Below are positions 1 through 64,000 of a stretch of DNA of 64,000 nucleotides, one piece after another. The DNA comes from Candidatus Dormiibacterota bacterium. Lineage in GTDB: Bacteria > Chloroflexota > Dormibacteria > Aeolococcales > Bog-877. Numbering within the stretch: the stretch's first letter is position 1; every line of letters starts with the position of its first letter. Position numbers and translations under genes: made by a program. The stretch covers positions 2,286,299 through 2,350,298 of the forward strand of contig OY969577.1 in assembly GCA_963701235.1 (NCBI GenBank), given 5' to 3'. Under the pieces are notes generated by a model, which searched no databases, had not been told where the DNA came from, and was given only the letters and a program-made list of their open reading frames with translations.

Positions 1-69
1 TGCTCAAGGTCCCAGTCCCCCACCTGGAAGCTGTCCTGGCCTGTGCCACCCTCCTCGATCAGCGACTGG

Positions 70-888
70 CTAGACCGTTCCCGCCAGAACCGCCATCAGC
101 CTGATCACCTCGTAAGCAACCCGGAAGTCTTCGGCCCGATAGGCAAGTGTCGCCCCGTCCACCCGCCTCACCCCGGGGATGAGCAGGCCGGGCTCGCACA
201 TGGCCTCGCGGTGAAAGGCCACCTCCAATTCCACCGCGCCCTCGAACCTCAGACTCTGCACCTGATCGCGCTGCTCTAGCGCCTTGGGCACGGCCTCCTC
301 GATCAGGCGGCAGGCCTCATCGGGATGGAGCGACTCGGCGGCTCGGGCTCCCAGGGCCGCCTTGACGATGACGGTGGTGACTCCCTGTATCACCTCCTTG
401 GCCTCCTTGGAGACGGTGTCGTCGCCAGCCACGAGCACGACCGGGATCCCCAGGTGCCCGGCCAGGGCCGCATTGAGACCGGTCTCCCCGAGGGACCTGC
501 CCTGGCAGCGGACGTCGGCGATGGCGACTCCGGAGATGGTGTGGGACAGCACCGAGGTCTGGGTTCCCACCTTGCCGTGGTAGCCGATGAAAATCGCCGC
601 CGAGCTGCCCTTCAGGCCGGTCACCATGCCCAGCGGTCGCGGCCTTCCTCGCACCAGCTTGGCCCTCTGATCCAGCACCTCGGGGATGAGATTGGTGAAG
701 GGTCCGTGGGAGTCCGCCACCACTACCTCGGCGTCGGGCTGGTGGAAGAGTGCCCCTCGCACGGCGGCGTTGGCCTCTCTGGTCATCAGGTGACGTCCCC
801 GTTCGTAGTCGGAGGTGCCTGGGGAAACGTCGTCAGGAACCGCCACCCCGGCGATCCCCTCCATGTCCACTGAGATCAAGACCCGCAA
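70..888 (-). CDS. dppA: M55 family D-aminopeptidase (DppA-like)
   Basis: ISVDMEG, DSHG, FIGYH and SHT..GETGLNA motifs of M55 peptidases; 272 aa. Confidence 0.9.
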   Translation of the reverse strand: MRVLISVDMEGIAGVAVPDDVSPGTSDYERGRHLMTREANAAVRGALFHQPDAEVVVADSHGPFTNLIPEVLDQRAKLVRGRPRPLGMVTGLKGSSAAIFIGYHGKVGTQTSVLSHTISGVAIADVRCQGRSLGETGLNAALAGHLGIPVVLVAGDDTVSKEAKEVIQGVTTVIVKAALGARAAESLHPDEACRLIEEAVPKALEQRDQVQSLRFEGAVELEVAFHREAMCEPGLLIPGVRRVDGATLAYRAEDFRVAYEVIRLMAVLAGTV

Positions 889-1159
889 GTCTCCCCTCCT
901 GCTCTTCGGCTACCGGTCGCTTCCAGGATATGCCCGCAACCTAGCCGCGGTCAGGTTTCGCGGGGCTCGTCCGAAAGCTCCCGGGGTCATCGAGGACCGG
1001 GTCCGCCGACTTTGCCAGGGCTGGGAACAGAGTTCGACTGCGGCGGCTATTCCGGCTTGACGGCAGCGCTCATGTGAGGTCGCCCACGCTACCCGGCCAG
1101 AGTTGCGAGGCTAGGTCTTAGGCCTCGTAAACGGTCGGTCCGGTCCGCTCGACCCAAGG

Positions 1160-1396
1160 TCAGCGCCGACCCCCGACGATTAACTCCTGCAGACGGACCT
1201 CGCCCAGAGTGACTCCATGGGGAAAGCGCCGCAACTCGGCGATCGCGTGGTCGACGTCTGGATAGTGGTCATGACCGATCGGCGCCAAGACAGCGATCGG
1301 CGCGCCGTGCTTGGTGATGGTGAACCGATTTCCTGGCTCGACCTCCCGGAGCAGCGTCATGAGGTGAGCCTTGGCCTAATCGGTTCCTACTTCCAT
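1160..1396 (-). pseudogene. Phd/YefM-type antitoxin with in-frame TAG at 1376-1378
   Basis: Reads MEVGTD*AKAHLMTLLREVEPGNRFTITKHGAPIAVL, matching the Phd/YefM pattern EAKxHLxxLLxxVE.G..xTITxHG; no toxin downstream. Confidence 0.7.
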
Positions 1397-1475
1397 CCGA
1401 CTAGCCTCACCTTGTCGTGGCCAGTCTTGCTGCCCCTAGGCTCTGTTGAGCCTAGGGGCTTGGAACCAAATCGAC

Positions 1476-1853
1476 TCAGAAGGGTGGCCGGAGTCCAGCG
1501 AACATTGGGAAGTGGCGGACGTTAAGGGTAGCCAGCTCCAGTCCCTCGCTCAGTGCCGTGGCCGCGACCAGATAATCACCCAGGCCGATCCCTGAATGTG
1601 AGCGTCGGTGGGCTTGCATCAGCTCGGCGGCTCCCCAGGCAACCCTCTCATCGACCGGCCACACCTGGAGACTGGCCAAGAGCCGGGTCACCTGTCTGCG
1701 CTCCTGAATTCGCGTTCCGCCGGCCACCTCAGCGACGCTCACGACGCTGGCGCTGAGCCTCCCCTGCTCGCGTCTGGCCTGCAATAGCCAGTCCCTCGCC
1801 TCCGCTACCCCGCGGAGGTGGGCAATCAGGACATCGCTGTCGACCAGAATCAC
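1476..1853 (-). CDS. vapC: VapC-type PIN domain toxin
   Basis: GTG start, ILVDSDVLI...E...DYLVAATA...LATLNVRHF PIN motifs; overlaps the antitoxin stop (GTGA). Confidence 0.88.
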   Translation of the reverse strand: MILVDSDVLIAHLRGVAEARDWLLQARREQGRLSASVVSVAEVAGGTRIQERRQVTRLLASLQVWPVDERVAWGAAELMQAHRRSHSGIGLGDYLVAATALSEGLELATLNVRHFPMFAGLRPPF

Positions 1854-2101
1854 TGTCCCCGAACCCGATCCAAATGACGGCCACGCGCATCCCGACCTCG
1901 CCACCATCGCGACCCGCCGGCAAGGACTGCAAAGGATTCGGAGATGGCGCGGAGATCGGACTCGAGGTCAGGGGCCACGTCTCCCAGGCCCTGGTCGATC
2001 AAACGGCGCACCAGCTCGGCCCGGGAGACGCCCGCCCTCTCAGACAGCTGACGCAGGGTGGCCGCCTGGCTCTCCTCCAGGTAGATATTGGTACGCTTCA
2101 T
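1850..2101 (-). CDS. CopG/RHH-type antitoxin (VapB-like)
   Basis: MKRTNIYLEE...GVSRAELVRRLID ribbon-helix-helix, directly upstream of the PIN toxin. Confidence 0.85.
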   Translation of the reverse strand: MKRTNIYLEESQAATLRQLSERAGVSRAELVRRLIDQGLGDVAPDLESDLRAISESFAVLAGGSRWWRGRDARGRHLDRVRGQ

Positions 2102-2110
2102 ATACACCAG

Positions 2111-2116
2111 ATTATA
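2111..2116 (-). promoter_or_regulatory. -10 box TATAAT of the toxin-antitoxin operon
   Basis: Perfect TATAAT 9 nt upstream of the ATG at 2101, no SD sequence. Confidence 0.6.
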
Positions 2117-2134
2117 CATCACACCGGTGCGGGT

Positions 2135-3085
2135 TTACCCCGATGCCACGGGGTCAGACCGGGTCTGGGTGGGCATCGCTGAATCGGTCTCGGCCACCAC
2201 GCTCGGGCCTTTTGACAGGGCCTCCTCCAGCGGGTCAAGTGAGAGCCCCTCCTCCAAGTCCTTGGAGATCAGGGAGGCGTAGTGGTCAAGGGTCGTGCTG
2301 GGGCGGGCGTGCCCGAGGGCCTTGGACACGAGGAGGAGCGGCACCCCAGCACGCAGCCACCTGGCGCAGGCGGCATGGCGGAGTTGGTGGGGGCTGGTCT
2401 TGGGGATTCCCGCGCGCTGAGAGCAATCGTCTAGGAGCTCACGGAAGCGCCGTCGACTCAGTCGGCCCTGGCGTGATCGAAAAAGTGGTGCCTGCAGCCC
2501 CTCCTCGAGCCGCTGGGCGATCTCCGCCTCCAACTCCTGGCGCAGAGAGGACGGCAGGGGGATCCACCGCTCGCCGGTCTTGCCCCTGAGCTGGAGCTGC
2601 CCGTCCTTGACGGAACCGAGGTCACAACGGAGCAGCTCGCCCGGCCGCGCCCCGGTGGCCAGCATCAGGGAGACCAGCAGCCTGGTCCGTCGGCTCGAAG
2701 CCGCCGAGATCAATCGCATCTGGTCCTCCAAGGAGAGGGCCGGCTGGGGATGGTGAGGCGGCAGCGGCTGCAAGCGGATCGCCTTGTCCAGCCCTGGTTC
2801 ACACCAGCCGCAGCCCTCCAGGAAACGCAGGAATTGGCGGATCAGCAGGAGGCGGTGGTGACGGGTGGTCGGCGCCAGATAAGCGATCGAGGCTTGGTAC
2901 GAGTAGAGATGAGGAAAGCGAAGCTCTGAGCAGCACTCGACCCCTTCGCGCTCGCAGTGACGGAGCAGGGAGCGCAGTACCCCTCGGTACTCGCTCTTGC
3001 TGCTGTCCTGGTTGGCCGCACTGCTGAACAGCTCGATGGCGAAGAGCAGGCTCCTGTCATCTCGTTCCAGCTCCGCTTCCCCCAC
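2135..3085 (-). CDS. Tyrosine recombinase (XerC/D-like, SAM-like N-domain)
   Basis: Catalytic set: TGARPGEL (R), GKTG (K), HQLRH, LGH, TTLDHY (Y). Confidence 0.88.
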
Positions 3086-3278
3086 AAGGCGGATGTCCCG
3101 TGGACGGAGTCCGTGGGGTAGGCCGTCGTCAATTTGCCATCCCTACCGGCTCCCGAGGATGCCCCATACCCGCCCAGCTCGTTCCGACTATCGGGAGCAA
3201 CTCTGGGAGAACCAACCACGGCACCGTTCCATAGAATCACCCACTGGCCCATCAACTCTCGGACAGGAGGGCGAAGCC

Positions 3279-3757
3279 ATGACGCCGACGAAAGCCGCAA
3301 CCAAGACCAAGTCGATATCGGGGAAGCGCACCGGCCCCATCGGCAGAGCATCCCAGGGATTCAGCGCCGACGAAAAAGCCGCGATGCGCGAGCGTGCCCG
3401 CGAACTGAAAGCGGAAGCGGCCAAGGCGGACGGGGAGGCTGAAGCACTGGCGGCGATCGCCAAGATGGAGGAACCGGCTCGCTCCATGGCCAAGAAGCTC
3501 CACGCCCTCATCAAAGCCACCGCGCCAGCACTGGCGGCGAAAACCTGGTACGGAATGCCCTCCTACAGCAAGGACGGCAGTGTCGTCTGTTTTTCAAGAA
3601 CGCGGGGAAGTTCAATACGCGGTATTCGACGCTGGGCTTCAGCGACAAGGCGAAGCTGGACGCAGGCACCATGTGGCCGACCGAATTCGCTCTGACCAAG
3701 TTCACTCCCGCCGACGAGGCCAAGATCGCCGCATTGGTGAAGAAAGCAGCGCGCTGA
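3279..3757 (+). pseudogene. DUF1801/YdhG-like protein with a frameshift at the T-run near 3590-3594
   Basis: [13 protein letters not shown]...[16 protein letters not shown] continues in another frame as [28 protein letters not shown]; one extra T restores the ORF. Confidence 0.8.
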
Positions 3758-3856
3758 AACGGCCCCAGGGAGGGGACTGCCGCTGCCAATGATCGTTCCG
3801 ATACCAAGGTGAGTAGCTCCCAGCTCGGCAACGTAGAATCTAGGCGGGCATCGGGA

Positions 3857-4459
3857 TCAGCGAATGACGCGGAACCGGATGTGGGTGGCCTCAGGCGTGT
3901 CGATCACTTGCACTATCTCCAACTCGATACGCGATGGCAGCACGTCGAACAGACGCCGACCACTCCCAAATAGCACAGGTATCTGGTGTAGTTGCAACTC
4001 GTCAAGTACACCAGCCTCGAGTGCCCGTTGCGCCGTGTACGCGCCGTGCACCAACACGTTCCGGTCGCCTGCAGCCGCTTTCGCCTGTGCCATCGCGCTG
4101 GCAATCCCATCGGCAACATAGGTGACCAACGGATAGTTTGCGACGGACGGGCCGGGCGGCCGGTGACTGGGTACGAAGATCGGGACCCCGTGATGATCAC
4201 CCTTCCAGTGATCGACCTGCTCCACGGTGCGGCGTCCTGCTAGGACCGCTCCGGTGGCGTTGACTTCGTCAATAAAATGCTGGCCCATCCCCGGTTGCTG
4301 GATGGATTTCAGGTCCGACGTGTCGGGACCGTTAGGACCGAACCCGTACCAATCATGCAGCCGCATGAATTGGTCTCCGCCGGGGTTGGCCGGCTCGTCA
4401 TTGGGACCTGCGATGTACCCGTCGAGGGACATCGACATGTCGAGCACCGATATAGACAT
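3857..4459 (-). CDS. Dihydrofolate reductase / RibD C-terminal family protein
   Basis: MSMSLDGYIAGP, GRRT, LDELQLHQIPVLFGSGRRLF. Confidence 0.88.
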   Translation of the reverse strand: MSISVLDMSMSLDGYIAGPNDEPANPGGDQFMRLHDWYGFGPNGPDTSDLKSIQQPGMGQHFIDEVNATGAVLAGRRTVEQVDHWKGDHHGVPIFVPSHRPPGPSVANYPLVTYVADGIASAMAQAKAAAGDRNVLVHGAYTAQRALEAGVLDELQLHQIPVLFGSGRRLFDVLPSRIELEIVQVIDTPEATHIRFRVIR

Positions 4460-4573
4460 TGGACACTATCTCCAGTTCCGGTTCTCCAGAAGTTTGGTCT
4501 AGCGAGACGATCGAGCACCCTCATCACGGGGCCAGGTGGTGCCCTCCACCCGGCCACCACTATCTTGGGACTG

Positions 4574-5656
4574 ATGAGACGGCTGCTTGATCAGGCGACG
4601 CTGCCCCTTCTGGCTCGCGGGTGCGGGGTGCTGGGCACGGGCGGAGGAGGCGACCCGTCGGTAGGTCTGATGATGGTGCTGCAGGCTGTCGGGGACTACG
4701 GGCCGGTCCCACTGATCGGCCTCGACGAGCTGGACGACGAGGCCTTGATCATGCCCTGCGGATCAGTCGGGGCTCCCACGGTCGGCATCGAGAAGATCGA
4801 CAACGGCGACGAGGGCGGCCGCCTGCGCGACCGGCTGGAGGCCATCTGGCAGCGTCCAGTCGCAGCGCTGATGCCCTCCGAGATTGGCGGTTCCAATGGT
4901 TTGATACCGGTGGTCTGGGCGACTCGGCTCAGGCTCCCTGTGGTGGACGCCGACTGCATCGGCCGGGCTTTCCCAGAGCTTCAGCAGTCAACTCTGGAGC
5001 TGGCCGGCATCTCCCCGACACCGGGAGTCATGACCGACGAGCGCGGCAACCTGGTGGAATTCCACGCTCAGGACGGCTTCTGGCTGGAGCGGCTGGGGCG
5101 GGCGGCCACGGTGGTTTTCGGGGGCTCATCGGCCTCCACTGAGTACACCCTCACCGCCGGCCAGGCCAGATCCGCCGTGGTTCTGGACTCGGTGTCCTTG
5201 GCGATCCGGATCGGGAGTTTGATCGGCCAGGCGGCCGAGGACCCGGTGGCGACGCTGATCGAGGCGCTGCCGGCGTTCAAGCTGATCGTGGGCAAGGTGG
5301 TCGATGTCGAGCGCCGGACCACCCAGGGATTCGTCCGAGGCTCGGCGCTGGTGGAGGGGCTAGGCCCGGACCGCGACCGTGTCATTCGCATTGAGATCCA
5401 AAACGAGAACCTGGTCGCATTGGAGGGAGCTCGCGTGCTCTGCTCGGTCCCAGACCTGATCACGGTGTTGGACTCGGAGACGGCCGACTCGGTCCCTACC
5501 GAGCGCCTTCGTTACGGTCAGCGGGTCACCGTGATCGGCTTCGCCTGCGCCCCCGCCTGGCGCACCGCCCCGGGACTGGCCCTGGCCGGACCACGCCCCT
5601 TCGGGTACGACTTCGACTACCGGCCCGTGGAAGAGCTGGCCCGTGCCCGCGATTGA
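4574..5656 (+). CDS. DUF917 family protein
   Basis: LGTGGGGDP, GAPT, EIGGSNG, DADCIGRAFPELQ, QNENL, PDLI motifs; start placed at ATG 4574 after TATCTT. Confidence 0.88.
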   Translation: MRRLLDQATLPLLARGCGVLGTGGGGDPSVGLMMVLQAVGDYGPVPLIGLDELDDEALIMPCGSVGAPTVGIEKIDNGDEGGRLRDRLEAIWQRPVAALMPSEIGGSNGLIPVVWATRLRLPVVDADCIGRAFPELQQSTLELAGISPTPGVMTDERGNLVEFHAQDGFWLERLGRAATVVFGGSSASTEYTLTAGQARSAVVLDSVSLAIRIGSLIGQAAEDPVATLIEALPAFKLIVGKVVDVERRTTQGFVRGSALVEGLGPDRDRVIRIEIQNENLVALEGARVLCSVPDLITVLDSETADSVPTERLRYGQRVTVIGFACAPAWRTAPGLALAGPRPFGYDFDYRPVEELARARD

Positions 5657-7208
5657 CCTCCGCCTGGGCATCGATGTCGGCGGCACCAACACTGACGCTG
5701 TGGTGATGGACCGGGACGACCAGCTCCTGGCCAAGGCCAAGGTGCCCGGGACGCCTGATGTAACCGGTGGCATCGACGCCGCCATCGCCGCCGTGCTCCA
5801 GGCGCCTGGAGTTGAACCTCAACGAATAACCCACGCCATGCTCGGCACCACCCACGCTACCAACGCCATCCTCGAGCGCCGACAGTTGGGCCGAGTCGCG
5901 GTCGTCCGGATCGGCAGCCCGGCGACCCACGCCGTGCGCCCGCTCTTCGGCTGGCCCGAGGATCTAAGGCAGGTGGTCTCGGTGGGCGAGACCATCGTCG
6001 GCGGGGGGATCGAGTTTGACGGCCGCGACATCGCCCCCTTCGATGGTCCGGCGCTGGCTCGGTTCCTGGGCGAGGTTGGCTCCAAGGCCGACGCGGTTGC
6101 CATCACCTGCGTCTTCTCGCCGGTCTCGCCCCGACATGAGCTGGAGGCTGAGGAGGTGGTCAGGCGCGAGCTTGGTCCGATCCAGGTTTCGCTGAGCCAC
6201 CTGGTCGGCTCGTTGGGTCTGCTCGAGCGCGAGAACGCCACCGTTCTAAATGCTGCCCTGATCGGGGTCGCCCGGGCGGTGACCGAGGCGGTGCGGACCT
6301 CGCTGCGGTCACGGGGATTGGACCCGGTCACGTTCTTCGCTCAGAACGACGGCACCCTGATGGCCCTGGACTACGCCGCCCAGTACCCGGTGCTGACCAT
6401 CGGCAGCGGGCCTGCCAACAGCATCAGGGGGGCGGGGTTCCTGACCGGGTCAAAAGACGCGGTCGTGCTCGACGTCGGGGGGACCTCCAGCGATGTGGGC
6501 GTCCTGGTGGGCGGGTTTCCCCGCCAGTCATCGCAGGGGGTCGAGGTGGGCGGGGTCCGGACCAACTTCCGCATGCCCGACCTAGTCACGCTCGCGATCG
6601 GGGGCGGCACCGTCGTCCACCAGAAGGGGGACGACCTGGATCTGGGCCCGCAGAGCGTCGGCTACCGGATCCAGCAGCAGGCGCTGGCCTTCGGCGGCAC
6701 CACAACGACCCTCACCGACGCCGCGGTCTCTGCCGGCAGAGCCGATCTCGGCACCCATCCCATACCAGCCTCATTCCAGCCGCTGGCAGGCCGGGCGCTG
6801 GCCTTGTCGGATCAGCGCCTGGCGGATGCCATCGATCGAGTCAAGACCTCGAGGGCCGATTGCCTTCTGATCGCTGTTGGTGGCGGTAGCGTGCTGTTAC
6901 CGGAGAGCCTGCCAGGCGTCAGCGAGATCCATCGGCCGGAGCACTTCGACGTGGCCAATGCCATCGGAGCGACCATAGCCAAGGTCAGCGGCCAGGTGGA
7001 TCGCATCGCCCAGATTGGCCCGGGCGGCAGGGAGGAGGCACTCCGCAAGGCCTCAGAGGAGGCGCGGGAGCAGGCGATACTGGCCGGTGCCGATCCGGGC
7101 AAAGTCGAGATCGTCGAGATCGAGGAGATCCCGATGGCGTACATGACCAACCCCGCGCTGCGGGTTAGGATCAAGGCGGTCGGCGACCTCGGGACTAGCG
7201 CCACATGA
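5643..7208 (+). CDS. Hydantoinase/oxoprolinase family protein
   Basis: GIDVGGTNTD, GTTHATNA, ERENATVLNA, SGPANS, DVGGTSSD; overlaps the DUF917 gene. Confidence 0.92.
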   Translation: MPAIDLRLGIDVGGTNTDAVVMDRDDQLLAKAKVPGTPDVTGGIDAAIAAVLQAPGVEPQRITHAMLGTTHATNAILERRQLGRVAVVRIGSPATHAVRPLFGWPEDLRQVVSVGETIVGGGIEFDGRDIAPFDGPALARFLGEVGSKADAVAITCVFSPVSPRHELEAEEVVRRELGPIQVSLSHLVGSLGLLERENATVLNAALIGVARAVTEAVRTSLRSRGLDPVTFFAQNDGTLMALDYAAQYPVLTIGSGPANSIRGAGFLTGSKDAVVLDVGGTSSDVGVLVGGFPRQSSQGVEVGGVRTNFRMPDLVTLAIGGGTVVHQKGDDLDLGPQSVGYRIQQQALAFGGTTTTLTDAAVSAGRADLGTHPIPASFQPLAGRALALSDQRLADAIDRVKTSRADCLLIAVGGGSVLLPESLPGVSEIHRPEHFDVANAIGATIAKVSGQVDRIAQIGPGGREEALRKASEEAREQAILAGADPGKVEIVEIEEIPMAYMTNPALRVRIKAVGDLGTSAT

Positions 7209-9058
7209 CACAAGTCGGGGGAGGGAAGCCAAAGATGGCTAGGGTAGGGATCTCGATCCGGGCGCTAATTGCCGGCGCCGTCTCGCTGCTGGTTGTGGCC
7301 TTGGCCCTAGCCGGCTATGGCGGCAGCGCCACACCGGCGCGCACGGTTGCCAAGAGCACGAGCATCGCGACGGCGACCTTCGCCATGCAGCCCAATAACT
7401 TCCCCACCTACATATTCCCTCTGGTCAGCGCCCAGTTCTTCACCCTGGTCAACGAGGACCAGTTCGAGTGGATCATCTACCGTCCCCTCTACTGGTTCGG
7501 CCAGAACGGCACCACCGCCTACAGCGCCAGTGAGAGCCTGGCCGACTACCCCAAGTTCTCGGTGAACTCGGCCGGGGACACGGTGGCCACGGTCACCCTC
7601 AAGCACTGGGTCTGGTCGGACGGCCAGCCGGTGACGTCGCGCGACATCGAGTTCTGGATGAACCTCTTGATGGCCAACAAGGCGGACTGGGGCGTCTATG
7701 TCCCGGGGGCCTGGCCCGACATCATCTCCTCGCTGACCTACCCCAACTCCAGCTCGTTCAGCATCACCTTCAACGCCAAGTACAACACCGACTGGCTCTT
7801 CGAGAACGAGATGAGCCAGATCTTCCCCCTTCCCCAGCACGTCTGGGACAAGACCTCGGCCTCGGGCCCGGTCGGCGACTACGACCTCACCAGCGCCGGG
7901 GCCCAGGCGGTCTACGGCTTCCTCAACAACGAGTCTCACGACGTCGCCAGCTACGGCAGCAACCCGCTCTGGAAGATCGCCGACGGTCCCTGGATGCTCA
8001 AGGCCTACTCCCCCGCCACCGGCTACACCGTGCTCAGTAAAAATCCCCGCTACCCCGGGCCCAGCACCGGCAAGGTCCAGACCTTCGAGGAAGAGCCCTT
8101 CACCAGCGACGCCGCCGAGTTCGACGCCTTGCGCACCGGCTCCCTGGACGTGGGCTACCTACCCCCCTCTGACACCTCCCAGATCTCATATCTCAAGGCC
8201 CACGGCTACTCGGTCAGCCCCTGGTGGGAGTGGAACTTCAACTACATCAGCATCAACTTCGACAACCCCACGGTCGGGCCGATATTCAAGCAGCTCTACT
8301 TCCGCCAGGCCCTGCAGTCCCTGGTCGACCAGACCAGCTACGTCAAAAACATCTACAAGGGCTACGCCAAGCCCACCTACGGGCCGGTCCCGACCACGGT
8401 CCAAAACAGCTTCGTCTCCCCCGAGGCCAGGACCAACCCCTATCCCTACAGCCTCTCCCACGCCAAGGAGCTGCTCAGTTCCCATGGCTGGGCCGTCCAC
8501 AGCAACTCGGCCAGCACCTGCCAGAAGCAGGGCAACGGCTCCGGGGAGTGCGGCGCCGGCATTAGCCGCGGGCAGCACCTCTCCTTCAAGCTGCTCTTCG
8601 CCACCGGCTCGGTGGCGACCGCCGACGAGATGGCGGCGTTGCGCTCCAGCGCCTCCCAGGCGGGGATTGACCTGACCGTGGTTCAGCAACCCTTCGGCAC
8701 CGTCACCACCACCATCTACTCCTGCGATGCCGCAACCGGGGCCGGCTGCCAGTGGGAGATGGGAGCCGACTCGGGCTGGGAGTACTACGCCTACCCCAGT
8801 GGCGAGCAGCTCTTCAAGAACGGCGGCTCGGGCAACAGCGGCGCCTACAGCAATGCCCAGGCCGACAAGCTGATCAAGGCGACCCTGACCCAGCCTGGCC
8901 TCTCGCCCATGTACACCTACGAGAACTACCTGCAGAAGCAGCTGCCGGTTATCTACCTGCCCACCCCCGCCTACCAGATCACCGTCTACAAGACCAATCT
9001 CAAGGGGGTACTGCCTCAGGATCCCTCGCTCAATCTCTACCCGGAGCGCTGGAGCTAG
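7205..9058 (+). CDS. Peptide/nickel-type ABC solute-binding protein (family 5)
   Basis: Signal peptide, WSDGQPVTSRD, RQALQSLVD; paralogous to 51549-53354. Confidence 0.88.
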   Translation: MTQVGGGKPKMARVGISIRALIAGAVSLLVVALALAGYGGSATPARTVAKSTSIATATFAMQPNNFPTYIFPLVSAQFFTLVNEDQFEWIIYRPLYWFGQNGTTAYSASESLADYPKFSVNSAGDTVATVTLKHWVWSDGQPVTSRDIEFWMNLLMANKADWGVYVPGAWPDIISSLTYPNSSSFSITFNAKYNTDWLFENEMSQIFPLPQHVWDKTSASGPVGDYDLTSAGAQAVYGFLNNESHDVASYGSNPLWKIADGPWMLKAYSPATGYTVLSKNPRYPGPSTGKVQTFEEEPFTSDAAEFDALRTGSLDVGYLPPSDTSQISYLKAHGYSVSPWWEWNFNYISINFDNPTVGPIFKQLYFRQALQSLVDQTSYVKNIYKGYAKPTYGPVPTTVQNSFVSPEARTNPYPYSLSHAKELLSSHGWAVHSNSASTCQKQGNGSGECGAGISRGQHLSFKLLFATGSVATADEMAALRSSASQAGIDLTVVQQPFGTVTTTIYSCDAATGAGCQWEMGADSGWEYYAYPSGEQLFKNGGSGNSGAYSNAQADKLIKATLTQPGLSPMYTYENYLQKQLPVIYLPTPAYQITVYKTNLKGVLPQDPSLNLYPERWS

Positions 9059-9077
9059 GCCGTACAAGGTTTTCTGT

Positions 9078-9371
9078 ATGAGGACGACGGTAAATCTGGA
9101 CCCGGATGTGGCGGCAGCGGTGGCCGAGCTGCGCCGGCAGCACACTTTGGGTTTGAGCCAGGCGATCAACCAACTAGTCCGAAAGGGGTTGCGGGCCCAG
9201 CCGGCCTCCGCCAGATTCCATCAGCGCACCGCCCATCTGGGACTGCGGTTGGATGTCACCCAGGTGCCAGGAGCCCTGGAGCTGCTGGAGGCTAGACCGA
9301 GTGGCGCATCCACACGTTGGGCTCCCAGTACTCACCAGAGTCGGCATCGCGATCCACCCTCAAGGTGGTGA
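9078..9371 (+). CDS. VapB-like antitoxin, orphan
   Basis: MRTTVNLDPDVAAAVAELRR..LGLSQAINQLVRKG; no PIN gene follows; the tail beyond about 9295 overlaps the next gene. Confidence 0.7.
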   Translation: MRTTVNLDPDVAAAVAELRRQHTLGLSQAINQLVRKGLRAQPASARFHQRTAHLGLRLDVTQVPGALELLEARPSGASTRWAPSTHQSRHRDPPSRW

Positions 9372-10014
9372 GTCCACCGGGGAACCAGTACTCCCCGCTC
9401 TTGGGAAAGGCCATCTCGGTCCACCCCTCCCACTCGGCGACGCTGCCGCGGATCTTCAGTGACTTGGGTTCAGGCTTCAGGACGGCGGCCCCGAGCTTCT
9501 CGTGGACCCGCATCCAGGGGTCGAATAGGGACCCGTCAGGCCGCCTCCAGGTCGCGTACTCCTCGATCGCCACAAGGGGATAACGGTCCTTCCAGCTGGG
9601 CCGGACGGGAGCGATCAGGGCGCCTAGGCCATGACGCTGGGCCAGCTCGCGCCTGGCCGAGACGGCCAGGGCGCTGAGACCGCGGCCCTGGAGATCCCGG
9701 GGGATCATGATGACGAGGGCGCAGAGGACATTGGCGCCCCCCTCATCGAAACCGCGGGCGATGGCGCCGTCGATCCCGGACGGGAGGTCCTCCAGGCTGC
9801 CGTCCCAGCGCAGCGGCAGCGACCGCGCCCGGGCCAGGATCTCGTCGTCATCCTCAATCAGGTGAAATTGGAACTCGGGGCGCTCTGGAACCAGCCGGCC
9901 CCAGTAGCGGCTCAGAACCTCGCCGTGATTGTTGTACTCGGGGATGACATCTTGTGTCCGCTCCCATCCAGGCTCGGTCAGGTCGGGCCGCTCGTCCACG
10001 GTCACCACCTTCAT
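9292..10014 (-). CDS. GNAT-like N-acetyltransferase
   Basis: QGRGLS acetyl-CoA motif, APVRP, RRPDGSLFDPWMRVH; start placed at MKVVTVDERPDL. Confidence 0.75.
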   Translation of the reverse strand: MKVVTVDERPDLTEPGWERTQDVIPEYNNHGEVLSRYWGRLVPERPEFQFHLIEDDDEILARARSLPLRWDGSLEDLPSGIDGAIARGFDEGGANVLCALVIMIPRDLQGRGLSALAVSARRELAQRHGLGALIAPVRPSWKDRYPLVAIEEYATWRRPDGSLFDPWMRVHEKLGAAVLKPEPKSLKIRGSVAEWEGWTEMAFPKSGEYWFPGGLTTLRVDRDADSGEYWEPNVWMRHSV

Positions 10015-10129
10015 CCCGCCCGTGATGATGACGCAGAGCTCGCTGGCATGGCTGTACCACGAGAGCCCAGCGGGACCACCCCGCGCGCCCATCCGACCCA
10101 AAGTCTGGACTGTGGTGTACGGTATGTGT

Positions 10130-10336
10130 ATGGCTCGCACCAACCTTGACCTGGACGAGAAGGCCTGCGCCGCGGTAATGAGGCGCTACGACCTGCCCAG
10201 TAAACGCGCCGCGGTCAACTTCGCTCTCCGCCAGCTGGCGGCCGAAATCTCGGTAGAAGAGGCGCGAGCGCTGAGGGGGTCGGGCTGGGAGGGCGACCTG
10301 CCTGATCTCCGCCAGAGCCGGCTCAGCCCAACTTGA
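10130..10336 (+). CDS. vapB: VapB antitoxin
   Basis: MARTNLDLDE...SKRAAVNFALRQL...GWEGDL; overlaps the vapC start. Confidence 0.85.
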   Translation: MARTNLDLDEKACAAVMRRYDLPSKRAAVNFALRQLAAEISVEEARALRGSGWEGDLPDLRQSRLSPT

Positions 10337-10722
10337 TCCTCATCGACACCTCGGCCTGGGTGGAGTTCCTCCGCGGCACCGGGTCCAGGGCCTGTGCCGA
10401 TGTGGACCGGCTGCTCGAATCCGAGATTGCCATCACCGACCCGGTGCTCATGGAGGTGCTGGCCGGGGCTCGTAATCCCGAGCATCTGGTCCAGCTTCGC
10501 GCCCTACTGGGCATCGCCAGCATGCGCCACTGTCGCGCCGAGGACTATGAGACGGCAGCCTCTATGTATCGACACTGCCGGCAGAGCGGTGAGACCGTGC
10601 GCCGCCTCATTGACTGCCTGATCGCCGCCGTCGCGATCCGGGAGCAACTACCAGTTCTGCAGCAGGACTCGGACTTCGAGATCATCGCCCGCCACACCGC
10701 CTTGTCACTCCATGGGTACTAG
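10333..10722 (+). CDS. vapC: VapC PIN ribonuclease toxin
   Basis: ILIDTSAWVEFL, EVLAGA, IDCLIAAVA, DSDF. Confidence 0.92.
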   Translation: MILIDTSAWVEFLRGTGSRACADVDRLLESEIAITDPVLMEVLAGARNPEHLVQLRALLGIASMRHCRAEDYETAASMYRHCRQSGETVRRLIDCLIAAVAIREQLPVLQQDSDFEIIARHTALSLHGY

Positions 10723-10831
10723 CTTCGGGTGCGGGAGCGCTATTGCAGGCCTCAAGCCGACCGGCTGGGTCGCGTGGTGGCCGGCCTCGCGGATGACTGC
10801 AACACCCTTTTTCCTGGTGGACAGTAGAGGG

Positions 10832-11128
10832 GTGAAAGTGGAGGCAGACGTGGTCACGGTTAGAGAGGCAGCGCTCCTGGTCGGCCGCAACCGGGAGACG
10901 GTGCGGCGCTGGGTGCGGGGCGGCGAACTGAGCTCGGAACGCCGGGGCCGGCAGCACCTGATCTCGAGATCAGAACTGGAGGCGGTCGCCGCACGAAGAG
11001 GACGCCCTTTGCCCCTTTCTCTTGCCGGTTGGGCGAAAGAGACACGGGCAGCGCTCGAGGCAACCCGGGCTAGAAGCCTGCCCTCAGCGGCGGACCTTAT
11101 CCTGGAGGACCGGGACCGGGACGCCTGA
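10832..11128 (+). CDS. Excisionase-like helix-turn-helix protein
   Basis: TVREAALLVGRNRETVRRWVRGGEL..RRGRQHLI; start uncertain. Confidence 0.75.
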   Translation: MKVEADVVTVREAALLVGRNRETVRRWVRGGELSSERRGRQHLISRSELEAVAARRGRPLPLSLAGWAKETRAALEATRARSLPSAADLILEDRDRDA

Positions 11129-11416
11129 GCCCTTGCCGGTGGCAGACCCCAGCCCAGGTGGTTGACTGGGTGGCGCCGTTCGTCAAGAGGGGACTTGTCG
11201 CTGTTGACGAGCGCCGACGGGCTCCTGGGCGATCCCGGTTCCTGCGTCAGCGAGGCGTGCTGCTCTGTGCGCAGTCTGATCGCCCCTCGGACAGGCCTTT
11301 TCGGTCTCCGCCCGCACTGACGGCGACAAATGGTTGAAGTCCCGCCTGCTCTGCCAGATGGGTCGAGACGTCTGGGTATACCCACCCGGCGAGGATCGTC
11401 GCGGCGCTCTGGCTGC

Positions 11417-12076
11417 CTAGCCCCGCAGATCGGCCATGAAGGCTCGGTAATCGCGCTCGCCGGACTCGCGCCACATCTGCTGGAACGCCGGAGGCAGGTG
11501 CCCCAGGGTGGCCGCCACCTCCTCGGGTGTCATCTGCTCAAAGAGCAGCCCCACCATGAGCCCGAGTCGGTCTCCCTGGAAGTGTTGCGCCGCCCACCCT
11601 GGCATCTGGCCCCATTCCTCCTGGGCGACGGTCACCGCCGCCAGCGGCAGAATCTCTCGCTCCTCCTCGACCAAATGAGCGTCCAACTCGATGCTCAACC
11701 GCCGAAGGGCCACGACCAAGGCCTGACCGCGTGCCACGCAGGGATCCGCCTGGTAGGCGGCGATCGCCTTCTCCGCGGCTGACGTCACCTCATCCACTGC
11801 CTGGTGCTGGTTCTCCATCCGGTCGAGCAGCGCCTGGTGCTCGGGCGCCCTGACTCGCAACAGGGGCCACAGCAATTCGTCCTCGGCGCCGTGATGGGCT
11901 CTAAGGAAGGCGAGCACATTCGCATAGAGCGAGCCGAGTCGGTTCGCCCGCTCCCGGTCGCCGGGCGACGTGGCGTCGATCAGGCTCGGCGCCTCACCGA
12001 AGGCGGTCCGGAACATCCCATGGGGAAAGCGCATGTCCGAGGTGTCGCAGTGACGGATCGAGGTGACGTCGGTCAT
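11417..12076 (-). CDS. Hemerythrin (HHE) domain protein
   Basis: H..FR, HHGAEDELLWP, QH, HLVEEE motifs. Confidence 0.85.
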   Translation of the reverse strand: MTDVTSIRHCDTSDMRFPHGMFRTAFGEAPSLIDATSPGDRERANRLGSLYANVLAFLRAHHGAEDELLWPLLRVRAPEHQALLDRMENQHQAVDEVTSAAEKAIAAYQADPCVARGQALVVALRRLSIELDAHLVEEEREILPLAAVTVAQEEWGQMPGWAAQHFQGDRLGLMVGLLFEQMTPEEVAATLGHLPPAFQQMWRESGERDYRAFMADLRG

Positions 12077-12202
12077 TGGGGAGCTCCCTAGGTCAGATTG
12101 CCGTAGTTGGGAGAGAGCATCCGCGGCGGGGGGTGCGCAAGGCATCCCCTGATCTGGCCAACTTCGGTTATCGAGGGATGGTCCGGTCGGGCCATCCCCA
12201 AT

Positions 12203-13826
12203 TCAGCTGAGACCCAGGCGGACCGCCGCCGCTGCCGCCGCGGTCCGGGTAGGCACCTCCAGCTTGTGCAGCACCGAGGCCACGTGGCGGTGGACCGTGT
12301 GCGGGCTAAGCCGCAGTTCCCGCGCGATCGCCGGATTGCTGAGCCCTTGAACCAAGAGGCGGAGGACCTCGGTCTCGCGCCGGGTCAGCCGGGTGCTGTC
12401 CCTGCCGAACTCCGACTGCGCCAGCAACCGACGGGCCGCCTCGAGGGCGTGACCAGCCTCCTCAGCCCGGCCAGCCGTGCGCAGGACCGCGGCCTCGTGA
12501 AGACGAGCCTGGGCGGCGTCAAAAGCCGCTGCCACAGTCGGCGAAAAGGCGCGCCGCCTCGCGGTCGGCGGCCACCGCCGTCTCGGTGTCGCCGCTCAGG
12601 CCGCGGGCCGCGGCTGTGGCCAGCGCCAGCCAGGCGCGGGCTGGGCTGGTGGCGATTTGCTCGGCCAGGGGGCGAAGCTCATCGAGGCAGCGCTGGGCTA
12701 GAGCTGATTCGCCACCGGCCGCGGCCGCCCGCACCGTCAGCTGCAGGGAGAGGACGCGTCGGGTGTCGTGCTCGGAGCTGGTCATGGTGTCGATCTCCCG
12801 GGCCAGAGTCAGGGCCCTGGTCGTCTGGCCCTGGTCGAGGGCCAGCTCGGCACGCAGCCGCATGGCCTCGACGGAGTCACCGCCGTCGAGGAGGAGTTTG
12901 CTCGCCGCCTGGCGATTCCCCCGGCGCCGCTCCAGGTCTGCCAGCTTCACCAGGACGTTGCCCCGAATCTGCCGGTGGCCCAGCCGCCACCTGCCCGAGT
13001 TGAACATCGCCAAGGCGTCGCGGAGCTTGGCCTCACCCTCGTGGGTGCGCCCCAGCACCCCCAGGATCCAGCCGTAGCTGGCCAGGCAGTTGGCTTTGAG
13101 AAAGCCGTTGGGACGGTTGCCGTTAGACCCCAGCCCGATCCGACACCACTCCTCGGCGCGGGCGTAGTCCTGGGCCAGTTCACAGGCGGCCAGGGTGACG
13201 CAGAAGCAGTCACCGATCACCAGCGGTGCGGTGGTGTCGCCGCCGGTGACCCCGGCCATGGTCTCGTCCAGCAGGGCCATGCCCGCATTGACCTGGCCGA
13301 GGAGGACCAGGGCCAGCCCGTGGGCGGCGTGGGCGGAGAGCTCCAGGTCCCGGCTGCCCAGGTGATCGGCGATGACCTCGGCCTCCAGGGCCGCCGCCTC
13401 CAGCCGGCGCGAGTCGCCGCTGAACGAGGCGCGGGCGAGCAGCAGCCACCCCTGTTCAGGACACTCCGGGAGGTCCTCGAGCAGCCGCTCGGCGCGGCCG
13501 AACCAGCCACTGGCCACTGCCCGGTCGCCATGGGTCAGCGCCTCCTCGACCCCGGTCCAGCAGGCGCACCAGGCGGCGCGCCGGACCATGCCGGTATCCA
13601 AAAGGCGCCGGTAGGCCAGCTTCATCTCGTCGATGGCGGCGTTGGTGTCGGAGCCGCACCAGAGCGCAACTGCGAGAAGGACGTGGGCCTCCCCAGCGTC
13701 GGCGAGCGTCAGGCTGCGGCGGGCAAACTCCGCGGCAGCCTGCCAGTCGCCCTCCATGAGGGCCCGCTCTCCGAGGTCAATTTCCGCTTGTCCCGGCAGG
13801 GCGGGGGGCGGCAGAGTCTCCCGCAC
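12203..13826 (-). pseudogene. Large LuxR-family regulator (helical repeats plus C-terminal HTH) with a frameshift near 12521-12524
   Basis: N-part with VASGWFGRAERLL..GWL; C-part LTRRETEVL...SNPAIAREL.LS.HTV..HV..VL.KL; removing one base from the A4 run joins them as CGSGFDAAQ. Confidence 0.8.
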
Positions 13827-14255
13827 CTATCGAAACGACTTGCGAACTGGCGTGGTCCTGGGCCCCAGGTCCGCAGCGTGGAGCATCACCATTCGAGTCC
13901 CCGCGGAGGTAGTGGTCGTCGGGTGGCGTAGCTCGCTCATGGGAGCCCCTTAGCCATGGCGCGGTCAGTTTGGCAGACAGCGGCTCGGCTCGCCACCCGC
14001 CCGAGCAAGTAGCTGGCGGCGTGAACCGGTGCCGCTGGAGCGACTCCAGACGCCGCGCCTCAATTACCTAGGACTCCTCACGCATCTCCCCCGTGGCTTC
14101 GCGAGGGTCGGCACACCGCCGGCACAGTACCGTCGGATGCACCCGTCGAGGTCCGATCGGGAGCATGTCTGCGAGCTTGTTGGCTCGAGCTAGCCAGCGG
14201 TCGCGGCGGCCGCGGGTCCTCGCGGGCCAGGATTGGCCTGAGCGGCTCCCCACCC

Positions 14256-15836
14256 TCAGCTGAGATCCTCGACGGTCTTCCAGAGCTGGGCGATGGAGTG
14301 CTTGGGGTCACGAGCGAGCAGGATCGGCACACCATTCTCAGCCGGCATGCAGTAGGCGCAGCGGGAGCGCCCGAGCACTCTGACTGAGGCAAAGCTTTGC
14401 CAGACCTGGGTCAGCGGCACCCCTACGGTGATCACCGAGCGCCCAGTGCAGTGCCCGGGGCCCCAGAAATAGAAGCTGTTGTCGCCGCTGATGGCCGGGG
14501 GTAGATGCTCGCCGCGCCCCAGAAAGTCCAGGGCCGCCGCCTCACCGTAGTTGGCAGCGAAGATGCAGGTGGACAGACGCTCCTGGCGGGGCAGCTCCCT
14601 GATCGCCCCCGCGACCCGGTGACTGAGCGAGACCCAGCCGAAGCGGTCGGCCAGCCACTGAGGCAACGGCGCGCCGCGATGCTGTTCCATCTGGGCTCCG
14701 GCGTCAGTGCCGAGGAAGCCGTAGGCGCTGGCGAAGGTGGCCGGGGGCAGGATGGGCATGGCGATGGGGGCCAGCAGGGCCCCGCTCAGCGCCATCAGGC
14801 CGAGGCAGAGGGTCCCCGGCCAGCGGGCTCCCAGGCGGCGGAGCTTGGGCGCCAGCCAAACCCCACCGGCGGCGAAGAGGAAGGGGTAGGCGGGAGCCAG
14901 ATAGTAGGACTTGGAGGGAGTGAGGCAGAACCACACGAAGAGCACGGCGAAGGCAAGGCCCAGCGCCCGAAGCCGGGGCCCGGCTCCGCCCCGCAGCAGC
15001 CAGACCTCCCCGCCCAGCCAGAGCGGGAGGGTGAGCGGGTTCATGACGTAGACCTGCTGGCCGACGAAGCTTAGGGGGGAGAGGCTGACCAGCGTCCCCA
15101 GATAGTTGTGCCAGTACGTGAGCGTGGGCCAGCCGTTCTGAAACTCCCAGACCAGGTACGGGGCCAGCCCGGCCCCGGCGATCCCCAGGGCCAGCCAGGG
15201 CCACCTGGTCTTGAACTCGGCCCGGGCCGGCGTCGCCAGCAGCCCCAGGGCCAGCGCGGCGAGGAAGAAAAGGATGGTGACCTTGGTGAGCATGCCCAGC
15301 CCGGCCACGGCCCCGATCAGGAGCCACAGCCGCGGCGTCGAACGGCGAAGCAGACGCACCAGGAGGTAGGCGATCAAGGTCCACCAGAGCTCGTCGAGCG
15401 AGTCCATCGAGAAGATCGACCCAGTGGCGAGGAAGGTCAGGCAGACCAGGCTGGCGCTGGCGGCCAGCGCCTGCGCCAGCTTTGAGCCCCCCAATTCCCG
15501 GGCGGTCAGCCCGGTGACCAGGATCAGCAGCGAGCTGGCCAGGGCGGGGATGACATGGAGGGTAAGCAAGGAGTCTCCGGCGAGCAGCCCCAACCCCCAG
15601 GCCAGGAAGGCCATCAGGAGCGGGAAGTCGACATAGCCCAGGGCCAGGTGGTGTCCGGCGGCGATGTAGTAGAGCTCGTCGCGGAAGTAGCCGTAGTTGG
15701 AGGCCACCAGCATGTGGCCGGCAAAGCCCAGGCCGGCCAGGCCTATCAGCATCAGCGAGCCGGAGGAGATCCGGTCGGCAAGACCGGCCAGAAGACGCCT
15801 GGGGTTGACGGTGGTGGCGAATGGGAGATCAGTCAT
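14256..15836 (-). CDS. Glycosyltransferase family 39 (ArnT/PMT-like) membrane protein
   Basis: YGYFRDELYY, GYVDFP, many TM segments, NYGEAAA..SGDNSF. Confidence 0.88.
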   Translation of the reverse strand: MTDLPFATTVNPRRLLAGLADRISSGSLMLIGLAGLGFAGHMLVASNYGYFRDELYYIAAGHHLALGYVDFPLLMAFLAWGLGLLAGDSLLTLHVIPALASSLLILVTGLTARELGGSKLAQALAASASLVCLTFLATGSIFSMDSLDELWWTLIAYLLVRLLRRSTPRLWLLIGAVAGLGMLTKVTILFFLAALALGLLATPARAEFKTRWPWLALGIAGAGLAPYLVWEFQNGWPTLTYWHNYLGTLVSLSPLSFVGQQVYVMNPLTLPLWLGGEVWLLRGGAGPRLRALGLAFAVLFVWFCLTPSKSYYLAPAYPFLFAAGGVWLAPKLRRLGARWPGTLCLGLMALSGALLAPIAMPILPPATFASAYGFLGTDAGAQMEQHRGAPLPQWLADRFGWVSLSHRVAGAIRELPRQERLSTCIFAANYGEAAALDFLGRGEHLPPAISGDNSFYFWGPGHCTGRSVITVGVPLTQVWQSFASVRVLGRSRCAYCMPAENGVPILLARDPKHSIAQLWKTVEDLS

Positions 15837-15967
15837 GTCCCCAGTCTTGCCCCCCGCTCAGCGCCTGTCGACCGCCCGACGGATGATTTTTTCCCCGCCC
15901 CCGGAATGACCCGGTCTCCTCCTCCAGGCGGATGTGCCTCGAGCGGGTCCCGGGCTACCATCGCGCC

Positions 15968-17137
15968 GTGACCGAAGCGCTCAGGAGGTGGCGCGCCCGC
16001 GGCGCCCCGGGGATGGACCTGGCCCTGGCCCTCCTGGTGGCCGCCGCGGCTCTGCTCCTGCTCTGGCTGCCTCCGGCGCCGCGTTCGGGGACGGGCCCGC
16101 TCTCGGTCGCCCTGCTGCTGGCGGCGTCGCTACCTCTGGCCTGGCGCCGCCGCTACCCCTTCCCGGTGTTCCTGGTGGTGGGCGGGGCCGCCCTGACCCA
16201 CGTCGGCTTCGGCTACCAGAACGACTTCCCGGTCACCTTCGCCGTGCTGGTGGGGCTCTTCACCGTCGCTCAGTACTCTCCCCGTCGGCTGGCCTGGCTG
16301 GCGGCGGCCCTGGTGGCGGTGCTGCTGCCGGTCAACTTCGGGCTCACCTGGTCCCACCAGCACCAGGTGGTCCTCTCCGACATCCCCTTCAACTACGGGC
16401 TCTTCGTCAGTGCCTGGGTGCTTGGCGACGACCTCCGCCAGCGCGGGCTGCGCTTCCAGGACCTGCAGGAGAGGGTCCTGCGCCGGGAGCGGGAAGAGGC
16501 CGACCGGCTGAGCCGGGCCGCCGACCAGGAGCGGCTTCGGATCTCCCGCGAGCTGCACGACGTGATCGCCCACAGCATCACCCTGATGGTGGTGCAGGCG
16601 GGTGGGGCGAGACGCATCGTCGAGTCCCAGCCAGGCGCAGCCGAGCAGGCGCTGCGGGAGATCGAGCGGGTGGGACGGGAGGCCCTGAGCGACATCCGAA
16701 GGCTGCTGGGACTGGCCCGCACTGCCCCCGGGGACGGCGTGGCGCCGCCCCAGCCCCGGCTGGCCGACCTGGAGCCCTTGCTGGAGCGCTGCCGGGGCGC
16801 CGGCATCGAGGTCAGCCTGCGCATCTCGGGCGAGCCGCGGCAGCTCAGGGATGGCATCGAGCTGTCCGCCTACCGGATCGTCCAGGAGGCGCTCACCAAC
16901 GCCATCAAACACAGCCGGGCCAGCTCGGTGGAGGTTGAGCTCGAGTACCTGGCCCGAGAGCTCAGGGTCCAGGTCCTGGACGACGGCCTGGCCCGCCCCG
17001 CCCCGGACGGCGGCGGTCAGGGCCTGGTCGGGATCCGCGAGCGAGCCGCCACCTTCGGCGGCTCGGCGGAGGCCGGTCCCCGCCCCGACGGCGGCTGGCT
17101 GGTCTCCGCCCGGCTGCCCCTCACTGGTGAGCTGTGA
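15968..17137 (+). CDS. Sensor histidine kinase (HisKA_3)
   Basis: ERLRISRELHDVIAH, YRIVQEALTNAIKH, DDG, GQGLVGIRER. Confidence 0.92.
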   Translation: MTEALRRWRARGAPGMDLALALLVAAAALLLLWLPPAPRSGTGPLSVALLLAASLPLAWRRRYPFPVFLVVGGAALTHVGFGYQNDFPVTFAVLVGLFTVAQYSPRRLAWLAAALVAVLLPVNFGLTWSHQHQVVLSDIPFNYGLFVSAWVLGDDLRQRGLRFQDLQERVLRREREEADRLSRAADQERLRISRELHDVIAHSITLMVVQAGGARRIVESQPGAAEQALREIERVGREALSDIRRLLGLARTAPGDGVAPPQPRLADLEPLLERCRGAGIEVSLRISGEPRQLRDGIELSAYRIVQEALTNAIKHSRASSVEVELEYLARELRVQVLDDGLARPAPDGGGQGLVGIRERAATFGGSAEAGPRPDGGWLVSARLPLTGEL

Positions 17138-17814
17138 TCCGGGTCCTGATCGCGGACGACCAGCCCCTGATGCGGGCCGGCCTGCGCCTGATCTTCGAGC
17201 CGGAGCGGGACATCGAGGTGGTCGCCGACGCCGGCAACGGCCGGGAGGCGGTCAGGCTCTGCCTGACCCTCCGCCCCGACGTCGCCATCTTGGACATCCG
17301 GATGCCGATCATGGACGGCATCGAGGCGACCTCCCAGGTGGCTGGCCGGGAGAGCACCCGGGTGCTGGTGCTGACCACCTTCGACGACGACGACTACGTC
17401 TACCGGGCCCTGCGGGCCGGTGCCAGCGGCTTTCTGCTCAAGGACGCCCCTCCCGAGCAGATCGTGGCCGGGGTCAGGACGGTGGCCGCCGGAGAGGCCC
17501 TGCTGGCTCCCGCCATCACCAGGAGCCTGATCGCCCAGTACACCGCCCGGACAAGGCCCGATCCCGGTCGAGAGCCGCCCTGGGCGGAGCTGACCGAGCG
17601 GGAGCTGGTGGTGCTGCGGCTGATGGCTCTGGGGCTGGCCAACTCCGAGATCGCCGAGCGCCTCCACCTCGGCGCCTCCACGGTCAAGACCCACGTCGGC
17701 CACATCCTCATGAAGCTGGACCTTCGGGATCGGGTCCAGGCGGTGGTCCTGGCCTACCAGGCGGGGCTGCTCCAGGATGGGGACCAGGAGGACGCCAGCT
17801 CGAGCCCGGGCTGA
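17134..17814 (+). CDS. NarL/LuxR family response regulator
   Basis: LIADDQ, LDIRMP, LTTFD, FLLKD, C-terminal HTH; GTGA overlap with the kinase. Confidence 0.95.
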   Translation: MIRVLIADDQPLMRAGLRLIFEPERDIEVVADAGNGREAVRLCLTLRPDVAILDIRMPIMDGIEATSQVAGRESTRVLVLTTFDDDDYVYRALRAGASGFLLKDAPPEQIVAGVRTVAAGEALLAPAITRSLIAQYTARTRPDPGREPPWAELTERELVVLRLMALGLANSEIAERLHLGASTVKTHVGHILMKLDLRDRVQAVVLAYQAGLLQDGDQEDASSSPG

Positions 17815-17831
17815 GCTGGGCGCGATCCGGC

Positions 17832-18323
17832 TCAGGCGCTGGAGGGGGCGGCCCTGGGGGCCCTCGAGATGGCCCGGAAGACGACCCAGCTGAAGCAGAA
17901 GACGGCGACGGCGAAGCTGGCCGCCATGATCATGGAGCTGAGGTCGTGGTGGTAGCTGAGGAAGGAGGCTCCGTTGAAGCCGGCCGCCAGCACCGCCAGC
18001 AGCCCCAGGACCGAGATCGCCCGCAGCCCCTGGCCGGGGGCCCGGAAGGCGGCCAGGACCAGGCGCAGAGCGGCCAGGAAGATGAGGAGTCCCAGGCCCG
18101 CATGGGCGGCGAGCAGGTTCCCGTGGGAGAGCCCCCAGAGCACGCTCTGGAAGGCTCTCAGGAAGTAGTCGGAGCCGCTGCTGCCGGGGTGCCGGCGAGG
18201 CAGGGCCACGTAGAGATTGAGCAGCATCCCCAGCAGGTACTGGACAAGGCAGAGAAGGACCAGGACCATGCCCAGCCGGCGCAGCCCGGTGATCCGGCTC
18301 AGAGCCCGATCCGGGTCGGTCAT
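17832..18323 (-). CDS. Hypothetical 4-TM membrane protein
   Basis: Four hydrophobic helices; divergent from marR. Confidence 0.7.
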   Translation of the reverse strand: MTDPDRALSRITGLRRLGMVLVLLCLVQYLLGMLLNLYVALPRRHPGSSGSDYFLRAFQSVLWGLSHGNLLAAHAGLGLLIFLAALRLVLAAFRAPGQGLRAISVLGLLAVLAAGFNGASFLSYHHDLSSMIMAASFAVAVFCFSWVVFRAISRAPRAAPSSA

Positions 18324-18348
18324 CCGCTACAATCCCCTCAACTTGAAA

Positions 18349-18369
18349 GTATCTTAGAGAATAAGATAC
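18349..18369. promoter_or_regulatory. Inverted-repeat operator, likely bound by MarR
   Basis: Perfect AT-rich IR GTATCTTA-gagaa-TAAGATAC between divergent genes. Confidence 0.75.
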
Positions 18370-18384
18370 AGGAGGCGGCTGGCC

Positions 18385-18849
18385 ATGTCAAAAGCGGCGG
18401 CAGCGGCGGCTGCGGAGGCCCTGGTCGTGACGGTGGACCAGCGCCTGCGCCGGCTCACCACCCTGATCGACGGACTGGACCAGCGGGCGGCCCTTGGGCT
18501 GGGGGTCAACCGCACCGACCTGCGCCTGCTCGACCTGCTGGCGCAGACCGGCCCCCAGAGCCTGGCCCAGCTGGGCCGGTCCCAGGGGCTGAGCAGCGGC
18601 GGCATGACCGTCGCCATCGACCGCCTCAGCCAGCTGGGCTACGTCCGCCGCCGCCCCCACGCCTCGGACCGCCGCACCCTCCTGGTCGAGCTCACCCCCC
18701 GGCTCTGGGAGCGGGCGGAGCCCATCTTCGGGGCCCTGCAGCGAAGGGTGCAAGAGCTGCTCCGCGGCTACTCCCCAGAGCAGCTCTTGGAGCTGGACCG
18801 GTTCCTGGGCTCTTGGGAGCAGGCGATCCGGGAATCGGGGACCCCCTAG
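18385..18849 (+). CDS. MarR family regulator
   Basis: TDLRLLDLL, LSSGGMTVAIDRL...DRR..LVELT; AGGAGG SD. Confidence 0.92.
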   Translation: MSKAAAAAAAEALVVTVDQRLRRLTTLIDGLDQRAALGLGVNRTDLRLLDLLAQTGPQSLAQLGRSQGLSSGGMTVAIDRLSQLGYVRRRPHASDRRTLLVELTPRLWERAEPIFGALQRRVQELLRGYSPEQLLELDRFLGSWEQAIRESGTP

Positions 18850-18904
18850 GGCTGCCCCGGGCCTCCGTACCCCGGGCCACCCCTTCCGGCCGGCCCCGAT
18901 CCAT

Positions 18905-19113
18905 ACCCCGGCTGAATTCGCCGCGGCCGGTCCATCCGGGGCGAGTCTCGCGGCTAACCGGGCCCCTTCACCCAAGAGCTGGCCGCTTTCGGCCGCCCCT
19001 CTCCCCCCTGAGTTTGCCGCGAGTGGCCCATCTCCCGGCTGAGCTTGCGGCGGGTGGGCCCGTTGGCCCATCCCCCCTGAGTTTGCCGCGGGTGGCGCAG
19101 CCACTCGCGGCAA
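18905..19113. repeat. REP-like GC-rich repeat cluster with hairpin
   Basis: TCCCCCCTGAGTTTGCCGCG at 19002 and 19071, degenerate copies near 18905 and 19033, inverted copy 19100-19113. Confidence 0.7.
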
Positions 19114-19580
19114 GCGCGAGGTTGGGGCGGGTGGGCCGTGGCGGGAGGCAGGGAGCGGAGGTGGGGTGTTTACGAAGTGGGGTTGGGAGGCGAGAGGGAG
19201 GCTCCCTTGGTGGCTGACGCCCCCAGGGGGGAGATTAGACATCCACGCAGGACCGCGCGAGTTTAAGAAGCAGTTCTTCTCTACGCGCGCGACACGCGGT
19301 TTAGGAATCCGCGTGCATCCGTCCATCTGGTGCTCTCCAGTAGTTTCGTAGTTCAGAGTAGGCGGTTCAGTCCGCCTGGTGTGGTCCTGTGGGAACCAGT
19401 TATGGGCGTTTGATTCCCAAGCAGCTCGGTAGGTCGCGAGGGCAACAGCGGCCTCGGCTTCCAATCCAGTGTCGGATGCTTGATCATCTTCGGGTGATCC
19501 CAGCGGGTGAGCTAGACCTCGCCTACCGCTCCACCCACGAGAGGACGCAGGTCGGCCGACGGCGAACGTATGATCGATGT

Positions 19581-19715
19581 ATGTCGATCGCCGTCACCCG
19601 CCAAAATCAACCATCTCCACGACCTCGACCTTTGGTCTCGACCACCCAACCCCTTGGGCCAGTTCGCGTGGCGCTAGTTCCAGGTCAGAGCCAGTCGTGG
19701 AGGAGTGATCGATGA
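19581..19715 (+). CDS. Possible 44-aa leader ORF of the defence operon
   Basis: ATG 6 nt after TATGAT (19569-19574); stop overlaps the next ATG (ATGA). Confidence 0.35.
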   Translation: MSIAVTRQNQPSPRPRPLVSTTQPLGPVRVALVPGQSQSWRSDR

Positions 19716-22700
19716 CTGCTCCCACGCTTGAGGAGCCGAGGACCAAGTCTCAGGACTCATCGACCGACCGCTACCGTAGGTTCCGGCCACGCCTCGTACT
19801 GGGCTACCAGCAAGACCTCCAGTCTCTCATCAAAGAACTGAGTGCGATGGGGACGGTGGAATCCTACGCGATTCTTGATGGTGCAATTACAAACCTAGAC
19901 GAGCGCCAGAGGACACTCGAATCCTACGGGCTGAGTGCACCTGACCTTGCTCCGACAATTCGCTACGGTGCCACTCTGCGCGTCCTGCGTGACCTCGTCA
20001 GCCAAGGCTGGACGATACGAGAAGACGATGAGGGAGTCATTCTTGATGCACCCGGGCGCGCGGCTATCCGGCTTGACGACCCCGAAACGGCCAAGCAGTC
20101 AATCCGACGGTCCTTCGCCTTTGCGCGCGAGGCACAACTCCGAGAGTTGCCAACCCTTCAATTCATCGAATCGGCAGAACGGAAGGGGGTGGCTCGTGTA
20201 TTCACCAGTGGAAGCGAACTGGCCAACCGGCTGACAGCCGAGGGTCCAGCGGCCATAACACCCGAACTTGAGGTGATTTCTCCCGGAGCCCGCGACGAGG
20301 CGACCGGACTGCTCCTCCAGGACGTTTGGCGCTACGCGAGGCACTTCTGGTCGATCCCCTACCAGAGCACTCCGGGACGCAATCTCTTTTACCTGATCCG
20401 CGACGCCGCCCTTCCTGAGCGACCATTGATCGGGATAGCTGCACTTGGTAATCCTGTCCTCGGTTTATCGAAGCGGGACGATCACTTTGGCTGGTCGGCC
20501 AATGGCCTAGAACGGCGTCTACCAGACCTCAGTGCTCGAAAGCGCCGAGAAGTCGCCGCCCACCTGGTTCGGGTTCTACGCGACGCAATCGAGTCAACAT
20601 TTTGTGCTGATCTTGGGTTACCGCCCGACCCCTTAGGTGAGGCGACCAAGACGGTTGCACTCCTTGAGGAGATCGAGCGTCGGAGCGCTGCGACCCGTCT
20701 CGCCAGGATCGATGCGGCCGGTGACGAGCGCGACTCGGACTACTTTCTGATACGCGAGGCACAAAATGTCGCCGACCACGGCGACATCGACTCGGTGGAC
20801 TGGGAGCAGGTAGCGTGTACTGCGCTGTACCGACGGAAGCGAGCTGGAACTCTCGGCGATTTATACAGGGCGCTGGCGACCTTGAGCCACCTCGACTTTA
20901 CTGACAGGGGTGGCGACTTGCCGCGGGCGCTGGCCGTGGCAGACGGGCGCCGGGCGATCGAGACTGCGCTACGTCGAATTAAGCAAGATGCTCTTGCCTC
21001 GAACGTTATGGAGTTGATCACCTGCGGTGCGGTGCCTCCGTACAACGGGGTACTCGGAGGCAAGCTGGTCGCGCTTCTGATGATGAGCCGTCAAGTAGTA
21101 GCCGATGTTGAAGAGCGATACAACGGTCGGGTGAGCATAATCGCCTCTGCCATGGCAGGCCGCCCCATCAAGCGCCCAGCCAAGCTGGCGTTGGTGACGA
21201 CTTCGAGTCTCTACGAAGCATATGGCTCAAGCCAGTACAACCGTCTCAAAGTGGACACCGCTGGTGGTCCGCTGGCATATCGCAAGGTGGCCAGAACTGA
21301 GAGTTTCGGGACGGTGCAATTCGCGCCCGACACGGTTCAAGCCCTCAACGACGTCGCACGCCATTCAGGCTCGAACAGGCGCGACATAAACAATCTTTTT
21401 GGTGAAGGCACGAGTCCTAAGCTCCGATTGCTCCGAGCGGGCCTTGAAGCGCTCGGGCTTGATTCCAGTAGCTTCCTACGCCACAACTCACGCCGAATCA
21501 TCTACGGCGTGTCGCTCTGCGCCAACACCGATGATGTCGTTTTGCGAATGAGTAGCCGCCCACAGTACCTGCTCCCTCCGGGAGCTGAAGGTACCACAGT
21601 GCTTATCGACTACTGGCGTGATCGCTGGCTTGCTAATAGGATCACTCGTCCTGATGTACTGGAGGGGCTACGCGGTGAGGAGTTTGAAGAGTTTCGCCTA
21701 AGTCGCGAGACTGAGCGGCTGACCATGGGTAGCGGGGGCAGCGGACGCCGAGCTGGGCGAGTAGGTAAGGGTGTTGATCTGACCATGACCGTCCAGCCCG
21801 AAGAGGATGGGACTCACACATTCATCGAGCGGCTCTACCGAAGCGCGAACAGCTATGCCGACCGGCTTAGTCCCGAGGAGTTGGAGTCAATCCACGTTGA
21901 CCTCGGAGTTGACGAATATATCGTCGCGCAGAGCGGGGCCGGCCGGCAGATCATCGTCACTGGCAATCCGGGAGATGGCAAGACCCATCTGATCGAGCGA
22001 ATTCGGGCTCAGCTCGAAGCGCATGGCGCACGGGTGATTACGGATGCCAATGCTTGTTCAGACGAGGAGATCTTGGACCAGTGGAGTGCCAGCAGAAAAG
22101 ATGGCAAACCCTTCGTGCTTGCGATCAACGAATGGCCGCTCTATGTTCTCCAACGCCTCGCCGCGCCGAGAGAGTTCACGCCGGTGACCGAGGCGCTTCG
22201 GCAGGTGACCTCGGCGCGATTCTTCGTGGAAGACCATCGCCCCGAGGACGTCAAAGACAATGTCGTCGTTATCGATCTCAGTCTTCGAAATCTACTCACA
22301 GTGAACGTCGTGGAGCGGGTTGTCGAGCGGCTCACTCAGGACCGCTTCTTCACAGCTATGAGCGCTGCTGATCCCGCGATCGCCAATCGAAACGCTCTGC
22401 GCGAGAAGCAGGTTAGCGAGAGGCTTGTTAAGCTGCTGGCGCTTGTCTCTACTAGGACCGGCCACGTCACGATGCGGCAACTTGTGGGCTTCGTCGCTTA
22501 CCTGATTACAGGCGGTCAATCCGCGACCAGTCGGGTACGAGCTGGCCAGGATGCGCTCGGATTCTCGTATTCGAACTTCGCCTTTGATGGCGGAGAGGGT
22601 GCGCTTTTTGGTGCGGTGCGCGCCGTCTTCGACCCAGCCGAAGTGACCCATCCGGATTGGGACAGCCGACTTTGGTTAGGCGATACTGACCCTCGCGACT

Positions 22701-23392
22701 GGCTTGGCAAGCCACCGCCGGGTCCGATGACCCTGAATGAGGCAGAGCGTGACAGCGCCTATCGTGCGATCAAGCGTCGATTTTTCTTTGAGCACGCCAA
22801 TGGGTTGGATCTACTCGAACTAGTCCCACGGGACGAGCACGAGTTTCAAGAGACGCTTCAATCGGGTCAGCGCGCCTCCGCGTCCGTGGTCCGTGAGTTG
22901 GTGCTGGCGCTCAACCGCTTCTTCGAGCCGGATTGCCCGGACTCCGAAATGGATCATGTTCAGCTGTGGCAGAGCCACCGCTACGATGTCCGCGCGCCGT
23001 CGACATTCGTCTCATTCCAAGCCTTGTCCTATCAGAATCTTCGGATCGAACCTCTGAAGACAGCCCCGTGGGTTGAAGCATGGCTGCCCGCCGAGCAGCT
23101 CGACCGGCGGAGCTTTGCTCTCGTGGCGAACTGGGAGACCAAAGACATTGCCGTAATCGAGATTGATCGCGAGTTGTTCTTGACATTGATCGAGGCTGAG
23201 CGAGGGCTCGGCAGGTCAAGCTGGTCTCGGACCGCGACACGACGGATTACCCGGTTTATTGACCGGATTCACGGCTCCGTCGAAAGGGAGGCCCCCATCG
23301 CGGACATCCGCATTCGTAACGTCGAGACCGACCTTGACGAAAGATTCGCGATCCAGCGTAACCCGGCGAGGTACCAGCTTTGGTCCCACTAG
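19712..23392 (+). CDS. DruA/DUF4338-like domain fused to a DptF-like P-loop ATPase
   Basis: PGRNLFYLIRD, CGAVPPYNGVLGGKLVA, TTSSLY..SSQYNRL (DruA-like); then GNPGDGKT, FVLAINEWPL, IDLSLRN; GGAGGAG SD. Confidence 0.75.
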   Translation: MTAPTLEEPRTKSQDSSTDRYRRFRPRLVLGYQQDLQSLIKELSAMGTVESYAILDGAITNLDERQRTLESYGLSAPDLAPTIRYGATLRVLRDLVSQGWTIREDDEGVILDAPGRAAIRLDDPETAKQSIRRSFAFAREAQLRELPTLQFIESAERKGVARVFTSGSELANRLTAEGPAAITPELEVISPGARDEATGLLLQDVWRYARHFWSIPYQSTPGRNLFYLIRDAALPERPLIGIAALGNPVLGLSKRDDHFGWSANGLERRLPDLSARKRREVAAHLVRVLRDAIESTFCADLGLPPDPLGEATKTVALLEEIERRSAATRLARIDAAGDERDSDYFLIREAQNVADHGDIDSVDWEQVACTALYRRKRAGTLGDLYRALATLSHLDFTDRGGDLPRALAVADGRRAIETALRRIKQDALASNVMELITCGAVPPYNGVLGGKLVALLMMSRQVVADVEERYNGRVSIIASAMAGRPIKRPAKLALVTTSSLYEAYGSSQYNRLKVDTAGGPLAYRKVARTESFGTVQFAPDTVQALNDVARHSGSNRRDINNLFGEGTSPKLRLLRAGLEALGLDSSSFLRHNSRRIIYGVSLCANTDDVVLRMSSRPQYLLPPGAEGTTVLIDYWRDRWLANRITRPDVLEGLRGEEFEEFRLSRETERLTMGSGGSGRRAGRVGKGVDLTMTVQPEEDGTHTFIERLYRSANSYADRLSPEELESIHVDLGVDEYIVAQSGAGRQIIVTGNPGDGKTHLIERIRAQLEAHGARVITDANACSDEEILDQWSASRKDGKPFVLAINEWPLYVLQRLAAPREFTPVTEALRQVTSARFFVEDHRPEDVKDNVVVIDLSLRNLLTVNVVERVVERLTQDRFFTAMSAADPAIANRNALREKQVSERLVKLLALVSTRTGHVTMRQLVGFVAYLITGGQSATSRVRAGQDALGFSYSNFAFDGGEGALFGAVRAVFDPAEVTHPDWDSRLWLGDTDPRDWLGKPPPGPMTLNEAERDSAYRAIKRRFFFEHANGLDLLELVPRDEHEFQETLQSGQRASASVVRELVLALNRFFEPDCPDSEMDHVQLWQSHRYDVRAPSTFVSFQALSYQNLRIEPLKTAPWVEAWLPAEQLDRRSFALVANWETKDIAVIEIDRELFLTLIEAERGLGRSSWSRTATRRITRFIDRIHGSVEREAPIADIRIRNVETDLDERFAIQRNPARYQLWSH

Positions 23393-24885
23393 ATACTAAG
23401 GAGCTCTTGGACTCTGTCTACGACGAGGAATTTGGATTCATGCTTACCAATTTCTCCATCAAACCGGTTCATGTTGCCAACGGCCTCGCGCGCTCACTGA
23501 CCAGCCGCACGTATGACACGACCGCCATAACTCGGCTGGTGCGCCGCTATGTTCGTCTGCAGAAGCTCGGCGTCGATGAGGAGCGCTACCCGAACGATGT
23601 GGTTATGGCAGACTACGCGGCAGCGTTCGCCAGTGACAGAGGGCACAAGCCGGATTCTCTCAAGGTAACGCGGCTCCGGTCGCTCGCTTTCGATGTTCTC
23701 GCGGCCGACGGCGCCGTCTTTACGGACCAGCAGTCCTTTACGCTTTCCAATGAGCGCTTCGTGACGAGCGACCCTTCTGACAACCGGATGGGTTTGTTCC
23801 TTTCCCGGTTGCTGACTGCTGAACCGACCGCCGATACCGCAGCCGCGACCTACTTGCGCGAGTTGCTCCAGTCGGAGACCGATCCGTGGACTACTATTGC
23901 TCTTCCGATGCTGGAATTCGGCGAGGTCCGGCCGGAGACGCCCAGCACCGAAGTCACTGGGCGAATCGCCAAGAGTGACCACCTCTTCGAGGCGTCGAAC
24001 CAACACCTGATCTCACCGACCATGCGTAACCTCCGCGATGCCTATGACCGCCTGGCTCGGTTCGAGCGTAATTCGGGATCAAAACTTAATTCGCTGCGGC
24101 GGCTGATGCTCTTCGGCTGCTTTGTCCTTCACGTGCACGCTGTGTCGCGATGGTCAGAGCGTGATCCGGCGGCGCCACAACCACCGATTCTATTCGATCT
24201 GTTCGATGGCACCGTCATCTCCGTCGGCGATGCGAGTCGCGCGACGCTACGGGCAGCAGGTGATGCGATCGAGGGTGTGATCCGATCGCGTTTCCACGAG
24301 TATGTCATCGGAGAATACGGCAACACGGCTAACCAGATCGAAGTTGCACTCGAAGCAGCCGAGATGAGCGACCGCATTCGGACGGCTTACCGGATGTACT
24401 TGGAAGGTGGCACAGATCCCGCCGACGCTCTCGCGCGAGCCATGGCCGAGGAAGCCCTCGATAGCAGACGTGAGACACCGATTGGAGCGCTTGTAGAACT
24501 CGGTCGTCGGGCTGGATTTCTTGCTCCATGGTCGAATCAGGGACGTGGTGGCAAGCTGCGCAAGCGCTACACGGCGACAGCTGAGTTTCTTGAGACTCTC
24601 GTCGCGGCCACGGTCGAGCCCGACTATCCAGTGGAGTTCCCCGAGTTCCTAGAGCGACTTCGCGACTACTTCGGCGTAGTTGTAGGTCGACCGGAGGATG
24701 ATTCGGTCATTCGTCACACTAACCTTCGGGACGAGGAGTGCTGGCCGGCGGTTGTTTCGATCAACGAAGAGGACCTGCGGCGCAACGTCGAAAAGTTCCG
24801 CGACCTTCTTGTTGAGTCCGGTTATGCCAAGGCATATGCCGACGGACGGACCATGGTCACGACCCGGCCGGAGGGTAACCTGTGA
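23380..24885 (+). CDS. Unknown 501-aa protein in the DptG position
   Basis: Overlaps both neighbours; C-terminal LVESGYAKAYADG resembles DptG-type C-termini (weak); start TTG 23380 or ATG 23440. Confidence 0.7.
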   Translation: MVPLDTKELLDSVYDEEFGFMLTNFSIKPVHVANGLARSLTSRTYDTTAITRLVRRYVRLQKLGVDEERYPNDVVMADYAAAFASDRGHKPDSLKVTRLRSLAFDVLAADGAVFTDQQSFTLSNERFVTSDPSDNRMGLFLSRLLTAEPTADTAAATYLRELLQSETDPWTTIALPMLEFGEVRPETPSTEVTGRIAKSDHLFEASNQHLISPTMRNLRDAYDRLARFERNSGSKLNSLRRLMLFGCFVLHVHAVSRWSERDPAAPQPPILFDLFDGTVISVGDASRATLRAAGDAIEGVIRSRFHEYVIGEYGNTANQIEVALEAAEMSDRIRTAYRMYLEGGTDPADALARAMAEEALDSRRETPIGALVELGRRAGFLAPWSNQGRGGKLRKRYTATAEFLETLVAATVEPDYPVEFPEFLERLRDYFGVVVGRPEDDSVIRHTNLRDEECWPAVVSINEEDLRRNVEKFRDLLVESGYAKAYADGRTMVTTRPEGNL

Positions 24886-27800
24886 GCGTGGACGTGGGAA
24901 GTACGCAGGCAGAAGTTCTGGCCGACTTGATCGCAGAGGGCCTTCGTCGACGCAAAGGTGCGGTTGGAGTGCTGGTGCGGGATGTGCCAGCGCCAGACCC
25001 GAATCGGCTTCTGGGTGCCCTGCTCGCACTTCGTAACGAAGGAATGGAACTGCGTGTAGCGTACCTGCGAGAAGGTGGCGAGGCAGCGGCAAAGGCGGTG
25101 GGCTTCGACACGGAGTTGATCTCGACTGAGGTCGAGCAAGCGGAGCGCTGGCGCAACGATCGTGAACTCAAGGCGCTGATCGTCGTTATCGCCCACGGTG
25201 ATGAGGCTAAGCTGTCCTCCCTGGAGGACTTCAGCGCGATCACGTCGCGTGAGCTGAAGAACATCCTGGTGCGTCGAGCCCTCGGTGGCGAGGCTGGGCA
25301 GAGTGAGGTCCAGTCGCGGTGGTGGCGACAACTGGACAATGACGACAGTATTGGACTGGCGCCACTAATCGACTATTACACGGCGTTGGAGGGCAAGACA
25401 GGGCACGAGTTCCTGGATGCTAGTAGTCGCGAGATTTATCATCTAGGACTGCTTCCCGACCCTGAGTTCTTTAACGATCCGAGCGAAGGGGCGGTCCGGC
25501 GGCGCCTGGAGCGAAACCGGGAGTTGGCCAGTCGGCTGCAGATGTTCAACGCCCAGGACCGGCGCCGGATCATGGAAGTGCTCAAGGACGAGACCGACCT
25601 CGATGTACGAAAGGAACTCCAGGAGGCACTGAGCCAGCTCGACCGCACTCGTATTGAGGGCGGGGATGGCCGGCCAGTGCCATTCCAGTCGGCCGATCGC
25701 CTGGTGCGTGCAAGGGCCAAGAAGACCACTCCAGACAGCCCCAAGCGAAACCCGACAGAAAAAGCGTCGAAAATCGCCGCTGAGGCCCTGGTTGATCGGG
25801 ACCGGGCCGAAGACGTGGAAACGCTCGTCGATCGACTACAGGAAGAACTTGACTCGCCCCTGGACGAAGGGCAGCTGCGCCCCAAGCCTATCCGAATAAG
25901 GCTTCCCGATGGCACCACCGAAGCGGTGGCTACTGCCAGGTTGGATCTGCTCAACATGCTGAGAAAGGTTATCGGTGAGGACACATACGGTGCCCTAATC
26001 AAGCTCGAAGCTCCAGATTTAGAGGGTGCACTGCGCAGATTCGATGTCGACCAACACCTCGTTGCGCGCTGGGAGGGAGAACGCATCGGCGAGTTGCTCC
26101 AACATCTCGCAATTGACGATGCCGGGGCGATTCTCCAGGAACGCTTCACTGCCTACCGCGAGGCACGCGCAGAGGTGCTGCCACTCCGCAGAACCTTGGC
26201 GGTCGAGCCACTCGTGGTCGCGGCGTATCCACCGACGCGACAAGCTCTACTCACCTTCATTAGGGCTTATGAGGATCTCAACCGAACGCTGCGGGAGAAC
26301 TACGAGACGCTCAATCAGCGCTTTGGGCAAGATGCCAACGAGATGCTAGGCCATCTTCTCCTTCTTGAGATAGTGGTGATTGACATCGGAGAGCAGACTT
26401 ACGCCATTGCGGCGCCGACGCATCCGCTCTATTTGTGGCACTACGCGCGGTACGCCGAGATTGTTGATGCCCAGCGTGACCGACTCAATGAGCGCGACCG
26501 GGTGCTGGTCACCCAGGCGGCGGAACAACTGCCTTTCTTTCTAACGTCAATCTTCGTCCCCACAACAGCAACAAGCGCCGCGATCAGTCTCGCTTATCTT
26601 GGGCGTCTTGGGCCGCTGGCTTACTTCGGTCCCGAGATGGAAGGCGGGGTGAGTGATGACGGCCTAGCGAGCGTCCGCTCACTGATAGAAGCGCAGTTGT
26701 CCTTGGAGTCTCACTCGCAGCGCGGCTACCGGCTGGGTCTGATTGATCCTCCCGATGCTGGTGCCTATCTCAGCATGCTCGCAGATCTAGCCGAAGAGGG
26801 AAAGTTGAGCGGCGCTCACCTGACGGTATACCGGCACCCGAAGCCGAAGGTCGGCGTCGAGCTTCGACTCGATGAGGACGAGGAGGACCGGATCGCCCGA
26901 GTTTTTCGTGCGATCACCCCGCACCGTCTCTTCACCTTTGAGGTACGCGACCTTCCGAGCCAACAGCTCGAGCCGCCCGATGAGGACCTTCACCATCTCG
27001 TCGTCAGCTTCGATCAGAGCACGGGCCACATGAATCCTGCGCGTGCGGCTCTGCATCCGATCCAGCCCCTAGCGGTACCACGGCGAATCGCGTACCGGGA
27101 GTTTCACAGGACCGTAGAACTTGAGCCGGCTTCTGGTGGGCCATTTGAGGACTATGACAAGCTCGTGCGGAAGTTGGCGCCCGTTGGTACATCCTACCTC
27201 GCTGTCCATCAACAAGATCAGCTACGTGAGCAACTCCACGGCATCGCAAGCCGTGTGCCATGGATGGCAGTGGCCGATCGTCAGGTGGACCGCGATTTGC
27301 GCATCGGTACGCTCCGGATCATGACCGCGCGTGACGGTGAGCGCGACGTTGCGGGCTTCGCACGGTCGACAGTTCCGTTCCGCCGTCCCCTGCGCGATGT
27401 GGTGCGCGAATACAACGCATACATCAGCAATGAGGACCTAGACGATCTGTTGGAGCAGTTGAGCGATCTGCTGGACGCGGGCATCCTCAATCTTCGTCCA
27501 GATGCGTCCGGAAGGACCAACTTCAATCGGATCAAGGGCCTACTCGGAACGTTGATCGCTGCGCGCTGGTTTCGCAAGAGTGGTGACGATTCTACCCGCC
27601 TCCTGATAAGCCTGGATGGGGCCGATGCACGGCGATGGCTCCATCTAAGTGACGATCCGCTGCGGGCCGACCTTGTCGGCTTCACCTGGACAAACGACCA
27701 CTGCACCGTAAGCGTCATCGAGGTAAAGGCGGTCCAGGCGAGGGGAGTTGAATATGCAGTCGTCGAAGGTGTAGCTACTGGCCCAGCGATTGAGCAAATG

Positions 27801-29438
27801 CTCTCGACGAGGCGGCTACTCGAACAGGTCTTCTTGGGAGACCGAGCCGATGAACTGATCACCACCCCGGCGCGTCGAGAGGTTTTACGCGAGCACCTTT
27901 ACCGAGAATTGACCAAGGGCGCCTACTCCCCGGATGAGCGCAAGCTGTGGGCTGACCGCCTGCAGCGTCTGCTCGACGGGTCGGTCAAGACCAATCTGCG
28001 CTGTCACCTCATTGACGTCAGGCTGGGTGTCGACTCGACCTCCTTGCGCGACGTGAAGGTAGCCGCACATGACGAGGGGCTCGTGGTTCCGGTTGAGGTG
28101 ACTGAGCTAAACGAGCGCCAGATCGAAGTCCTGATTCCCTCGGAACCACCAGAGGAAGAGGACGAAATCGACATAAAAGACGACTCGGAGCCGCCTATGG
28201 AGGAGGAGCAACTGGGGCCAGATGACGAAGGTCCAGAGTCACCGCCACCTCAACCATCTGGTGAAAGCACGGAACGACCGAGTCCAGAGGTGGTGGTGAG
28301 CGCCGAGCAATCCGTCGCGACAGCCGGAGCTGCGGAGCGACCGCGAGCCCTGCTAGGTACCGCGCCAGGCGAATATGGGAAGCTCCGCGAGATTTGGTTC
28401 GACCCGCAGCAGCCCGACGATCGCTTGCCCAATCCTCACTTATTGATTACGGGCGAGACTGGTAGTGGAAAGACACAGGTCACCAAGGCGTTGCTCAGCG
28501 AACTCCGGCCGTTCGGCATTCCCGCATTAATCCTCGACTTCAAGGACGACTACTCCGACCCGGAGTACGCCGAGACGGAGAGCTTTAGCGTTTACGACCC
28601 GAGTGTGCAGAGCCTCCCATTCAACCCCCTGGCACCGTCGGTAGATCCAAGGAGCGGTCGCGTCAACCCTACCCACCACCTTCATCAGCTCACAGATATC
28701 ATCAAGCGTGTTTATCGACTGGGCGACCAGCAGGCGTATCGCCTGCGTGAGGCGATAAAGTCGGTCTACGAAGAGGCTGGGCTTCCTTCCCGATCATTTG
28801 CCCCTGAGGTCGGCCAGGCGTACCCGCCCTTTGAGGCTGTGGAGAAGGCTCTATCAGAAGACAAGGAGAACCAGGCCCTGCTTGGTCGGCTGTCGCCGAT
28901 CTTCGACTTGGAGCTTTTCAGTTCGGGTGCTCAGGTCACGGACTTCGCAGCGATCGCGGAACAGAGTACTGTCATTCGGCTCGCGCAGCTCCCTGGCGAC
29001 GAAGTAAAGAACTCCGTTGCAGAGTTCTTTTTGATGGCAATGTACAACTATCTTATCCGCCAGCCGCAGTCTCATCACCTAGCTCAGCTCGCAGTGCTAG
29101 ACGAGGCATGGCGTCTTGTCGAATCCCCGTTCTTGGAGCCGTTGATGCGTGAGGGCCGCGCCTTCGGTCTAGGGGTACTCATCGCTTCTCAGTTTCCAAC
29201 GGACCTTCCTTCAGCTGTCGCCGGCTCGACGGCGACCAAGCTGTATTTCAGCCAGACAAACGTTGAACAGGTCCGCGACATTCAGCGCACGATCCTAGGG
29301 AAGACAAATGGAGCTGACGCAGACCACCTTGCGAGCATCATGCGCGGGCTACCACCGCTCACCTGCGTTCTCTACAGCAAACAGTTTCCGCGATTTGTGC
29401 GCGTCACAATCAACCCTTATTTCGGGCGACAGCACTGA
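24882..29438 (+). CDS. Large PD-(D/E)xK nuclease plus HerA/FtsK (DUF87) ATPase, DptH-like
   Basis: RADLVG...IEVKA; acidic Pro-rich linker; HLLITGETGSGKT, LDFKDDY, VLDEAW, REGRAFG, ASQ. Confidence 0.8.
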   Translation: MSVDVGSTQAEVLADLIAEGLRRRKGAVGVLVRDVPAPDPNRLLGALLALRNEGMELRVAYLREGGEAAAKAVGFDTELISTEVEQAERWRNDRELKALIVVIAHGDEAKLSSLEDFSAITSRELKNILVRRALGGEAGQSEVQSRWWRQLDNDDSIGLAPLIDYYTALEGKTGHEFLDASSREIYHLGLLPDPEFFNDPSEGAVRRRLERNRELASRLQMFNAQDRRRIMEVLKDETDLDVRKELQEALSQLDRTRIEGGDGRPVPFQSADRLVRARAKKTTPDSPKRNPTEKASKIAAEALVDRDRAEDVETLVDRLQEELDSPLDEGQLRPKPIRIRLPDGTTEAVATARLDLLNMLRKVIGEDTYGALIKLEAPDLEGALRRFDVDQHLVARWEGERIGELLQHLAIDDAGAILQERFTAYREARAEVLPLRRTLAVEPLVVAAYPPTRQALLTFIRAYEDLNRTLRENYETLNQRFGQDANEMLGHLLLLEIVVIDIGEQTYAIAAPTHPLYLWHYARYAEIVDAQRDRLNERDRVLVTQAAEQLPFFLTSIFVPTTATSAAISLAYLGRLGPLAYFGPEMEGGVSDDGLASVRSLIEAQLSLESHSQRGYRLGLIDPPDAGAYLSMLADLAEEGKLSGAHLTVYRHPKPKVGVELRLDEDEEDRIARVFRAITPHRLFTFEVRDLPSQQLEPPDEDLHHLVVSFDQSTGHMNPARAALHPIQPLAVPRRIAYREFHRTVELEPASGGPFEDYDKLVRKLAPVGTSYLAVHQQDQLREQLHGIASRVPWMAVADRQVDRDLRIGTLRIMTARDGERDVAGFARSTVPFRRPLRDVVREYNAYISNEDLDDLLEQLSDLLDAGILNLRPDASGRTNFNRIKGLLGTLIAARWFRKSGDDSTRLLISLDGADARRWLHLSDDPLRADLVGFTWTNDHCTVSVIEVKAVQARGVEYAVVEGVATGPAIEQMLSTRRLLEQVFLGDRADELITTPARREVLREHLYRELTKGAYSPDERKLWADRLQRLLDGSVKTNLRCHLIDVRLGVDSTSLRDVKVAAHDEGLVVPVEVTELNERQIEVLIPSEPPEEEDEIDIKDDSEPPMEEEQLGPDDEGPESPPPQPSGESTERPSPEVVVSAEQSVATAGAAERPRALLGTAPGEYGKLREIWFDPQQPDDRLPNPHLLITGETGSGKTQVTKALLSELRPFGIPALILDFKDDYSDPEYAETESFSVYDPSVQSLPFNPLAPSVDPRSGRVNPTHHLHQLTDIIKRVYRLGDQQAYRLREAIKSVYEEAGLPSRSFAPEVGQAYPPFEAVEKALSEDKENQALLGRLSPIFDLELFSSGAQVTDFAAIAEQSTVIRLAQLPGDEVKNSVAEFFLMAMYNYLIRQPQSHHLAQLAVLDEAWRLVESPFLEPLMREGRAFGLGVLIASQFPTDLPSAVAGSTATKLYFSQTNVEQVRDIQRTILGKTNGADADHLASIMRGLPPLTCVLYSKQFPRFVRVTINPYFGRQH

Positions 29439-29553
29439 GGCCGACGGCGGACCCAGAGCGAGCTGGTGCCGCGGGTGCCGCTCCTGAGTTGCCCGTCTCT
29501 TCGACGTTGGCCACGTCCCTGAGAGGAGATACCCTCCCAGGGACGAAGTGGCG

Positions 29554-29943
29554 CTAAGCCGCTGGTGCGGCCGCGGCGCTCTTGGAGAGCGCCTGAAGCA
29601 GGTTGGCGATGATCTCGACGGTCCGTCGAGTGGTTCCATCAGTGGCCTGCCACTGACGGCTCTGGAGCCGACCCTCGACGTAGACGAGGCGGCCTTTGCC
29701 AAGGCAGCTGGCCGCGAAGTCAGCGAGTTGTCCCCAGAGGACCACATTGTGGAACTCTGCATGGCTCTTGCCGTTGGTCGCGAGACGGACGTTCGCGACG
29801 TGCTTGCCTGAGCCGGTCTCCCCAAGTTCGGGGGCGGCGACGAGGCGTCCGATGAAGGTTACCTGGTTCACTGAGTCTCCCCGAGACTGGCGCTCCTCCG
29901 TGGTGAGGGCCTTCGTCGTGCCATTGGTCTTGTTGCTGCGCAT
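29554..29943 (-). CDS. ssb: Single-stranded DNA-binding protein (short, MGE type)
   Basis: VNQVTFIGRL, FHNVVLWG, KGRLVYVEGRLQSRQW; AGGAGG SD; no acidic tail. Confidence 0.88.
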   Translation of the reverse strand: MRSNKTNGTTKALTTEERQSRGDSVNQVTFIGRLVAAPELGETGSGKHVANVRLATNGKSHAEFHNVVLWGQLADFAASCLGKGRLVYVEGRLQSRQWQATDGTTRRTVEIIANLLQALSKSAAAAPAA

Positions 29944-30195
29944 CTCTGCACCTCCTGTTGAGTGGATCGATGCCTCGGTGATAAACGGGCCAGGCGCCGA
30001 GCGGAACAGGCCCGAGCGAAGCGAGCACGCCTTGGGCCTTGAAGCGGATGGGAGCCGGTCTGCTACCGGATGGCGGTCGAAGACGATCCACATGACGTCC
30101 AAGGAGGGGCTGCGCAGCTCTGACCAGGGCAGCACGAGACAGATCGCGGGGCGGCAAGTCTGGGCTGGGCTCCAGGGAAACCCTCGCGAGGAAGT

Positions 30196-31353
30196 CTATG
30201 GAGCTGGATGAGCGGGCGCTGGCGGTGCATCGGAGTCCTGCCAGAACTGTACCGTCAGGGACGTAGCGAGCATCACGGCTATTAGAGCATTGTCACGCGA
30301 GAAAACTCCTGCCTGCCCTACAGCGTGTGCCGTAGCGTGCCGAGCAAAGTGATCGGGAATGGGGTCGCCCTGCGCTGGCCGCCATTGAGCAAATCCTAAG
30401 AACAGCGGTCGCAGCACGAGATTCTCAACCGCGACTCGAAGGGGGAGGTCATCGTAGGGCTCGGACGCGCGCTGTGCCGCTTCTTTGCGACCTTTGTCGC
30501 CAAGAATGGCCAGTACGATGCTGTCGAGGATGTTACCGGCGTGGGATTGGGCGGGCGCTTCTAGACCGGGTTGACGTAAGGCGCTAATCGCGCTCCGGCA
30601 CTGATCCGCCCAGTCGTGCGCAATGTGGGTAAGAAGAGCCTCGCAATCGTCAAGGGCCTCCTCAAAGTGCTCTGACAGGATTCGCTGGCGTTCTTCCTTC
30701 GTCTTGGCCTTGACGAGACTATGAACAATGGCGGCTCGTGGCACCCATGCCAGGGGCAAGCCTTCCTCAAGAGCCAGTCGGGCAACCTCCTCCAGCTCAT
30801 CACCCTCTCGCAGGTTCTCAGGTAGCCAATTGTCGAGGTCACCAGTAAGCACCCCCCAGTCGATCCCCTGGAGAACCGAAGAAAGTTGCTCGGTTAGTGC
30901 CGAATAGTTGAGGGTCCTTGCGATTGAGGCGAACGTATCGCGTTGAATCTGGCTTGCTACCGAGAACGCTGCGTTGTTGAGGATGAGTTCGTTCGCGCGA
31001 GTGATCGCCGAGAAGTCGAGAGACTTGGAGAGTTGCTCCAACCAAGTGTTGTCGATTCGAGCTATTGGAGCCAGGCTTGCCGCTGTTGTAATCGCGCGAG
31101 TAGCGTCTTGAAGGGCCCCAAAGTTGACCGATGAAAACACTGTCTTCGCAAGATTGGCATGTATTGCGCTGATATCGGCCATGGCACTCTGCGCAGCGCT
31201 GAGAGCGCTGAAATCGAAGCTAGCTAATAAGCGTTGTTGCTGGCTGAAAGCGTCGAGCGCGGCCTCTAATGGGTTAGTCGGCTCGTCGTCGTCAGAGGGA
31301 ACGTATTCAAACCCGCCGTCGGTTGGTTCCGTGTCGTCCTTTGGCCGGGTCAT
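30196..31353 (-). CDS. Hypothetical protein with C-terminal RxxxxH (HEPN-like) motif
   Basis: Ala/Ser-rich N-part, WLPENL, C-terminal FARHATAHAVG. Confidence 0.65.
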   Translation of the reverse strand: MTRPKDDTEPTDGGFEYVPSDDDEPTNPLEAALDAFSQQQRLLASFDFSALSAAQSAMADISAIHANLAKTVFSSVNFGALQDATRAITTAASLAPIARIDNTWLEQLSKSLDFSAITRANELILNNAAFSVASQIQRDTFASIARTLNYSALTEQLSSVLQGIDWGVLTGDLDNWLPENLREGDELEEVARLALEEGLPLAWVPRAAIVHSLVKAKTKEERQRILSEHFEEALDDCEALLTHIAHDWADQCRSAISALRQPGLEAPAQSHAGNILDSIVLAILGDKGRKEAAQRASEPYDDLPLRVAVENLVLRPLFLGFAQWRPAQGDPIPDHFARHATAHAVGQAGVFSRDNALIAVMLATSLTVQFWQDSDAPPAPAHPAP

Positions 31354-31418
31354 TCGTTGAGTATGAGCCGATTCCAAAGCGTTCGGAAGACCGCGAGAAG
31401 CAGCGAGGGAGGGGCGAC

Positions 31419-32237
31419 TCAGGCCGCCTCCTCCTGCTCTCCGGCCTCGAAGGGCCGGAGGATGGCTGATGCAGCCTTCTGGATGCGGTCGCACGATCCC
31501 TTGATCCCGGCGATGGCTTGGTCACCACCACCGGCCCAGGTCGCGACGTACCCGAAGGAGTAGTCGCCCGTGTCGAGCCCGAGTGCCTGGCAGACAACGT
31601 AGGCAGTGGACTCAGCTTCCAACTCGGCAAGCGCTCGGTTGTCGCACTCCTCGTGGAGTAGCGCATGTCCGATCTCGTGAGCGAGGGTCTTCACCCTCTG
31701 TGCGGGTGAGTTGGAGACCTCGACCCTGATGCGATGGAGCGCATGAGTGCAATCTCCGTTGACAGTGCCGGGAAGCTCTGCATCCTCGACAGTGAAGCCG
31801 ATGGAGTGGGCGAACTCAGCGAGTCTGGAGAAGAGTCCAGCAGGATCGTCGCCTATGAGCCTCTGGCAGACGGTTGGAAGGTCTGTGCCATCCGTGGAGG
31901 CGATATCGAACACCGGGACCCACTTGAAACCTCGGATCACTCGCTCGTTCTCTTCGGATGTCTCGTCGTCTGACGCCTTGTAGACCATGGGGGCAAGAAT
32001 CCAGATGGCCTTCTCTCCCTTGCGGACGAATCGTCCGTGCTTCTTCCAGGCGTTGAACCCGGCAATCATCGTGGCTTCGTGTCGCTGCTGGGCGATGAGC
32101 ATGACGTTGTTCGGGCTGTAGCGGTAGAAGCGGCTTTGGCAGTCGAGGTAGCGCTGCCATTCATCGGATGTCGTGAGCTTTGCAATTCCCTCGCTGAGAG
32201 TAGCGAGGAGTTCGGAACGGTCGGTTGTGGTGGTCAT
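31419..32237 (-). CDS. ardC: ArdC-family ssDNA-binding protein with zincin-like C-domain
   Basis: YSPNNVMLI, AGFNAWKKHGRFVRKGEKAIWI, VFDI..TDG, TLAHEIGH, ELEAESTAY. Confidence 0.85.
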   Translation of the reverse strand: MTTTTDRSELLATLSEGIAKLTTSDEWQRYLDCQSRFYRYSPNNVMLIAQQRHEATMIAGFNAWKKHGRFVRKGEKAIWILAPMVYKASDDETSEENERVIRGFKWVPVFDIASTDGTDLPTVCQRLIGDDPAGLFSRLAEFAHSIGFTVEDAELPGTVNGDCTHALHRIRVEVSNSPAQRVKTLAHEIGHALLHEECDNRALAELEAESTAYVVCQALGLDTGDYSFGYVATWAGGGDQAIAGIKGSCDRIQKAASAILRPFEAGEQEEAA

Positions 32238-32708
32238 TTTCTGGCCCTCCTTTGTAGGTGCTGATGCGATGCACCCGACAAGCCAGGGCAAGTCCGAGCG
32301 GAATGGCCCCGACGGGCATCGCCCGGAGTGCACTTCAGGGCTTGCAGCTCATAGGACGTAGCTCTGCCAGGGTGACAACAGAGCAGAGGCCCCACACGGA
32401 GGAGCCAACGAGTCCACCACTCCGTTCCGAGGTCACCTCCTCGCATCGAATGGGATGCTGCTCACGTCCCGAACGGCAGTGACGGAGACTCCCTGTCCTT
32501 GCCTACCGCGCCCGACGCCAGCTCTCGGACAGATAGACGCCACGAGTCACCGGCAACGCGAGGAAGAGGAGGAGATCAGATCAGGAGAAGGTCTTGTGGA
32601 TCCCAAGCCTCGGTCGTGTTCGGACTTAACTGATTAGCCGAAGATCACCGCGAGTTAGTGGGTCTCTGACTCGAAGGTGTTCGTTGCGATCCGCGTATCA
32701 TCCGAGAC

Positions 32709-33869
32709 ATGAGCGACTCCGACACAGTGCCTCCCGTTTCCGACAACCCCATTCGAGTTTCATCGACGTCACGCCAGACCGCGGACATCGATCCAATAAT
32801 CCTGCGGACCACAACAACGACGCGGTGGATCTTTCGCCCCGTTCTCTTGGCCAACCCTGGAAACCCCGAAGCGCCGATGGACGGCTGCTTCATCTTTCAG
32901 CGTAAGCGCCAGAACGATGAGTGGACAGATTTCAATGAACTGCCCCTATCGAGGTTGAGGGCAGAAGAATGGGTCAAGATCGATATAAGGGCGGCGGAGC
33001 TGCTGAAGCTGTTCGAGGGCTTGGAGACGTACTACGAACTGGTTCATCAGCACGGACTGGAACAAGGCATCCGAGAGTTCATTCCGGCACCACGGAGTGG
33101 AGCGCTGCGAGCGCTTGCGCTCCACGAGGGTCGCTTCCAACAAGCCCTCGAAGATGACGAGGAGTTGGCGACCGCACTCTTGGAAGGTCTCATCGCCTGG
33201 ATCGCCGGGAATGAGAGGGCCGTCGCCGCTGCCCGTCTGGACGGGATCTCCCTCGATCAGCTCCAGCAGTTCGATGCGGTGCTTGGTCTGGCTCGGCTGC
33301 AACGGTTTTGTCAAGAGCTAGATGACAACCAAGGCAACGCGGACGAGGGCTATTGGCAGCGTACGCTCCGAACGAACGGCTGGGCCGTTGCTCAGGTATA
33401 TGCGGTGCCGATCATGCTAGTGCAAGAACAGGTTTACGTCGGAGGTAAGCTCTTCACGAACCAGATGGGTAACACCGAGGACTTCTTGTACCAGAACGAG
33501 ATCGCGGGCAACGTGGTACTCGTCGAGATCAAGACGCCAGTCACACCGCTACTCGGTGCGACATACCGAAACAATGTGGTGAATGTCTCGGAAGAGCTAT
33601 CTGGCGGCCTCGTGCAGATACTCCATGCGCGACAGAGTCTCACGGTGAATTACGCAGCGCTATTCGCAGAGGATTTAGCGTCCCAGCGACCGTTGAGCCC
33701 GAGAGGACTTTTGATTGTGGGGTCCGCGTCGGAACTAAACACTCATGCCCGGAGGGAGAGCTTCGAGTTGTTCCGAAGTAACCAGCGCGAAATCGATATC
33801 GTCACTTTCGATGAGCTGCGGCGGAAGATCGGCTTGATGATCCAGCTTCTGGAAAACGTCGCGAAATAG
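32709..33869 (+). CDS. sduA: Shedu anti-phage nuclease (DUF4263)
   Basis: E.YWQ, EDFLY, VEIKTP, ELSGGLVQ, FELFR, IVTFDEL; extra N-terminal domain. Confidence 0.88.
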   Translation: MSDSDTVPPVSDNPIRVSSTSRQTADIDPIILRTTTTTRWIFRPVLLANPGNPEAPMDGCFIFQRKRQNDEWTDFNELPLSRLRAEEWVKIDIRAAELLKLFEGLETYYELVHQHGLEQGIREFIPAPRSGALRALALHEGRFQQALEDDEELATALLEGLIAWIAGNERAVAAARLDGISLDQLQQFDAVLGLARLQRFCQELDDNQGNADEGYWQRTLRTNGWAVAQVYAVPIMLVQEQVYVGGKLFTNQMGNTEDFLYQNEIAGNVVLVEIKTPVTPLLGATYRNNVVNVSEELSGGLVQILHARQSLTVNYAALFAEDLASQRPLSPRGLLIVGSASELNTHARRESFELFRSNQREIDIVTFDELRRKIGLMIQLLENVAK

Positions 33870-33885
33870 GCAACCGCGCCAGCGA

Positions 33886-34022
33886 CGTTCTCACAAACGA
33901 GCGTTTCTGACACGCGATGGAGCCGCCCCTAATAAGTGTGGAAGCGAGTCCAGACAGCATTCTCACAAACCGTCCACAATTCCGCTGGCCAGGGTCGCTC
34001 CTCTCCAGGAGTTCTGAGAACG
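33886..34022. repeat. res-like recombination or protein-binding site
   Basis: TCTCACAAACG-AG-CGTTTCTGACA imperfect IR plus further half-sites at 33960 and 34011. Confidence 0.45.
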
Positions 34023-34180
34023 TAGCGTTGGAGTACGGACCGTGGCTGGGATGCCCGCTATCTTGCGTCGCCTCAATGGCCCAACAGCCCCCTCCCCTTG
34101 CTCCTTCCTGAGACTCGCCGCAACTGACGGGATGGGGCGGCCTTGACCGGTCCATCCGGGCGCCCGGTGGGCCCTTCCGA

Positions 34181-34972
34181 TCAGTCCCGGCGTCCTCCGT
34201 CCACGTAGAGCACCTGCCCGCTAACGTAGGACGCATCGGACGAGCAGAGGAAGGCAATCACCGCGGCGATATCTTCTGGATGCCCTACGCGACCAAGCGG
34301 AATTCGCCCCGCCGCTTCCTTCAGGAACTCCTCGAGCGGCAGGGCAAGCCTCTCGGCCACCGCCCTCGACATGGGGGTATCCACGTGCCCGGGCGCCACA
34401 CAGTTCACATTTATCTGGAAGGGTCCGAGCTCCAAGGCAAGCGTTCGGGTCAGCCCGTGGAGGCCCGCCTTGGAGGTCGCGTAGCCGGCCTGCCAGCGGT
34501 GGCCCCTGGCGGACGCCGATGAGAGGAAGACGATCTTCCCGCTGCGGTTGGCCATCATGTTCCGGGCCACCGCTCGGGCGCAGAGAAAGGCGCCTGTTGT
34601 ATTGACTCGTATTACGGCGTCCCACTCGTCAGAAGATGTTTCAGCGAGAGCCGCATCGCGAGCTATACCGGCATTGCTGACTAGAACACTGATCTTCCCG
34701 AACCTTGCCAACGTGGACTTTACAAGGGAGGTAACGCTCGAATCGTCCTGCACGTCGCACCTAACCGCCATCGATCGCGCCCCTAGTTGCTGTATGCTAG
34801 CGGCCACCTCGGTGCCAGAGATCGTGTCAACATCGGCGACGACGACACTGGCGCCCTCGCTCGCGAATCGAAGTGCTGCCGCCTGCCCGATCCCTCGTCC
34901 CCCACCAGTAACTATCACGACTTGCCCGTCAAACCTGCCCAATCCGCTGCCCCTCTGCTGCTGGGTTGCCAA
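34181..34972 (-). CDS. SDR oxidoreductase (FabG-like)
   Basis: TGGGRGIG, NAG, YATSK, NCVAPG, VDGG. Confidence 0.92.
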   Translation of the reverse strand: MATQQQRGSGLGRFDGQVVIVTGGGRGIGQAAALRFASEGASVVVADVDTISGTEVAASIQQLGARSMAVRCDVQDDSSVTSLVKSTLARFGKISVLVSNAGIARDAALAETSSDEWDAVIRVNTTGAFLCARAVARNMMANRSGKIVFLSSASARGHRWQAGYATSKAGLHGLTRTLALELGPFQINVNCVAPGHVDTPMSRAVAERLALPLEEFLKEAAGRIPLGRVGHPEDIAAVIAFLCSSDASYVSGQVLYVDGGRRD

Positions 34973-35096
34973 GATCCTCGCCAGTGTGTCGAGCGCCGTA
35001 CCGCGAAACCAGAGAGTCCCGCAACAGGCATGACGCCTAGCGGCACCACGCTAGCTTGTCGCAGCTTCCAAGGTTACAGAGCCACCGGCACCCGTC

Positions 35097-36443
35097 CTAG
35101 ACGGCACGGCGCAGCCACTTGCCCCCACCAGTTTCCACCGTCACCTTACCGCCCCTCGCGATTTCCCTGCCCCGCACGAAAGTCTGCACCACTCGTGCGG
35201 AAACTTCGCGGCCATCGAAGGGACTCCACTGCGCGACTGAGTAAGACGCGGATCTATCGACTGTCATACTGCCGCCCAACTCCAAGATACAGAAGTCAGC
35301 GTCCCTCCCAGGCTCCAGGCTTCCCTTCCTGTTCAATCCGAAGAACCGCGCCGGCCTCCAGGTAACATAGCTCAGTATCTCCGCTAGATCCACACCTCGC
35401 CTCTGGGACTCAGTGACGAGCACACTGACCAGAGTTTCTAGCCCGGGCACACCCGGAGAGGCCTCCATCATCGGACGCTCCTTGGCCGGACTTGGCCAGG
35501 GAGCATGGTCGCTTGAAATTGTCGCCACGCACCCGCTCTGAAGTTGGGACCACAGGCCCTCCCTCGCGGCAACGTCACGCAGAGGCGGGTTGACCTTAGC
35601 TCGAGGACCGAGCCTCGCCACATCGTCTTCATCCGTTAGTACCAGATAATGCACGCACAACTCTCCGGAAACTCCCGCCCCCATCTCTGAGAAGGCCCTG
35701 ATCAGCTCAAACCCGTGGGGATGACTGACGTGCGCTATATGTACCCTTGCCCCAGTAGTCAACGCCAGTTCCAGAGCTTCCGCTATCGCCACGGTCTCAG
35801 TGACGAGAGGACGACTACGGCCGTGTGCGTCGATGGCTGTGACTACCTGCTCGCGTCGGAACCAGTCCAGGAGCTCCTGGTTTTCCGCGTGAATAATGAT
35901 GGGAACGCCGGTCGGAGCCAGGTGATCGAACATCCGATACAGTAGTGGCAGGCTAAGGCGTGGAAGCCGAGTGGGATCACCCTCCTGCATGGATACCTTG
36001 AAGCCGCACGCTCCGAGCTCGACCAGGGCGTCGACCTCCGAAAGATCCCCATCCATTCCGATGGTGGCGTACAAGCCGACATCGACGATCGACTGAGCCT
36101 CGACCTCCCTGCCCTTCGCAAGCAAGCGAGCTCCAGATCTCACTGGCTCCGATGAATCGAAGGGCATATCGATCATGGTCGTTACCCCTCCGACCGCCGC
36201 GCCAAGAGACGCCCGACGAATGCCCTCGTGGCTCGAGCTCTGGGCATGTACATGGGAGTCGACTAGGCCAGCCACTACATATTTACCCGAGCAGTCCAGG
36301 ATAGTCGTTCCGAGTTCGTGGGATGGCGCCGTGGCTGAGACCCCCTGGACTCGGTCACCATCGACTAGGAGAAAGCCGTCTCGCAGGACATGGTCGCGCA
36401 GGACGATGTCACCTATCACGAGAAGACGCTGACTCTGAATCAT
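35097..36443 (-). CDS. Allantoinase/dihydroorotase-family cyclic amidohydrolase
   Basis: DSHVH, GGVTTMIDMP, HAEN, HIAH, KVNPPLR, SSDHAP. Confidence 0.9.
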   Translation of the reverse strand: MIQSQRLLVIGDIVLRDHVLRDGFLLVDGDRVQGVSATAPSHELGTTILDCSGKYVVAGLVDSHVHAQSSSHEGIRRASLGAAVGGVTTMIDMPFDSSEPVRSGARLLAKGREVEAQSIVDVGLYATIGMDGDLSEVDALVELGACGFKVSMQEGDPTRLPRLSLPLLYRMFDHLAPTGVPIIIHAENQELLDWFRREQVVTAIDAHGRSRPLVTETVAIAEALELALTTGARVHIAHVSHPHGFELIRAFSEMGAGVSGELCVHYLVLTDEDDVARLGPRAKVNPPLRDVAAREGLWSQLQSGCVATISSDHAPWPSPAKERPMMEASPGVPGLETLVSVLVTESQRRGVDLAEILSYVTWRPARFFGLNRKGSLEPGRDADFCILELGGSMTVDRSASYSVAQWSPFDGREVSARVVQTFVRGREIARGGKVTVETGGGKWLRRAV

Positions 36444-36445
36444 CG

Positions 36446-37348
36446 TCAGTTAGCCGCAGTGAATTGGAGCCCGACTGCCTTGAGGGTCGACCCAATATCA
36501 CTCCTTAGCGCTTCGTCGAGGCCCAACGATGGCTCGCGGACTCCGGCCCAAGAGATGATCCCCCGGAGGCGGAGTAGCTCCTTCCGAACAGCCAGGCCAA
36601 CCACAGGTTGCGCTTCGAGGACGAGGAGCGGGAGATAGCGATAATATGTGCGTGCGGCTTGGTCGGTTTGCATTGCACTCCAAGCCTCGGTGATTTCCAC
36701 CAAAGCTTCAGGGTAGGCGAATCCCGTCATGGTCCCGCGTGCACCGTGCCTTAACTCATCTAGGAGATACATCCCTCCCGTCCCCCCAATGACAGTGACA
36801 CCTTGTGGAAGTAACGGAAGCAGCTTGCTGATGCGGTACGGGCTGGGCAGGCCCTCCACCTTGATGGTTTTGATCTGCGGGACGTCGCAAGCTACCTGAG
36901 CCATCTGCTGTGGGCTTAATGTGACTCCCGTGGCCGGGGGAAAGTCCTGGAGGACGACGGGCAGACCTATGCTCGCGCCGACAGCTGCGAAGTGAGCAGT
37001 CAATCCCGGACCTGCGCCTAGAAATGTTGGAGGTGCCAGCATCACCGCGGCTGCTCCGGCCCTCTCAGCTGACACCGCGGCAGATATCGCTACCCTGGTA
37101 GCCTCAGCGCTCACGCCAACGACCACGGGTACCACTTGGTCGGCCTCTTCAATGACCGTGGAGACTATGGAACTCTTCTCGATCTCGGATAATTTCGCCG
37201 ACTCGCTAGCAACTCCTAAAGCCGTAAGGCCAGACACGCCTGCGGCTCGGGTCGCCCGAACCAGTCGACGCAGACTAACTGCATCCACGTTTCCTAGATC
37301 GTCGAATGGAGTGGCAACCACGGAATAGACTCCCGAAAGCCCGGTCAT
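36446..37348 (-). CDS. Dihydrodipicolinate synthase family aldolase/dehydratase
   Basis: ATPFD, LGVASE, LQDFP, IKVE Schiff-base Lys. Confidence 0.88.
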   Translation of the reverse strand: MTGLSGVYSVVATPFDDLGNVDAVSLRRLVRATRAAGVSGLTALGVASESAKLSEIEKSSIVSTVIEEADQVVPVVVGVSAEATRVAISAAVSAERAGAAAVMLAPPTFLGAGPGLTAHFAAVGASIGLPVVLQDFPPATGVTLSPQQMAQVACDVPQIKTIKVEGLPSPYRISKLLPLLPQGVTVIGGTGGMYLLDELRHGARGTMTGFAYPEALVEITEAWSAMQTDQAARTYYRYLPLLVLEAQPVVGLAVRKELLRLRGIISWAGVREPSLGLDEALRSDIGSTLKAVGLQFTAAN

Positions 37349-37363
37349 CCGAGCGTCCGCGCC

Positions 37364-38317
37364 TTAGTCTTCAATAGACGCCTCGTCGATGAGTGCCCGT
37401 AGCGCCTCCCAATCGGCGCCGGCAACCTCTACCTGCCCTGCTGCGACGTTCTCAACAACCTGAGCTCGAGATGTGGCGCCACTGATTACCGACGCCACTT
37501 CAGAATGTCGAAGCAATCCTGCGATCGCCAGGGCAACCAGCGAGAGTCGTCGCTCCGTAGCAAAACCTCTGATCGCGTCCACCATCCGCAACCGATGTGC
37601 GTCCAGAGCGCGAGGAGGTGCATCTATACGTGCCAATCTCGATCCCGCTGGCGGCTTCTCTCCACTTCGGTACTTGCCCGTCAATAGTCCCCGGGCGAGT
37701 GGATAGTAGGGCAGGAGGCCTATTCCATAGTGATTCAACGCCGGGAGCAGCCTAACTTCAATACCCCTCGAGAGCAAATTGAACTCGTTCTGCGCTGAGA
37801 TCGGCGCGACCATTCCGCCATCCTGGGCCGTCCACCACATGTCGGCTATCTGCCATGCCGCGAAGTTAGAGCACCCGAACCATCGGATCTTCCCTCGGCG
37901 AACCAACTCCCCAAGAAACCCGAGTGTCTCCGCGATAGGAGTCGAGGGATCGGGCTGGTGAATCTGGTAGAGGTCAATCGTGTCCACCATTAGCCGTCGA
38001 AGGCTCCCATCGACCGCCTGCTCGATGTACTCCGGTCTCCCCCGTGGCTCATCCGGATCATGACCTGGCATCGGCCAACCAAATTTGGTCGCGATCACAA
38101 CACCGGCGCGTCGCGCTTGTAGAACCTCGCCGAGCACACGCTCACTCTCGCCGCCGCCGTACACGTCGGCGGTGTCAAAGAGGGTAACACCTAGCTCGAG
38201 CGCGGCCAGGACCACACTTTGAGAGGCCTCTTTCGAGATCCTTGCCCCGAAGTTGTTGCATCCTAGACCCAACTCCGACACAGCAGGTCCGGAAGCACCT
38301 AGCCGCCGCACCTTCAT
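37364..38317 (-). CDS. Aldo/keto reductase
   Basis: LGCNNFG, DTADVY, ATKFG, DLYQIH, PLARGLLTGKY. Confidence 0.92.
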   Translation of the reverse strand: MKVRRLGASGPAVSELGLGCNNFGARISKEASQSVVLAALELGVTLFDTADVYGGGESERVLGEVLQARRAGVVIATKFGWPMPGHDPDEPRGRPEYIEQAVDGSLRRLMVDTIDLYQIHQPDPSTPIAETLGFLGELVRRGKIRWFGCSNFAAWQIADMWWTAQDGGMVAPISAQNEFNLLSRGIEVRLLPALNHYGIGLLPYYPLARGLLTGKYRSGEKPPAGSRLARIDAPPRALDAHRLRMVDAIRGFATERRLSLVALAIAGLLRHSEVASVISGATSRAQVVENVAAGQVEVAGADWEALRALIDEASIED

Positions 38318-38393
38318 GGGATCGATTCCGCTCGCAGGGACCTATCAATCATCAGGCATAGAGGGACTCGAGCGCTCAACGCCCCGCCAATAC

Positions 38394-39728
38394 TCACGAC
38401 TCACTCAACGTCTGGTCAATGCCGTCGATTAGACGGTCTACCTCCCCCACGGTGTTGTAATGCACGAGTCCAATCCTCAGCACGCCACCCTTATCCCCTA
38501 GGCCCATGCGCTCAATGAGCATCCGGGCGTAGAAGTCGCCCGCCGAGACGAAGATGCCCATCGAGGCCAGTTGCACAGCCAGCTCCTGGGGTACGCGATC
38601 CTTGACCGTAATCGCCACCGTAGGGGTTCGATGGGCGAGATCACTTCGCTCACTAAAGCCGTGGACCACGATCCCGGGTATCTGCCGGAGCCGACTCAAA
38701 AGGTGCGCACAAAGGGTGCTTTCGTAAGCCTCGATCGCGCGCATCGCGGTACACAACCGCGCCCGACGATCTGCAACCACGCCCTGCTGCGGCTCGCGGG
38801 ATACCTCAACTCCAATCAGTTCAAGATACCTTCCAGCGGCGAGCGCCCCAGCAATTCCCTCATAGTTCTGGCTGCCAATCTCAATCTTGTCTGGAGCTGG
38901 CCGTACCTTGTACGCCGGAAGCAGTTCCAGTAGCGCGCCTCGCATCCACAGAATCCCAAGGTGCGGCCCGTAGAACTTATGCGCCGAACACACAAGGGCA
39001 TCGCACCCCAGCGATTCGACATCAATCAACCCGTGCGGGGCATAGTGCACCGCATCCACGTAGGCGATCGCCCCGACGCGATGGGCGAGATCGCAGATCT
39101 TCTGAACTGGATTGACCGTTCCGATCGCATTGGACGCATAGCCGATCGCCACGACCTTGGTCCGCGCCGATAGCTGACTCGCTAGATCCGACATGTCGAG
39201 GCTGCACCCTTCCCCCGAAACGTCGACGACTCTTACGTCGGCGCCTCGCTCCGCGAGTGCCTGCCAAGGTGAGACGTTCGCCTCGTGATCGAGCCGTGAA
39301 ACGATGACCCGGTCCCCGGGCTGCAGAGTTGCGCCCACCGACCGGCTCACCTGGAAGGTAAGTGCTGTCATATTTTGTCCAAAGCGTATCTCGTCCGGTG
39401 AAGGCGCCTTGAGAAAGTCTGCGTAGAATTGCCGCGCCTCTGCCACCATTGCGTCTGTGCGCTGACTCGTGAGACTTGGCCACCCGCCAAGGCCGTTAGA
39501 CGTCGCCATGTAATCGGACATTGCTGCGATCACCGAAGACGGTACTTGCGTACCTCCCGGCCCATCTAGAAACACTACCTCTTCTGTATCACTGAGTAGT
39601 CTGAGCGCTGGAAACTGATCGCGGATCATTTCTGGGGCAAACGGTCGCGGGAGTGGGCGGCCCTTCGGCTGAACCGTGCCCACTGTGTGGACAAGATCGT
39701 CGTCAGTCTTCTGCAAACCTGACTTCAC
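38394..39728 (-). CDS. Cysteine desulfurase-like protein (class V PLP, VC1184-like subfamily)
   Basis: DGPGGTQVP, DHEANV, DAVHYAPH, CSAHKFYGPH. Confidence 0.88.
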   Translation of the reverse strand: MKSGLQKTDDDLVHTVGTVQPKGRPLPRPFAPEMIRDQFPALRLLSDTEEVVFLDGPGGTQVPSSVIAAMSDYMATSNGLGGWPSLTSQRTDAMVAEARQFYADFLKAPSPDEIRFGQNMTALTFQVSRSVGATLQPGDRVIVSRLDHEANVSPWQALAERGADVRVVDVSGEGCSLDMSDLASQLSARTKVVAIGYASNAIGTVNPVQKICDLAHRVGAIAYVDAVHYAPHGLIDVESLGCDALVCSAHKFYGPHLGILWMRGALLELLPAYKVRPAPDKIEIGSQNYEGIAGALAAGRYLELIGVEVSREPQQGVVADRRARLCTAMRAIEAYESTLCAHLLSRLRQIPGIVVHGFSERSDLAHRTPTVAITVKDRVPQELAVQLASMGIFVSAGDFYARMLIERMGLGDKGGVLRIGLVHYNTVGEVDRLIDGIDQTLSES

Positions 39729-39738
39729 AGTGGACTCC

Positions 39739-40914
39739 TCAAAGACACTGTCGAATCCGTTCTATAGCCTCCGAGAGTGTCGACTCAGACTGCATAAACG
39801 ACAGTCGGAGGTAGTCGCGCCAGCGTTCACCGAATCCTGTGCCTGGATAGACAAGCACCCGCGCGTCGCGGAGGAGTCTAACCGCTAACTCAGGTCCACT
39901 GAACCCCTTGCTCGACGCGTCTACAAACAAGTAGTATGCCCCCGATGGCTCGGTGAAGCTAAACCCAAGCTCCCGAAACCCGTCCATGAGAACACGCCTG
40001 CGTCGGTCGTAGGTCGCAAGATACTCGCGAAGGAACCCTAAAGAACCGGTCAAGGCAGCCACTGCCGCCATCTGCGAGATTACGGGCGCGGCCGCGCTGA
40101 CCGCCGCCTTTAGCCGCCTAATTTTTGCGAGTCGTGAAGCCGGCCCGGCGATATACCCTACTCGCCAACCCGTCATACAGAAGGTCTTCGAGAATCCATT
40201 GAGTGTTAGGGTACGTTCGCGCATCCCAGGGAGGCTCGCGACGCTGAGGCAGTGCGCCCCGTTATATAGCAGCTTCTCGTAGATCTCGTCCGCGATCACC
40301 GTGAGGTCGTGTTCTTTGGCAATCGTTGCGATTGCCCGGATACTCTCGGCACGGATCACAGCGCCAGTGGGATTACTTGGTGATATCAGCAGTAAGGCCT
40401 TGGATCTTGGTGTTACCGCAGCTGCCACGTCGGCAGGTTGGAGCTCGAATCCGCGTTCTGCGCTGGTGGGAATCAGCTTCATTGCAGCCCCGGAAACTGC
40501 GATAGCTAAGTCGTAAGACGTGTAGCGCGGATCCGGGACCATAATCTCGTCCCCCGGCCCCACCAAACTCTGGACGGCCAGATAGAGACCTTCCTGGCCG
40601 CCAGTCGTCACGACCACTTCGGTATGCGGATCAACCTCGATACCGTTTTCATTTGCAAGTTTGGCCGAGATTGCGCGGCGTAGATCGAGCATGCCGGCTG
40701 GATCCGCTCCATCGAGTGTGACAGCGTCAACGGCCGCCTTGGCAGCTCTACGAATGTGGGCGGGCGTTGGCAGGTCGGGATCACCGCGACCAAGCGCAAT
40801 TACGCCGGTCATGCCATCTGCGATCTCGTTTAGATCATACCTGGCTCGTACAGCGGGATCCTCAAAATGGCGGCGTACCCGGAACGACACGGCAGCTGGT
40901 ACGGACTTCATCAT
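39739..40914 (-). CDS. Class I/II PLP aminotransferase
   Basis: SPSNPTG, DEIY, GFSKTFCMTGWRVG. Confidence 0.92.
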   Translation of the reverse strand: MMKSVPAAVSFRVRRHFEDPAVRARYDLNEIADGMTGVIALGRGDPDLPTPAHIRRAAKAAVDAVTLDGADPAGMLDLRRAISAKLANENGIEVDPHTEVVVTTGGQEGLYLAVQSLVGPGDEIMVPDPRYTSYDLAIAVSGAAMKLIPTSAERGFELQPADVAAAVTPRSKALLLISPSNPTGAVIRAESIRAIATIAKEHDLTVIADEIYEKLLYNGAHCLSVASLPGMRERTLTLNGFSKTFCMTGWRVGYIAGPASRLAKIRRLKAAVSAAAPVISQMAAVAALTGSLGFLREYLATYDRRRRVLMDGFRELGFSFTEPSGAYYLFVDASSKGFSGPELAVRLLRDARVLVYPGTGFGERWRDYLRLSFMQSESTLSEAIERIRQCL

Positions 40915-40930
40915 TACGGCTACGTTCGGA

Positions 40931-42052
40931 TCACAGCCGCTCGAGCGAGTCTCGCACCCGCTGTAGAGACGAACTCAACATCGCTACCGGCTGACATAGT
41001 GTGATCTGTACGCCTCCCCTACCAACCGTTCGGGTTGCGTCATCGACGAGCACCCTCGCCTGTTTCCGCAGAAAAGTGATCAGAGAACGACTGTCTCTAG
41101 CTGGCAAGCATCGCCCAACGCACGTCCAACCAGCATGGACCTGTTCTAACCTAAGAAGGGAACCGTCAAGCACCCGCATTGCGACACTTCTGCGCGCCGC
41201 AACCTCAGCTCGGGCAACCGACGTCCACTCGCTACACTCGCGGAGCGCCGCAAGCGCGGCGTATTGAGACAAAGCAGGAGCACAAATACTGAGACCTTGC
41301 TTGAGGTTAGTAACCGGTGCAACGAGTTGCGCCGGCCCAACAATGTACCCGATCTTCCATGGGTCTAGACCCCAGGCAACGAACCCACCGACCCGGACTG
41401 CGCGGAGCCGGAGGGCTGAGCACGACGCTGCGCTTATCTGGCCAACTGAGCCAGCGGTTAATTCTATTCCATCCTCAAGCACTAGGACCACAGCGTCCAT
41501 GTCCGACGCAGTGGCTGCGAGCTCCTGAAGCGCCTGAAGACCCCACACCGGCCCGGACGAACCCGAATTGTTAATTATGAGCAATACGGGGGGATTCGGC
41601 TCTGGGGCGTCCGAGGTCCGCCAACCACAACCTGGCTCGAGACTTGAGTGGTGTGGTATCCGCCTTAGGGTGCCTCCAGCTAGCGCAACAGCTACCTCCG
41701 CCGTATCAGGCACGTCTCCGATCGCTATCACGAAGTCGCCTTTGGCTACGAGCGTTTCGACCGCCAGAAACAGGGATTCTGTCTGGCCACCAGACACCAT
41801 CGCGAGCTCGTCGGGGAGAAGCGGGGCTTGGTCCAGGTCCTCTAGGTGGGCGACAATGGCCTCTCGCAGCGCATCTAAGCCGGCCCGTGGCGTGTAGTGT
41901 TGTGCGAGACCACTGTCGATCGCTAGCCTAGCGGCAGAGCGCACCGCACCAGGAATCTCAAGTTTGGGCGACTCACCGGTAAGGTTGTCAATAATCGCAC
42001 CCATTCGTCTACCCACATGTTGGGATGGGCGCAGCCAACCCTCTTTCACCAC
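40931..42052 (-). CDS. Degenerate class I/II aminotransferase-fold protein
   Basis: HYTPRAGLDALREAI, GQTESLF, WKIGY.VGP, SQYAA retained; NPTG, DEIY and SK lost. Confidence 0.75.
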   Translation of the reverse strand: MVKEGWLRPSQHVGRRMGAIIDNLTGESPKLEIPGAVRSAARLAIDSGLAQHYTPRAGLDALREAIVAHLEDLDQAPLLPDELAMVSGGQTESLFLAVETLVAKGDFVIAIGDVPDTAEVAVALAGGTLRRIPHHSSLEPGCGWRTSDAPEPNPPVLLIINNSGSSGPVWGLQALQELAATASDMDAVVLVLEDGIELTAGSVGQISAASCSALRLRAVRVGGFVAWGLDPWKIGYIVGPAQLVAPVTNLKQGLSICAPALSQYAALAALRECSEWTSVARAEVAARRSVAMRVLDGSLLRLEQVHAGWTCVGRCLPARDSRSLITFLRKQARVLVDDATRTVGRGGVQITLCQPVAMLSSSLQRVRDSLERL

Positions 42053-42147
42053 TCCCTCTTGGGTCGACCGTTACCCGCCTCTGCCTCACAGGCCACGCGT
42101 GCGTTGATTGACTGCCCTCCCCTCGCTGGCGCTGCACACGGCGATCC

Positions 42148-43137
42148 CTACGTTGCATACGCGTCTGGTGCTTCCAGTTTTGGGCCAGGGAAGATCGCAT
42201 CTAGTCCCTCGAGATCTACTGAACTCAGAGTCACCTCCAAAGCCTTAACGCAATCCCGGAGTTGTCCAACGGTCCGGGGTCCTATGACGGGCGCAGTGAC
42301 CCCGCTCTGGTGCAGCAGCCAGCTCAGAGCGACAGCGCCGGGGGAATGTCCCATAAGACCGCAGAACGCCTCAAACGCTTCGATCTTGCCACGGTGAATT
42401 GCGAGTTTGCCCTTAAGGCCGGGATCCGACGATCGTCCCGACCCTTGTCGGTGAAGTATCCCGCTCAGAAGCCCGCCTTCAAGCGGGCTCCACGGAAGAA
42501 CACCTAGGCCGAGATACCTGCACGCTGGAAGTACTTCCAGCTCGACATCGCGCGATAATAGACTGTAATGGGGCTGGTGACTCACCAATCTCGCAGGACC
42601 ATTCGCACGCGCGGAGCTATCTGCCACCGCTAGGTCCCAGGCGGCGAAATTCGAAGCCCCCACGTAGATCACCTTACCCTGGGATACCAGAACACTCATC
42701 GCATCCCAGATCTCCTCCCAGGGCGTCTCACGATCAACGTGGTGCATTTGATAAAGGTCGATGCGATCCGTTTGGAGGCGGCGTAGCGACGCCTCGCATG
42801 CCGAGCGAATATGGCGCGCCGACAATCTGCCGTCGTTTGGAAGCTCGCTCATCGACGCGAAGACCTTTGTAGCCAGCACGACCTTGTCACGGCGGCCATG
42901 ATCAGACCGCAGCCACTTCCCTATGAACTCTTCGGATCGGCCCTTCAATTCGCCAGCCGCATCCCGACCGTAGCTGTTCGCGGTGTCGAAGCAATTGATC
43001 CCGGCGGCCACTGCTTCGTCCATGATCTCGAACGCGTCAGGCTCAGGCGTCTGAGGCCCGAAGTTCATCGTCCCGAGCACTAACCTGCTTACGCGAAGGC
43101 CTGAGCGGCCAAGATGTACGGTTGCGCTGAGGTTCAT
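42148..43137 (-). CDS. Aldo/keto reductase
   Basis: LGTMNFG, DTANSYG, LATK, DLYQMHH, PWSPL. Confidence 0.92.
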   Translation of the reverse strand: MNLSATVHLGRSGLRVSRLVLGTMNFGPQTPEPDAFEIMDEAVAAGINCFDTANSYGRDAAGELKGRSEEFIGKWLRSDHGRRDKVVLATKVFASMSELPNDGRLSARHIRSACEASLRRLQTDRIDLYQMHHVDRETPWEEIWDAMSVLVSQGKVIYVGASNFAAWDLAVADSSARANGPARLVSHQPHYSLLSRDVELEVLPACRYLGLGVLPWSPLEGGLLSGILHRQGSGRSSDPGLKGKLAIHRGKIEAFEAFCGLMGHSPGAVALSWLLHQSGVTAPVIGPRTVGQLRDCVKALEVTLSSVDLEGLDAIFPGPKLEAPDAYAT

Positions 43138-43218
43138 TGGTACCCGAAACAGGCTCTAGGCACCTGGTTCGTCACGCGGATCCCTCGTCCGTCGGCCGAT
43201 TGGCAGTTGACAATCACG

Positions 43219-43752
43219 TTACAAGCCGCGGCGCGGTTGGTCGAGGTGGACAACGTCCACCACCGCGATCTTTTCCAAACCCTGTGGCATCAGTTTGATC
43301 GCGTGCTCACGCGTCTCATCATGTTTTGGACTTGCAACGAATGCCTCTTCGGCCTCCTTGGAAATCCAACTGTTGATCGCATAGTACTCACCAGGTGATC
43401 CCTTTACCCTGAGCAAGGTGCTGCTCACGAAGCCATCATTTGTACGCATCCCTGGGTTAAGCACATCGCGCCGAAGTTCCAGATATGCGGATTCAACCTC
43501 CGCTGGGCAGACGAAACGGAAAATGGTCGCGTGATCTTCTCTCACGAGCAACTTGCTTGACTCTGCAGGAGGGGACCCCTGGCGCAAGATTCCTCGGCCC
43601 CAGTTCTCCCGGGGTACCTCATCAAGAATTGTTGTGACGTCAGAAACGGAACAAGCAGTCACGTCGGCGACAACGACCGCCACCTCGCGTATGAGCCGCG
43701 TCTTCGTCTCATCGTCACTGCCGGACGGAAGCTCGATGTTCACTACTGGCAT
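43219..43752 (-). CDS. 4-oxalocrotonate tautomerase plus ABM (dimeric alpha-beta barrel) fusion
   Basis: N-terminal Pro, DEVPRENWGRG; C-part GFVSSTLL...YYAINSWISKEA..F..SPKH. Confidence 0.75.
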   Translation of the reverse strand: MPVVNIELPSGSDDETKTRLIREVAVVVADVTACSVSDVTTILDEVPRENWGRGILRQGSPPAESSKLLVREDHATIFRFVCPAEVESAYLELRRDVLNPGMRTNDGFVSSTLLRVKGSPGEYYAINSWISKEAEEAFVASPKHDETREHAIKLMPQGLEKIAVVDVVHLDQPRRGL

Positions 43753-43905
43753 TGGTTCTCCTTCACCGAATCCGAGACTTATACTCGGATGCCAAGACGG
43801 TACCTAGTGACGTGCTTCCACCCCGCCCATCAAAGCCGGCGGCTCATCTTGACTAAAGCAGGGTGTGAAGCTTCGGCCCAGCCCTTAGAGTCAGAGCCAG
43901 CGGCC

Positions 43906-43947
43906 ATATACGAGATACTATACGCTAGTCGGTGGAGATCCTGTCAA
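43906..43947. promoter_or_regulatory. Candidate GntR operator plus TTGACA (minus strand)
   Basis: ATATACGAGATACTATAC resembles 53501-53518; TGTCAA at 43942-43947. Confidence 0.5.
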
Positions 43948-44028
43948 GAGGCCGCAAGGCATTTGCCGAACCCCGCCGGGGACCGATAGTCGCTCGCCTC
44001 AGGCAGAATCGCCAGAGCGGAAGCTCAA

Positions 44029-45681
44029 GTGGGGATTGAGATGCCCGGATCGTCTTACGATTGGAGCGGGGACGTGCCGTCCGTTGAGAGCATCGTCCAG
44101 CAGGCTCGTCTACTGGGTATTCCCATCACTGGCCCCGAGGCCGCGCAGCTGCGCCCCTCTCTGGCGACATTCTTCCAGGGAGGGCGCCTAATTGCCTCCC
44201 GGTCACAACCAGGTGCGCCCATTGACTTCCCGCCACGACTACCACAGATCCCAGATGCCTCCCCGGCAGACGTCTTGCAAGCCACCCGAGAAGTCCGCGG
44301 ACGCAAGCAGGGTCAGGAAAGCATGACTCTGCTCCCCGGAACACACCCAGGGTCTCTATCGATTTCCGAGCTCGCATCCCACTACCGAGCACGACTACTT
44401 TCCCCCGTCACCGTCACGGCCAATCTGCTTGACTCAATACATGACCACGAATCGCATTTCAACGCGTGGATCACGATTCTCGATGGCCAGGCCCTCGCCG
44501 AGGCGAAGGCTTCAGAGCTGAGGCTGCTACGAGGCCATCCGCGTAGTCCGATCGAGGGAATCCCGGTCGTACTCAAGGATAACATTGACCTCGCGGGAGT
44601 CATCACGACGTGCGGGTCAGTCATTATGCGAAAGCGCAAGGCGCGTAAAGATGCGCAAATCGCGAGCGCCCTCCGGAAGGCGGGGGCCGTCATATTGGGT
44701 AAAGCCAATCTTCTAGAATTTGCGTACGGTGTGCCTAACCCACACTTCGGTCAGACGAACAACCCTTGGAACTTGGAGAGGACGGCCGGGGGCTCAAGCG
44801 GTGGCTGCGCTGCCGCGGTTGCTGCCGGAGACGCGTTTGGTGGATTCGGGACTGATACGGGGGGCTCGGTTCGTATCCCGGCCGCCTATTGTGGGATCGT
44901 CGGCCTCAAACCAACCTATAAGCTTCTCGATACTACGGGTGTCTTCCCGCTATCCCACACCGCGGATCATCTAGGACTATTGGGGCGTTCTGTTCAGGAC
45001 GTCTCGATCCTGCTCTCCAGCGTCTTAAAGCACGACTACGCCCTGCCCCGCGGGCAGCATGATTTGAAGGGACTTCGCATCGGTATCTTGAACACGGGAT
45101 CCGAGACTGATACTGCATTGAGCGTAGAACGGATCTGGCACAGAGCGCTAGCAGTTTTACGTGGCGCAGGAGCCACCTTAGAGGAGGTTGCTTTAGCGAC
45201 TCTACCTTCAGCTCCGACCGTGCTCCAGCAAATCGTGGTCCCAGAAGCAACTCGCATCCACTACCGATGGCTCCAGAGCCGCGCCCGCGACTACGCCGAC
45301 GGAACTCGTATGCAGCTCCTCCTTGGACTCTTCGGGCCAGGTTTCCTCTACCTATCGGCCAACGACGCCATGTACCGGATCCAGCATGCTTGGCGTCAAC
45401 TCCTCGTGAACTTTGACGCTCTCGTGAATCTCACAGTCCCATGCATCGCTCCCTACCACGAACCCGAGTTTGGCAGCCAGGAGGCAGCGAGCGAGGCGAA
45501 CAACACCGCCTCACAAAACCTCTCGGGGCTACCCGCCCTGACGATTCCGTGCGGAACGGACGACCAGCATATGCCTGTCGGAATGCAAATAACCACCGGG
45601 TGGTATCAGGAGGCAAAACTCCTCTGTATCGCCCAAGCTGCGGAGAAGGTCCTTAACTTTGAGACTCTTCTAGGAGCCTGA
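44029..45681 (+). CDS. Amidase signature family enzyme with N-terminal extension
   Basis: KDN, GKAN, GGSSGG, GTDTGGSVRIPA. Confidence 0.92.
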   Translation: MGIEMPGSSYDWSGDVPSVESIVQQARLLGIPITGPEAAQLRPSLATFFQGGRLIASRSQPGAPIDFPPRLPQIPDASPADVLQATREVRGRKQGQESMTLLPGTHPGSLSISELASHYRARLLSPVTVTANLLDSIHDHESHFNAWITILDGQALAEAKASELRLLRGHPRSPIEGIPVVLKDNIDLAGVITTCGSVIMRKRKARKDAQIASALRKAGAVILGKANLLEFAYGVPNPHFGQTNNPWNLERTAGGSSGGCAAAVAAGDAFGGFGTDTGGSVRIPAAYCGIVGLKPTYKLLDTTGVFPLSHTADHLGLLGRSVQDVSILLSSVLKHDYALPRGQHDLKGLRIGILNTGSETDTALSVERIWHRALAVLRGAGATLEEVALATLPSAPTVLQQIVVPEATRIHYRWLQSRARDYADGTRMQLLLGLFGPGFLYLSANDAMYRIQHAWRQLLVNFDALVNLTVPCIAPYHEPEFGSQEAASEANNTASQNLSGLPALTIPCGTDDQHMPVGMQITTGWYQEAKLLCIAQAAEKVLNFETLLGA

Positions 45682-45702
45682 CCACACCAACACGGAGGGC
45701 CC

Positions 45703-46992
45703 ATGGCATCTTCGATCCACGACCACCACCTGACTCTGCGGGGCGCGCAGATCTTCGACTCTACCACGGGCTCCGTCAGACATGGATCACTCACAATCGA
45801 GCGCGGGCGTATAATCCCATCACCGGAATCGCCCCAACACACTGACGTGGTCGACTGTACAGGACTCACGCTTTTACCGGGCTTTATCGACTGCCACGTG
45901 CACGTTACTATCCGGCACAAAGACGTAGTACGGGAACTGTCAGAGCCCTTTGGTCTAGACTACTACGTCGCTGCAGACAACCTCCGCCGTCTGCTCGAGG
46001 CGGGGGTCACCACCGTGCGTGACGCGGGCGGGGCCGACCGCGCGGTCAAAGAGGCTGTTGACATTGGGCTCATCTCTGGTCCGCGAATGATCATCGCCAT
46101 TTCGATGCTGAGTCAGACCGGTGGCCACGCGGACATGCGGACCCCATCCGGCTACGAGCTTCGCCCTGCGCTGCCGCACCCCGCAAGACCAGACGGAATC
46201 GTCGATGGCCCCGAAGCGATGCGAGCAAAGGTGCGAGAGCTCATCCGCGCGGGGGCTGACGTCATCAAGGTTGCTAGCTCCGGCGGGGTCCTGTCGCCCG
46301 GCGATGACCCGAGGCACCCCAATTTTCAAACCGACGAACTCGAAATGGCGGTCACGGAAGCTGGTCAATGCGGACGACCGGTGATGGCTCATGCGCTTGC
46401 GACGGACGGCATCCGAAACGCCGTTAGGGCCGGGGTGCGCTCCATAGAACACGGCGTGTTTCTTGACCAAGCCACAGCTGACCAGATGTGTCAGCGGGGC
46501 GTGTGGCTTGTGCCGACTCTCCTCGCCACTGTGAGCCTCGAGGAGTCGCGAGCGGCTAGTCGCCAAGGCCCGGCGACCGATCTAGACCGTAAGTTGGTGT
46601 ACGTTTCTCGAGCGCATCGTACGGCCTTTCAACTGGCTGTCCGAGCCGGCGTTCCCGTGGCCATGGGGACGGACGCAGTTTCTATCCCTATGGGCTCAAA
46701 TCTACGCGAGCTACAACTGATGCAAGAGTACGGAGGGCTCAGTCCTTCAGAAGTCCTCCAGGCAGCGACTCTGTCTGGCGCTAACCTCCTCGGACTGCAG
46801 GACGAGGTAGGCTCGCTGGACTTCGGGAAGGCGGCAGACGTGGTCGGCGTCGTTGGCGACCCATTTGACTTCCACGACATCACCACGCGGATCGTCTTTG
46901 TCATCAAGGGCGGCGATGTGGTCGCCGGTAGCCTTCCGGCCGATGCTCCCGAGCCAGATCGAGGGTCCGGAGATCGGGCGGCCTACCGGTGA
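45703..46992 (+). CDS. Metal-dependent amidohydrolase (Xaa-Pro dipeptidase-like)
   Basis: PGFIDCHVH, GVTTVRDAGG, IKV, AHA, SIEHG, GTD. Confidence 0.92.
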   Translation: MASSIHDHHLTLRGAQIFDSTTGSVRHGSLTIERGRIIPSPESPQHTDVVDCTGLTLLPGFIDCHVHVTIRHKDVVRELSEPFGLDYYVAADNLRRLLEAGVTTVRDAGGADRAVKEAVDIGLISGPRMIIAISMLSQTGGHADMRTPSGYELRPALPHPARPDGIVDGPEAMRAKVRELIRAGADVIKVASSGGVLSPGDDPRHPNFQTDELEMAVTEAGQCGRPVMAHALATDGIRNAVRAGVRSIEHGVFLDQATADQMCQRGVWLVPTLLATVSLEESRAASRQGPATDLDRKLVYVSRAHRTAFQLAVRAGVPVAMGTDAVSIPMGSNLRELQLMQEYGGLSPSEVLQAATLSGANLLGLQDEVGSLDFGKAADVVGVVGDPFDFHDITTRIVFVIKGGDVVAGSLPADAPEPDRGSGDRAAYR

Positions 46993-48413
46993 GTCGTTTG
47001 GGACGGCAGAAGGCTTCTCTCAGCAATAGTCCTGTTGGAACAGCACACAGTCTTACTTCGCACGATCCCTCAACCGGTGAGCTAATCGCCGCATATCCGT
47101 GCTGGACCCCATACCAACTGAATGCAGCCCTCGACTTAGCGCATATGGCGCAAGTGTCATGGGGGACGACGGCCCTTCGCTTACGCTCAGCCATGCTGGT
47201 GCGCATCGCGTCCGAGCTGCGAAACGCAATGCCTCGCCTCGCACAGCTCACGGCGCACGAGGTCGGCAAACCGATTCGGGACGGTATGTCCGAGGTTGCC
47301 AAGTGCGCCGATGCCTTCGACTACTTTGCACATCACGGTCCGCGATCTCTCTCGAGCCAATCTATCCGTAAGACGGGCACGCACACGTCCGTTAACTTCG
47401 GACCCTGCGGAGTTATCTTATGCGTTGTCCCGCCCTTCTATCCGTACTGGCAGGTGGTGCGGACCTGTGCGCCGGCACTTCTCGCTGGGAACGCGGTCGT
47501 AGTCAAGCACGGACCCGGCACAACCGGCTGTACTCTCGCCCTGCAAGATTCGTTCCGGTCGGCCGGTCTGCCGCCGGGCCTGTTCCAAGCGCTCATGGTC
47601 GCCGAGGACTCTGTGCCAGCCCTAATAGCGGATGCACGCATTAGGCGTGTGGCGGTTACCGGCCGGACCAGAACAGGCGCGACGCTCACATCGCTAGCCG
47701 GTCAGCACCTCAAGCCCTGCATTCCTCAACTCAGCGGAGTTGATTCCTTTATCGTACTGGACGATGCGGCGCTAACACCTACGGTGGAGGCAGCTGTACG
47801 TGCTCGGTTCCACAACTCCGGCCAGAGTTGCGCCGCCGCGAAACGCTTCTTGGTTCACAAGAGTCTTTATGACAAGTTCGTCGGTCGCCTAGGCGAAGCG
47901 GTAACCCAACTACGTGTCGGTGACCCCTGCGACTCTCGCACCGATGTAGGTCCACTAGCCTCTAGCTCGCTTAGGGAAGCGGTCCACTCGCAGGTTGAAA
48001 GGTCTGTGGCGCTCGGGGCGATGACTAGGTGCGGCGGAGCTCCTATCGCCGGGCCCGGCTTCTTTTACGCACCAACTATACTCAGCGAAGTTTCGGCCGA
48101 CATGCCTGTATTTAGGGAGGAGGTACTCGGCCCAGTGGCTAGTGTGATGCCTATCGATAGCGTCGAGATGGCAGTCGCAATCACCAATGATTCGCCCTAT
48201 GGGCTATGTGCCAGCGTGTGGACTGCGAGCAGACCTCGCGCATTGCGAATTGCTCACGCGCTAGAGGTCGGGAGCGTATTCATCAACCAACGTGCCGGAA
48301 CAGACCCCGCCATCCCGTTCGGCGGCATCAAGAATAGCGGATATGGACGTGACCTCGGTCTGCTGGGGCTGAAACACCTAGTGACGGCAAAGGTGATCTC
48401 CACACTCTCGTGA
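46989..48413 (+). CDS. Aldehyde dehydrogenase, succinate-semialdehyde dehydrogenase-like (divergent)
   Basis: [26 protein letters not shown]; ELGG changed to QLSG. Confidence 0.85.
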
Positions 48414-48631
48414 CGAGCGATCGCGCGAGTCGCCGGTCGTCGAGCCCGCAGCACCCGACTCGGGCGGGTATCCGGATGGCTACGGTCGACACACCATGGG
48501 GCCAGCGGACATCATGCTTTTGTGCAAAGCGGAGCCTAGCGGTCGCCTCCACCGCGGCACTTCGGAGGGATGATCGTGACCACAACGCAGGGTCGCCGTC
48601 CCTGTCGAAGGTCCGGCGCCTAACCCGTCGC

Positions 48632-49375
48632 TCAGTCTGAGATCGGCTCGCGGAAGGTCTCCAGGGCCGTATTGGTGATTCGGATCACGTGGTTTTGCAT
48701 GCCTAGAGCTGCGGCATCTAGGTCTCGCCGGACGATTGCTTCGGTGATTGCGGCGTGTGGCTGATGAGATTCGCTATCGGAGTTCGCGATTGGGGCATCG
48801 CGCCGCCGCAAAGCGAGAGTCAAAACCAAGCTGTTCTCTACCAACTGTCGAAGCATCGGATTGCCAGAAGCCGCGGCCACGAGGCTGTGAAATCTGAAAT
48901 CCCATCCTCTAAAGGCATCCTCATTTGATGGAAGCTCGCAGGACAATGATTTGTCCGCGGCGAGCCTTATCCGCTGGATCTGGGATGGGGTTGCACGCTC
49001 GGCCGCGAGGCGCGCAGCGAGCAACTCTAGCGCTGTTCTGACTTCGTAGGCGTGCTGAATGTGGTCCCTAGAGGGGCTGACGACCCGTACCCGGTTACGA
49101 CCGTCAGGTTGAACCAATCCAATGGAGCTGAGTCTAAGTAGAGCTTCGCGCACGGGCGTCTTGCTGACCGCCAGTTGCTCAGCTAGGCGGACCTCGGATA
49201 CCCGCGCACCCGGTAGGAGTCGCTTGGCTACAATAGCGTCACGCAGCGACTCATACACGATAGTGGTAAGGCTGTCAGGCTTCGCGGAGATCGGGCGCAA
49301 CGGTAGGTCGGTGCCCTCCCCAACGCTAGACGATCCGGACCGATCGAGAAGCAGTGGACGGGCGTCACTTGGCAA
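48632..49375 (-). CDS. GntR (FCD) family regulator
   Basis: LAEQLAVSKTPVREALLRL; D..FH, SGN FCD domain. Confidence 0.92.
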   Translation of the reverse strand: MPSDARPLLLDRSGSSSVGEGTDLPLRPISAKPDSLTTIVYESLRDAIVAKRLLPGARVSEVRLAEQLAVSKTPVREALLRLSSIGLVQPDGRNRVRVVSPSRDHIQHAYEVRTALELLAARLAAERATPSQIQRIRLAADKSLSCELPSNEDAFRGWDFRFHSLVAAASGNPMLRQLVENSLVLTLALRRRDAPIANSDSESHQPHAAITEAIVRRDLDAAALGMQNHVIRITNTALETFREPISD

Positions 49376-49703
49376 TGCTGTCTACCGAGACCAGGGGCTA
49401 GGTCGATCTGCAGGGCTCACGGCAGCAGCCCAATCGCCATTCCACAATAGGAGTGCATACTACCATCAGTTCGACTTGGGTTGGGAGCCATCCGGCAAGA
49501 GCGCCAGAGCCTCGAGTGTGAGCCATGCGGTCGATCCTCCCTCCTCCGTACCGCACGACTCGCCTGCTGCGCTGCCCCGGTACCCGTCGGATTTGTCGCC
49601 CGGCACGGCACCTCGCTGCGAACACTCGCATCAGACGCATCGCACTTTCGCTCCGTATGAGCCGTGCTCAAGCTGGCTCTAGTACGAGTCCGTACGGCTA
49701 CCT

Positions 49704-50540
49704 TTAGCCATCACCACGATCGCCGACATCGAACCCCGCCATGCCCGCCAAGATCCCACCGTCTACCGGAATGCAGGCACCCGTAATATAGCCCGATGCG
49801 GGGGACGCAAGGAAACTCACCAGCCTCGCCACATCGGCCCCAGTGCCTCCGCGCCCCAAGGGTATTTGACGCTCCATCCATCGGCGCCTAACGCGGTCCG
49901 CCCACACCGCTTCTGTCTGCTTGGTACGGAGGAATCCAGGCATCACACAATTGACCAGTATGTTGTATTGCGCCCACTCGATAGCCAGTTGGCGTGTTAG
50001 TTGTCCTATCGCTGCCTTGGACAATGCATACATCGTGATTCCTGCCAGACCGGTCACAGTGGTAAGAGACCCGATATTGATGATCCTTCCGGCTCCCAGC
50101 TTTATCATCTCGCGCGCTACCAGCTGGGAGAGCACAAACGGTGCTCTGAGGTTGAGGTCGAGGATCTCGTCATAATCTGCAGTTCCCACGTCAAGCGTGT
50201 CCATACGGTGAACCCGTCCGGCACAGTTCACGAGAATGTCTAATCGGCCGAACTGAGCGAGAACTTGCGGTACAAGCGACTCGAGGTCGCGACGGTCGGT
50301 AAGGTTGGCGGGAAATGATGCGACCGACGTCCCCCGACTGGCCATTGCCGACTCAAGTACTTGGAGTGAGTCGGTCGATCTGCCGTTGAGGGCAATCGCA
50401 GCTCCAGCGCCACCGAGGCACTCCGCGATCGCTCCGCCTATTGTGCCGCTCGCACCCGTGATCAACGCGACTCGACCGTCTAACCGGAGGGCAGCATCTG
50501 CCCTGGCGGCGGCATCCCCCAGCTCAGCTTGGCGGCTCAC
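49704..50540 (-). CDS. SDR oxidoreductase (gluconate 5-dehydrogenase/KduD-like)
   Basis: TGASGTIG, YALSK, LAIEWA, VDGG. Confidence 0.88.
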   Translation of the reverse strand: MSRQAELGDAAARADAALRLDGRVALITGASGTIGGAIAECLGGAGAAIALNGRSTDSLQVLESAMASRGTSVASFPANLTDRRDLESLVPQVLAQFGRLDILVNCAGRVHRMDTLDVGTADYDEILDLNLRAPFVLSQLVAREMIKLGAGRIINIGSLTTVTGLAGITMYALSKAAIGQLTRQLAIEWAQYNILVNCVMPGFLRTKQTEAVWADRVRRRWMERQIPLGRGGTGADVARLVSFLASPASGYITGACIPVDGGILAGMAGFDVGDRGDG

Positions 50541-50705
50541 TGCAGCCTTCCTGTGCCTTCGCGCCAGCGGCAGGCGTCAAGAGGGAACGGTATCTCAACC
50601 TGCCGGCCGGCAGGCGCAGCCCACACGGGCCGAATCGGTCGGAATCTCGAGTACAGTCGCCATCCTTGACAATTTGTACCGTCTGTACCTGAACACACTG
50701 GGAGC

Positions 50706-51437
50706 TCACCACGGTACTCTCCCGTTCTGGTCGAAAAAGCCTCCGGACACCGAGTCGCCGCGGTCAACCGAATAATCGACGACCACAGCGGCAGCATAGT
50801 CCGCTGGGTACTCCCCCCGGAAGCCGTTGAACTCGGTTGAGGTTGAGCCTGGATCAACAGCCACAACCGTGACACCCGTGCCAGTGAGTTCGGCGGCAAG
50901 GTAGGCAGTTGTAGCGTTCAAGGCAGCCTTGGATATCCCATAGGCAATCGCATCCGAGCGCCGCCCGCCATCAGGAAGAGTCCGATGAATCTCGCCCAGA
51001 GAGCCAAAACCACTAGACACATTCGTAATCCGCGACGGTGATCCCGCTATCAGACAAGGCAGGAGCTCTCTAGTGAGAGCATACGCTCCCATGAAGTTGA
51101 CTTCGCAGACCCTCCGTAGCGATTCGACAGACCTTTGTTGGTCTCTCGGGACTGTAACCCCCGCGCAGTTAACGAGAAGCTGCAGCTTTCCGCCAACGGA
51201 GTCGACGTGCCGCCTTGCCCCAACTATACTGTCACGCTGTCTGACATCCAGCTCAACAAATTCAACATCGAATCCCTTGGCACTCAGGATCTGTGCCGCC
51301 TGTAGGCCCCGGCTGGTTTCCAGTGAGGCGATTGTCGTCCGCCAACCGCGGACGCCCAGTGCGTCCGCGATCGAGAACCCGATGCCTCTATCCCCGCCTG
51401 AGATGAATGCCAACCTGCTCACGGTACAACTCGCCAC
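50706..51437 (-). CDS. SDR oxidoreductase (carbonyl reductase-like)
   Basis: SGGDRGIG, NVSSGFGS, YGISKAALN, DPG. Confidence 0.88.
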   Translation of the reverse strand: MASCTVSRLAFISGGDRGIGFSIADALGVRGWRTTIASLETSRGLQAAQILSAKGFDVEFVELDVRQRDSIVGARRHVDSVGGKLQLLVNCAGVTVPRDQQRSVESLRRVCEVNFMGAYALTRELLPCLIAGSPSRITNVSSGFGSLGEIHRTLPDGGRRSDAIAYGISKAALNATTAYLAAELTGTGVTVVAVDPGSTSTEFNGFRGEYPADYAAAVVVDYSVDRGDSVSGGFFDQNGRVPW

Positions 51438-51488
51438 TCGGGGGCCCTGATGCGCTGCAACGCTCCTAAACCCATCTTCGGTCCTGAT

Positions 51489-51527
51489 GCGTAGTCGCAG
51501 CGCCTTCGACTGACGCGGCGACTACGC
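51489..51527. terminator. Stem-loop downstream of the solute-binding-protein gene
   Basis: GCGTAGTCGC...GCGACTACGC inverted repeat; no U-tract. Confidence 0.45.
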
Positions 51528-51548
51528 GAGGTCGGGTTGAGCGTGCTC

Positions 51549-53354
51549 CTACGATACGTACCAGTCCTGCGGATAGATATTAAGGTTCGGATCCTGCGGA
51601 AGCACCCCGTGCAGGTGTGGGGCGATCACCGCGGTCTCATAGTAGTAACCCGGCTCCCACTGCATCGGAAGCTCCTTCGATACATAGTTCTCATACGGAG
51701 CGAAGTTTGACACGGAGAAGTCCGTCGAGAGTCCGTCAAGCAACCTGTTTATGGTTGCATTGTTGAAGTTGCCGATATCCGACGGCCCTTCAGCAACCCA
51801 GAAGTTCGCAGTTGGAAGATACTCCGGCGAATACGTCGCCGTTCCGCCGAACAAGCCCTCATTCGCAATATCCCAGTTGCAGTCCTGACCGTTGCTCTGG
51901 CACGGTCCCAGTGAGGCATGCATCTCATTGATTGGCTCTTCAAGAGCCGTTATGTGCACGCCCGCGCTGCCGGCATCGGAAACCAGTACTTGCACCTCTG
52001 CACTGAACGGCGCTGACCCCGACGCATACTCCATCGTAAAGTTGAGCGCGCTCCCCTTTCCTACTCCGCGTCCGCACTCGTCAGGTCCACTCCCGGGCCG
52101 TGCACACGTGTCTATCCCTTCTGGACTTACAGTCCAGCCATGAGATCTCAGAATCGCTTCAGCGGTCGAGACGCTGTAGGGGTACGGATTATGACTCTGG
52201 GCCTTTGTCAAGTAGGGACTCGGTGGGATGATCGGGACGACACCGTACGTCGGAAACGCAGTCCCGTGGTAGATCTTTTTGGAGATTCCGTTCTGATCGA
52301 CGAGATGCTGTAGCGCTTGACGGAAGTACAGCTGGGAAAAGATGGGGCCAGACTTTGGGTTCGAGAAATTTAGGAAGAACCCATTAAAACCCCAGTCTGC
52401 CCAATTCACAATGTGGTAGCCGCGGGAGGTGAAATATGAGGCTTGACTGGAATCCTCTGACGGGAGATATCCGTAGTCTACTTCCCCTGCACGCAGAGCG
52501 TCGTATTCTGCGGTCTCCGAGGTGAAGGGAAGTTCCTCAAATTCGGCGATCCGTGCCTTACCAGGACCGCTGAAGTTCGGATTTGGTGTGAAGGCTGCGA
52601 ATCCAGTAGACGCCGAGTACTGGTAGATGTGCCAGGGCCCGTCCACTACTTTCCAGAGGGGATTGGTCGGGTAGGTGGTAAGGTCTTCCGACTGGCCGTT
52701 TATAAAATTATAGACCGCAACTGCACCAGCCGTCGTTTGATCATAGTTTCCGACGGGGCCGGTGCTAGACGTGCGATCCCACGATTGCTGAGGTATCGGG
52801 ATGATCTGGCACAGTTCTTGGTAGAGTGCCCAGGTGTGGCTCAGTGCCGTTTTGAACGTCAGGCTGAACACATACGGCGTATTCGTCGGAAAGCTCATCG
52901 ATGCAATGTCGTCGGGAATGCTCCCCGGCACGTAGCCCACCCACTCGCCCTTCTCTGCGAAGAGAAGATTCATCCAAAACTCAACATCGCGATTAGTCAC
53001 CGGCTGTCCGTTGGACCAGCGGTAGTGATTGAGTGTGATCGTCACGGTCCTCCCATCGTGGGAATAGACGGGTGGCCGCCCGATACTCTGCTTGTAATTG
53101 ATTAGGAACTTACCATCGTTGCCGAACCAGTAGAGCGGGCGATAGAGTAGATTCTCGCCTTGAAAAAGGTCGGTGTTGTTTGAGGTGGGCCCACTTAGGA
53201 ACGGAGAGATGTAGTTGAGGTACGTCCCTGGAGGGAGCGCAAAGGTGACAATTCTTTTAGCGCTGGTTACCGCTGGAGTCGCAGCACAGCCTGCAACCCC
53301 TAGTATCGCAACGACGGCAAAAACGGCGACGACAATCGACCGGCGGACACTCAC
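51549..53354 (-). CDS. Peptide-type ABC solute-binding lipoprotein (family 5)
   Basis: Lipobox VAGC, YRPLYWFG, WSNGQPVT.RD.EFWMNLL, PQDPNLN.YP shared with 7205-9058. Confidence 0.9.
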   Translation of the reverse strand: MSVRRSIVVAVFAVVAILGVAGCAATPAVTSAKRIVTFALPPGTYLNYISPFLSGPTSNNTDLFQGENLLYRPLYWFGNDGKFLINYKQSIGRPPVYSHDGRTVTITLNHYRWSNGQPVTNRDVEFWMNLLFAEKGEWVGYVPGSIPDDIASMSFPTNTPYVFSLTFKTALSHTWALYQELCQIIPIPQQSWDRTSSTGPVGNYDQTTAGAVAVYNFINGQSEDLTTYPTNPLWKVVDGPWHIYQYSASTGFAAFTPNPNFSGPGKARIAEFEELPFTSETAEYDALRAGEVDYGYLPSEDSSQASYFTSRGYHIVNWADWGFNGFFLNFSNPKSGPIFSQLYFRQALQHLVDQNGISKKIYHGTAFPTYGVVPIIPPSPYLTKAQSHNPYPYSVSTAEAILRSHGWTVSPEGIDTCARPGSGPDECGRGVGKGSALNFTMEYASGSAPFSAEVQVLVSDAGSAGVHITALEEPINEMHASLGPCQSNGQDCNWDIANEGLFGGTATYSPEYLPTANFWVAEGPSDIGNFNNATINRLLDGLSTDFSVSNFAPYENYVSKELPMQWEPGYYYETAVIAPHLHGVLPQDPNLNIYPQDWYVS

Positions 53355-53500
53355 CTCGTACCTCCCTGACTTTGAGTGATCTGACGCTGAGTCGATTCCG
53401 GGGGGGTTACAAACCTCGGCACGAGCTCCCTCCTCACTTCCGAAGGAACTGGCCAGCCGCTCCGGTCCTCTCGGGCGGGTCAGATGCTCTCCGGCGAACG

Positions 53501-53538
53501 GTGTACCGTATACTGTACCTCGTTAGGGTCTTTGTCAA
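53501..53538. promoter_or_regulatory. Candidate GntR operator plus TTGACA (minus strand)
   Basis: GTGTACCGTATACTGTAC between divergent genes; TGTCAA at 53533-53538. Confidence 0.5.
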
Positions 53539-53598
53539 GGCCTCCGCGGTACGGGAACGGTTATCGAGAACAACCTGGGCGTTTCAGGGCCAGACGAG

Positions 53599-56564
53599 AT
53601 GATCACCAAGCAGCAAGCTCAGCTTCGGTCCGATCTCGAGTCCGCCATTGAGGGTGAGGTTGGCTTTGGTCTCGGGGATCGGGCGCTGTATGCGACTGAT
53701 GCCTCGAACTATCGCCAGGTCCCCCTCGGAGTGGTGGTTCCTCGCACAGTCGATGACCTGGTACGCACTGTAGAGGTGTGCCGGGATCATGACGTCGCCT
53801 TGCTGCCCAGGGGGGCGGGTACCAGCCTGGCGGGTCAGACCTGCAATACCGCCCTTGTCGTCGATTGCTCGCAGTACCTGCGGTGCATTATCGAACTCGA
53901 TCCTGAACGTAGGTCCGCCCGAGTCGAACCTGGTGTGATCCTAGATTCACTGCGACGGGCTGCAGAGGTTCATCATCTAACGTTCGGTCCAGATCCTGCG
54001 ACCCATGCCTGGTGCACGCTCGGCGGCATGATCGGGAACAACTCCTGCGGCGTCCATTCGGTTATGGCCGGAAAGACGGCCGACAGCGTAGAGGAGTTGG
54101 AGATCCTCACTTACGATGGTCTAAGGCTCCGCGTCGGTCCAACCTCGGAGAGCGAGATTGACAGGATCGTGGCCAGCGGGGGTCGGTTAGGCGAGATATA
54201 TCTGGGGCTGCGGAACATTCGCGATCGCTACGCACCACTCATTCGAGAGAGGTATCCACAGATTCCGCGGCGCGTGTCTGGGTACAACCTGGACTCGCTA
54301 CTGCCCGAAATGGATTCAACGTGGCGCGCGCCCTCGTTGGGTCGGAGGGCACATGTGTAACGACTCTCCAGGCATCCGTGCGTCTGGTGCCAAGCCCACC
54401 CCACAGGGCGCTACTCGTCCTTGGATACCCCGACGTCGCACACGCTGCTGATGCCGTGCCTCAGATAGTCTCAGCCGGGTGCATCGGACTGGAAGGATTG
54501 GATCAGGGGCTAGTAGATGACATTAGGCGGATCGGTTTGAGAGGAATTGACCTTGGGCTGCTTCCACCCGGAGGCGGATGGCTTCTGGCTGAATTCGGAG
54601 GCGATTCACCCGAAGAGGCATCTGGTGAAGCCCGCGCACTCGCACGAGGCCTAACACGTGGCCGACGCTCCCATCCGTCCATCAATCTCGTCACGACAGC
54701 CGCCGAGCAGGTCAAACTCTGGTCGATTCGCGAAGCAGCTCTGCCCGCCACAGCACGGCCGTCTGACGACCTCCGGACCTGGGACGGCTGGGAAGATACC
54801 TCAGTACCGATCAATGTGCTCGGACGATACGTACGCGACTTCCGGGCACTGACTGAGCAATTTGGCTATCAGTGCAGGCTTTACGGGCACTTCGGGGACG
54901 GATGCATACACACCCGGATCAATTTTGACTTCAGGAACCCCGCCGGAGTAGCTCGGTACCGTCGGTTCGTTGAGACAGCGAGTGACCTGGTGATCGCCTT
55001 TGGGGGTTCGCTCTCGGGCGAGCATGGGGATGGCCAGAGTCGGGGCGAGCTTCTCACCCGCATGTTCGGGCCAGAACTCGTGATGGCATTTCGCGAGTTC
55101 AAATCCGTCTGGGATCCGAAGAACCGAATGAATCCCGGAAAGCTCGTAGACGCGAGGCCCCTGGACACCGATCTCCGTCTGGGTCCGACGTACCAACCGC
55201 AGGTCCGGCAAACGCGCTTCCAGTTTCCGGCGGACAAGGAGGCCTTGGTTTCAGCGACTGAGCGCTGCGTCGGCGTCGGGAAGTGTCGTAGCTTGTCAGG
55301 CGGCGTGATGTGCCCGAGCTTCCGGGCTACCCTCCGAGAGGAGCACTCGACGCGAGGTAGAGCGAGGCTCTTGTTCGAGATGTCACGAGGCGAGACTCTT
55401 CAGCGGGGTTGGCGTGAGACTCCGGTTCGAGAGTCCTTGGATCTCTGCCTCTCGTGCAAAGGATGCCGCAGCGACTGCCCGGTAGGTGTCGATATAGCCA
55501 CCTACAAGGCTGAGTTCCTACATCACTACTATGCGCGTCGGCTCCGTCCACCGGTTGCCTACGCGACAGCGGCCGTTCCGTGGCTGGCGGCGGCCGCGAG
55601 TGCTAGCCCAACCTTCGCCAACACGCTCGCCTCCACCCCCGGAATCGCCAGGATCGCCAAAGCCATCGCTGGCATCTCCGCGGAGCGGCCATTACCAAAG
55701 GTGGCCTCCGCGCCGTTCACCCGCTGGCTCTCGGACGAACCCAAGCACCCGACCACGACGGGAAAGGAAGTTGTACTCTTCCCCGACACCTTCACAAACC
55801 GCTTCAGTCCGGAGATCGCCATCTCAGCGGTCCGAGTACTGCGAGCGGCGGGCTTCCGAGTGACCATTCCGACCGCGTGGGTATGTTGTGGCCGACCGCT
55901 CTACGATCAGGGCATGCTCCTCTTGGCGCGGCGGCTACTTCGCCGCATACTGCGAGTACTTACGCCCTCCATCGATGCTGGCGTCCCCCTCGTCGTGCTC
56001 GAACCTTCGTGCGCTGCGGTGTTTCGCGACGAAATGCCTAATATGCTCCGGGGTGACGCACGCGCCGAGCAGCTCGCGCACAGCACCTTCACACTAGCTG
56101 AGTTTCTTGTACAGGCGAGAGCCGTGATAAATCCTGGTCTAGCCGGTTCAAGGGCATTGGTTCAAACACACTGTCATCAACATGCTGTGATGGGCTTCGA
56201 GGATGACCTCACTGTTCTAGCCCGCCTTGGGCTAGATGCTCGCGTCCTCGATCAAGGGTGCTGCGGCCTAGCCGGGGCGTTTGGGTTTGAGCGAGGTCGC
56301 AAGTACCGGCTATCGATGGCAATTGGCGAACTCGGCGTTCTCCCGACAATTCGCTCCGCTTCCGCTGACACGCTAATCCTCGCTGACGGATTCAGCTGCA
56401 GGGAGCAAATTCGCCATGGAACTGGTAGAAAAGCCCTACACCTTGCCCAAATCCTCGATATGCAACCAGCCCAGCCTCTCGGCTCAGATGGCTCACGCCG
56501 CACCGGTGCCGAGCAATTGGTCAAGTCCCCACCCGATCTGTTCGTCGGATCCTCAGACTCATGA
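53599..56564 (+). pseudogene. FAD-linked oxidase plus Fe-S/CCG protein (YdiJ/GlcDF-like) with a frameshift at 54308-54310
   Basis: YATDASNY, RGAGTSLAGQ, GEHGDG, CVGVGKC, CLSCKGC..CP, CCG; one extra A gives PENGFNVARAL and joins the two ORFs. Confidence 0.88.
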
Positions 56565-56672
56565 CAGGCCCGCGCAGTGCGCTGAGTGTGTCGCTGTTGT
56601 TGAGAGTTAGGTAGGCGCCCAGATAAATGCGAGCGTTTTTGTAATGAACAGGGCGATGCTCTACCCCGTTAC

Positions 56673-58058
56673 TTGGATGTGACGATGCTCGAGAGTCGGT
56701 CTCCACAGCTGCCATCTCGAGTCATGGCCCGCTTCCCAGAGACACGACGGCGCGAGGTGGCGATGGCCGTGAGCCGTGGGAGGATTGCGCAGCATCGCTG
56801 GCAAGGTTTGCCGGCGACGGCTCGCGCACAGGCTCTGGTCGAGTGTGCGGAGTTGCTCTCCCAAGCGTCGCCAGAGCTGCTCGAGCTCGGAATCGCCGAA
56901 GTGGGTAAGCCGCGGCGCGAGATGGCGGCTGAGCTCGCACGCGGTATCGGGATCCTACGCTACCACGCGCAGTCGACCTTAGACCCGAACGGGCAGACAT
57001 ACCCGTCGCCCGCCGAACCGTCACTACTACTCAGCTGGTACCGGCCCCGCGGAGTGGTTGGTCTGATCACACCATGGAACTTTCCCGTCGCGATTCCACT
57101 CTGGAAAGCAGGCCCGGCTCTCGCCTATGGCAACGCTGTGGTCCTCAAGCCAGCCCCGTCCGCTACAGCCGTGGCTTTACGTCTCGCGACCCTTTTCGAA
57201 ACTGCCCTACCACCCAGCCTCTTCCAAGTTATCCCCGGTCATGCTGCGACTGGGCACGCTCTGGTCGGAGCCGCCGACGCTATATCCTTTACTGGATCGC
57301 GAGCAGTTGGGCGTCTCGTCATCGCGGCCGCCTCCGCTCGAGGAGTGCCCGTGCAGGCGGAGATGGGTGGCCAGAATCCTGCAATCGTGCTCCCAGATGC
57401 TGATGTTGAACGGGTGGCCAAAGTCGTCGCTTCGGCTGCTATGAGCTACGCAGGACAGAAATGCACAGCTACCTCACGAATCATCGTTGTCGGCGATCCA
57501 GCGCCGTTTAGCGACGCTCTCGTCGCCGCGGTGCAAGGTCTGTCACCGGGCGACCCTTCCGACGAAGATGTTGTGGTGGGTCCTGTCATCGACGAGCGCG
57601 CGCGTCAGACTGTACTCCGCGCTGCGGAGGCTGCGAGAGTGGTCGGTGGGCAGATCCTTACCGGCGGTGTGGCCCCAGATCGTGATGGATACTTCGTCGA
57701 AGCCACGCTCGTAGGCGGCATCGGTGCCGATCACGACCTCGCCCAGGAGGAGGTATTTGGACCCTTCGCACTACTTCTGTCTGCGCCTACCGAGGACGAT
57801 GCCCTCAGAATTGCCAACCTAAGTCGATACGGCTTGGTCGCATCGCTCTTCACTCGAGACATTAGTGCAACTCTACGAATGGTGCCACAACTTCGAACCG
57901 GGATGGTTAGAGTGAACGGACCCACTACCGGCGTCGATCTCTACGCGCCCTTCGGAGGCACAAAGGACTCGAGCTATGGGCCTAGGGAGCAGGGAAAGGC
58001 CGCCCGGGAGTTCTACACGGAAACGCAGACGGTCACAATCGCCACGGCGGACGGGTAG
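56673..58058 (+). CDS. Aldehyde dehydrogenase (alpha-ketoglutaric semialdehyde dehydrogenase-like)
   Basis: ITPWNFPVAIP, FTGS, EMGGQN, GQKCTATS, PFGGTKDSSYGPREQG. Confidence 0.9.
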   Translation: MDVTMLESRSPQLPSRVMARFPETRRREVAMAVSRGRIAQHRWQGLPATARAQALVECAELLSQASPELLELGIAEVGKPRREMAAELARGIGILRYHAQSTLDPNGQTYPSPAEPSLLLSWYRPRGVVGLITPWNFPVAIPLWKAGPALAYGNAVVLKPAPSATAVALRLATLFETALPPSLFQVIPGHAATGHALVGAADAISFTGSRAVGRLVIAAASARGVPVQAEMGGQNPAIVLPDADVERVAKVVASAAMSYAGQKCTATSRIIVVGDPAPFSDALVAAVQGLSPGDPSDEDVVVGPVIDERARQTVLRAAEAARVVGGQILTGGVAPDRDGYFVEATLVGGIGADHDLAQEEVFGPFALLLSAPTEDDALRIANLSRYGLVASLFTRDISATLRMVPQLRTGMVRVNGPTTGVDLYAPFGGTKDSSYGPREQGKAAREFYTETQTVTIATADG

Positions 58059-58061
58059 GCC

Positions 58062-58922
58062 GTGACCGAGAGTGGTATTGGCATCTGGCGGTTGGCCCAT
58101 CGGGACCAGATCTATCTGGCTCGTGGGCCGGTGGACACTGGACCCGCCTCACTCATCCCTGGGAGCGTCAGTGAAGTGCTCGCTACCGGCCAAGATGGAT
58201 TGCAAGCAGCGCTAGCGGCGAAGTCCGTGGGGCCGGTACCAAGAGGGGCGCGGATTCTCGCCCCTCTCGACCAGCAGGAGATCTGGGCGGCCGGGGTGAC
58301 TTTCTCCCGTAGCCGCGATGCCCGCAGAGAGGAGTCCCGCGAAGCTTCCATCTACGACCTCGTGTATAGCGCCGAACGCCCAGAGCTCTTTATGAAAGCC
58401 CTACCAGGACGCTGCCAGGGTCCGGCAGAGCGAATAGCGGTTCGCGCAGACTCAACTTGGGACGTTCCGGAGCCCGAGATTGTCGTCGTGGCTACGGCGA
58501 AGGGGCGCATCGTTGCCTACACGCTCGGGAACGATGTCTCTTCCAGGTCAATCGAAGGAGAGAACCCTCTGTACCTTCCTCAGGCGAAGATATACCACCA
58601 TTCCTGTGCGATTGGTCCCTGTCTTGTGCCCCTGTCCGAAGCCCCTGCGCTAAACGAGATCGAGATTCACCTGACAGTCCACCGAGACGGGATTGTAGTC
58701 GTGGAGGGAACGGCCAAGCTGTCGGAAATACGCAGGCGCCCGGAAGACTTGGTTGCATGGCTGTTCCGAGCGCAGGAGTTTCCCCTGGGCGTCGCCTTGA
58801 TGACGGGGACCTCACTCGCGCCTGGGCCGGAGTTCACCTTGAGCGCGGATGATGTTGTGGAAATCTCGGCCACCGGCCTCGGAACCCTGCATAACATCGT
58901 TGAGACCACCGGGACCAGTTAG
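58062..58922 (+). CDS. FAH-family protein (2-keto-3-deoxy-pentonate dehydratase-like)
   Basis: EIWAAGVT..SR.AR.EES, RPELFMK, PEPE, GNDVSSRSIEGENPLYLPQAK. Confidence 0.88.
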   Translation: MTESGIGIWRLAHRDQIYLARGPVDTGPASLIPGSVSEVLATGQDGLQAALAAKSVGPVPRGARILAPLDQQEIWAAGVTFSRSRDARREESREASIYDLVYSAERPELFMKALPGRCQGPAERIAVRADSTWDVPEPEIVVVATAKGRIVAYTLGNDVSSRSIEGENPLYLPQAKIYHHSCAIGPCLVPLSEAPALNEIEIHLTVHRDGIVVVEGTAKLSEIRRRPEDLVAWLFRAQEFPLGVALMTGTSLAPGPEFTLSADDVVEISATGLGTLHNIVETTGTS

Positions 58923-59285
58923 CTAGCCCGCGTCGAGGGGCTCCCCGTTGCGAGCTGTCCCTACGCGCCTTGGCCGGCGTCATCACCACCCATTTCCTCT
59001 GATCACTGTGACGCTCCACGTGCCCAGCCAATTCCCGCCGTTGAAGGGGAGGAGCAGGACCGCCCTAGCCTCACCCGACGCAACAGAAGGGATCCGGCGG
59101 GCCTTGAGCTATGACCCCGCCAATCAGGAGGGAGTGTCGGTCCGCGGCCGGCCTACCACGCGTGCGCTCGAATGAGAAGTGGCCTTGTCCGCAGATGAAC
59201 AGGTATACGCTGCGACGCGCTCCATAAGTTCAACCGACCGCCCCCCGATAATGACAGAACGCACACGTGTAACGGAGGCGGTTCC

Positions 59286-60407
59286 ATGACCGCAATCTGG
59301 CAAAAGTCTACGGCGGGCTGGTCAGTGGTCCAGCCAGCTGGATTCTCCGTTGAGGCAGTTCTCCACGACCTGATCGAAGACGCGCCCCAGCTGTTGCCCT
59401 TGGCCGGATCTCCGAGTCTGGTTGTGCTAGGGCGAGAAGTTCATCTCGGGTCGGGATACGCCGATCTCCTGGCTATCGCGCCGACCGGCGATCTCGCGAT
59501 CATCGAGTTGAAGCTCGCCTCAAATGCGGAGTCGCGCCGGGCAGTCGTAGCTCAGGTCCTCTCCTACGCCGCCTTCCTCGACCACATGACATACGACGAC
59601 CTCTAGCAGAGGGTGCTGGCGGACCATTTAAGAAAACGGGGCCTTACGTCGCTGGCTGCGGCTGGCCTGGCCGCTGGGCAGCCGCCCTTCGATGAGGCTC
59701 GCTTTCGCGAATCTCTAACAAAAAACCTGGCTGACGGTCGCTTCCGTCTGGTGCTTGTCCTCGATGCGATACCTCCCGAACTCCCTCGCTTAGTAAGTTA
59801 CCTAGAGGGAATCGCAGAGAACCTACTCATCGATCTGATCGCTGTTTCAGGATATGAAGTCGGTGGGGAGCAAGTGCTCGTACCGCAGAGGGTGGAGCCA
59901 GAACGACGTCCAGTTGAGATCGCCGCCAAGAGCGCCGCAGCGAGCTCGACTATTGACGAACCCGGGGCCAATGCATTCGAGAGAGTCCTGGAAGGCGCGG
60001 CAGATTTGCCTGGGCGGGCAGCCGCGCAACGGCTTGTCGCGTGGGCAAGAGGTCTTGAGCAGCGACATCTCGCCACACTCATGTCTGTCCAGGGACAACA
60101 GATGGCCACTCTTCGCATCTACATACCTGGAGATATGAGCCTTGCGTGCCTCTACCGAGACAAGACGGGAGTACACCTTGAGGTCTTCCGCTCGGTATTC
60201 ACCCGCAGAGCGCCCTTAGCTCCAAACGCTCTTGATCGGGCTATGTCCCCCAAAATGATCGGGCAGGGCACGAACGTGGAGCCGAGCGACCAAATCCTAG
60301 AAGTGATCGCCCGGGGTACGAGGAGGCAGCACAGCCACTGGGTTCATCTAGGGCTACGCAGCCCCAGGTTTGACCGGATCGGACCGAATTGGTGCTCGTC
60401 GGCCTGA
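59286..60407 (+). pseudogene. NucS/RecB-like PD-(D/E)xK endonuclease with in-frame TAG (59604-59606) and a probable 3' frameshift
   Basis: E..LHDLI, GREV, ADLL...IIELKL, RRAVVAQVLSYA; the two ORFs are in the same frame across the TAG. Confidence 0.75.
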
Positions 60408-60532
60408 GGGTCGATATCGAGTTGTCTGGCCAATAGCCGCTAGAGGCATACGGGCGGTATACAGGCACCCACAGACGTGCCGTTAGAGGACTTAGTCCGC
60501 GGAATCTTACGCTGTGCATCGCCTCTAACGCC

Positions 60533-60550
60533 GCCCGCGAGGTCGCGGGC
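60533..60550. terminator. GC hairpin between convergent genes
   Basis: GCCCGCGA-GG-TCGCGGGC. Confidence 0.35.
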
Positions 60551-60582
60551 TTCCGCCCGCCGAGCCACCCCCTTGCCGTCCG

Positions 60583-61785
60583 TTACCCTGGGAATACCCG
60601 TGCGGCGATGAGTTCCCCGATCGCTAGAGCAGCGGTCGCAGCGGGCGACGGCGCGTTCAAGACGTAGACGGCTAACTCGGTAGTCAGCAGGACAAAGTCG
60701 TCGATTAGGGTACCGTCGGGGGCTACGGCTTGAGCCCTGACGCCGGAGGCGCCAGGGTGCAGGTCATGCGCTCCGACTCCTGGGAGATAGGGGGCCAATG
60801 ATCGCGCGTAGGCCCGGACGGACAGGTCACGCCATATTTCGCGCAGACCGGTGCGCGCGTGCTTCCTCCCCAAATTGAAGAACTCACGCCCACGCATCAT
60901 CGATACAAGCTGGCTCAGGCTCACATCCCTCCGTCTGTAGCCCTCCCGGTGGAGTGCCAGTACGGCATTTGGGCCGGCGGCCACGTCTCCGGACAGGTTG
61001 GGGGTGAGGTGAACACCCAGGAAGGGGAGGTTGGGATCGGGCACTGGATATACGAGGCATTTGACTCGCTCAGCAGCTTGCTGACCCAGAGTGAAGTAGG
61101 CTCCACGAAAAGGAAAGATCTTGAGGCTAGCCTTGTGCCCCGCCATTGTCGCGATCAAATCGGATTGGAGCCCGGCACAGCTGACTAACCTTCGAGCGCG
61201 TACCTCACCCTCAGCGACCCGCAAGACCACTCCGTCCGACCCCTCTCGAACACCTGTCACCTGGGTACCAAGTCGAAATTCCACCCCGCGCTCCTTGAGT
61301 TGACGCTGCAGTGCCTGCGCGACAGCTCGGAAATCGACAATGGCGGACTCCGGGACCCACAATCCGGCGATGCCCCCTCCGTCTGCGACATGATTTCTGA
61401 TGTCAGCACTTCCGACGCGCTCGAGTCCAGAGAGCCCATTCGCAAGGCCCCTGGCCATCAGGGCCTCGAGCCTGGGAAGCTCTTGGCCGGACACGGCCAC
61501 GACAAGCTTGCCGAGCCGCCTTACCTCTACGTTGTGATCTAGGGCAAATCCAATCATTTGCTCTCTGCCGATCCGGCAGAGGTGGGCTCGCAGGCTGCCG
61601 GGCGCATAATACAGGCCGGAGTGGAGGACGCCGCTGTTGTGGCCGCTCTGGTGTACGGCAACGTCTGCCTCCTTGTCGACGACGACGATGTCAAGCCCTG
61701 GTTTCCGATCGGTGAGCCGAAGCGCCGCGGCCAAACCGACCAGTCCCGCACCAACAACAATGACGTCGTGGCGGCGGAGAGTCAC
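60583..61785 (-). CDS. lhgO: L-2-hydroxyglutarate oxidase
   Basis: GAGLVG, HQSGHNSGVLHSGLYY.PGS, YPVPDP..PFLGVH, GPNA, NAPSPAATA. Confidence 0.88.
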   Translation of the reverse strand: MTLRRHDVIVVGAGLVGLAAALRLTDRKPGLDIVVVDKEADVAVHQSGHNSGVLHSGLYYAPGSLRAHLCRIGREQMIGFALDHNVEVRRLGKLVVAVSGQELPRLEALMARGLANGLSGLERVGSADIRNHVADGGGIAGLWVPESAIVDFRAVAQALQRQLKERGVEFRLGTQVTGVREGSDGVVLRVAEGEVRARRLVSCAGLQSDLIATMAGHKASLKIFPFRGAYFTLGQQAAERVKCLVYPVPDPNLPFLGVHLTPNLSGDVAAGPNAVLALHREGYRRRDVSLSQLVSMMRGREFFNLGRKHARTGLREIWRDLSVRAYARSLAPYLPGVGAHDLHPGASGVRAQAVAPDGTLIDDFVLLTTELAVYVLNAPSPAATAALAIGELIAARVFPG

Positions 61786-61856
61786 ACTAGAGCCGGTGGT
61801 CGTTCGTGTGACCGGTCGAGTGCCCGACTTCTCGACGAGAAAAGGCTAAGCTGGCG

Positions 61857-62888
61857 TTGATCACATCAGGGGAAGAAATGTCTGAAACGGAAGTCAACTA
61901 CCACCCCCATCTGGCTGATTATGCTTGGACCTTTGGAGGGGCTAAACCGGTTCTCGCTATTAGACCCGGCACGATGATGAGGATTTGGACCGACGACGCC
62001 TTCTGCGGGAGGATACAGCAGCGAGGCCCGAGGAAGCCGGAGGCGGTTCAGCCGGTCCTCTTCAATCCCCAAAGCGGACCGTTTTACGTCGCCGGTGCCG
62101 AGCCTGGCGACACACTCGCCCTTCACTTCCTGAGCATTGAGCCTGCGCGCGATTGGGGTGTATCAACGACCGCGGCTTACTTCGGAGCTCTGACGTCGAC
62201 CACTGAGACCGTCACCCTACAACCTCCACTACCAGAGCTGGTGTGGACATATGATGTTGATTTGAGTCGACGCTTGGTGCAGTTCGCCGCACTAGATAGC
62301 GAGTGCACCTTCGAATGGCCCCTCGATCCAATGCTGGGGACCGTGGGGGTAGCGCCGGCATTATCCGAAGTGCGGTCCTCGCTTGTGCCAGGCCCGTTCG
62401 GCGGTAATCTTGATGTTCCAGCCATGAGGGCGGGCACCACGTGTTATTTGGGCGTGAACGTCCCAGGGGCGCTCTTCTCGGTCGGAGATGGTCACTATCG
62501 GCAAGGCGAGGGCGAGACGTGCGGCACGGCTGTGGAAGGCGCGATGGAGAGTGTAGTCATGGTCGAACTCATCAAGAATGTACTCACGCCGTGGCCACGG
62601 CTAGAAGACGACGCCAACATTATGAGTGTAGGCTGCGCGCGGCCGTTGGACGATGCCTTCAGGATCGCGCAAGCAGACCTTGTGCATTGGATGTCTGCCG
62701 AGCTCGGGCTCAGCGTAATGGACGCCTACCAGGTAATTAGCCAAACGTGTGAGACTTCCGTGGCTAGCGTAGTGAACCCAACATACACAATCGTCGCGAA
62801 GGTGCCCAAGGCGTGGGTCCCGTCAGTTAAGCCTTACGGTGGCATACGCTCGCACCTGGTGGACCGGTGCCGCAGCCGGCAAGGCTGA
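61857..62888 (+). CDS. Acetamidase/formamidase family protein
   Basis: NPQSGPF.V.GAEPGD, GGNLD, GDGHYRQGEGETCGTAVE; start may be ATG 61878. Confidence 0.9.
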   Translation: MITSGEEMSETEVNYHPHLADYAWTFGGAKPVLAIRPGTMMRIWTDDAFCGRIQQRGPRKPEAVQPVLFNPQSGPFYVAGAEPGDTLALHFLSIEPARDWGVSTTAAYFGALTSTTETVTLQPPLPELVWTYDVDLSRRLVQFAALDSECTFEWPLDPMLGTVGVAPALSEVRSSLVPGPFGGNLDVPAMRAGTTCYLGVNVPGALFSVGDGHYRQGEGETCGTAVEGAMESVVMVELIKNVLTPWPRLEDDANIMSVGCARPLDDAFRIAQADLVHWMSAELGLSVMDAYQVISQTCETSVASVVNPTYTIVAKVPKAWVPSVKPYGGIRSHLVDRCRSRQG

Positions 62889-62989
62889 CCCAGCGTCCGG
62901 GCGATTGGCTCGGTCGCGCCACACCGTACCCAGCCCGAGGTGGTTGCCAGACGCTCCGCTAAGGAACTGAGCTAAGCGTAGTGGAATTG

Positions 62990-64000
62990 TCAGGCGGGTA
63001 GGAGCGGCCCTCCGAAGGCCAGATCGATCTTTCGCCAATCGAAGACCTTGCCGCGGGCGATCGTGACCTCGACGTCGCGCATCGCAGACAGGTCAGAAGT
63101 CGGGTCCCCTTTTACCAGAATGATGTCGGCCACCTTGCCTGACGCAATGCGCCCCGCATCAGACCACCCCCAAAGGTCGGCATTGCCTTGGGTGGCGTGT
63201 TGTAGTACCTCCAGAGCACTCACGCCCAAGCTGTGGATGATCTCGAATTCGTCCGCGATCGCACTGACAGGGATCATTGATCCAGAGTCGGTGCCGATAC
63301 CCCAAGGGACCCCCAGTTCGAGCACCATTTGGAACATTTCTAACTTTGTGGCGAAGGCGCGTTTGGCCCAAGCTTCCATCTCGGGCCAGCTCCCGCTCGT
63401 CGCGATAGCGCGTGTAATCGCAAAAGTGGGGATCAGGAAGGTACCTTGGTCAATCATCATGCGGGCTAGCTCCGAAGTAAGGTGGGTCCCATGCTCGACC
63501 GACTTCACTCCTGCCCGCACCGCATTCCGAATAGCTGGCTCCGGATGGACGTGGGCCGCAGCCACTGTTCCCGCAGCCGACGCCTCCTCGACGATGGCTC
63601 GAACCTCATCGAATGTGAACTGGGTCCAGGTCTCGTTATCGCGGGCAAAGATTGCCTCGCCGCTGCCGACGATCTTGAGAAAATCCGCACCGGCCTTGAT
63701 TTGCTCTCGCGCCGCCTTGCGTACTTCGGCGTCACCATCGGCCTCTCTCGTGTAGGGCCAGGCGTGCCCACCCGTGATCGCAATGAACTGTCCAGCGCAA
63801 ACCATCTTCGGACCAGGGATCAGTCCGGCCTCAATGGAGTTGCGCAGATCGATATCCACATGCTTAAAGCCCCCGATGTCCCTGCATCGCGTGATGCCAG
63901 CTCGGAGCGCACGCACCGCTTGGCGTGCGCCCCTCAGCGCCACCGTTGCACGCGACGTAGTTCCGGTCTCGTGATCCTTCAAAACCAATGTCAGGTGGGA
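62990..64000 (-). CDS. Metal-dependent amidohydrolase (5' end outside the window)
   Basis: GITRCRDIGG, TGGH, LKI, SVEHG, GTD, GKVADII. Confidence 0.88.
   Translation of the reverse strand, partial: SHLTLVLKDHETGTTSRATVALRGARQAVRALRAGITRCRDIGGFKHVDIDLRNSIEAGLIPGPKMVCAGQFIAITGGHAWPYTREADGDAEVRKAAREQIKAGADFLKIVGSGEAIFARDNETWTQFTFDEVRAIVEEASAAGTVAAAHVHPEPAIRNAVRAGVKSVEHGTHLTSELARMMIDQGTFLIPTFAITRAIATSGSWPEMEAWAKRAFATKLEMFQMVLELGVPWGIGTDSGSMIPVSAIADEFEIIHSLGVSALEVLQHATQGNADLWGWSDAGRIASGKVADIILVKGDPTSDLSAMRDVEVTIARGKVFDWRKIDLAFGGPLLPA

Follow-up and report, generated by a model that had tools for sequence, protein, structure and literature searches.

The closest described relatives of the locus analysed here are the stand-alone DndFGH systems and Druantia type I. 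A fusion of a DUF4338 domain to DndF has already been published (Rakesh, Aravind, Krishnan, NAR 2024, PMC10853773), and like the present locus it occurs without dndABCDE nearby. The sections of that study dealing with DndF state that DUF4338 is a GNAT domain and describe DndF as a P-loop kinase-like core in which Walker A is canonical, Walker B carries an Asn and the helical lid is large. They argue that DndFGH works on its own, needing no modification module, and propose multi-pronged sensing, with DndF as a sensor of phage-derived modified nucleotides; the N-terminal domains of DndF, the GNAT (DUF4338) among them, are presented as co-effectors that suicidally target self molecules and so provide a protein-targeting back-up. 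Druantia type I (DruABCDE) is defined by its first gene, DruA, which belongs to the same family. In the part of a preprint that concerns this system, a PacBio 'm6A' signal at CAGCTGNC is confined to cells that express Druantia type I, a system that has no methylase domain and carries a short form of DruA; the signal is not assigned to DruA there (bioRxiv 10.1101/2024.04.14.589459). The observation comes from this single preprint.

Druantia type I and dnd-less DptFGH systems are widespread, and the question at stake is how host DNA is spared. A first-pass annotation of the present locus had proposed that its DUF4338 domain may write a self mark on DNA, on the premise that DptFGH-type restriction needs one; that premise is contested by the stand-alone model of Rakesh et al., as set out in the sections cited above. 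A precedent for a GNAT able to modify bases in dsDNA is phage Mu Mom (PF25680), a protein of 231 aa that serves the phage in counter-defence. Mom is described as taking glycine from Gly-tRNA and attaching it to adenine N6 in dsDNA; it depends on the essential residues R111, S124 and R151 and contains an HTH-like insertion (residues 175-209), and N6-acyl-adenine is described as chemically unstable, a point that we count against a DNA-writing role for DruA (PMC13219725).

We analysed a stretch of 64,000 nucleotides (the window), in which the DUF4338 domain forms the first part of a large open reading frame. Its features are as follows, with residues numbered along ORF1.

19712..23392, + strand: ORF1, 1226 aa with an ATG start, a DruA domain (predicted GNAT fold) fused to a DptF/DndF-like P-loop protein
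19769..20116, + strand: variable N-terminal region of the DruA domain (residues 20-135), column entropy about 3.0-3.3
20243..20497, + strand: N-terminal half of the predicted GNAT core (residues 178-262), with strands 184-188, 225-231 and 239-246
20498..21001, + strand: helical insertion within the GNAT core (residues 263-430, about 160-168 residues), partly variable
21002..21577, + strand: C-terminal half of the predicted GNAT core (residues 431-622), with strand 432-440, helix 444-456, strand 494-499, helix 539-551 and strand 596-601
21713..21781, + strand: Gly/Arg-rich linker (residues 668-690), bridging two parts that many relatives encode as separate genes
21782..23389, + strand: DptF/DndF-like core (residues 691-1226), PADLOC SspF E 3.5e-14
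21962-21985, + strand: Walker A motif GNPGDGKT of the DptF-like core (residues 751-758)

Window positions 19712-21720 encode residues 1-670, the last of which lies inside the Gly-rich linker (MGSGGSG at residues 672-678) that precedes the DptF-like P-loop. The assignment of this part to DruA/DUF4338 in the first-pass annotation held up well: PADLOC model PDLC00001 matches residues 84-655 (E 6e-135, 449 bits), and Pfam PF14236 matches at E 2.8e-32 with 112.5 bits against a curated cut-off of 27, which places the domain in the family. Searching 1.84 billion representative sequences with phmmer returned 1551 relatives at E<=1e-3, of which 426 reach E<=1e-30, a result that lies far beyond chance.

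Plasmid pKF715A of P. putida carries a classical DruABCDE operon, and its 409-aa DruA can be aligned with the GNAT core of ORF1, over residues 124-273 and 431-617 (E 2e-23 and 3e-13). Compared with Druantia type I, the window encodes a long form of DruA, with an extra N-terminal region that is missing in the short canonical protein, with a helical insert that is absent from the 409-aa protein, and with a fusion to DptF. Within the N-terminal region, residues 76-112 are modelled as a helix and a beta-hairpin (conserved D94, L95 and W100) and look like a winged helix. The window differs from Druantia type I also in its lack of DruD and DruE: no relatives of DruD, DruE, Dru980 or GHKL proteins were detected in its six frames, and one DruE query found no relative in the genome. 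A canonical Druantia type I system was rejected on this ground, DruD and DruE not having been found.

An AlphaFold (AF2) model of the 670-residue DruA part was obtained with pLDDT 93.1 and pTM 0.91. Searching the PDB with the DruA sequence or profile gave 0 matches at E<=10, a look-alike search of the ESM Atlas returned a best score of 0.76 (PF22559, GNAT-phage-like) that lies below the tool's noise level, and Foldseek with the whole model against the PDB produced only noise (best E 0.08, membrane transporters). The fold surfaced only with an exhaustive aligner run against 48,161 PDB representatives. Here the 50 best matches were all of GNAT type and aligned to model residues 178-622 (Z 8.0-9.6), and 45 of these chains are titled acetyl- or acyl-transferase, GNAT, or acyl-homoserine-lactone or N-acyl-amino-acid synthase. 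The model thus confirms that the DruA domain adopts a GNAT fold, a mixed alpha/beta arrangement with predicted strands 1-7 and helices 1-4, as the first-pass annotation had suggested and as Rakesh et al. state in the sections cited above.

The same note had suggested that DUF4338 relatives resemble Mom, and part of this stood. Among the structural matches Mom ranks first (Z 9.6, rmsd 3.7, 169 of 202 residues aligned, model residues 178-612 against Mom chain 20-231), and both proteins elaborate the GNAT fold with extra helical elements. The DruA model has helices 569-589 between helix 4 and strand 6. However, ordinary acetyltransferases tie with Mom (Z 8.0-9.5, with rank 50 still at Z 8.0), which counts against a writer. 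Kinship at the profile level was not found: comparing the DruA alignment by hhalign with Mom itself, or with an alignment of 53 Mom sequences, gave a probability of 0.5-1.2%, nothing significant emerged whether the DruA alignment was used whole or cut into GNAT halves, and the best local match (E about 0.1) paired non-equivalent parts of the fold. PF25680 was not among the Pfam matches of ORF1 at E<=0.01, and a Mom HMM had no match in the genome at the same threshold. Because Mom is tied with generic acetyltransferases and the profile probability is this low, the modelled likeness of DruA to Mom is one of fold rather than of family. The two also differ in setting, DruA being a host defence component of 400-700 aa.

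Conservation of DruA was scored across 94 sequences sharing 29-56% identity. The GNAT core (residues 181-260 and 430-600) has low column entropy (1.0-2.0), whereas the N-terminus and the helical insert vary (about 3.0-3.3). The alignment contains 13 invariant positions, and many Arg are invariant or nearly so; the N-terminal half of the core holds invariant P184, R210, R223, R230 and R255, and the C-terminal half invariant Y444, K451, L452, T497 and Y509, its best conserved stretches being ITCGAVPPYNGVLGGK (436-451) and LVTTSSLY (494-501). The most conserved regions are those of strand 4/helix 3 and strand 5, which form the active-site cleft in GNATs and include Y444, K451, T497 and Y509. This pattern suggests an enzyme. 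In canonical GNATs the pyrophosphate of acetyl-CoA is bound where strand 4 meets helix 3, by a loop of the form Q/R-x-x-G-x-G/A. The corresponding junction of DruA, VPPYNGVLGGK (441-451), has a conserved GG and, by eye, no exact Q/RxxGxG/A. Since no acetyl-CoA loop was recognised in this way, the donor is ambiguous, and this too counts against a writer.

These features bear on two other readings of the domain. One casts DruA as a toxin or back-up effector: once the complex detects an invader, or is itself inhibited, the GNAT acylates proteins or aminoacyl-tRNAs in the manner of TacT/AtaT-type GNAT toxins and halts growth, giving abortive infection. We regard this as unlikely, though it is the published reading of the same architecture in the relevant sections of PMC10853773. 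It draws on the GNAT fold, on the conserved core with its suggestion of catalysis, and on the fact that most characterised GNATs among the structural matches acetylate proteins or small molecules; the many invariant Arg and the winged-helix-like N-terminus would instead point to nucleic acid. The second reading makes DruA a non-catalytic or regulatory GNAT-shaped binder that detects invader DNA or a small molecule and activates the DptFGH-like nuclease-motor, leaving no lasting mark on host DNA. The lack of a recognised canonical acetyl-CoA loop, the variable N-terminus and insert that could face an invader, and the multi-pronged sensing proposed by Rakesh et al. in the sections cited are in keeping with such a sensor, but the strongest conservation falls on the cleft, as one would sooner expect of an enzyme than of a sensor under rapid evolution, and we consider this reading rather doubtful.

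The remainder of ORF1 and the two genes that follow it correspond to a DptFGH-like module.

23380..24885, + strand: ORF2, DptG/SspG-like, 501 aa, SspG E 5e-11
24882..29438, + strand: ORF3, DptH/DndH-like, 1518 aa, DndH E 2e-35
26640..27374, + strand: class I methyltransferase-fold domain of ORF3 (residues about 587-831), structural matches Z 11.8-9.5
27669..27728, + strand: PD-(D/E)xK nuclease motif of ORF3, D930 ... E947-V-K949
28326..29438, + strand: HerA/FtsK-type ATPase of ORF3, Walker A GETGSGKT 1191-1198 and VLDEAW 1405-1410

The F, G and H proteins of the window match the PADLOC Ssp/Dnd models weakly (E 3.5e-14, 5e-11 and 2e-35, respectively). In the DptF-like core the Walker-B position is occupied by an Asn (AINE, 804-807) that is invariant in 17 sequences, and together with Walker A this residue identifies it as a DndF/DptF protein. 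A DptG-like gene is kept beside DptF in related loci. ORF3 combines the elements of a DndFGH/DptFGH module: a methylase fold lacking the Gly-rich loop, a conserved nuclease motif and a HerA motor. All 50 structural rows for its methyltransferase-fold domain are methyltransferase or GRAS folds, but DPPDAG stands in place of the Gly-rich SAM loop, and FDQ follows strand 4 (the family consensus is FDP), so that the full (D/N/S)PP(Y/F/W) motif is missing; from these motifs the domain looks catalytically inactive. D930, E947 and K949 of the nuclease motif are each present in at least 90% of 41 sequences, and the DUF87/HerA and DndH matches cover residues 1149-1440.

The fusion to a DptF P-loop also lends some support to a GNAT that acts on the invader, acylating incoming DNA or phage-specific nucleotides and thereby flagging them for the nuclease-motor or blocking their use. 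For DndF, a role in sensing modified nucleotides of phage origin has been proposed (PMC10853773), and the fold likeness to the DNA-modifying Mom applies here equally. Such a system would require a route by which host DNA is spared, and none is apparent; furthermore, the signal described in the preprint's section on Druantia type I comes from host DNA of uninfected cells (bioRxiv 10.1101/2024.04.14.589459). We judge this reading improbable.

The statement that no methylase or dnd genes lie adjacent to the operon is borne out across the window, in which Pfam detected none in the 49 ORFs of at least 150 aa. The genome is a single contig of 2.49 Mb and is 92% complete. It has no match to the DndC model (TIGR03183), and none to those of DndE (PF08870) and SspB (PF13182), the last two being weak negatives as their controls matched nowhere; thus, with these three models, no pairing of the locus with dndABCDE or sspABCD phosphorothioation was found. 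A PT-dependent Dnd system was rejected, the genome being without dnd or ssp genes. Three matches to DNA-methylase families are present in the genome, each at least 0.8 Mb from the locus. When genes flanking DptF were compared across 112 loci, just two kinds recurred in more than six of them: an SfsA-like nuclease, present in 34 loci, and integrases, present in 13; no methylase recurred near DptF, and the lack of a recurrent antitoxin-like partner in these flanks argues against a toxic effector.

Linkage between DruA and DptF was followed in two samples. The first comprised 80 metagenome loci found by the DptF Walker-A pattern alone, these being the best 80 of 214 relatives when ranked by likeness to the query DptF. 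DruA was fused to DptF in 71 of them and lay directly upstream in 6; the 3 without DruA have less than 450 nt of upstream DNA. DruA is therefore present in 77 of the 77 loci of this DptF clade with enough upstream DNA, and among the best 80 of the 214 no such locus was seen without it. The linkage is obligate within the clade sampled, constant rather than occasional, whereas the sections of PMC10853773 on DndF list GNAT(DUF4338)-DndF among occasional N-terminal variants. In 400 further genomes from the phylum, a search with the DptF core yielded no relative at E<=1e-10 and is thus uninformative on DruA-less forms.

The second sample comprised 80 genome loci found through DruA. Here, DruA was fused to DptF in 7, directly upstream of dptFGH in 21 (counting L049, where ORF calls overlap), beside dptFGH in another orientation in 4, and beside DruD/DruE-type modules in 29; when paired with Druantia-I modules it is usually accompanied by a GHKL ATPase. 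A FastTree phylogeny of DruA implies at least four partner switches. In four loci (L054, L060, L068 and L080) DruA, with or without a GHKL ATPase, is an orphan with neither module within 10 kb. What is new here is this clade-wide linkage, the switching between DptFGH-like and Druantia-I partners and the orphan cassettes, together with an inactive-looking methylase fold beside a nuclease motif and a setting without dnd or ssp genes or a recurrent methylase.

The constancy of DruA, its sharing with Druantia type I and its occurrence as an orphan point to a core role, possibly that of a writer. The linkage data on their own fit an essential sensor or effector equally well, and obligate linkage is what an essential sensor would show. 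Constancy across the 77 loci and the place of DruA as first gene of classical Druantia I operons nevertheless sit poorly with a back-up toxin; orphan cassettes without a restriction module would be unexpected of a toxin dependent on a trigger and would leave a sensor with no effector to serve. By analogy, DruA behaves as a portable module, in an asymmetry like that of restriction-modification systems. Type IIG and Type I R-M and the PT-based Dnd and Ssp systems likewise join a restriction machine, target-recognition parts and an NTP-driven motor to a separable marker coupled in cis, which the candidate writer would represent; as in those systems, the candidate writer cassette can stand alone and the reader-cutter was not seen alone. 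The present locus differs in having neither an active methyltransferase nor PT machinery, the candidate writer being a GNAT.

The linkage, the swapping, the orphan cassettes, the inactive-looking methylase fold of the DptH-like protein and the methylase-less 'm6A' of the preprint make a DNA self-mark writer our leading reading of the DruA domain, one that we put forward tentatively as a serious possibility. According to this model, DruA would be a catalytically competent acyl- or aminoacyl-transferase of GNAT fold that acts on DNA and puts a non-methyl mark on the host's own. Its variable winged-helix-like N-terminus and helical insert may assist in the choice of site, and the adjoining NTPase, the DptF P-loop here and a GHKL ATPase at other loci, may assist the enzyme. 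The DptG/DptH-like partners, which would unite putative DNA-binding domains and a dead methylase fold with a live PD-(D/E)xK nuclease and a HerA/FtsK motor, would read the mark and cut or pump unmarked DNA. We infer DNA as the substrate, acyl-CoA or aminoacyl-tRNA as the donor, the reading step, and a chemistry at either N6 of adenine (Mom-like) or N4 of cytosine (NAT10/TmcA-like). In its fullest form, held with yet more reserve, the proposal is that DruA is perhaps the host-side counterpart of Mom, a GNAT using acyl-CoA or aminoacyl-tRNA that places a site-specific non-methyl base mark and, helped by the DptF P-loop or a GHKL ATPase, acts as a portable writer that supplies the self mark to two unrelated restriction machines, DptFGH-like and Druantia type I.

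Were DruA to write such a mark, one enzyme family would account for self-recognition in both systems, and base modification by a GNAT would take its place beside methylation, phosphorothioation and 7-deazaguanine among the self marks. It would be a new chemical class of restriction-modification, would account for the methylase-less 'm6A' of Druantia type I, and would mean that cellular genomes carry Mom-like chemistry that sequencing pipelines may miscall as m6A. Were this reading wrong, an obligate GNAT would still require a role, as effector or sensor, and its description as an occasional back-up effector would need revision for this clade.

The TmcA/NAT10 RNA cytidine acetyltransferases offer a further comparison, as they also join a GNAT acting on a nucleic-acid base to a fused NTPase; they differ in domain order, in the class of the NTPase and in having RNA as substrate. 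A human SSU processome chain, 7mq8_NJ, which we take to be NAT10, aligns to the DruA model over 181 residues (Z 8.3, a score tied with those of generic GNATs).

The module is encoded by a single plus-strand operon of three overlapping genes:

19712-23392, plus strand, ORF1 (DruA domain fused to a DptF-like P-loop part), 1226 aa
23380-24885, plus strand, ORF2 (DptG-like), 501 aa
24882-29438, plus strand, ORF3 (DptH-like), 1518 aa

Within ORF1 the PADLOC DruA model matches residues 84-655 (E 6e-135), and the Pfam DruA/DUF4338 family scores 112.5 bits against a cut-off of 27. Since this match is followed by a Gly-rich linker at residues 668-690, the DUF4338 span proposed by the first-pass annotation (19712-21720) encloses the DruA part up to the linker and is confirmed. 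SspF models match the P-loop part from about residue 740 (E 3.5e-14), which bears the hallmarks that passages of PMC10853773 describe for DndF, namely a canonical Walker A motif (GNPGDGKT, 751-758) and an invariant Asn in the Walker-B place (AINE, 804-807). ORF2 has an SspG match (E 5e-11), and ORF3 matches DndH (2e-35) and HerA/FtsK-type ATPase families.

The first-pass observation that no methylase or dnd gene is adjacent was borne out, as none was found among the 49 window ORFs of at least 150 aa. A predicted model of ORF3 residues 480-1040, folded with 40 relatives (pLDDT 87.3), contains a class I methyltransferase fold at about 587-831 (Z 11.8 to 9.5, the best 50 rows all being methyltransferase or GRAS folds; Foldseek E down to 5e-5), corresponding to the 'inactive DAM' of DndH in passages of Rakesh et al. 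(PMC10853773). Here, DPPDAG occupies the expected position of the Gly-rich SAM loop, and strand 4 is followed by just FDQ (consensus FDP). Because D930...E947-V-K949 is kept in at least 90% of 41 sequences, the ORF3 nuclease looks live. Thus, with the Gly-rich loop replaced, FDQ after strand 4 and the nuclease motif kept, the operon has a cutter and a motor but apparently no active methylase. DndC, DndE and SspB models gave no match in the genome (2.49 Mb, one contig, 92% complete), the DndE and SspB negatives being weak since controls for those models gave no match anywhere. The genome's three DNA-methylase-family matches lie at 0.63, 0.86 and 1.47 Mb, well away from the window (2.29-2.35 Mb).

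In the flanks of 112 DptF-bearing loci, only SfsA-like genes (34 loci) and integrases (13) recurred in more than six loci, in a survey that measures recurrence rather than every locus and in which BLAST clustering could separate diverse methylases. The SfsA-like gene, absent from the window, stands just after dptH, mostly in gut and Bacillota types; it encodes about 230 aa with an OB fold and a nuclease domain (e.g. L013:19491-20204) and is a possible fifth component in these types.

A metagenome scan by the DptF Walker-A pattern, blind to DruA, confirmed 214 relatives. Among the best 80, ranked by likeness to the query and leaving 134 weaker relatives outside the sample, DruA was fused to DptF in 71 and encoded directly upstream in six; the remaining three (L097, L127, L156) have just 104-430 nt of upstream DNA. 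DruA was therefore present in 77 of 77 informative loci of this sample, down to 27% DptF-core identity. The GNAT(DUF4338)-DndF fusion is already in print and the architecture is not new; the constant link of DruA within the DptF clade is. The system is rare: among 400 other genomes drawn from the phylum, two of them belonging to the same genus, none had a relative of the DptF core at E<=1e-10.

Species genomes were also scanned by DruA (541 relatives, ranked by likeness to the query, best 80 kept). DruA was fused to DptF in seven of these 80 loci, lay directly upstream of dptFGH in 21 (including L049, with ORF overlap) and stood beside dptFGH in another orientation in four. Those four include the Micromonospora-type loci, which carry the genome relatives nearest to the window's DptF, G and H among the 80. 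A further 29 carried DruA beside Dru(980)-DruD-DruE(-nuclease) modules in the same, convergent or divergent orientation (DruD/DruE assignments were checked with PADLOC on 53 ORFs of nine loci), 14 lay on truncated contigs, and five had neither module within complete 10-kb flanks. A GHKL ATPase gene (PF13589) accompanied DruA, mostly directly upstream, in 44 of the 53 loci not fused or co-oriented with dptF, and in one of the 27 fused or co-oriented loci (L049 not counted among them), L009, which bears a second DruA. The gene (L010:8269-9804, L054, L060, L080 and others) encodes about 500-550 aa with a weak PADLOC MzaB match. The GHKL-DruA cassette also occurs without a restriction module within 10 kb. 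Four of the five loci with neither module (L054, L060, L068, L080) lie among housekeeping or mobile genes, and the fifth, L079, has a different SNF2 helicase. In L079 (15291-18347 and 19347-21083), the genes after GHKL-DruA-Dru980 encode an SNF2-type helicase (1018 aa) and a NERD-helicase in place of DruD/DruE, possibly a third type of partner module. A quick FastTree of 81 DruA domains (60 labelled rows) needs at least four partner switches between DptFGH and DruE; the window's DruA sits on a long branch of unsure placement. The DruA(+GHKL) cassette common to DptFGH-like and Druantia-I modules, with its repeated switching, and the orphan DruA cassettes are new.

The first-pass annotation had further suggested that DUF4338 relatives are GNAT-like and resemble the DNA-modifying enzyme Mom of phage Mu. 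All structural evidence here comes from predicted models. The aligned DruA domain (pLDDT 93.1, pTM 0.91) found no match when the whole model was run against the PDB with Foldseek; an exhaustive aligner over 48,161 representatives returned 54 chains at Z>=8. Every one of the best 50 aligned to residues 178-622, and 45 are titled acetyl- or acyl-transferase, GNAT, or acyl-homoserine-lactone / N-acyl-amino-acid synthase, the other five titles (9fqr_Xg, 7mq8_NJ, 7uci_A, 3eo4_A, 1wk4_A) leaving the fold unnamed. The GNAT assignment thus held, and agrees with passages in which Rakesh, Aravind and Krishnan list 'a GNAT domain (annotated as DUF4338 in Pfam)' among DndF N-terminal fusions (PMC10853773). 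Rank 1 was Mom (8bv8_B; Z 9.6, rmsd 3.7, 169 aligned), tied with other GNATs rather than singled out, since rank 2 has Z 9.5 and rank 50 Z 8.0. The likeness to Mom stands for the fold but not for sequence kinship: hhalign of the DruA alignment, whole or as GNAT halves, against Mom or a 53-sequence Mom alignment (Mom from the Mu record and 52 of the 120 listed among its 852 relatives) gave probabilities of 0.5-1.2%, and DruA was rejected as a sequence relative. A Mom HMM had no match in the genome. The structural tie to Mom, as predicted by these models, is new.

A Z of 8-10 tells fold, not function. The canonical acetyl-CoA loop was not recognised by eye at the strand-4/helix-3 junction (VPPYNGVLGGK). 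Of the live rivals to the writer reading given below, the published view, that DruA is a protein- or tRNA-acylating effector, appears somewhat unlikely, a non-catalytic sensor or regulator unlikely, and action on invader DNA or nucleotides quite improbable.

Residues 1-670 had 1551 relatives at E<=1e-3 (phmmer, 1.84 billion representatives); among the best 150, 24 are of fused-protein size (1180-1303 aa) and most others 600-780 aa. When the query was aligned with 93 of them, chiefly those of 600-920 aa, column entropy marked a conserved core (181-260 and 430-600), a variable N-terminus (1-135) and a helical insertion variable in parts (271-360, 391-405). Thirteen positions are invariant (D94, P184, R210, R223, R230, R255, R377, Y444, K451, L452, T497, Y509, W635), and numerous other Arg are near-invariant. 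The GNAT core is thus the universal part, since the 409-aa DruA that a classical DruA-B-C-D-E operon encodes on P. putida plasmid pKF715A lines up with residues 124-273 and continues directly at 431-617. The long form adds an insert of about 160 residues and an N-terminal region that we read, from helix 76-97 and hairpin 101-112 of the model, as winged-helix-like. Long-form genes also occur on haloarchaeal plasmids (Natribaculum, Natrialbaceae, Haloplanus, Halalkaliarchaeum and Halobaculum; plasmid hits H2, H5, H6, H8, H10), and the family therefore crosses domains via mobile DNA. In BFVD the model matches uncharacterised giant-virus proteins of Faunusvirus (A0A3G4ZXG3, 469 aa, E 1e-9), Yasminevirus (A0A5K0UAJ3, 1260 aa, E 6e-7) and Dasosvirus (A0A3G4ZRA1, 1157 aa, E 7e-3), two of the three being as long as the fused protein.

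We tentatively favour DruA as a putative writer, a reading with a substantial chance though short of even: DruA would write a non-methyl self mark, and the DptG/H-like proteins would read it and restrict. One ground for this reading is that DruA is an enzyme-like GNAT, conserved in a nucleic-acid style. Another is that the nuclease-motor, which has lost methylase activity of its own and has no dnd partner, cannot do without it, and a third that DruA can stand alone, the cutter not being seen alone. With an NTPase always adjacent, DruA is reminiscent of ATP-coupled GNATs such as TmcA and NAT10, so that an N4-acetyl-cytosine-type mark would by analogy be no less plausible than a Mom-type adenine one. 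The cassette also swaps between two restriction-type modules of kinds that pair elsewhere with DNA-modifying enzymes, the DruE-type helicases with methylases or deazaguanine. FGH modules are paired elsewhere with Dnd/Ssp DNA-modifying enzymes (passages of PMC10853773). Mom supplies a chemical precedent: Silva et al. describe, in passages of PMC13219725, a GNAT that uses Gly-tRNA(Gly) to attach glycine at the adenine N6 position of dsDNA, dependent on R111, S124, R151 and an HTH-like insertion. The writer reading also draws on a single preprint (bioRxiv 10.1101/2024.04.14.589459), which reports an unexplained PacBio 'm6A' signal only in cells expressing Druantia type I; its passages give type I no methylase domain and assign the signal to no gene. 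In the literature searched full-text, nothing linked this signal to the DruA GNAT fold or Mom; 'Mom' is absent from PMC10853773, and DruA, DUF4338 and GNAT from the YprA-helicase preprint. Joining the DruA evidence to the sequencing signal is new.

The surroundings of the operon contain:

2135-3085, minus strand, tyrosine integrase, farther off
29554-30135, minus strand, SSB gene
30196-31494, minus strand, 432-aa ORF without family
31419-32333, minus strand, ArdC-N and M78-peptidase gene
32709-33869, plus strand, Shedu SduA gene (Pfam SduA_N 1e-28, SduA_C 4e-23)
53599-54360, plus strand, FAD_binding_4 ORF
54321-56564, plus strand, FAD-oxidase_C and 4Fe-4S ORF

With the Shedu gene some 3 kb downstream, the operon is part of a small defence island. 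The four minus-strand genes appear to be relics of a conjugative or integrative element. Near 19.5 kb, G+C falls from about 0.70 to about 0.60. The last two ORFs, which are in different frames, share 40 nt; they are either two separate genes or one FAD-linked oxidase that is split or frameshifted.
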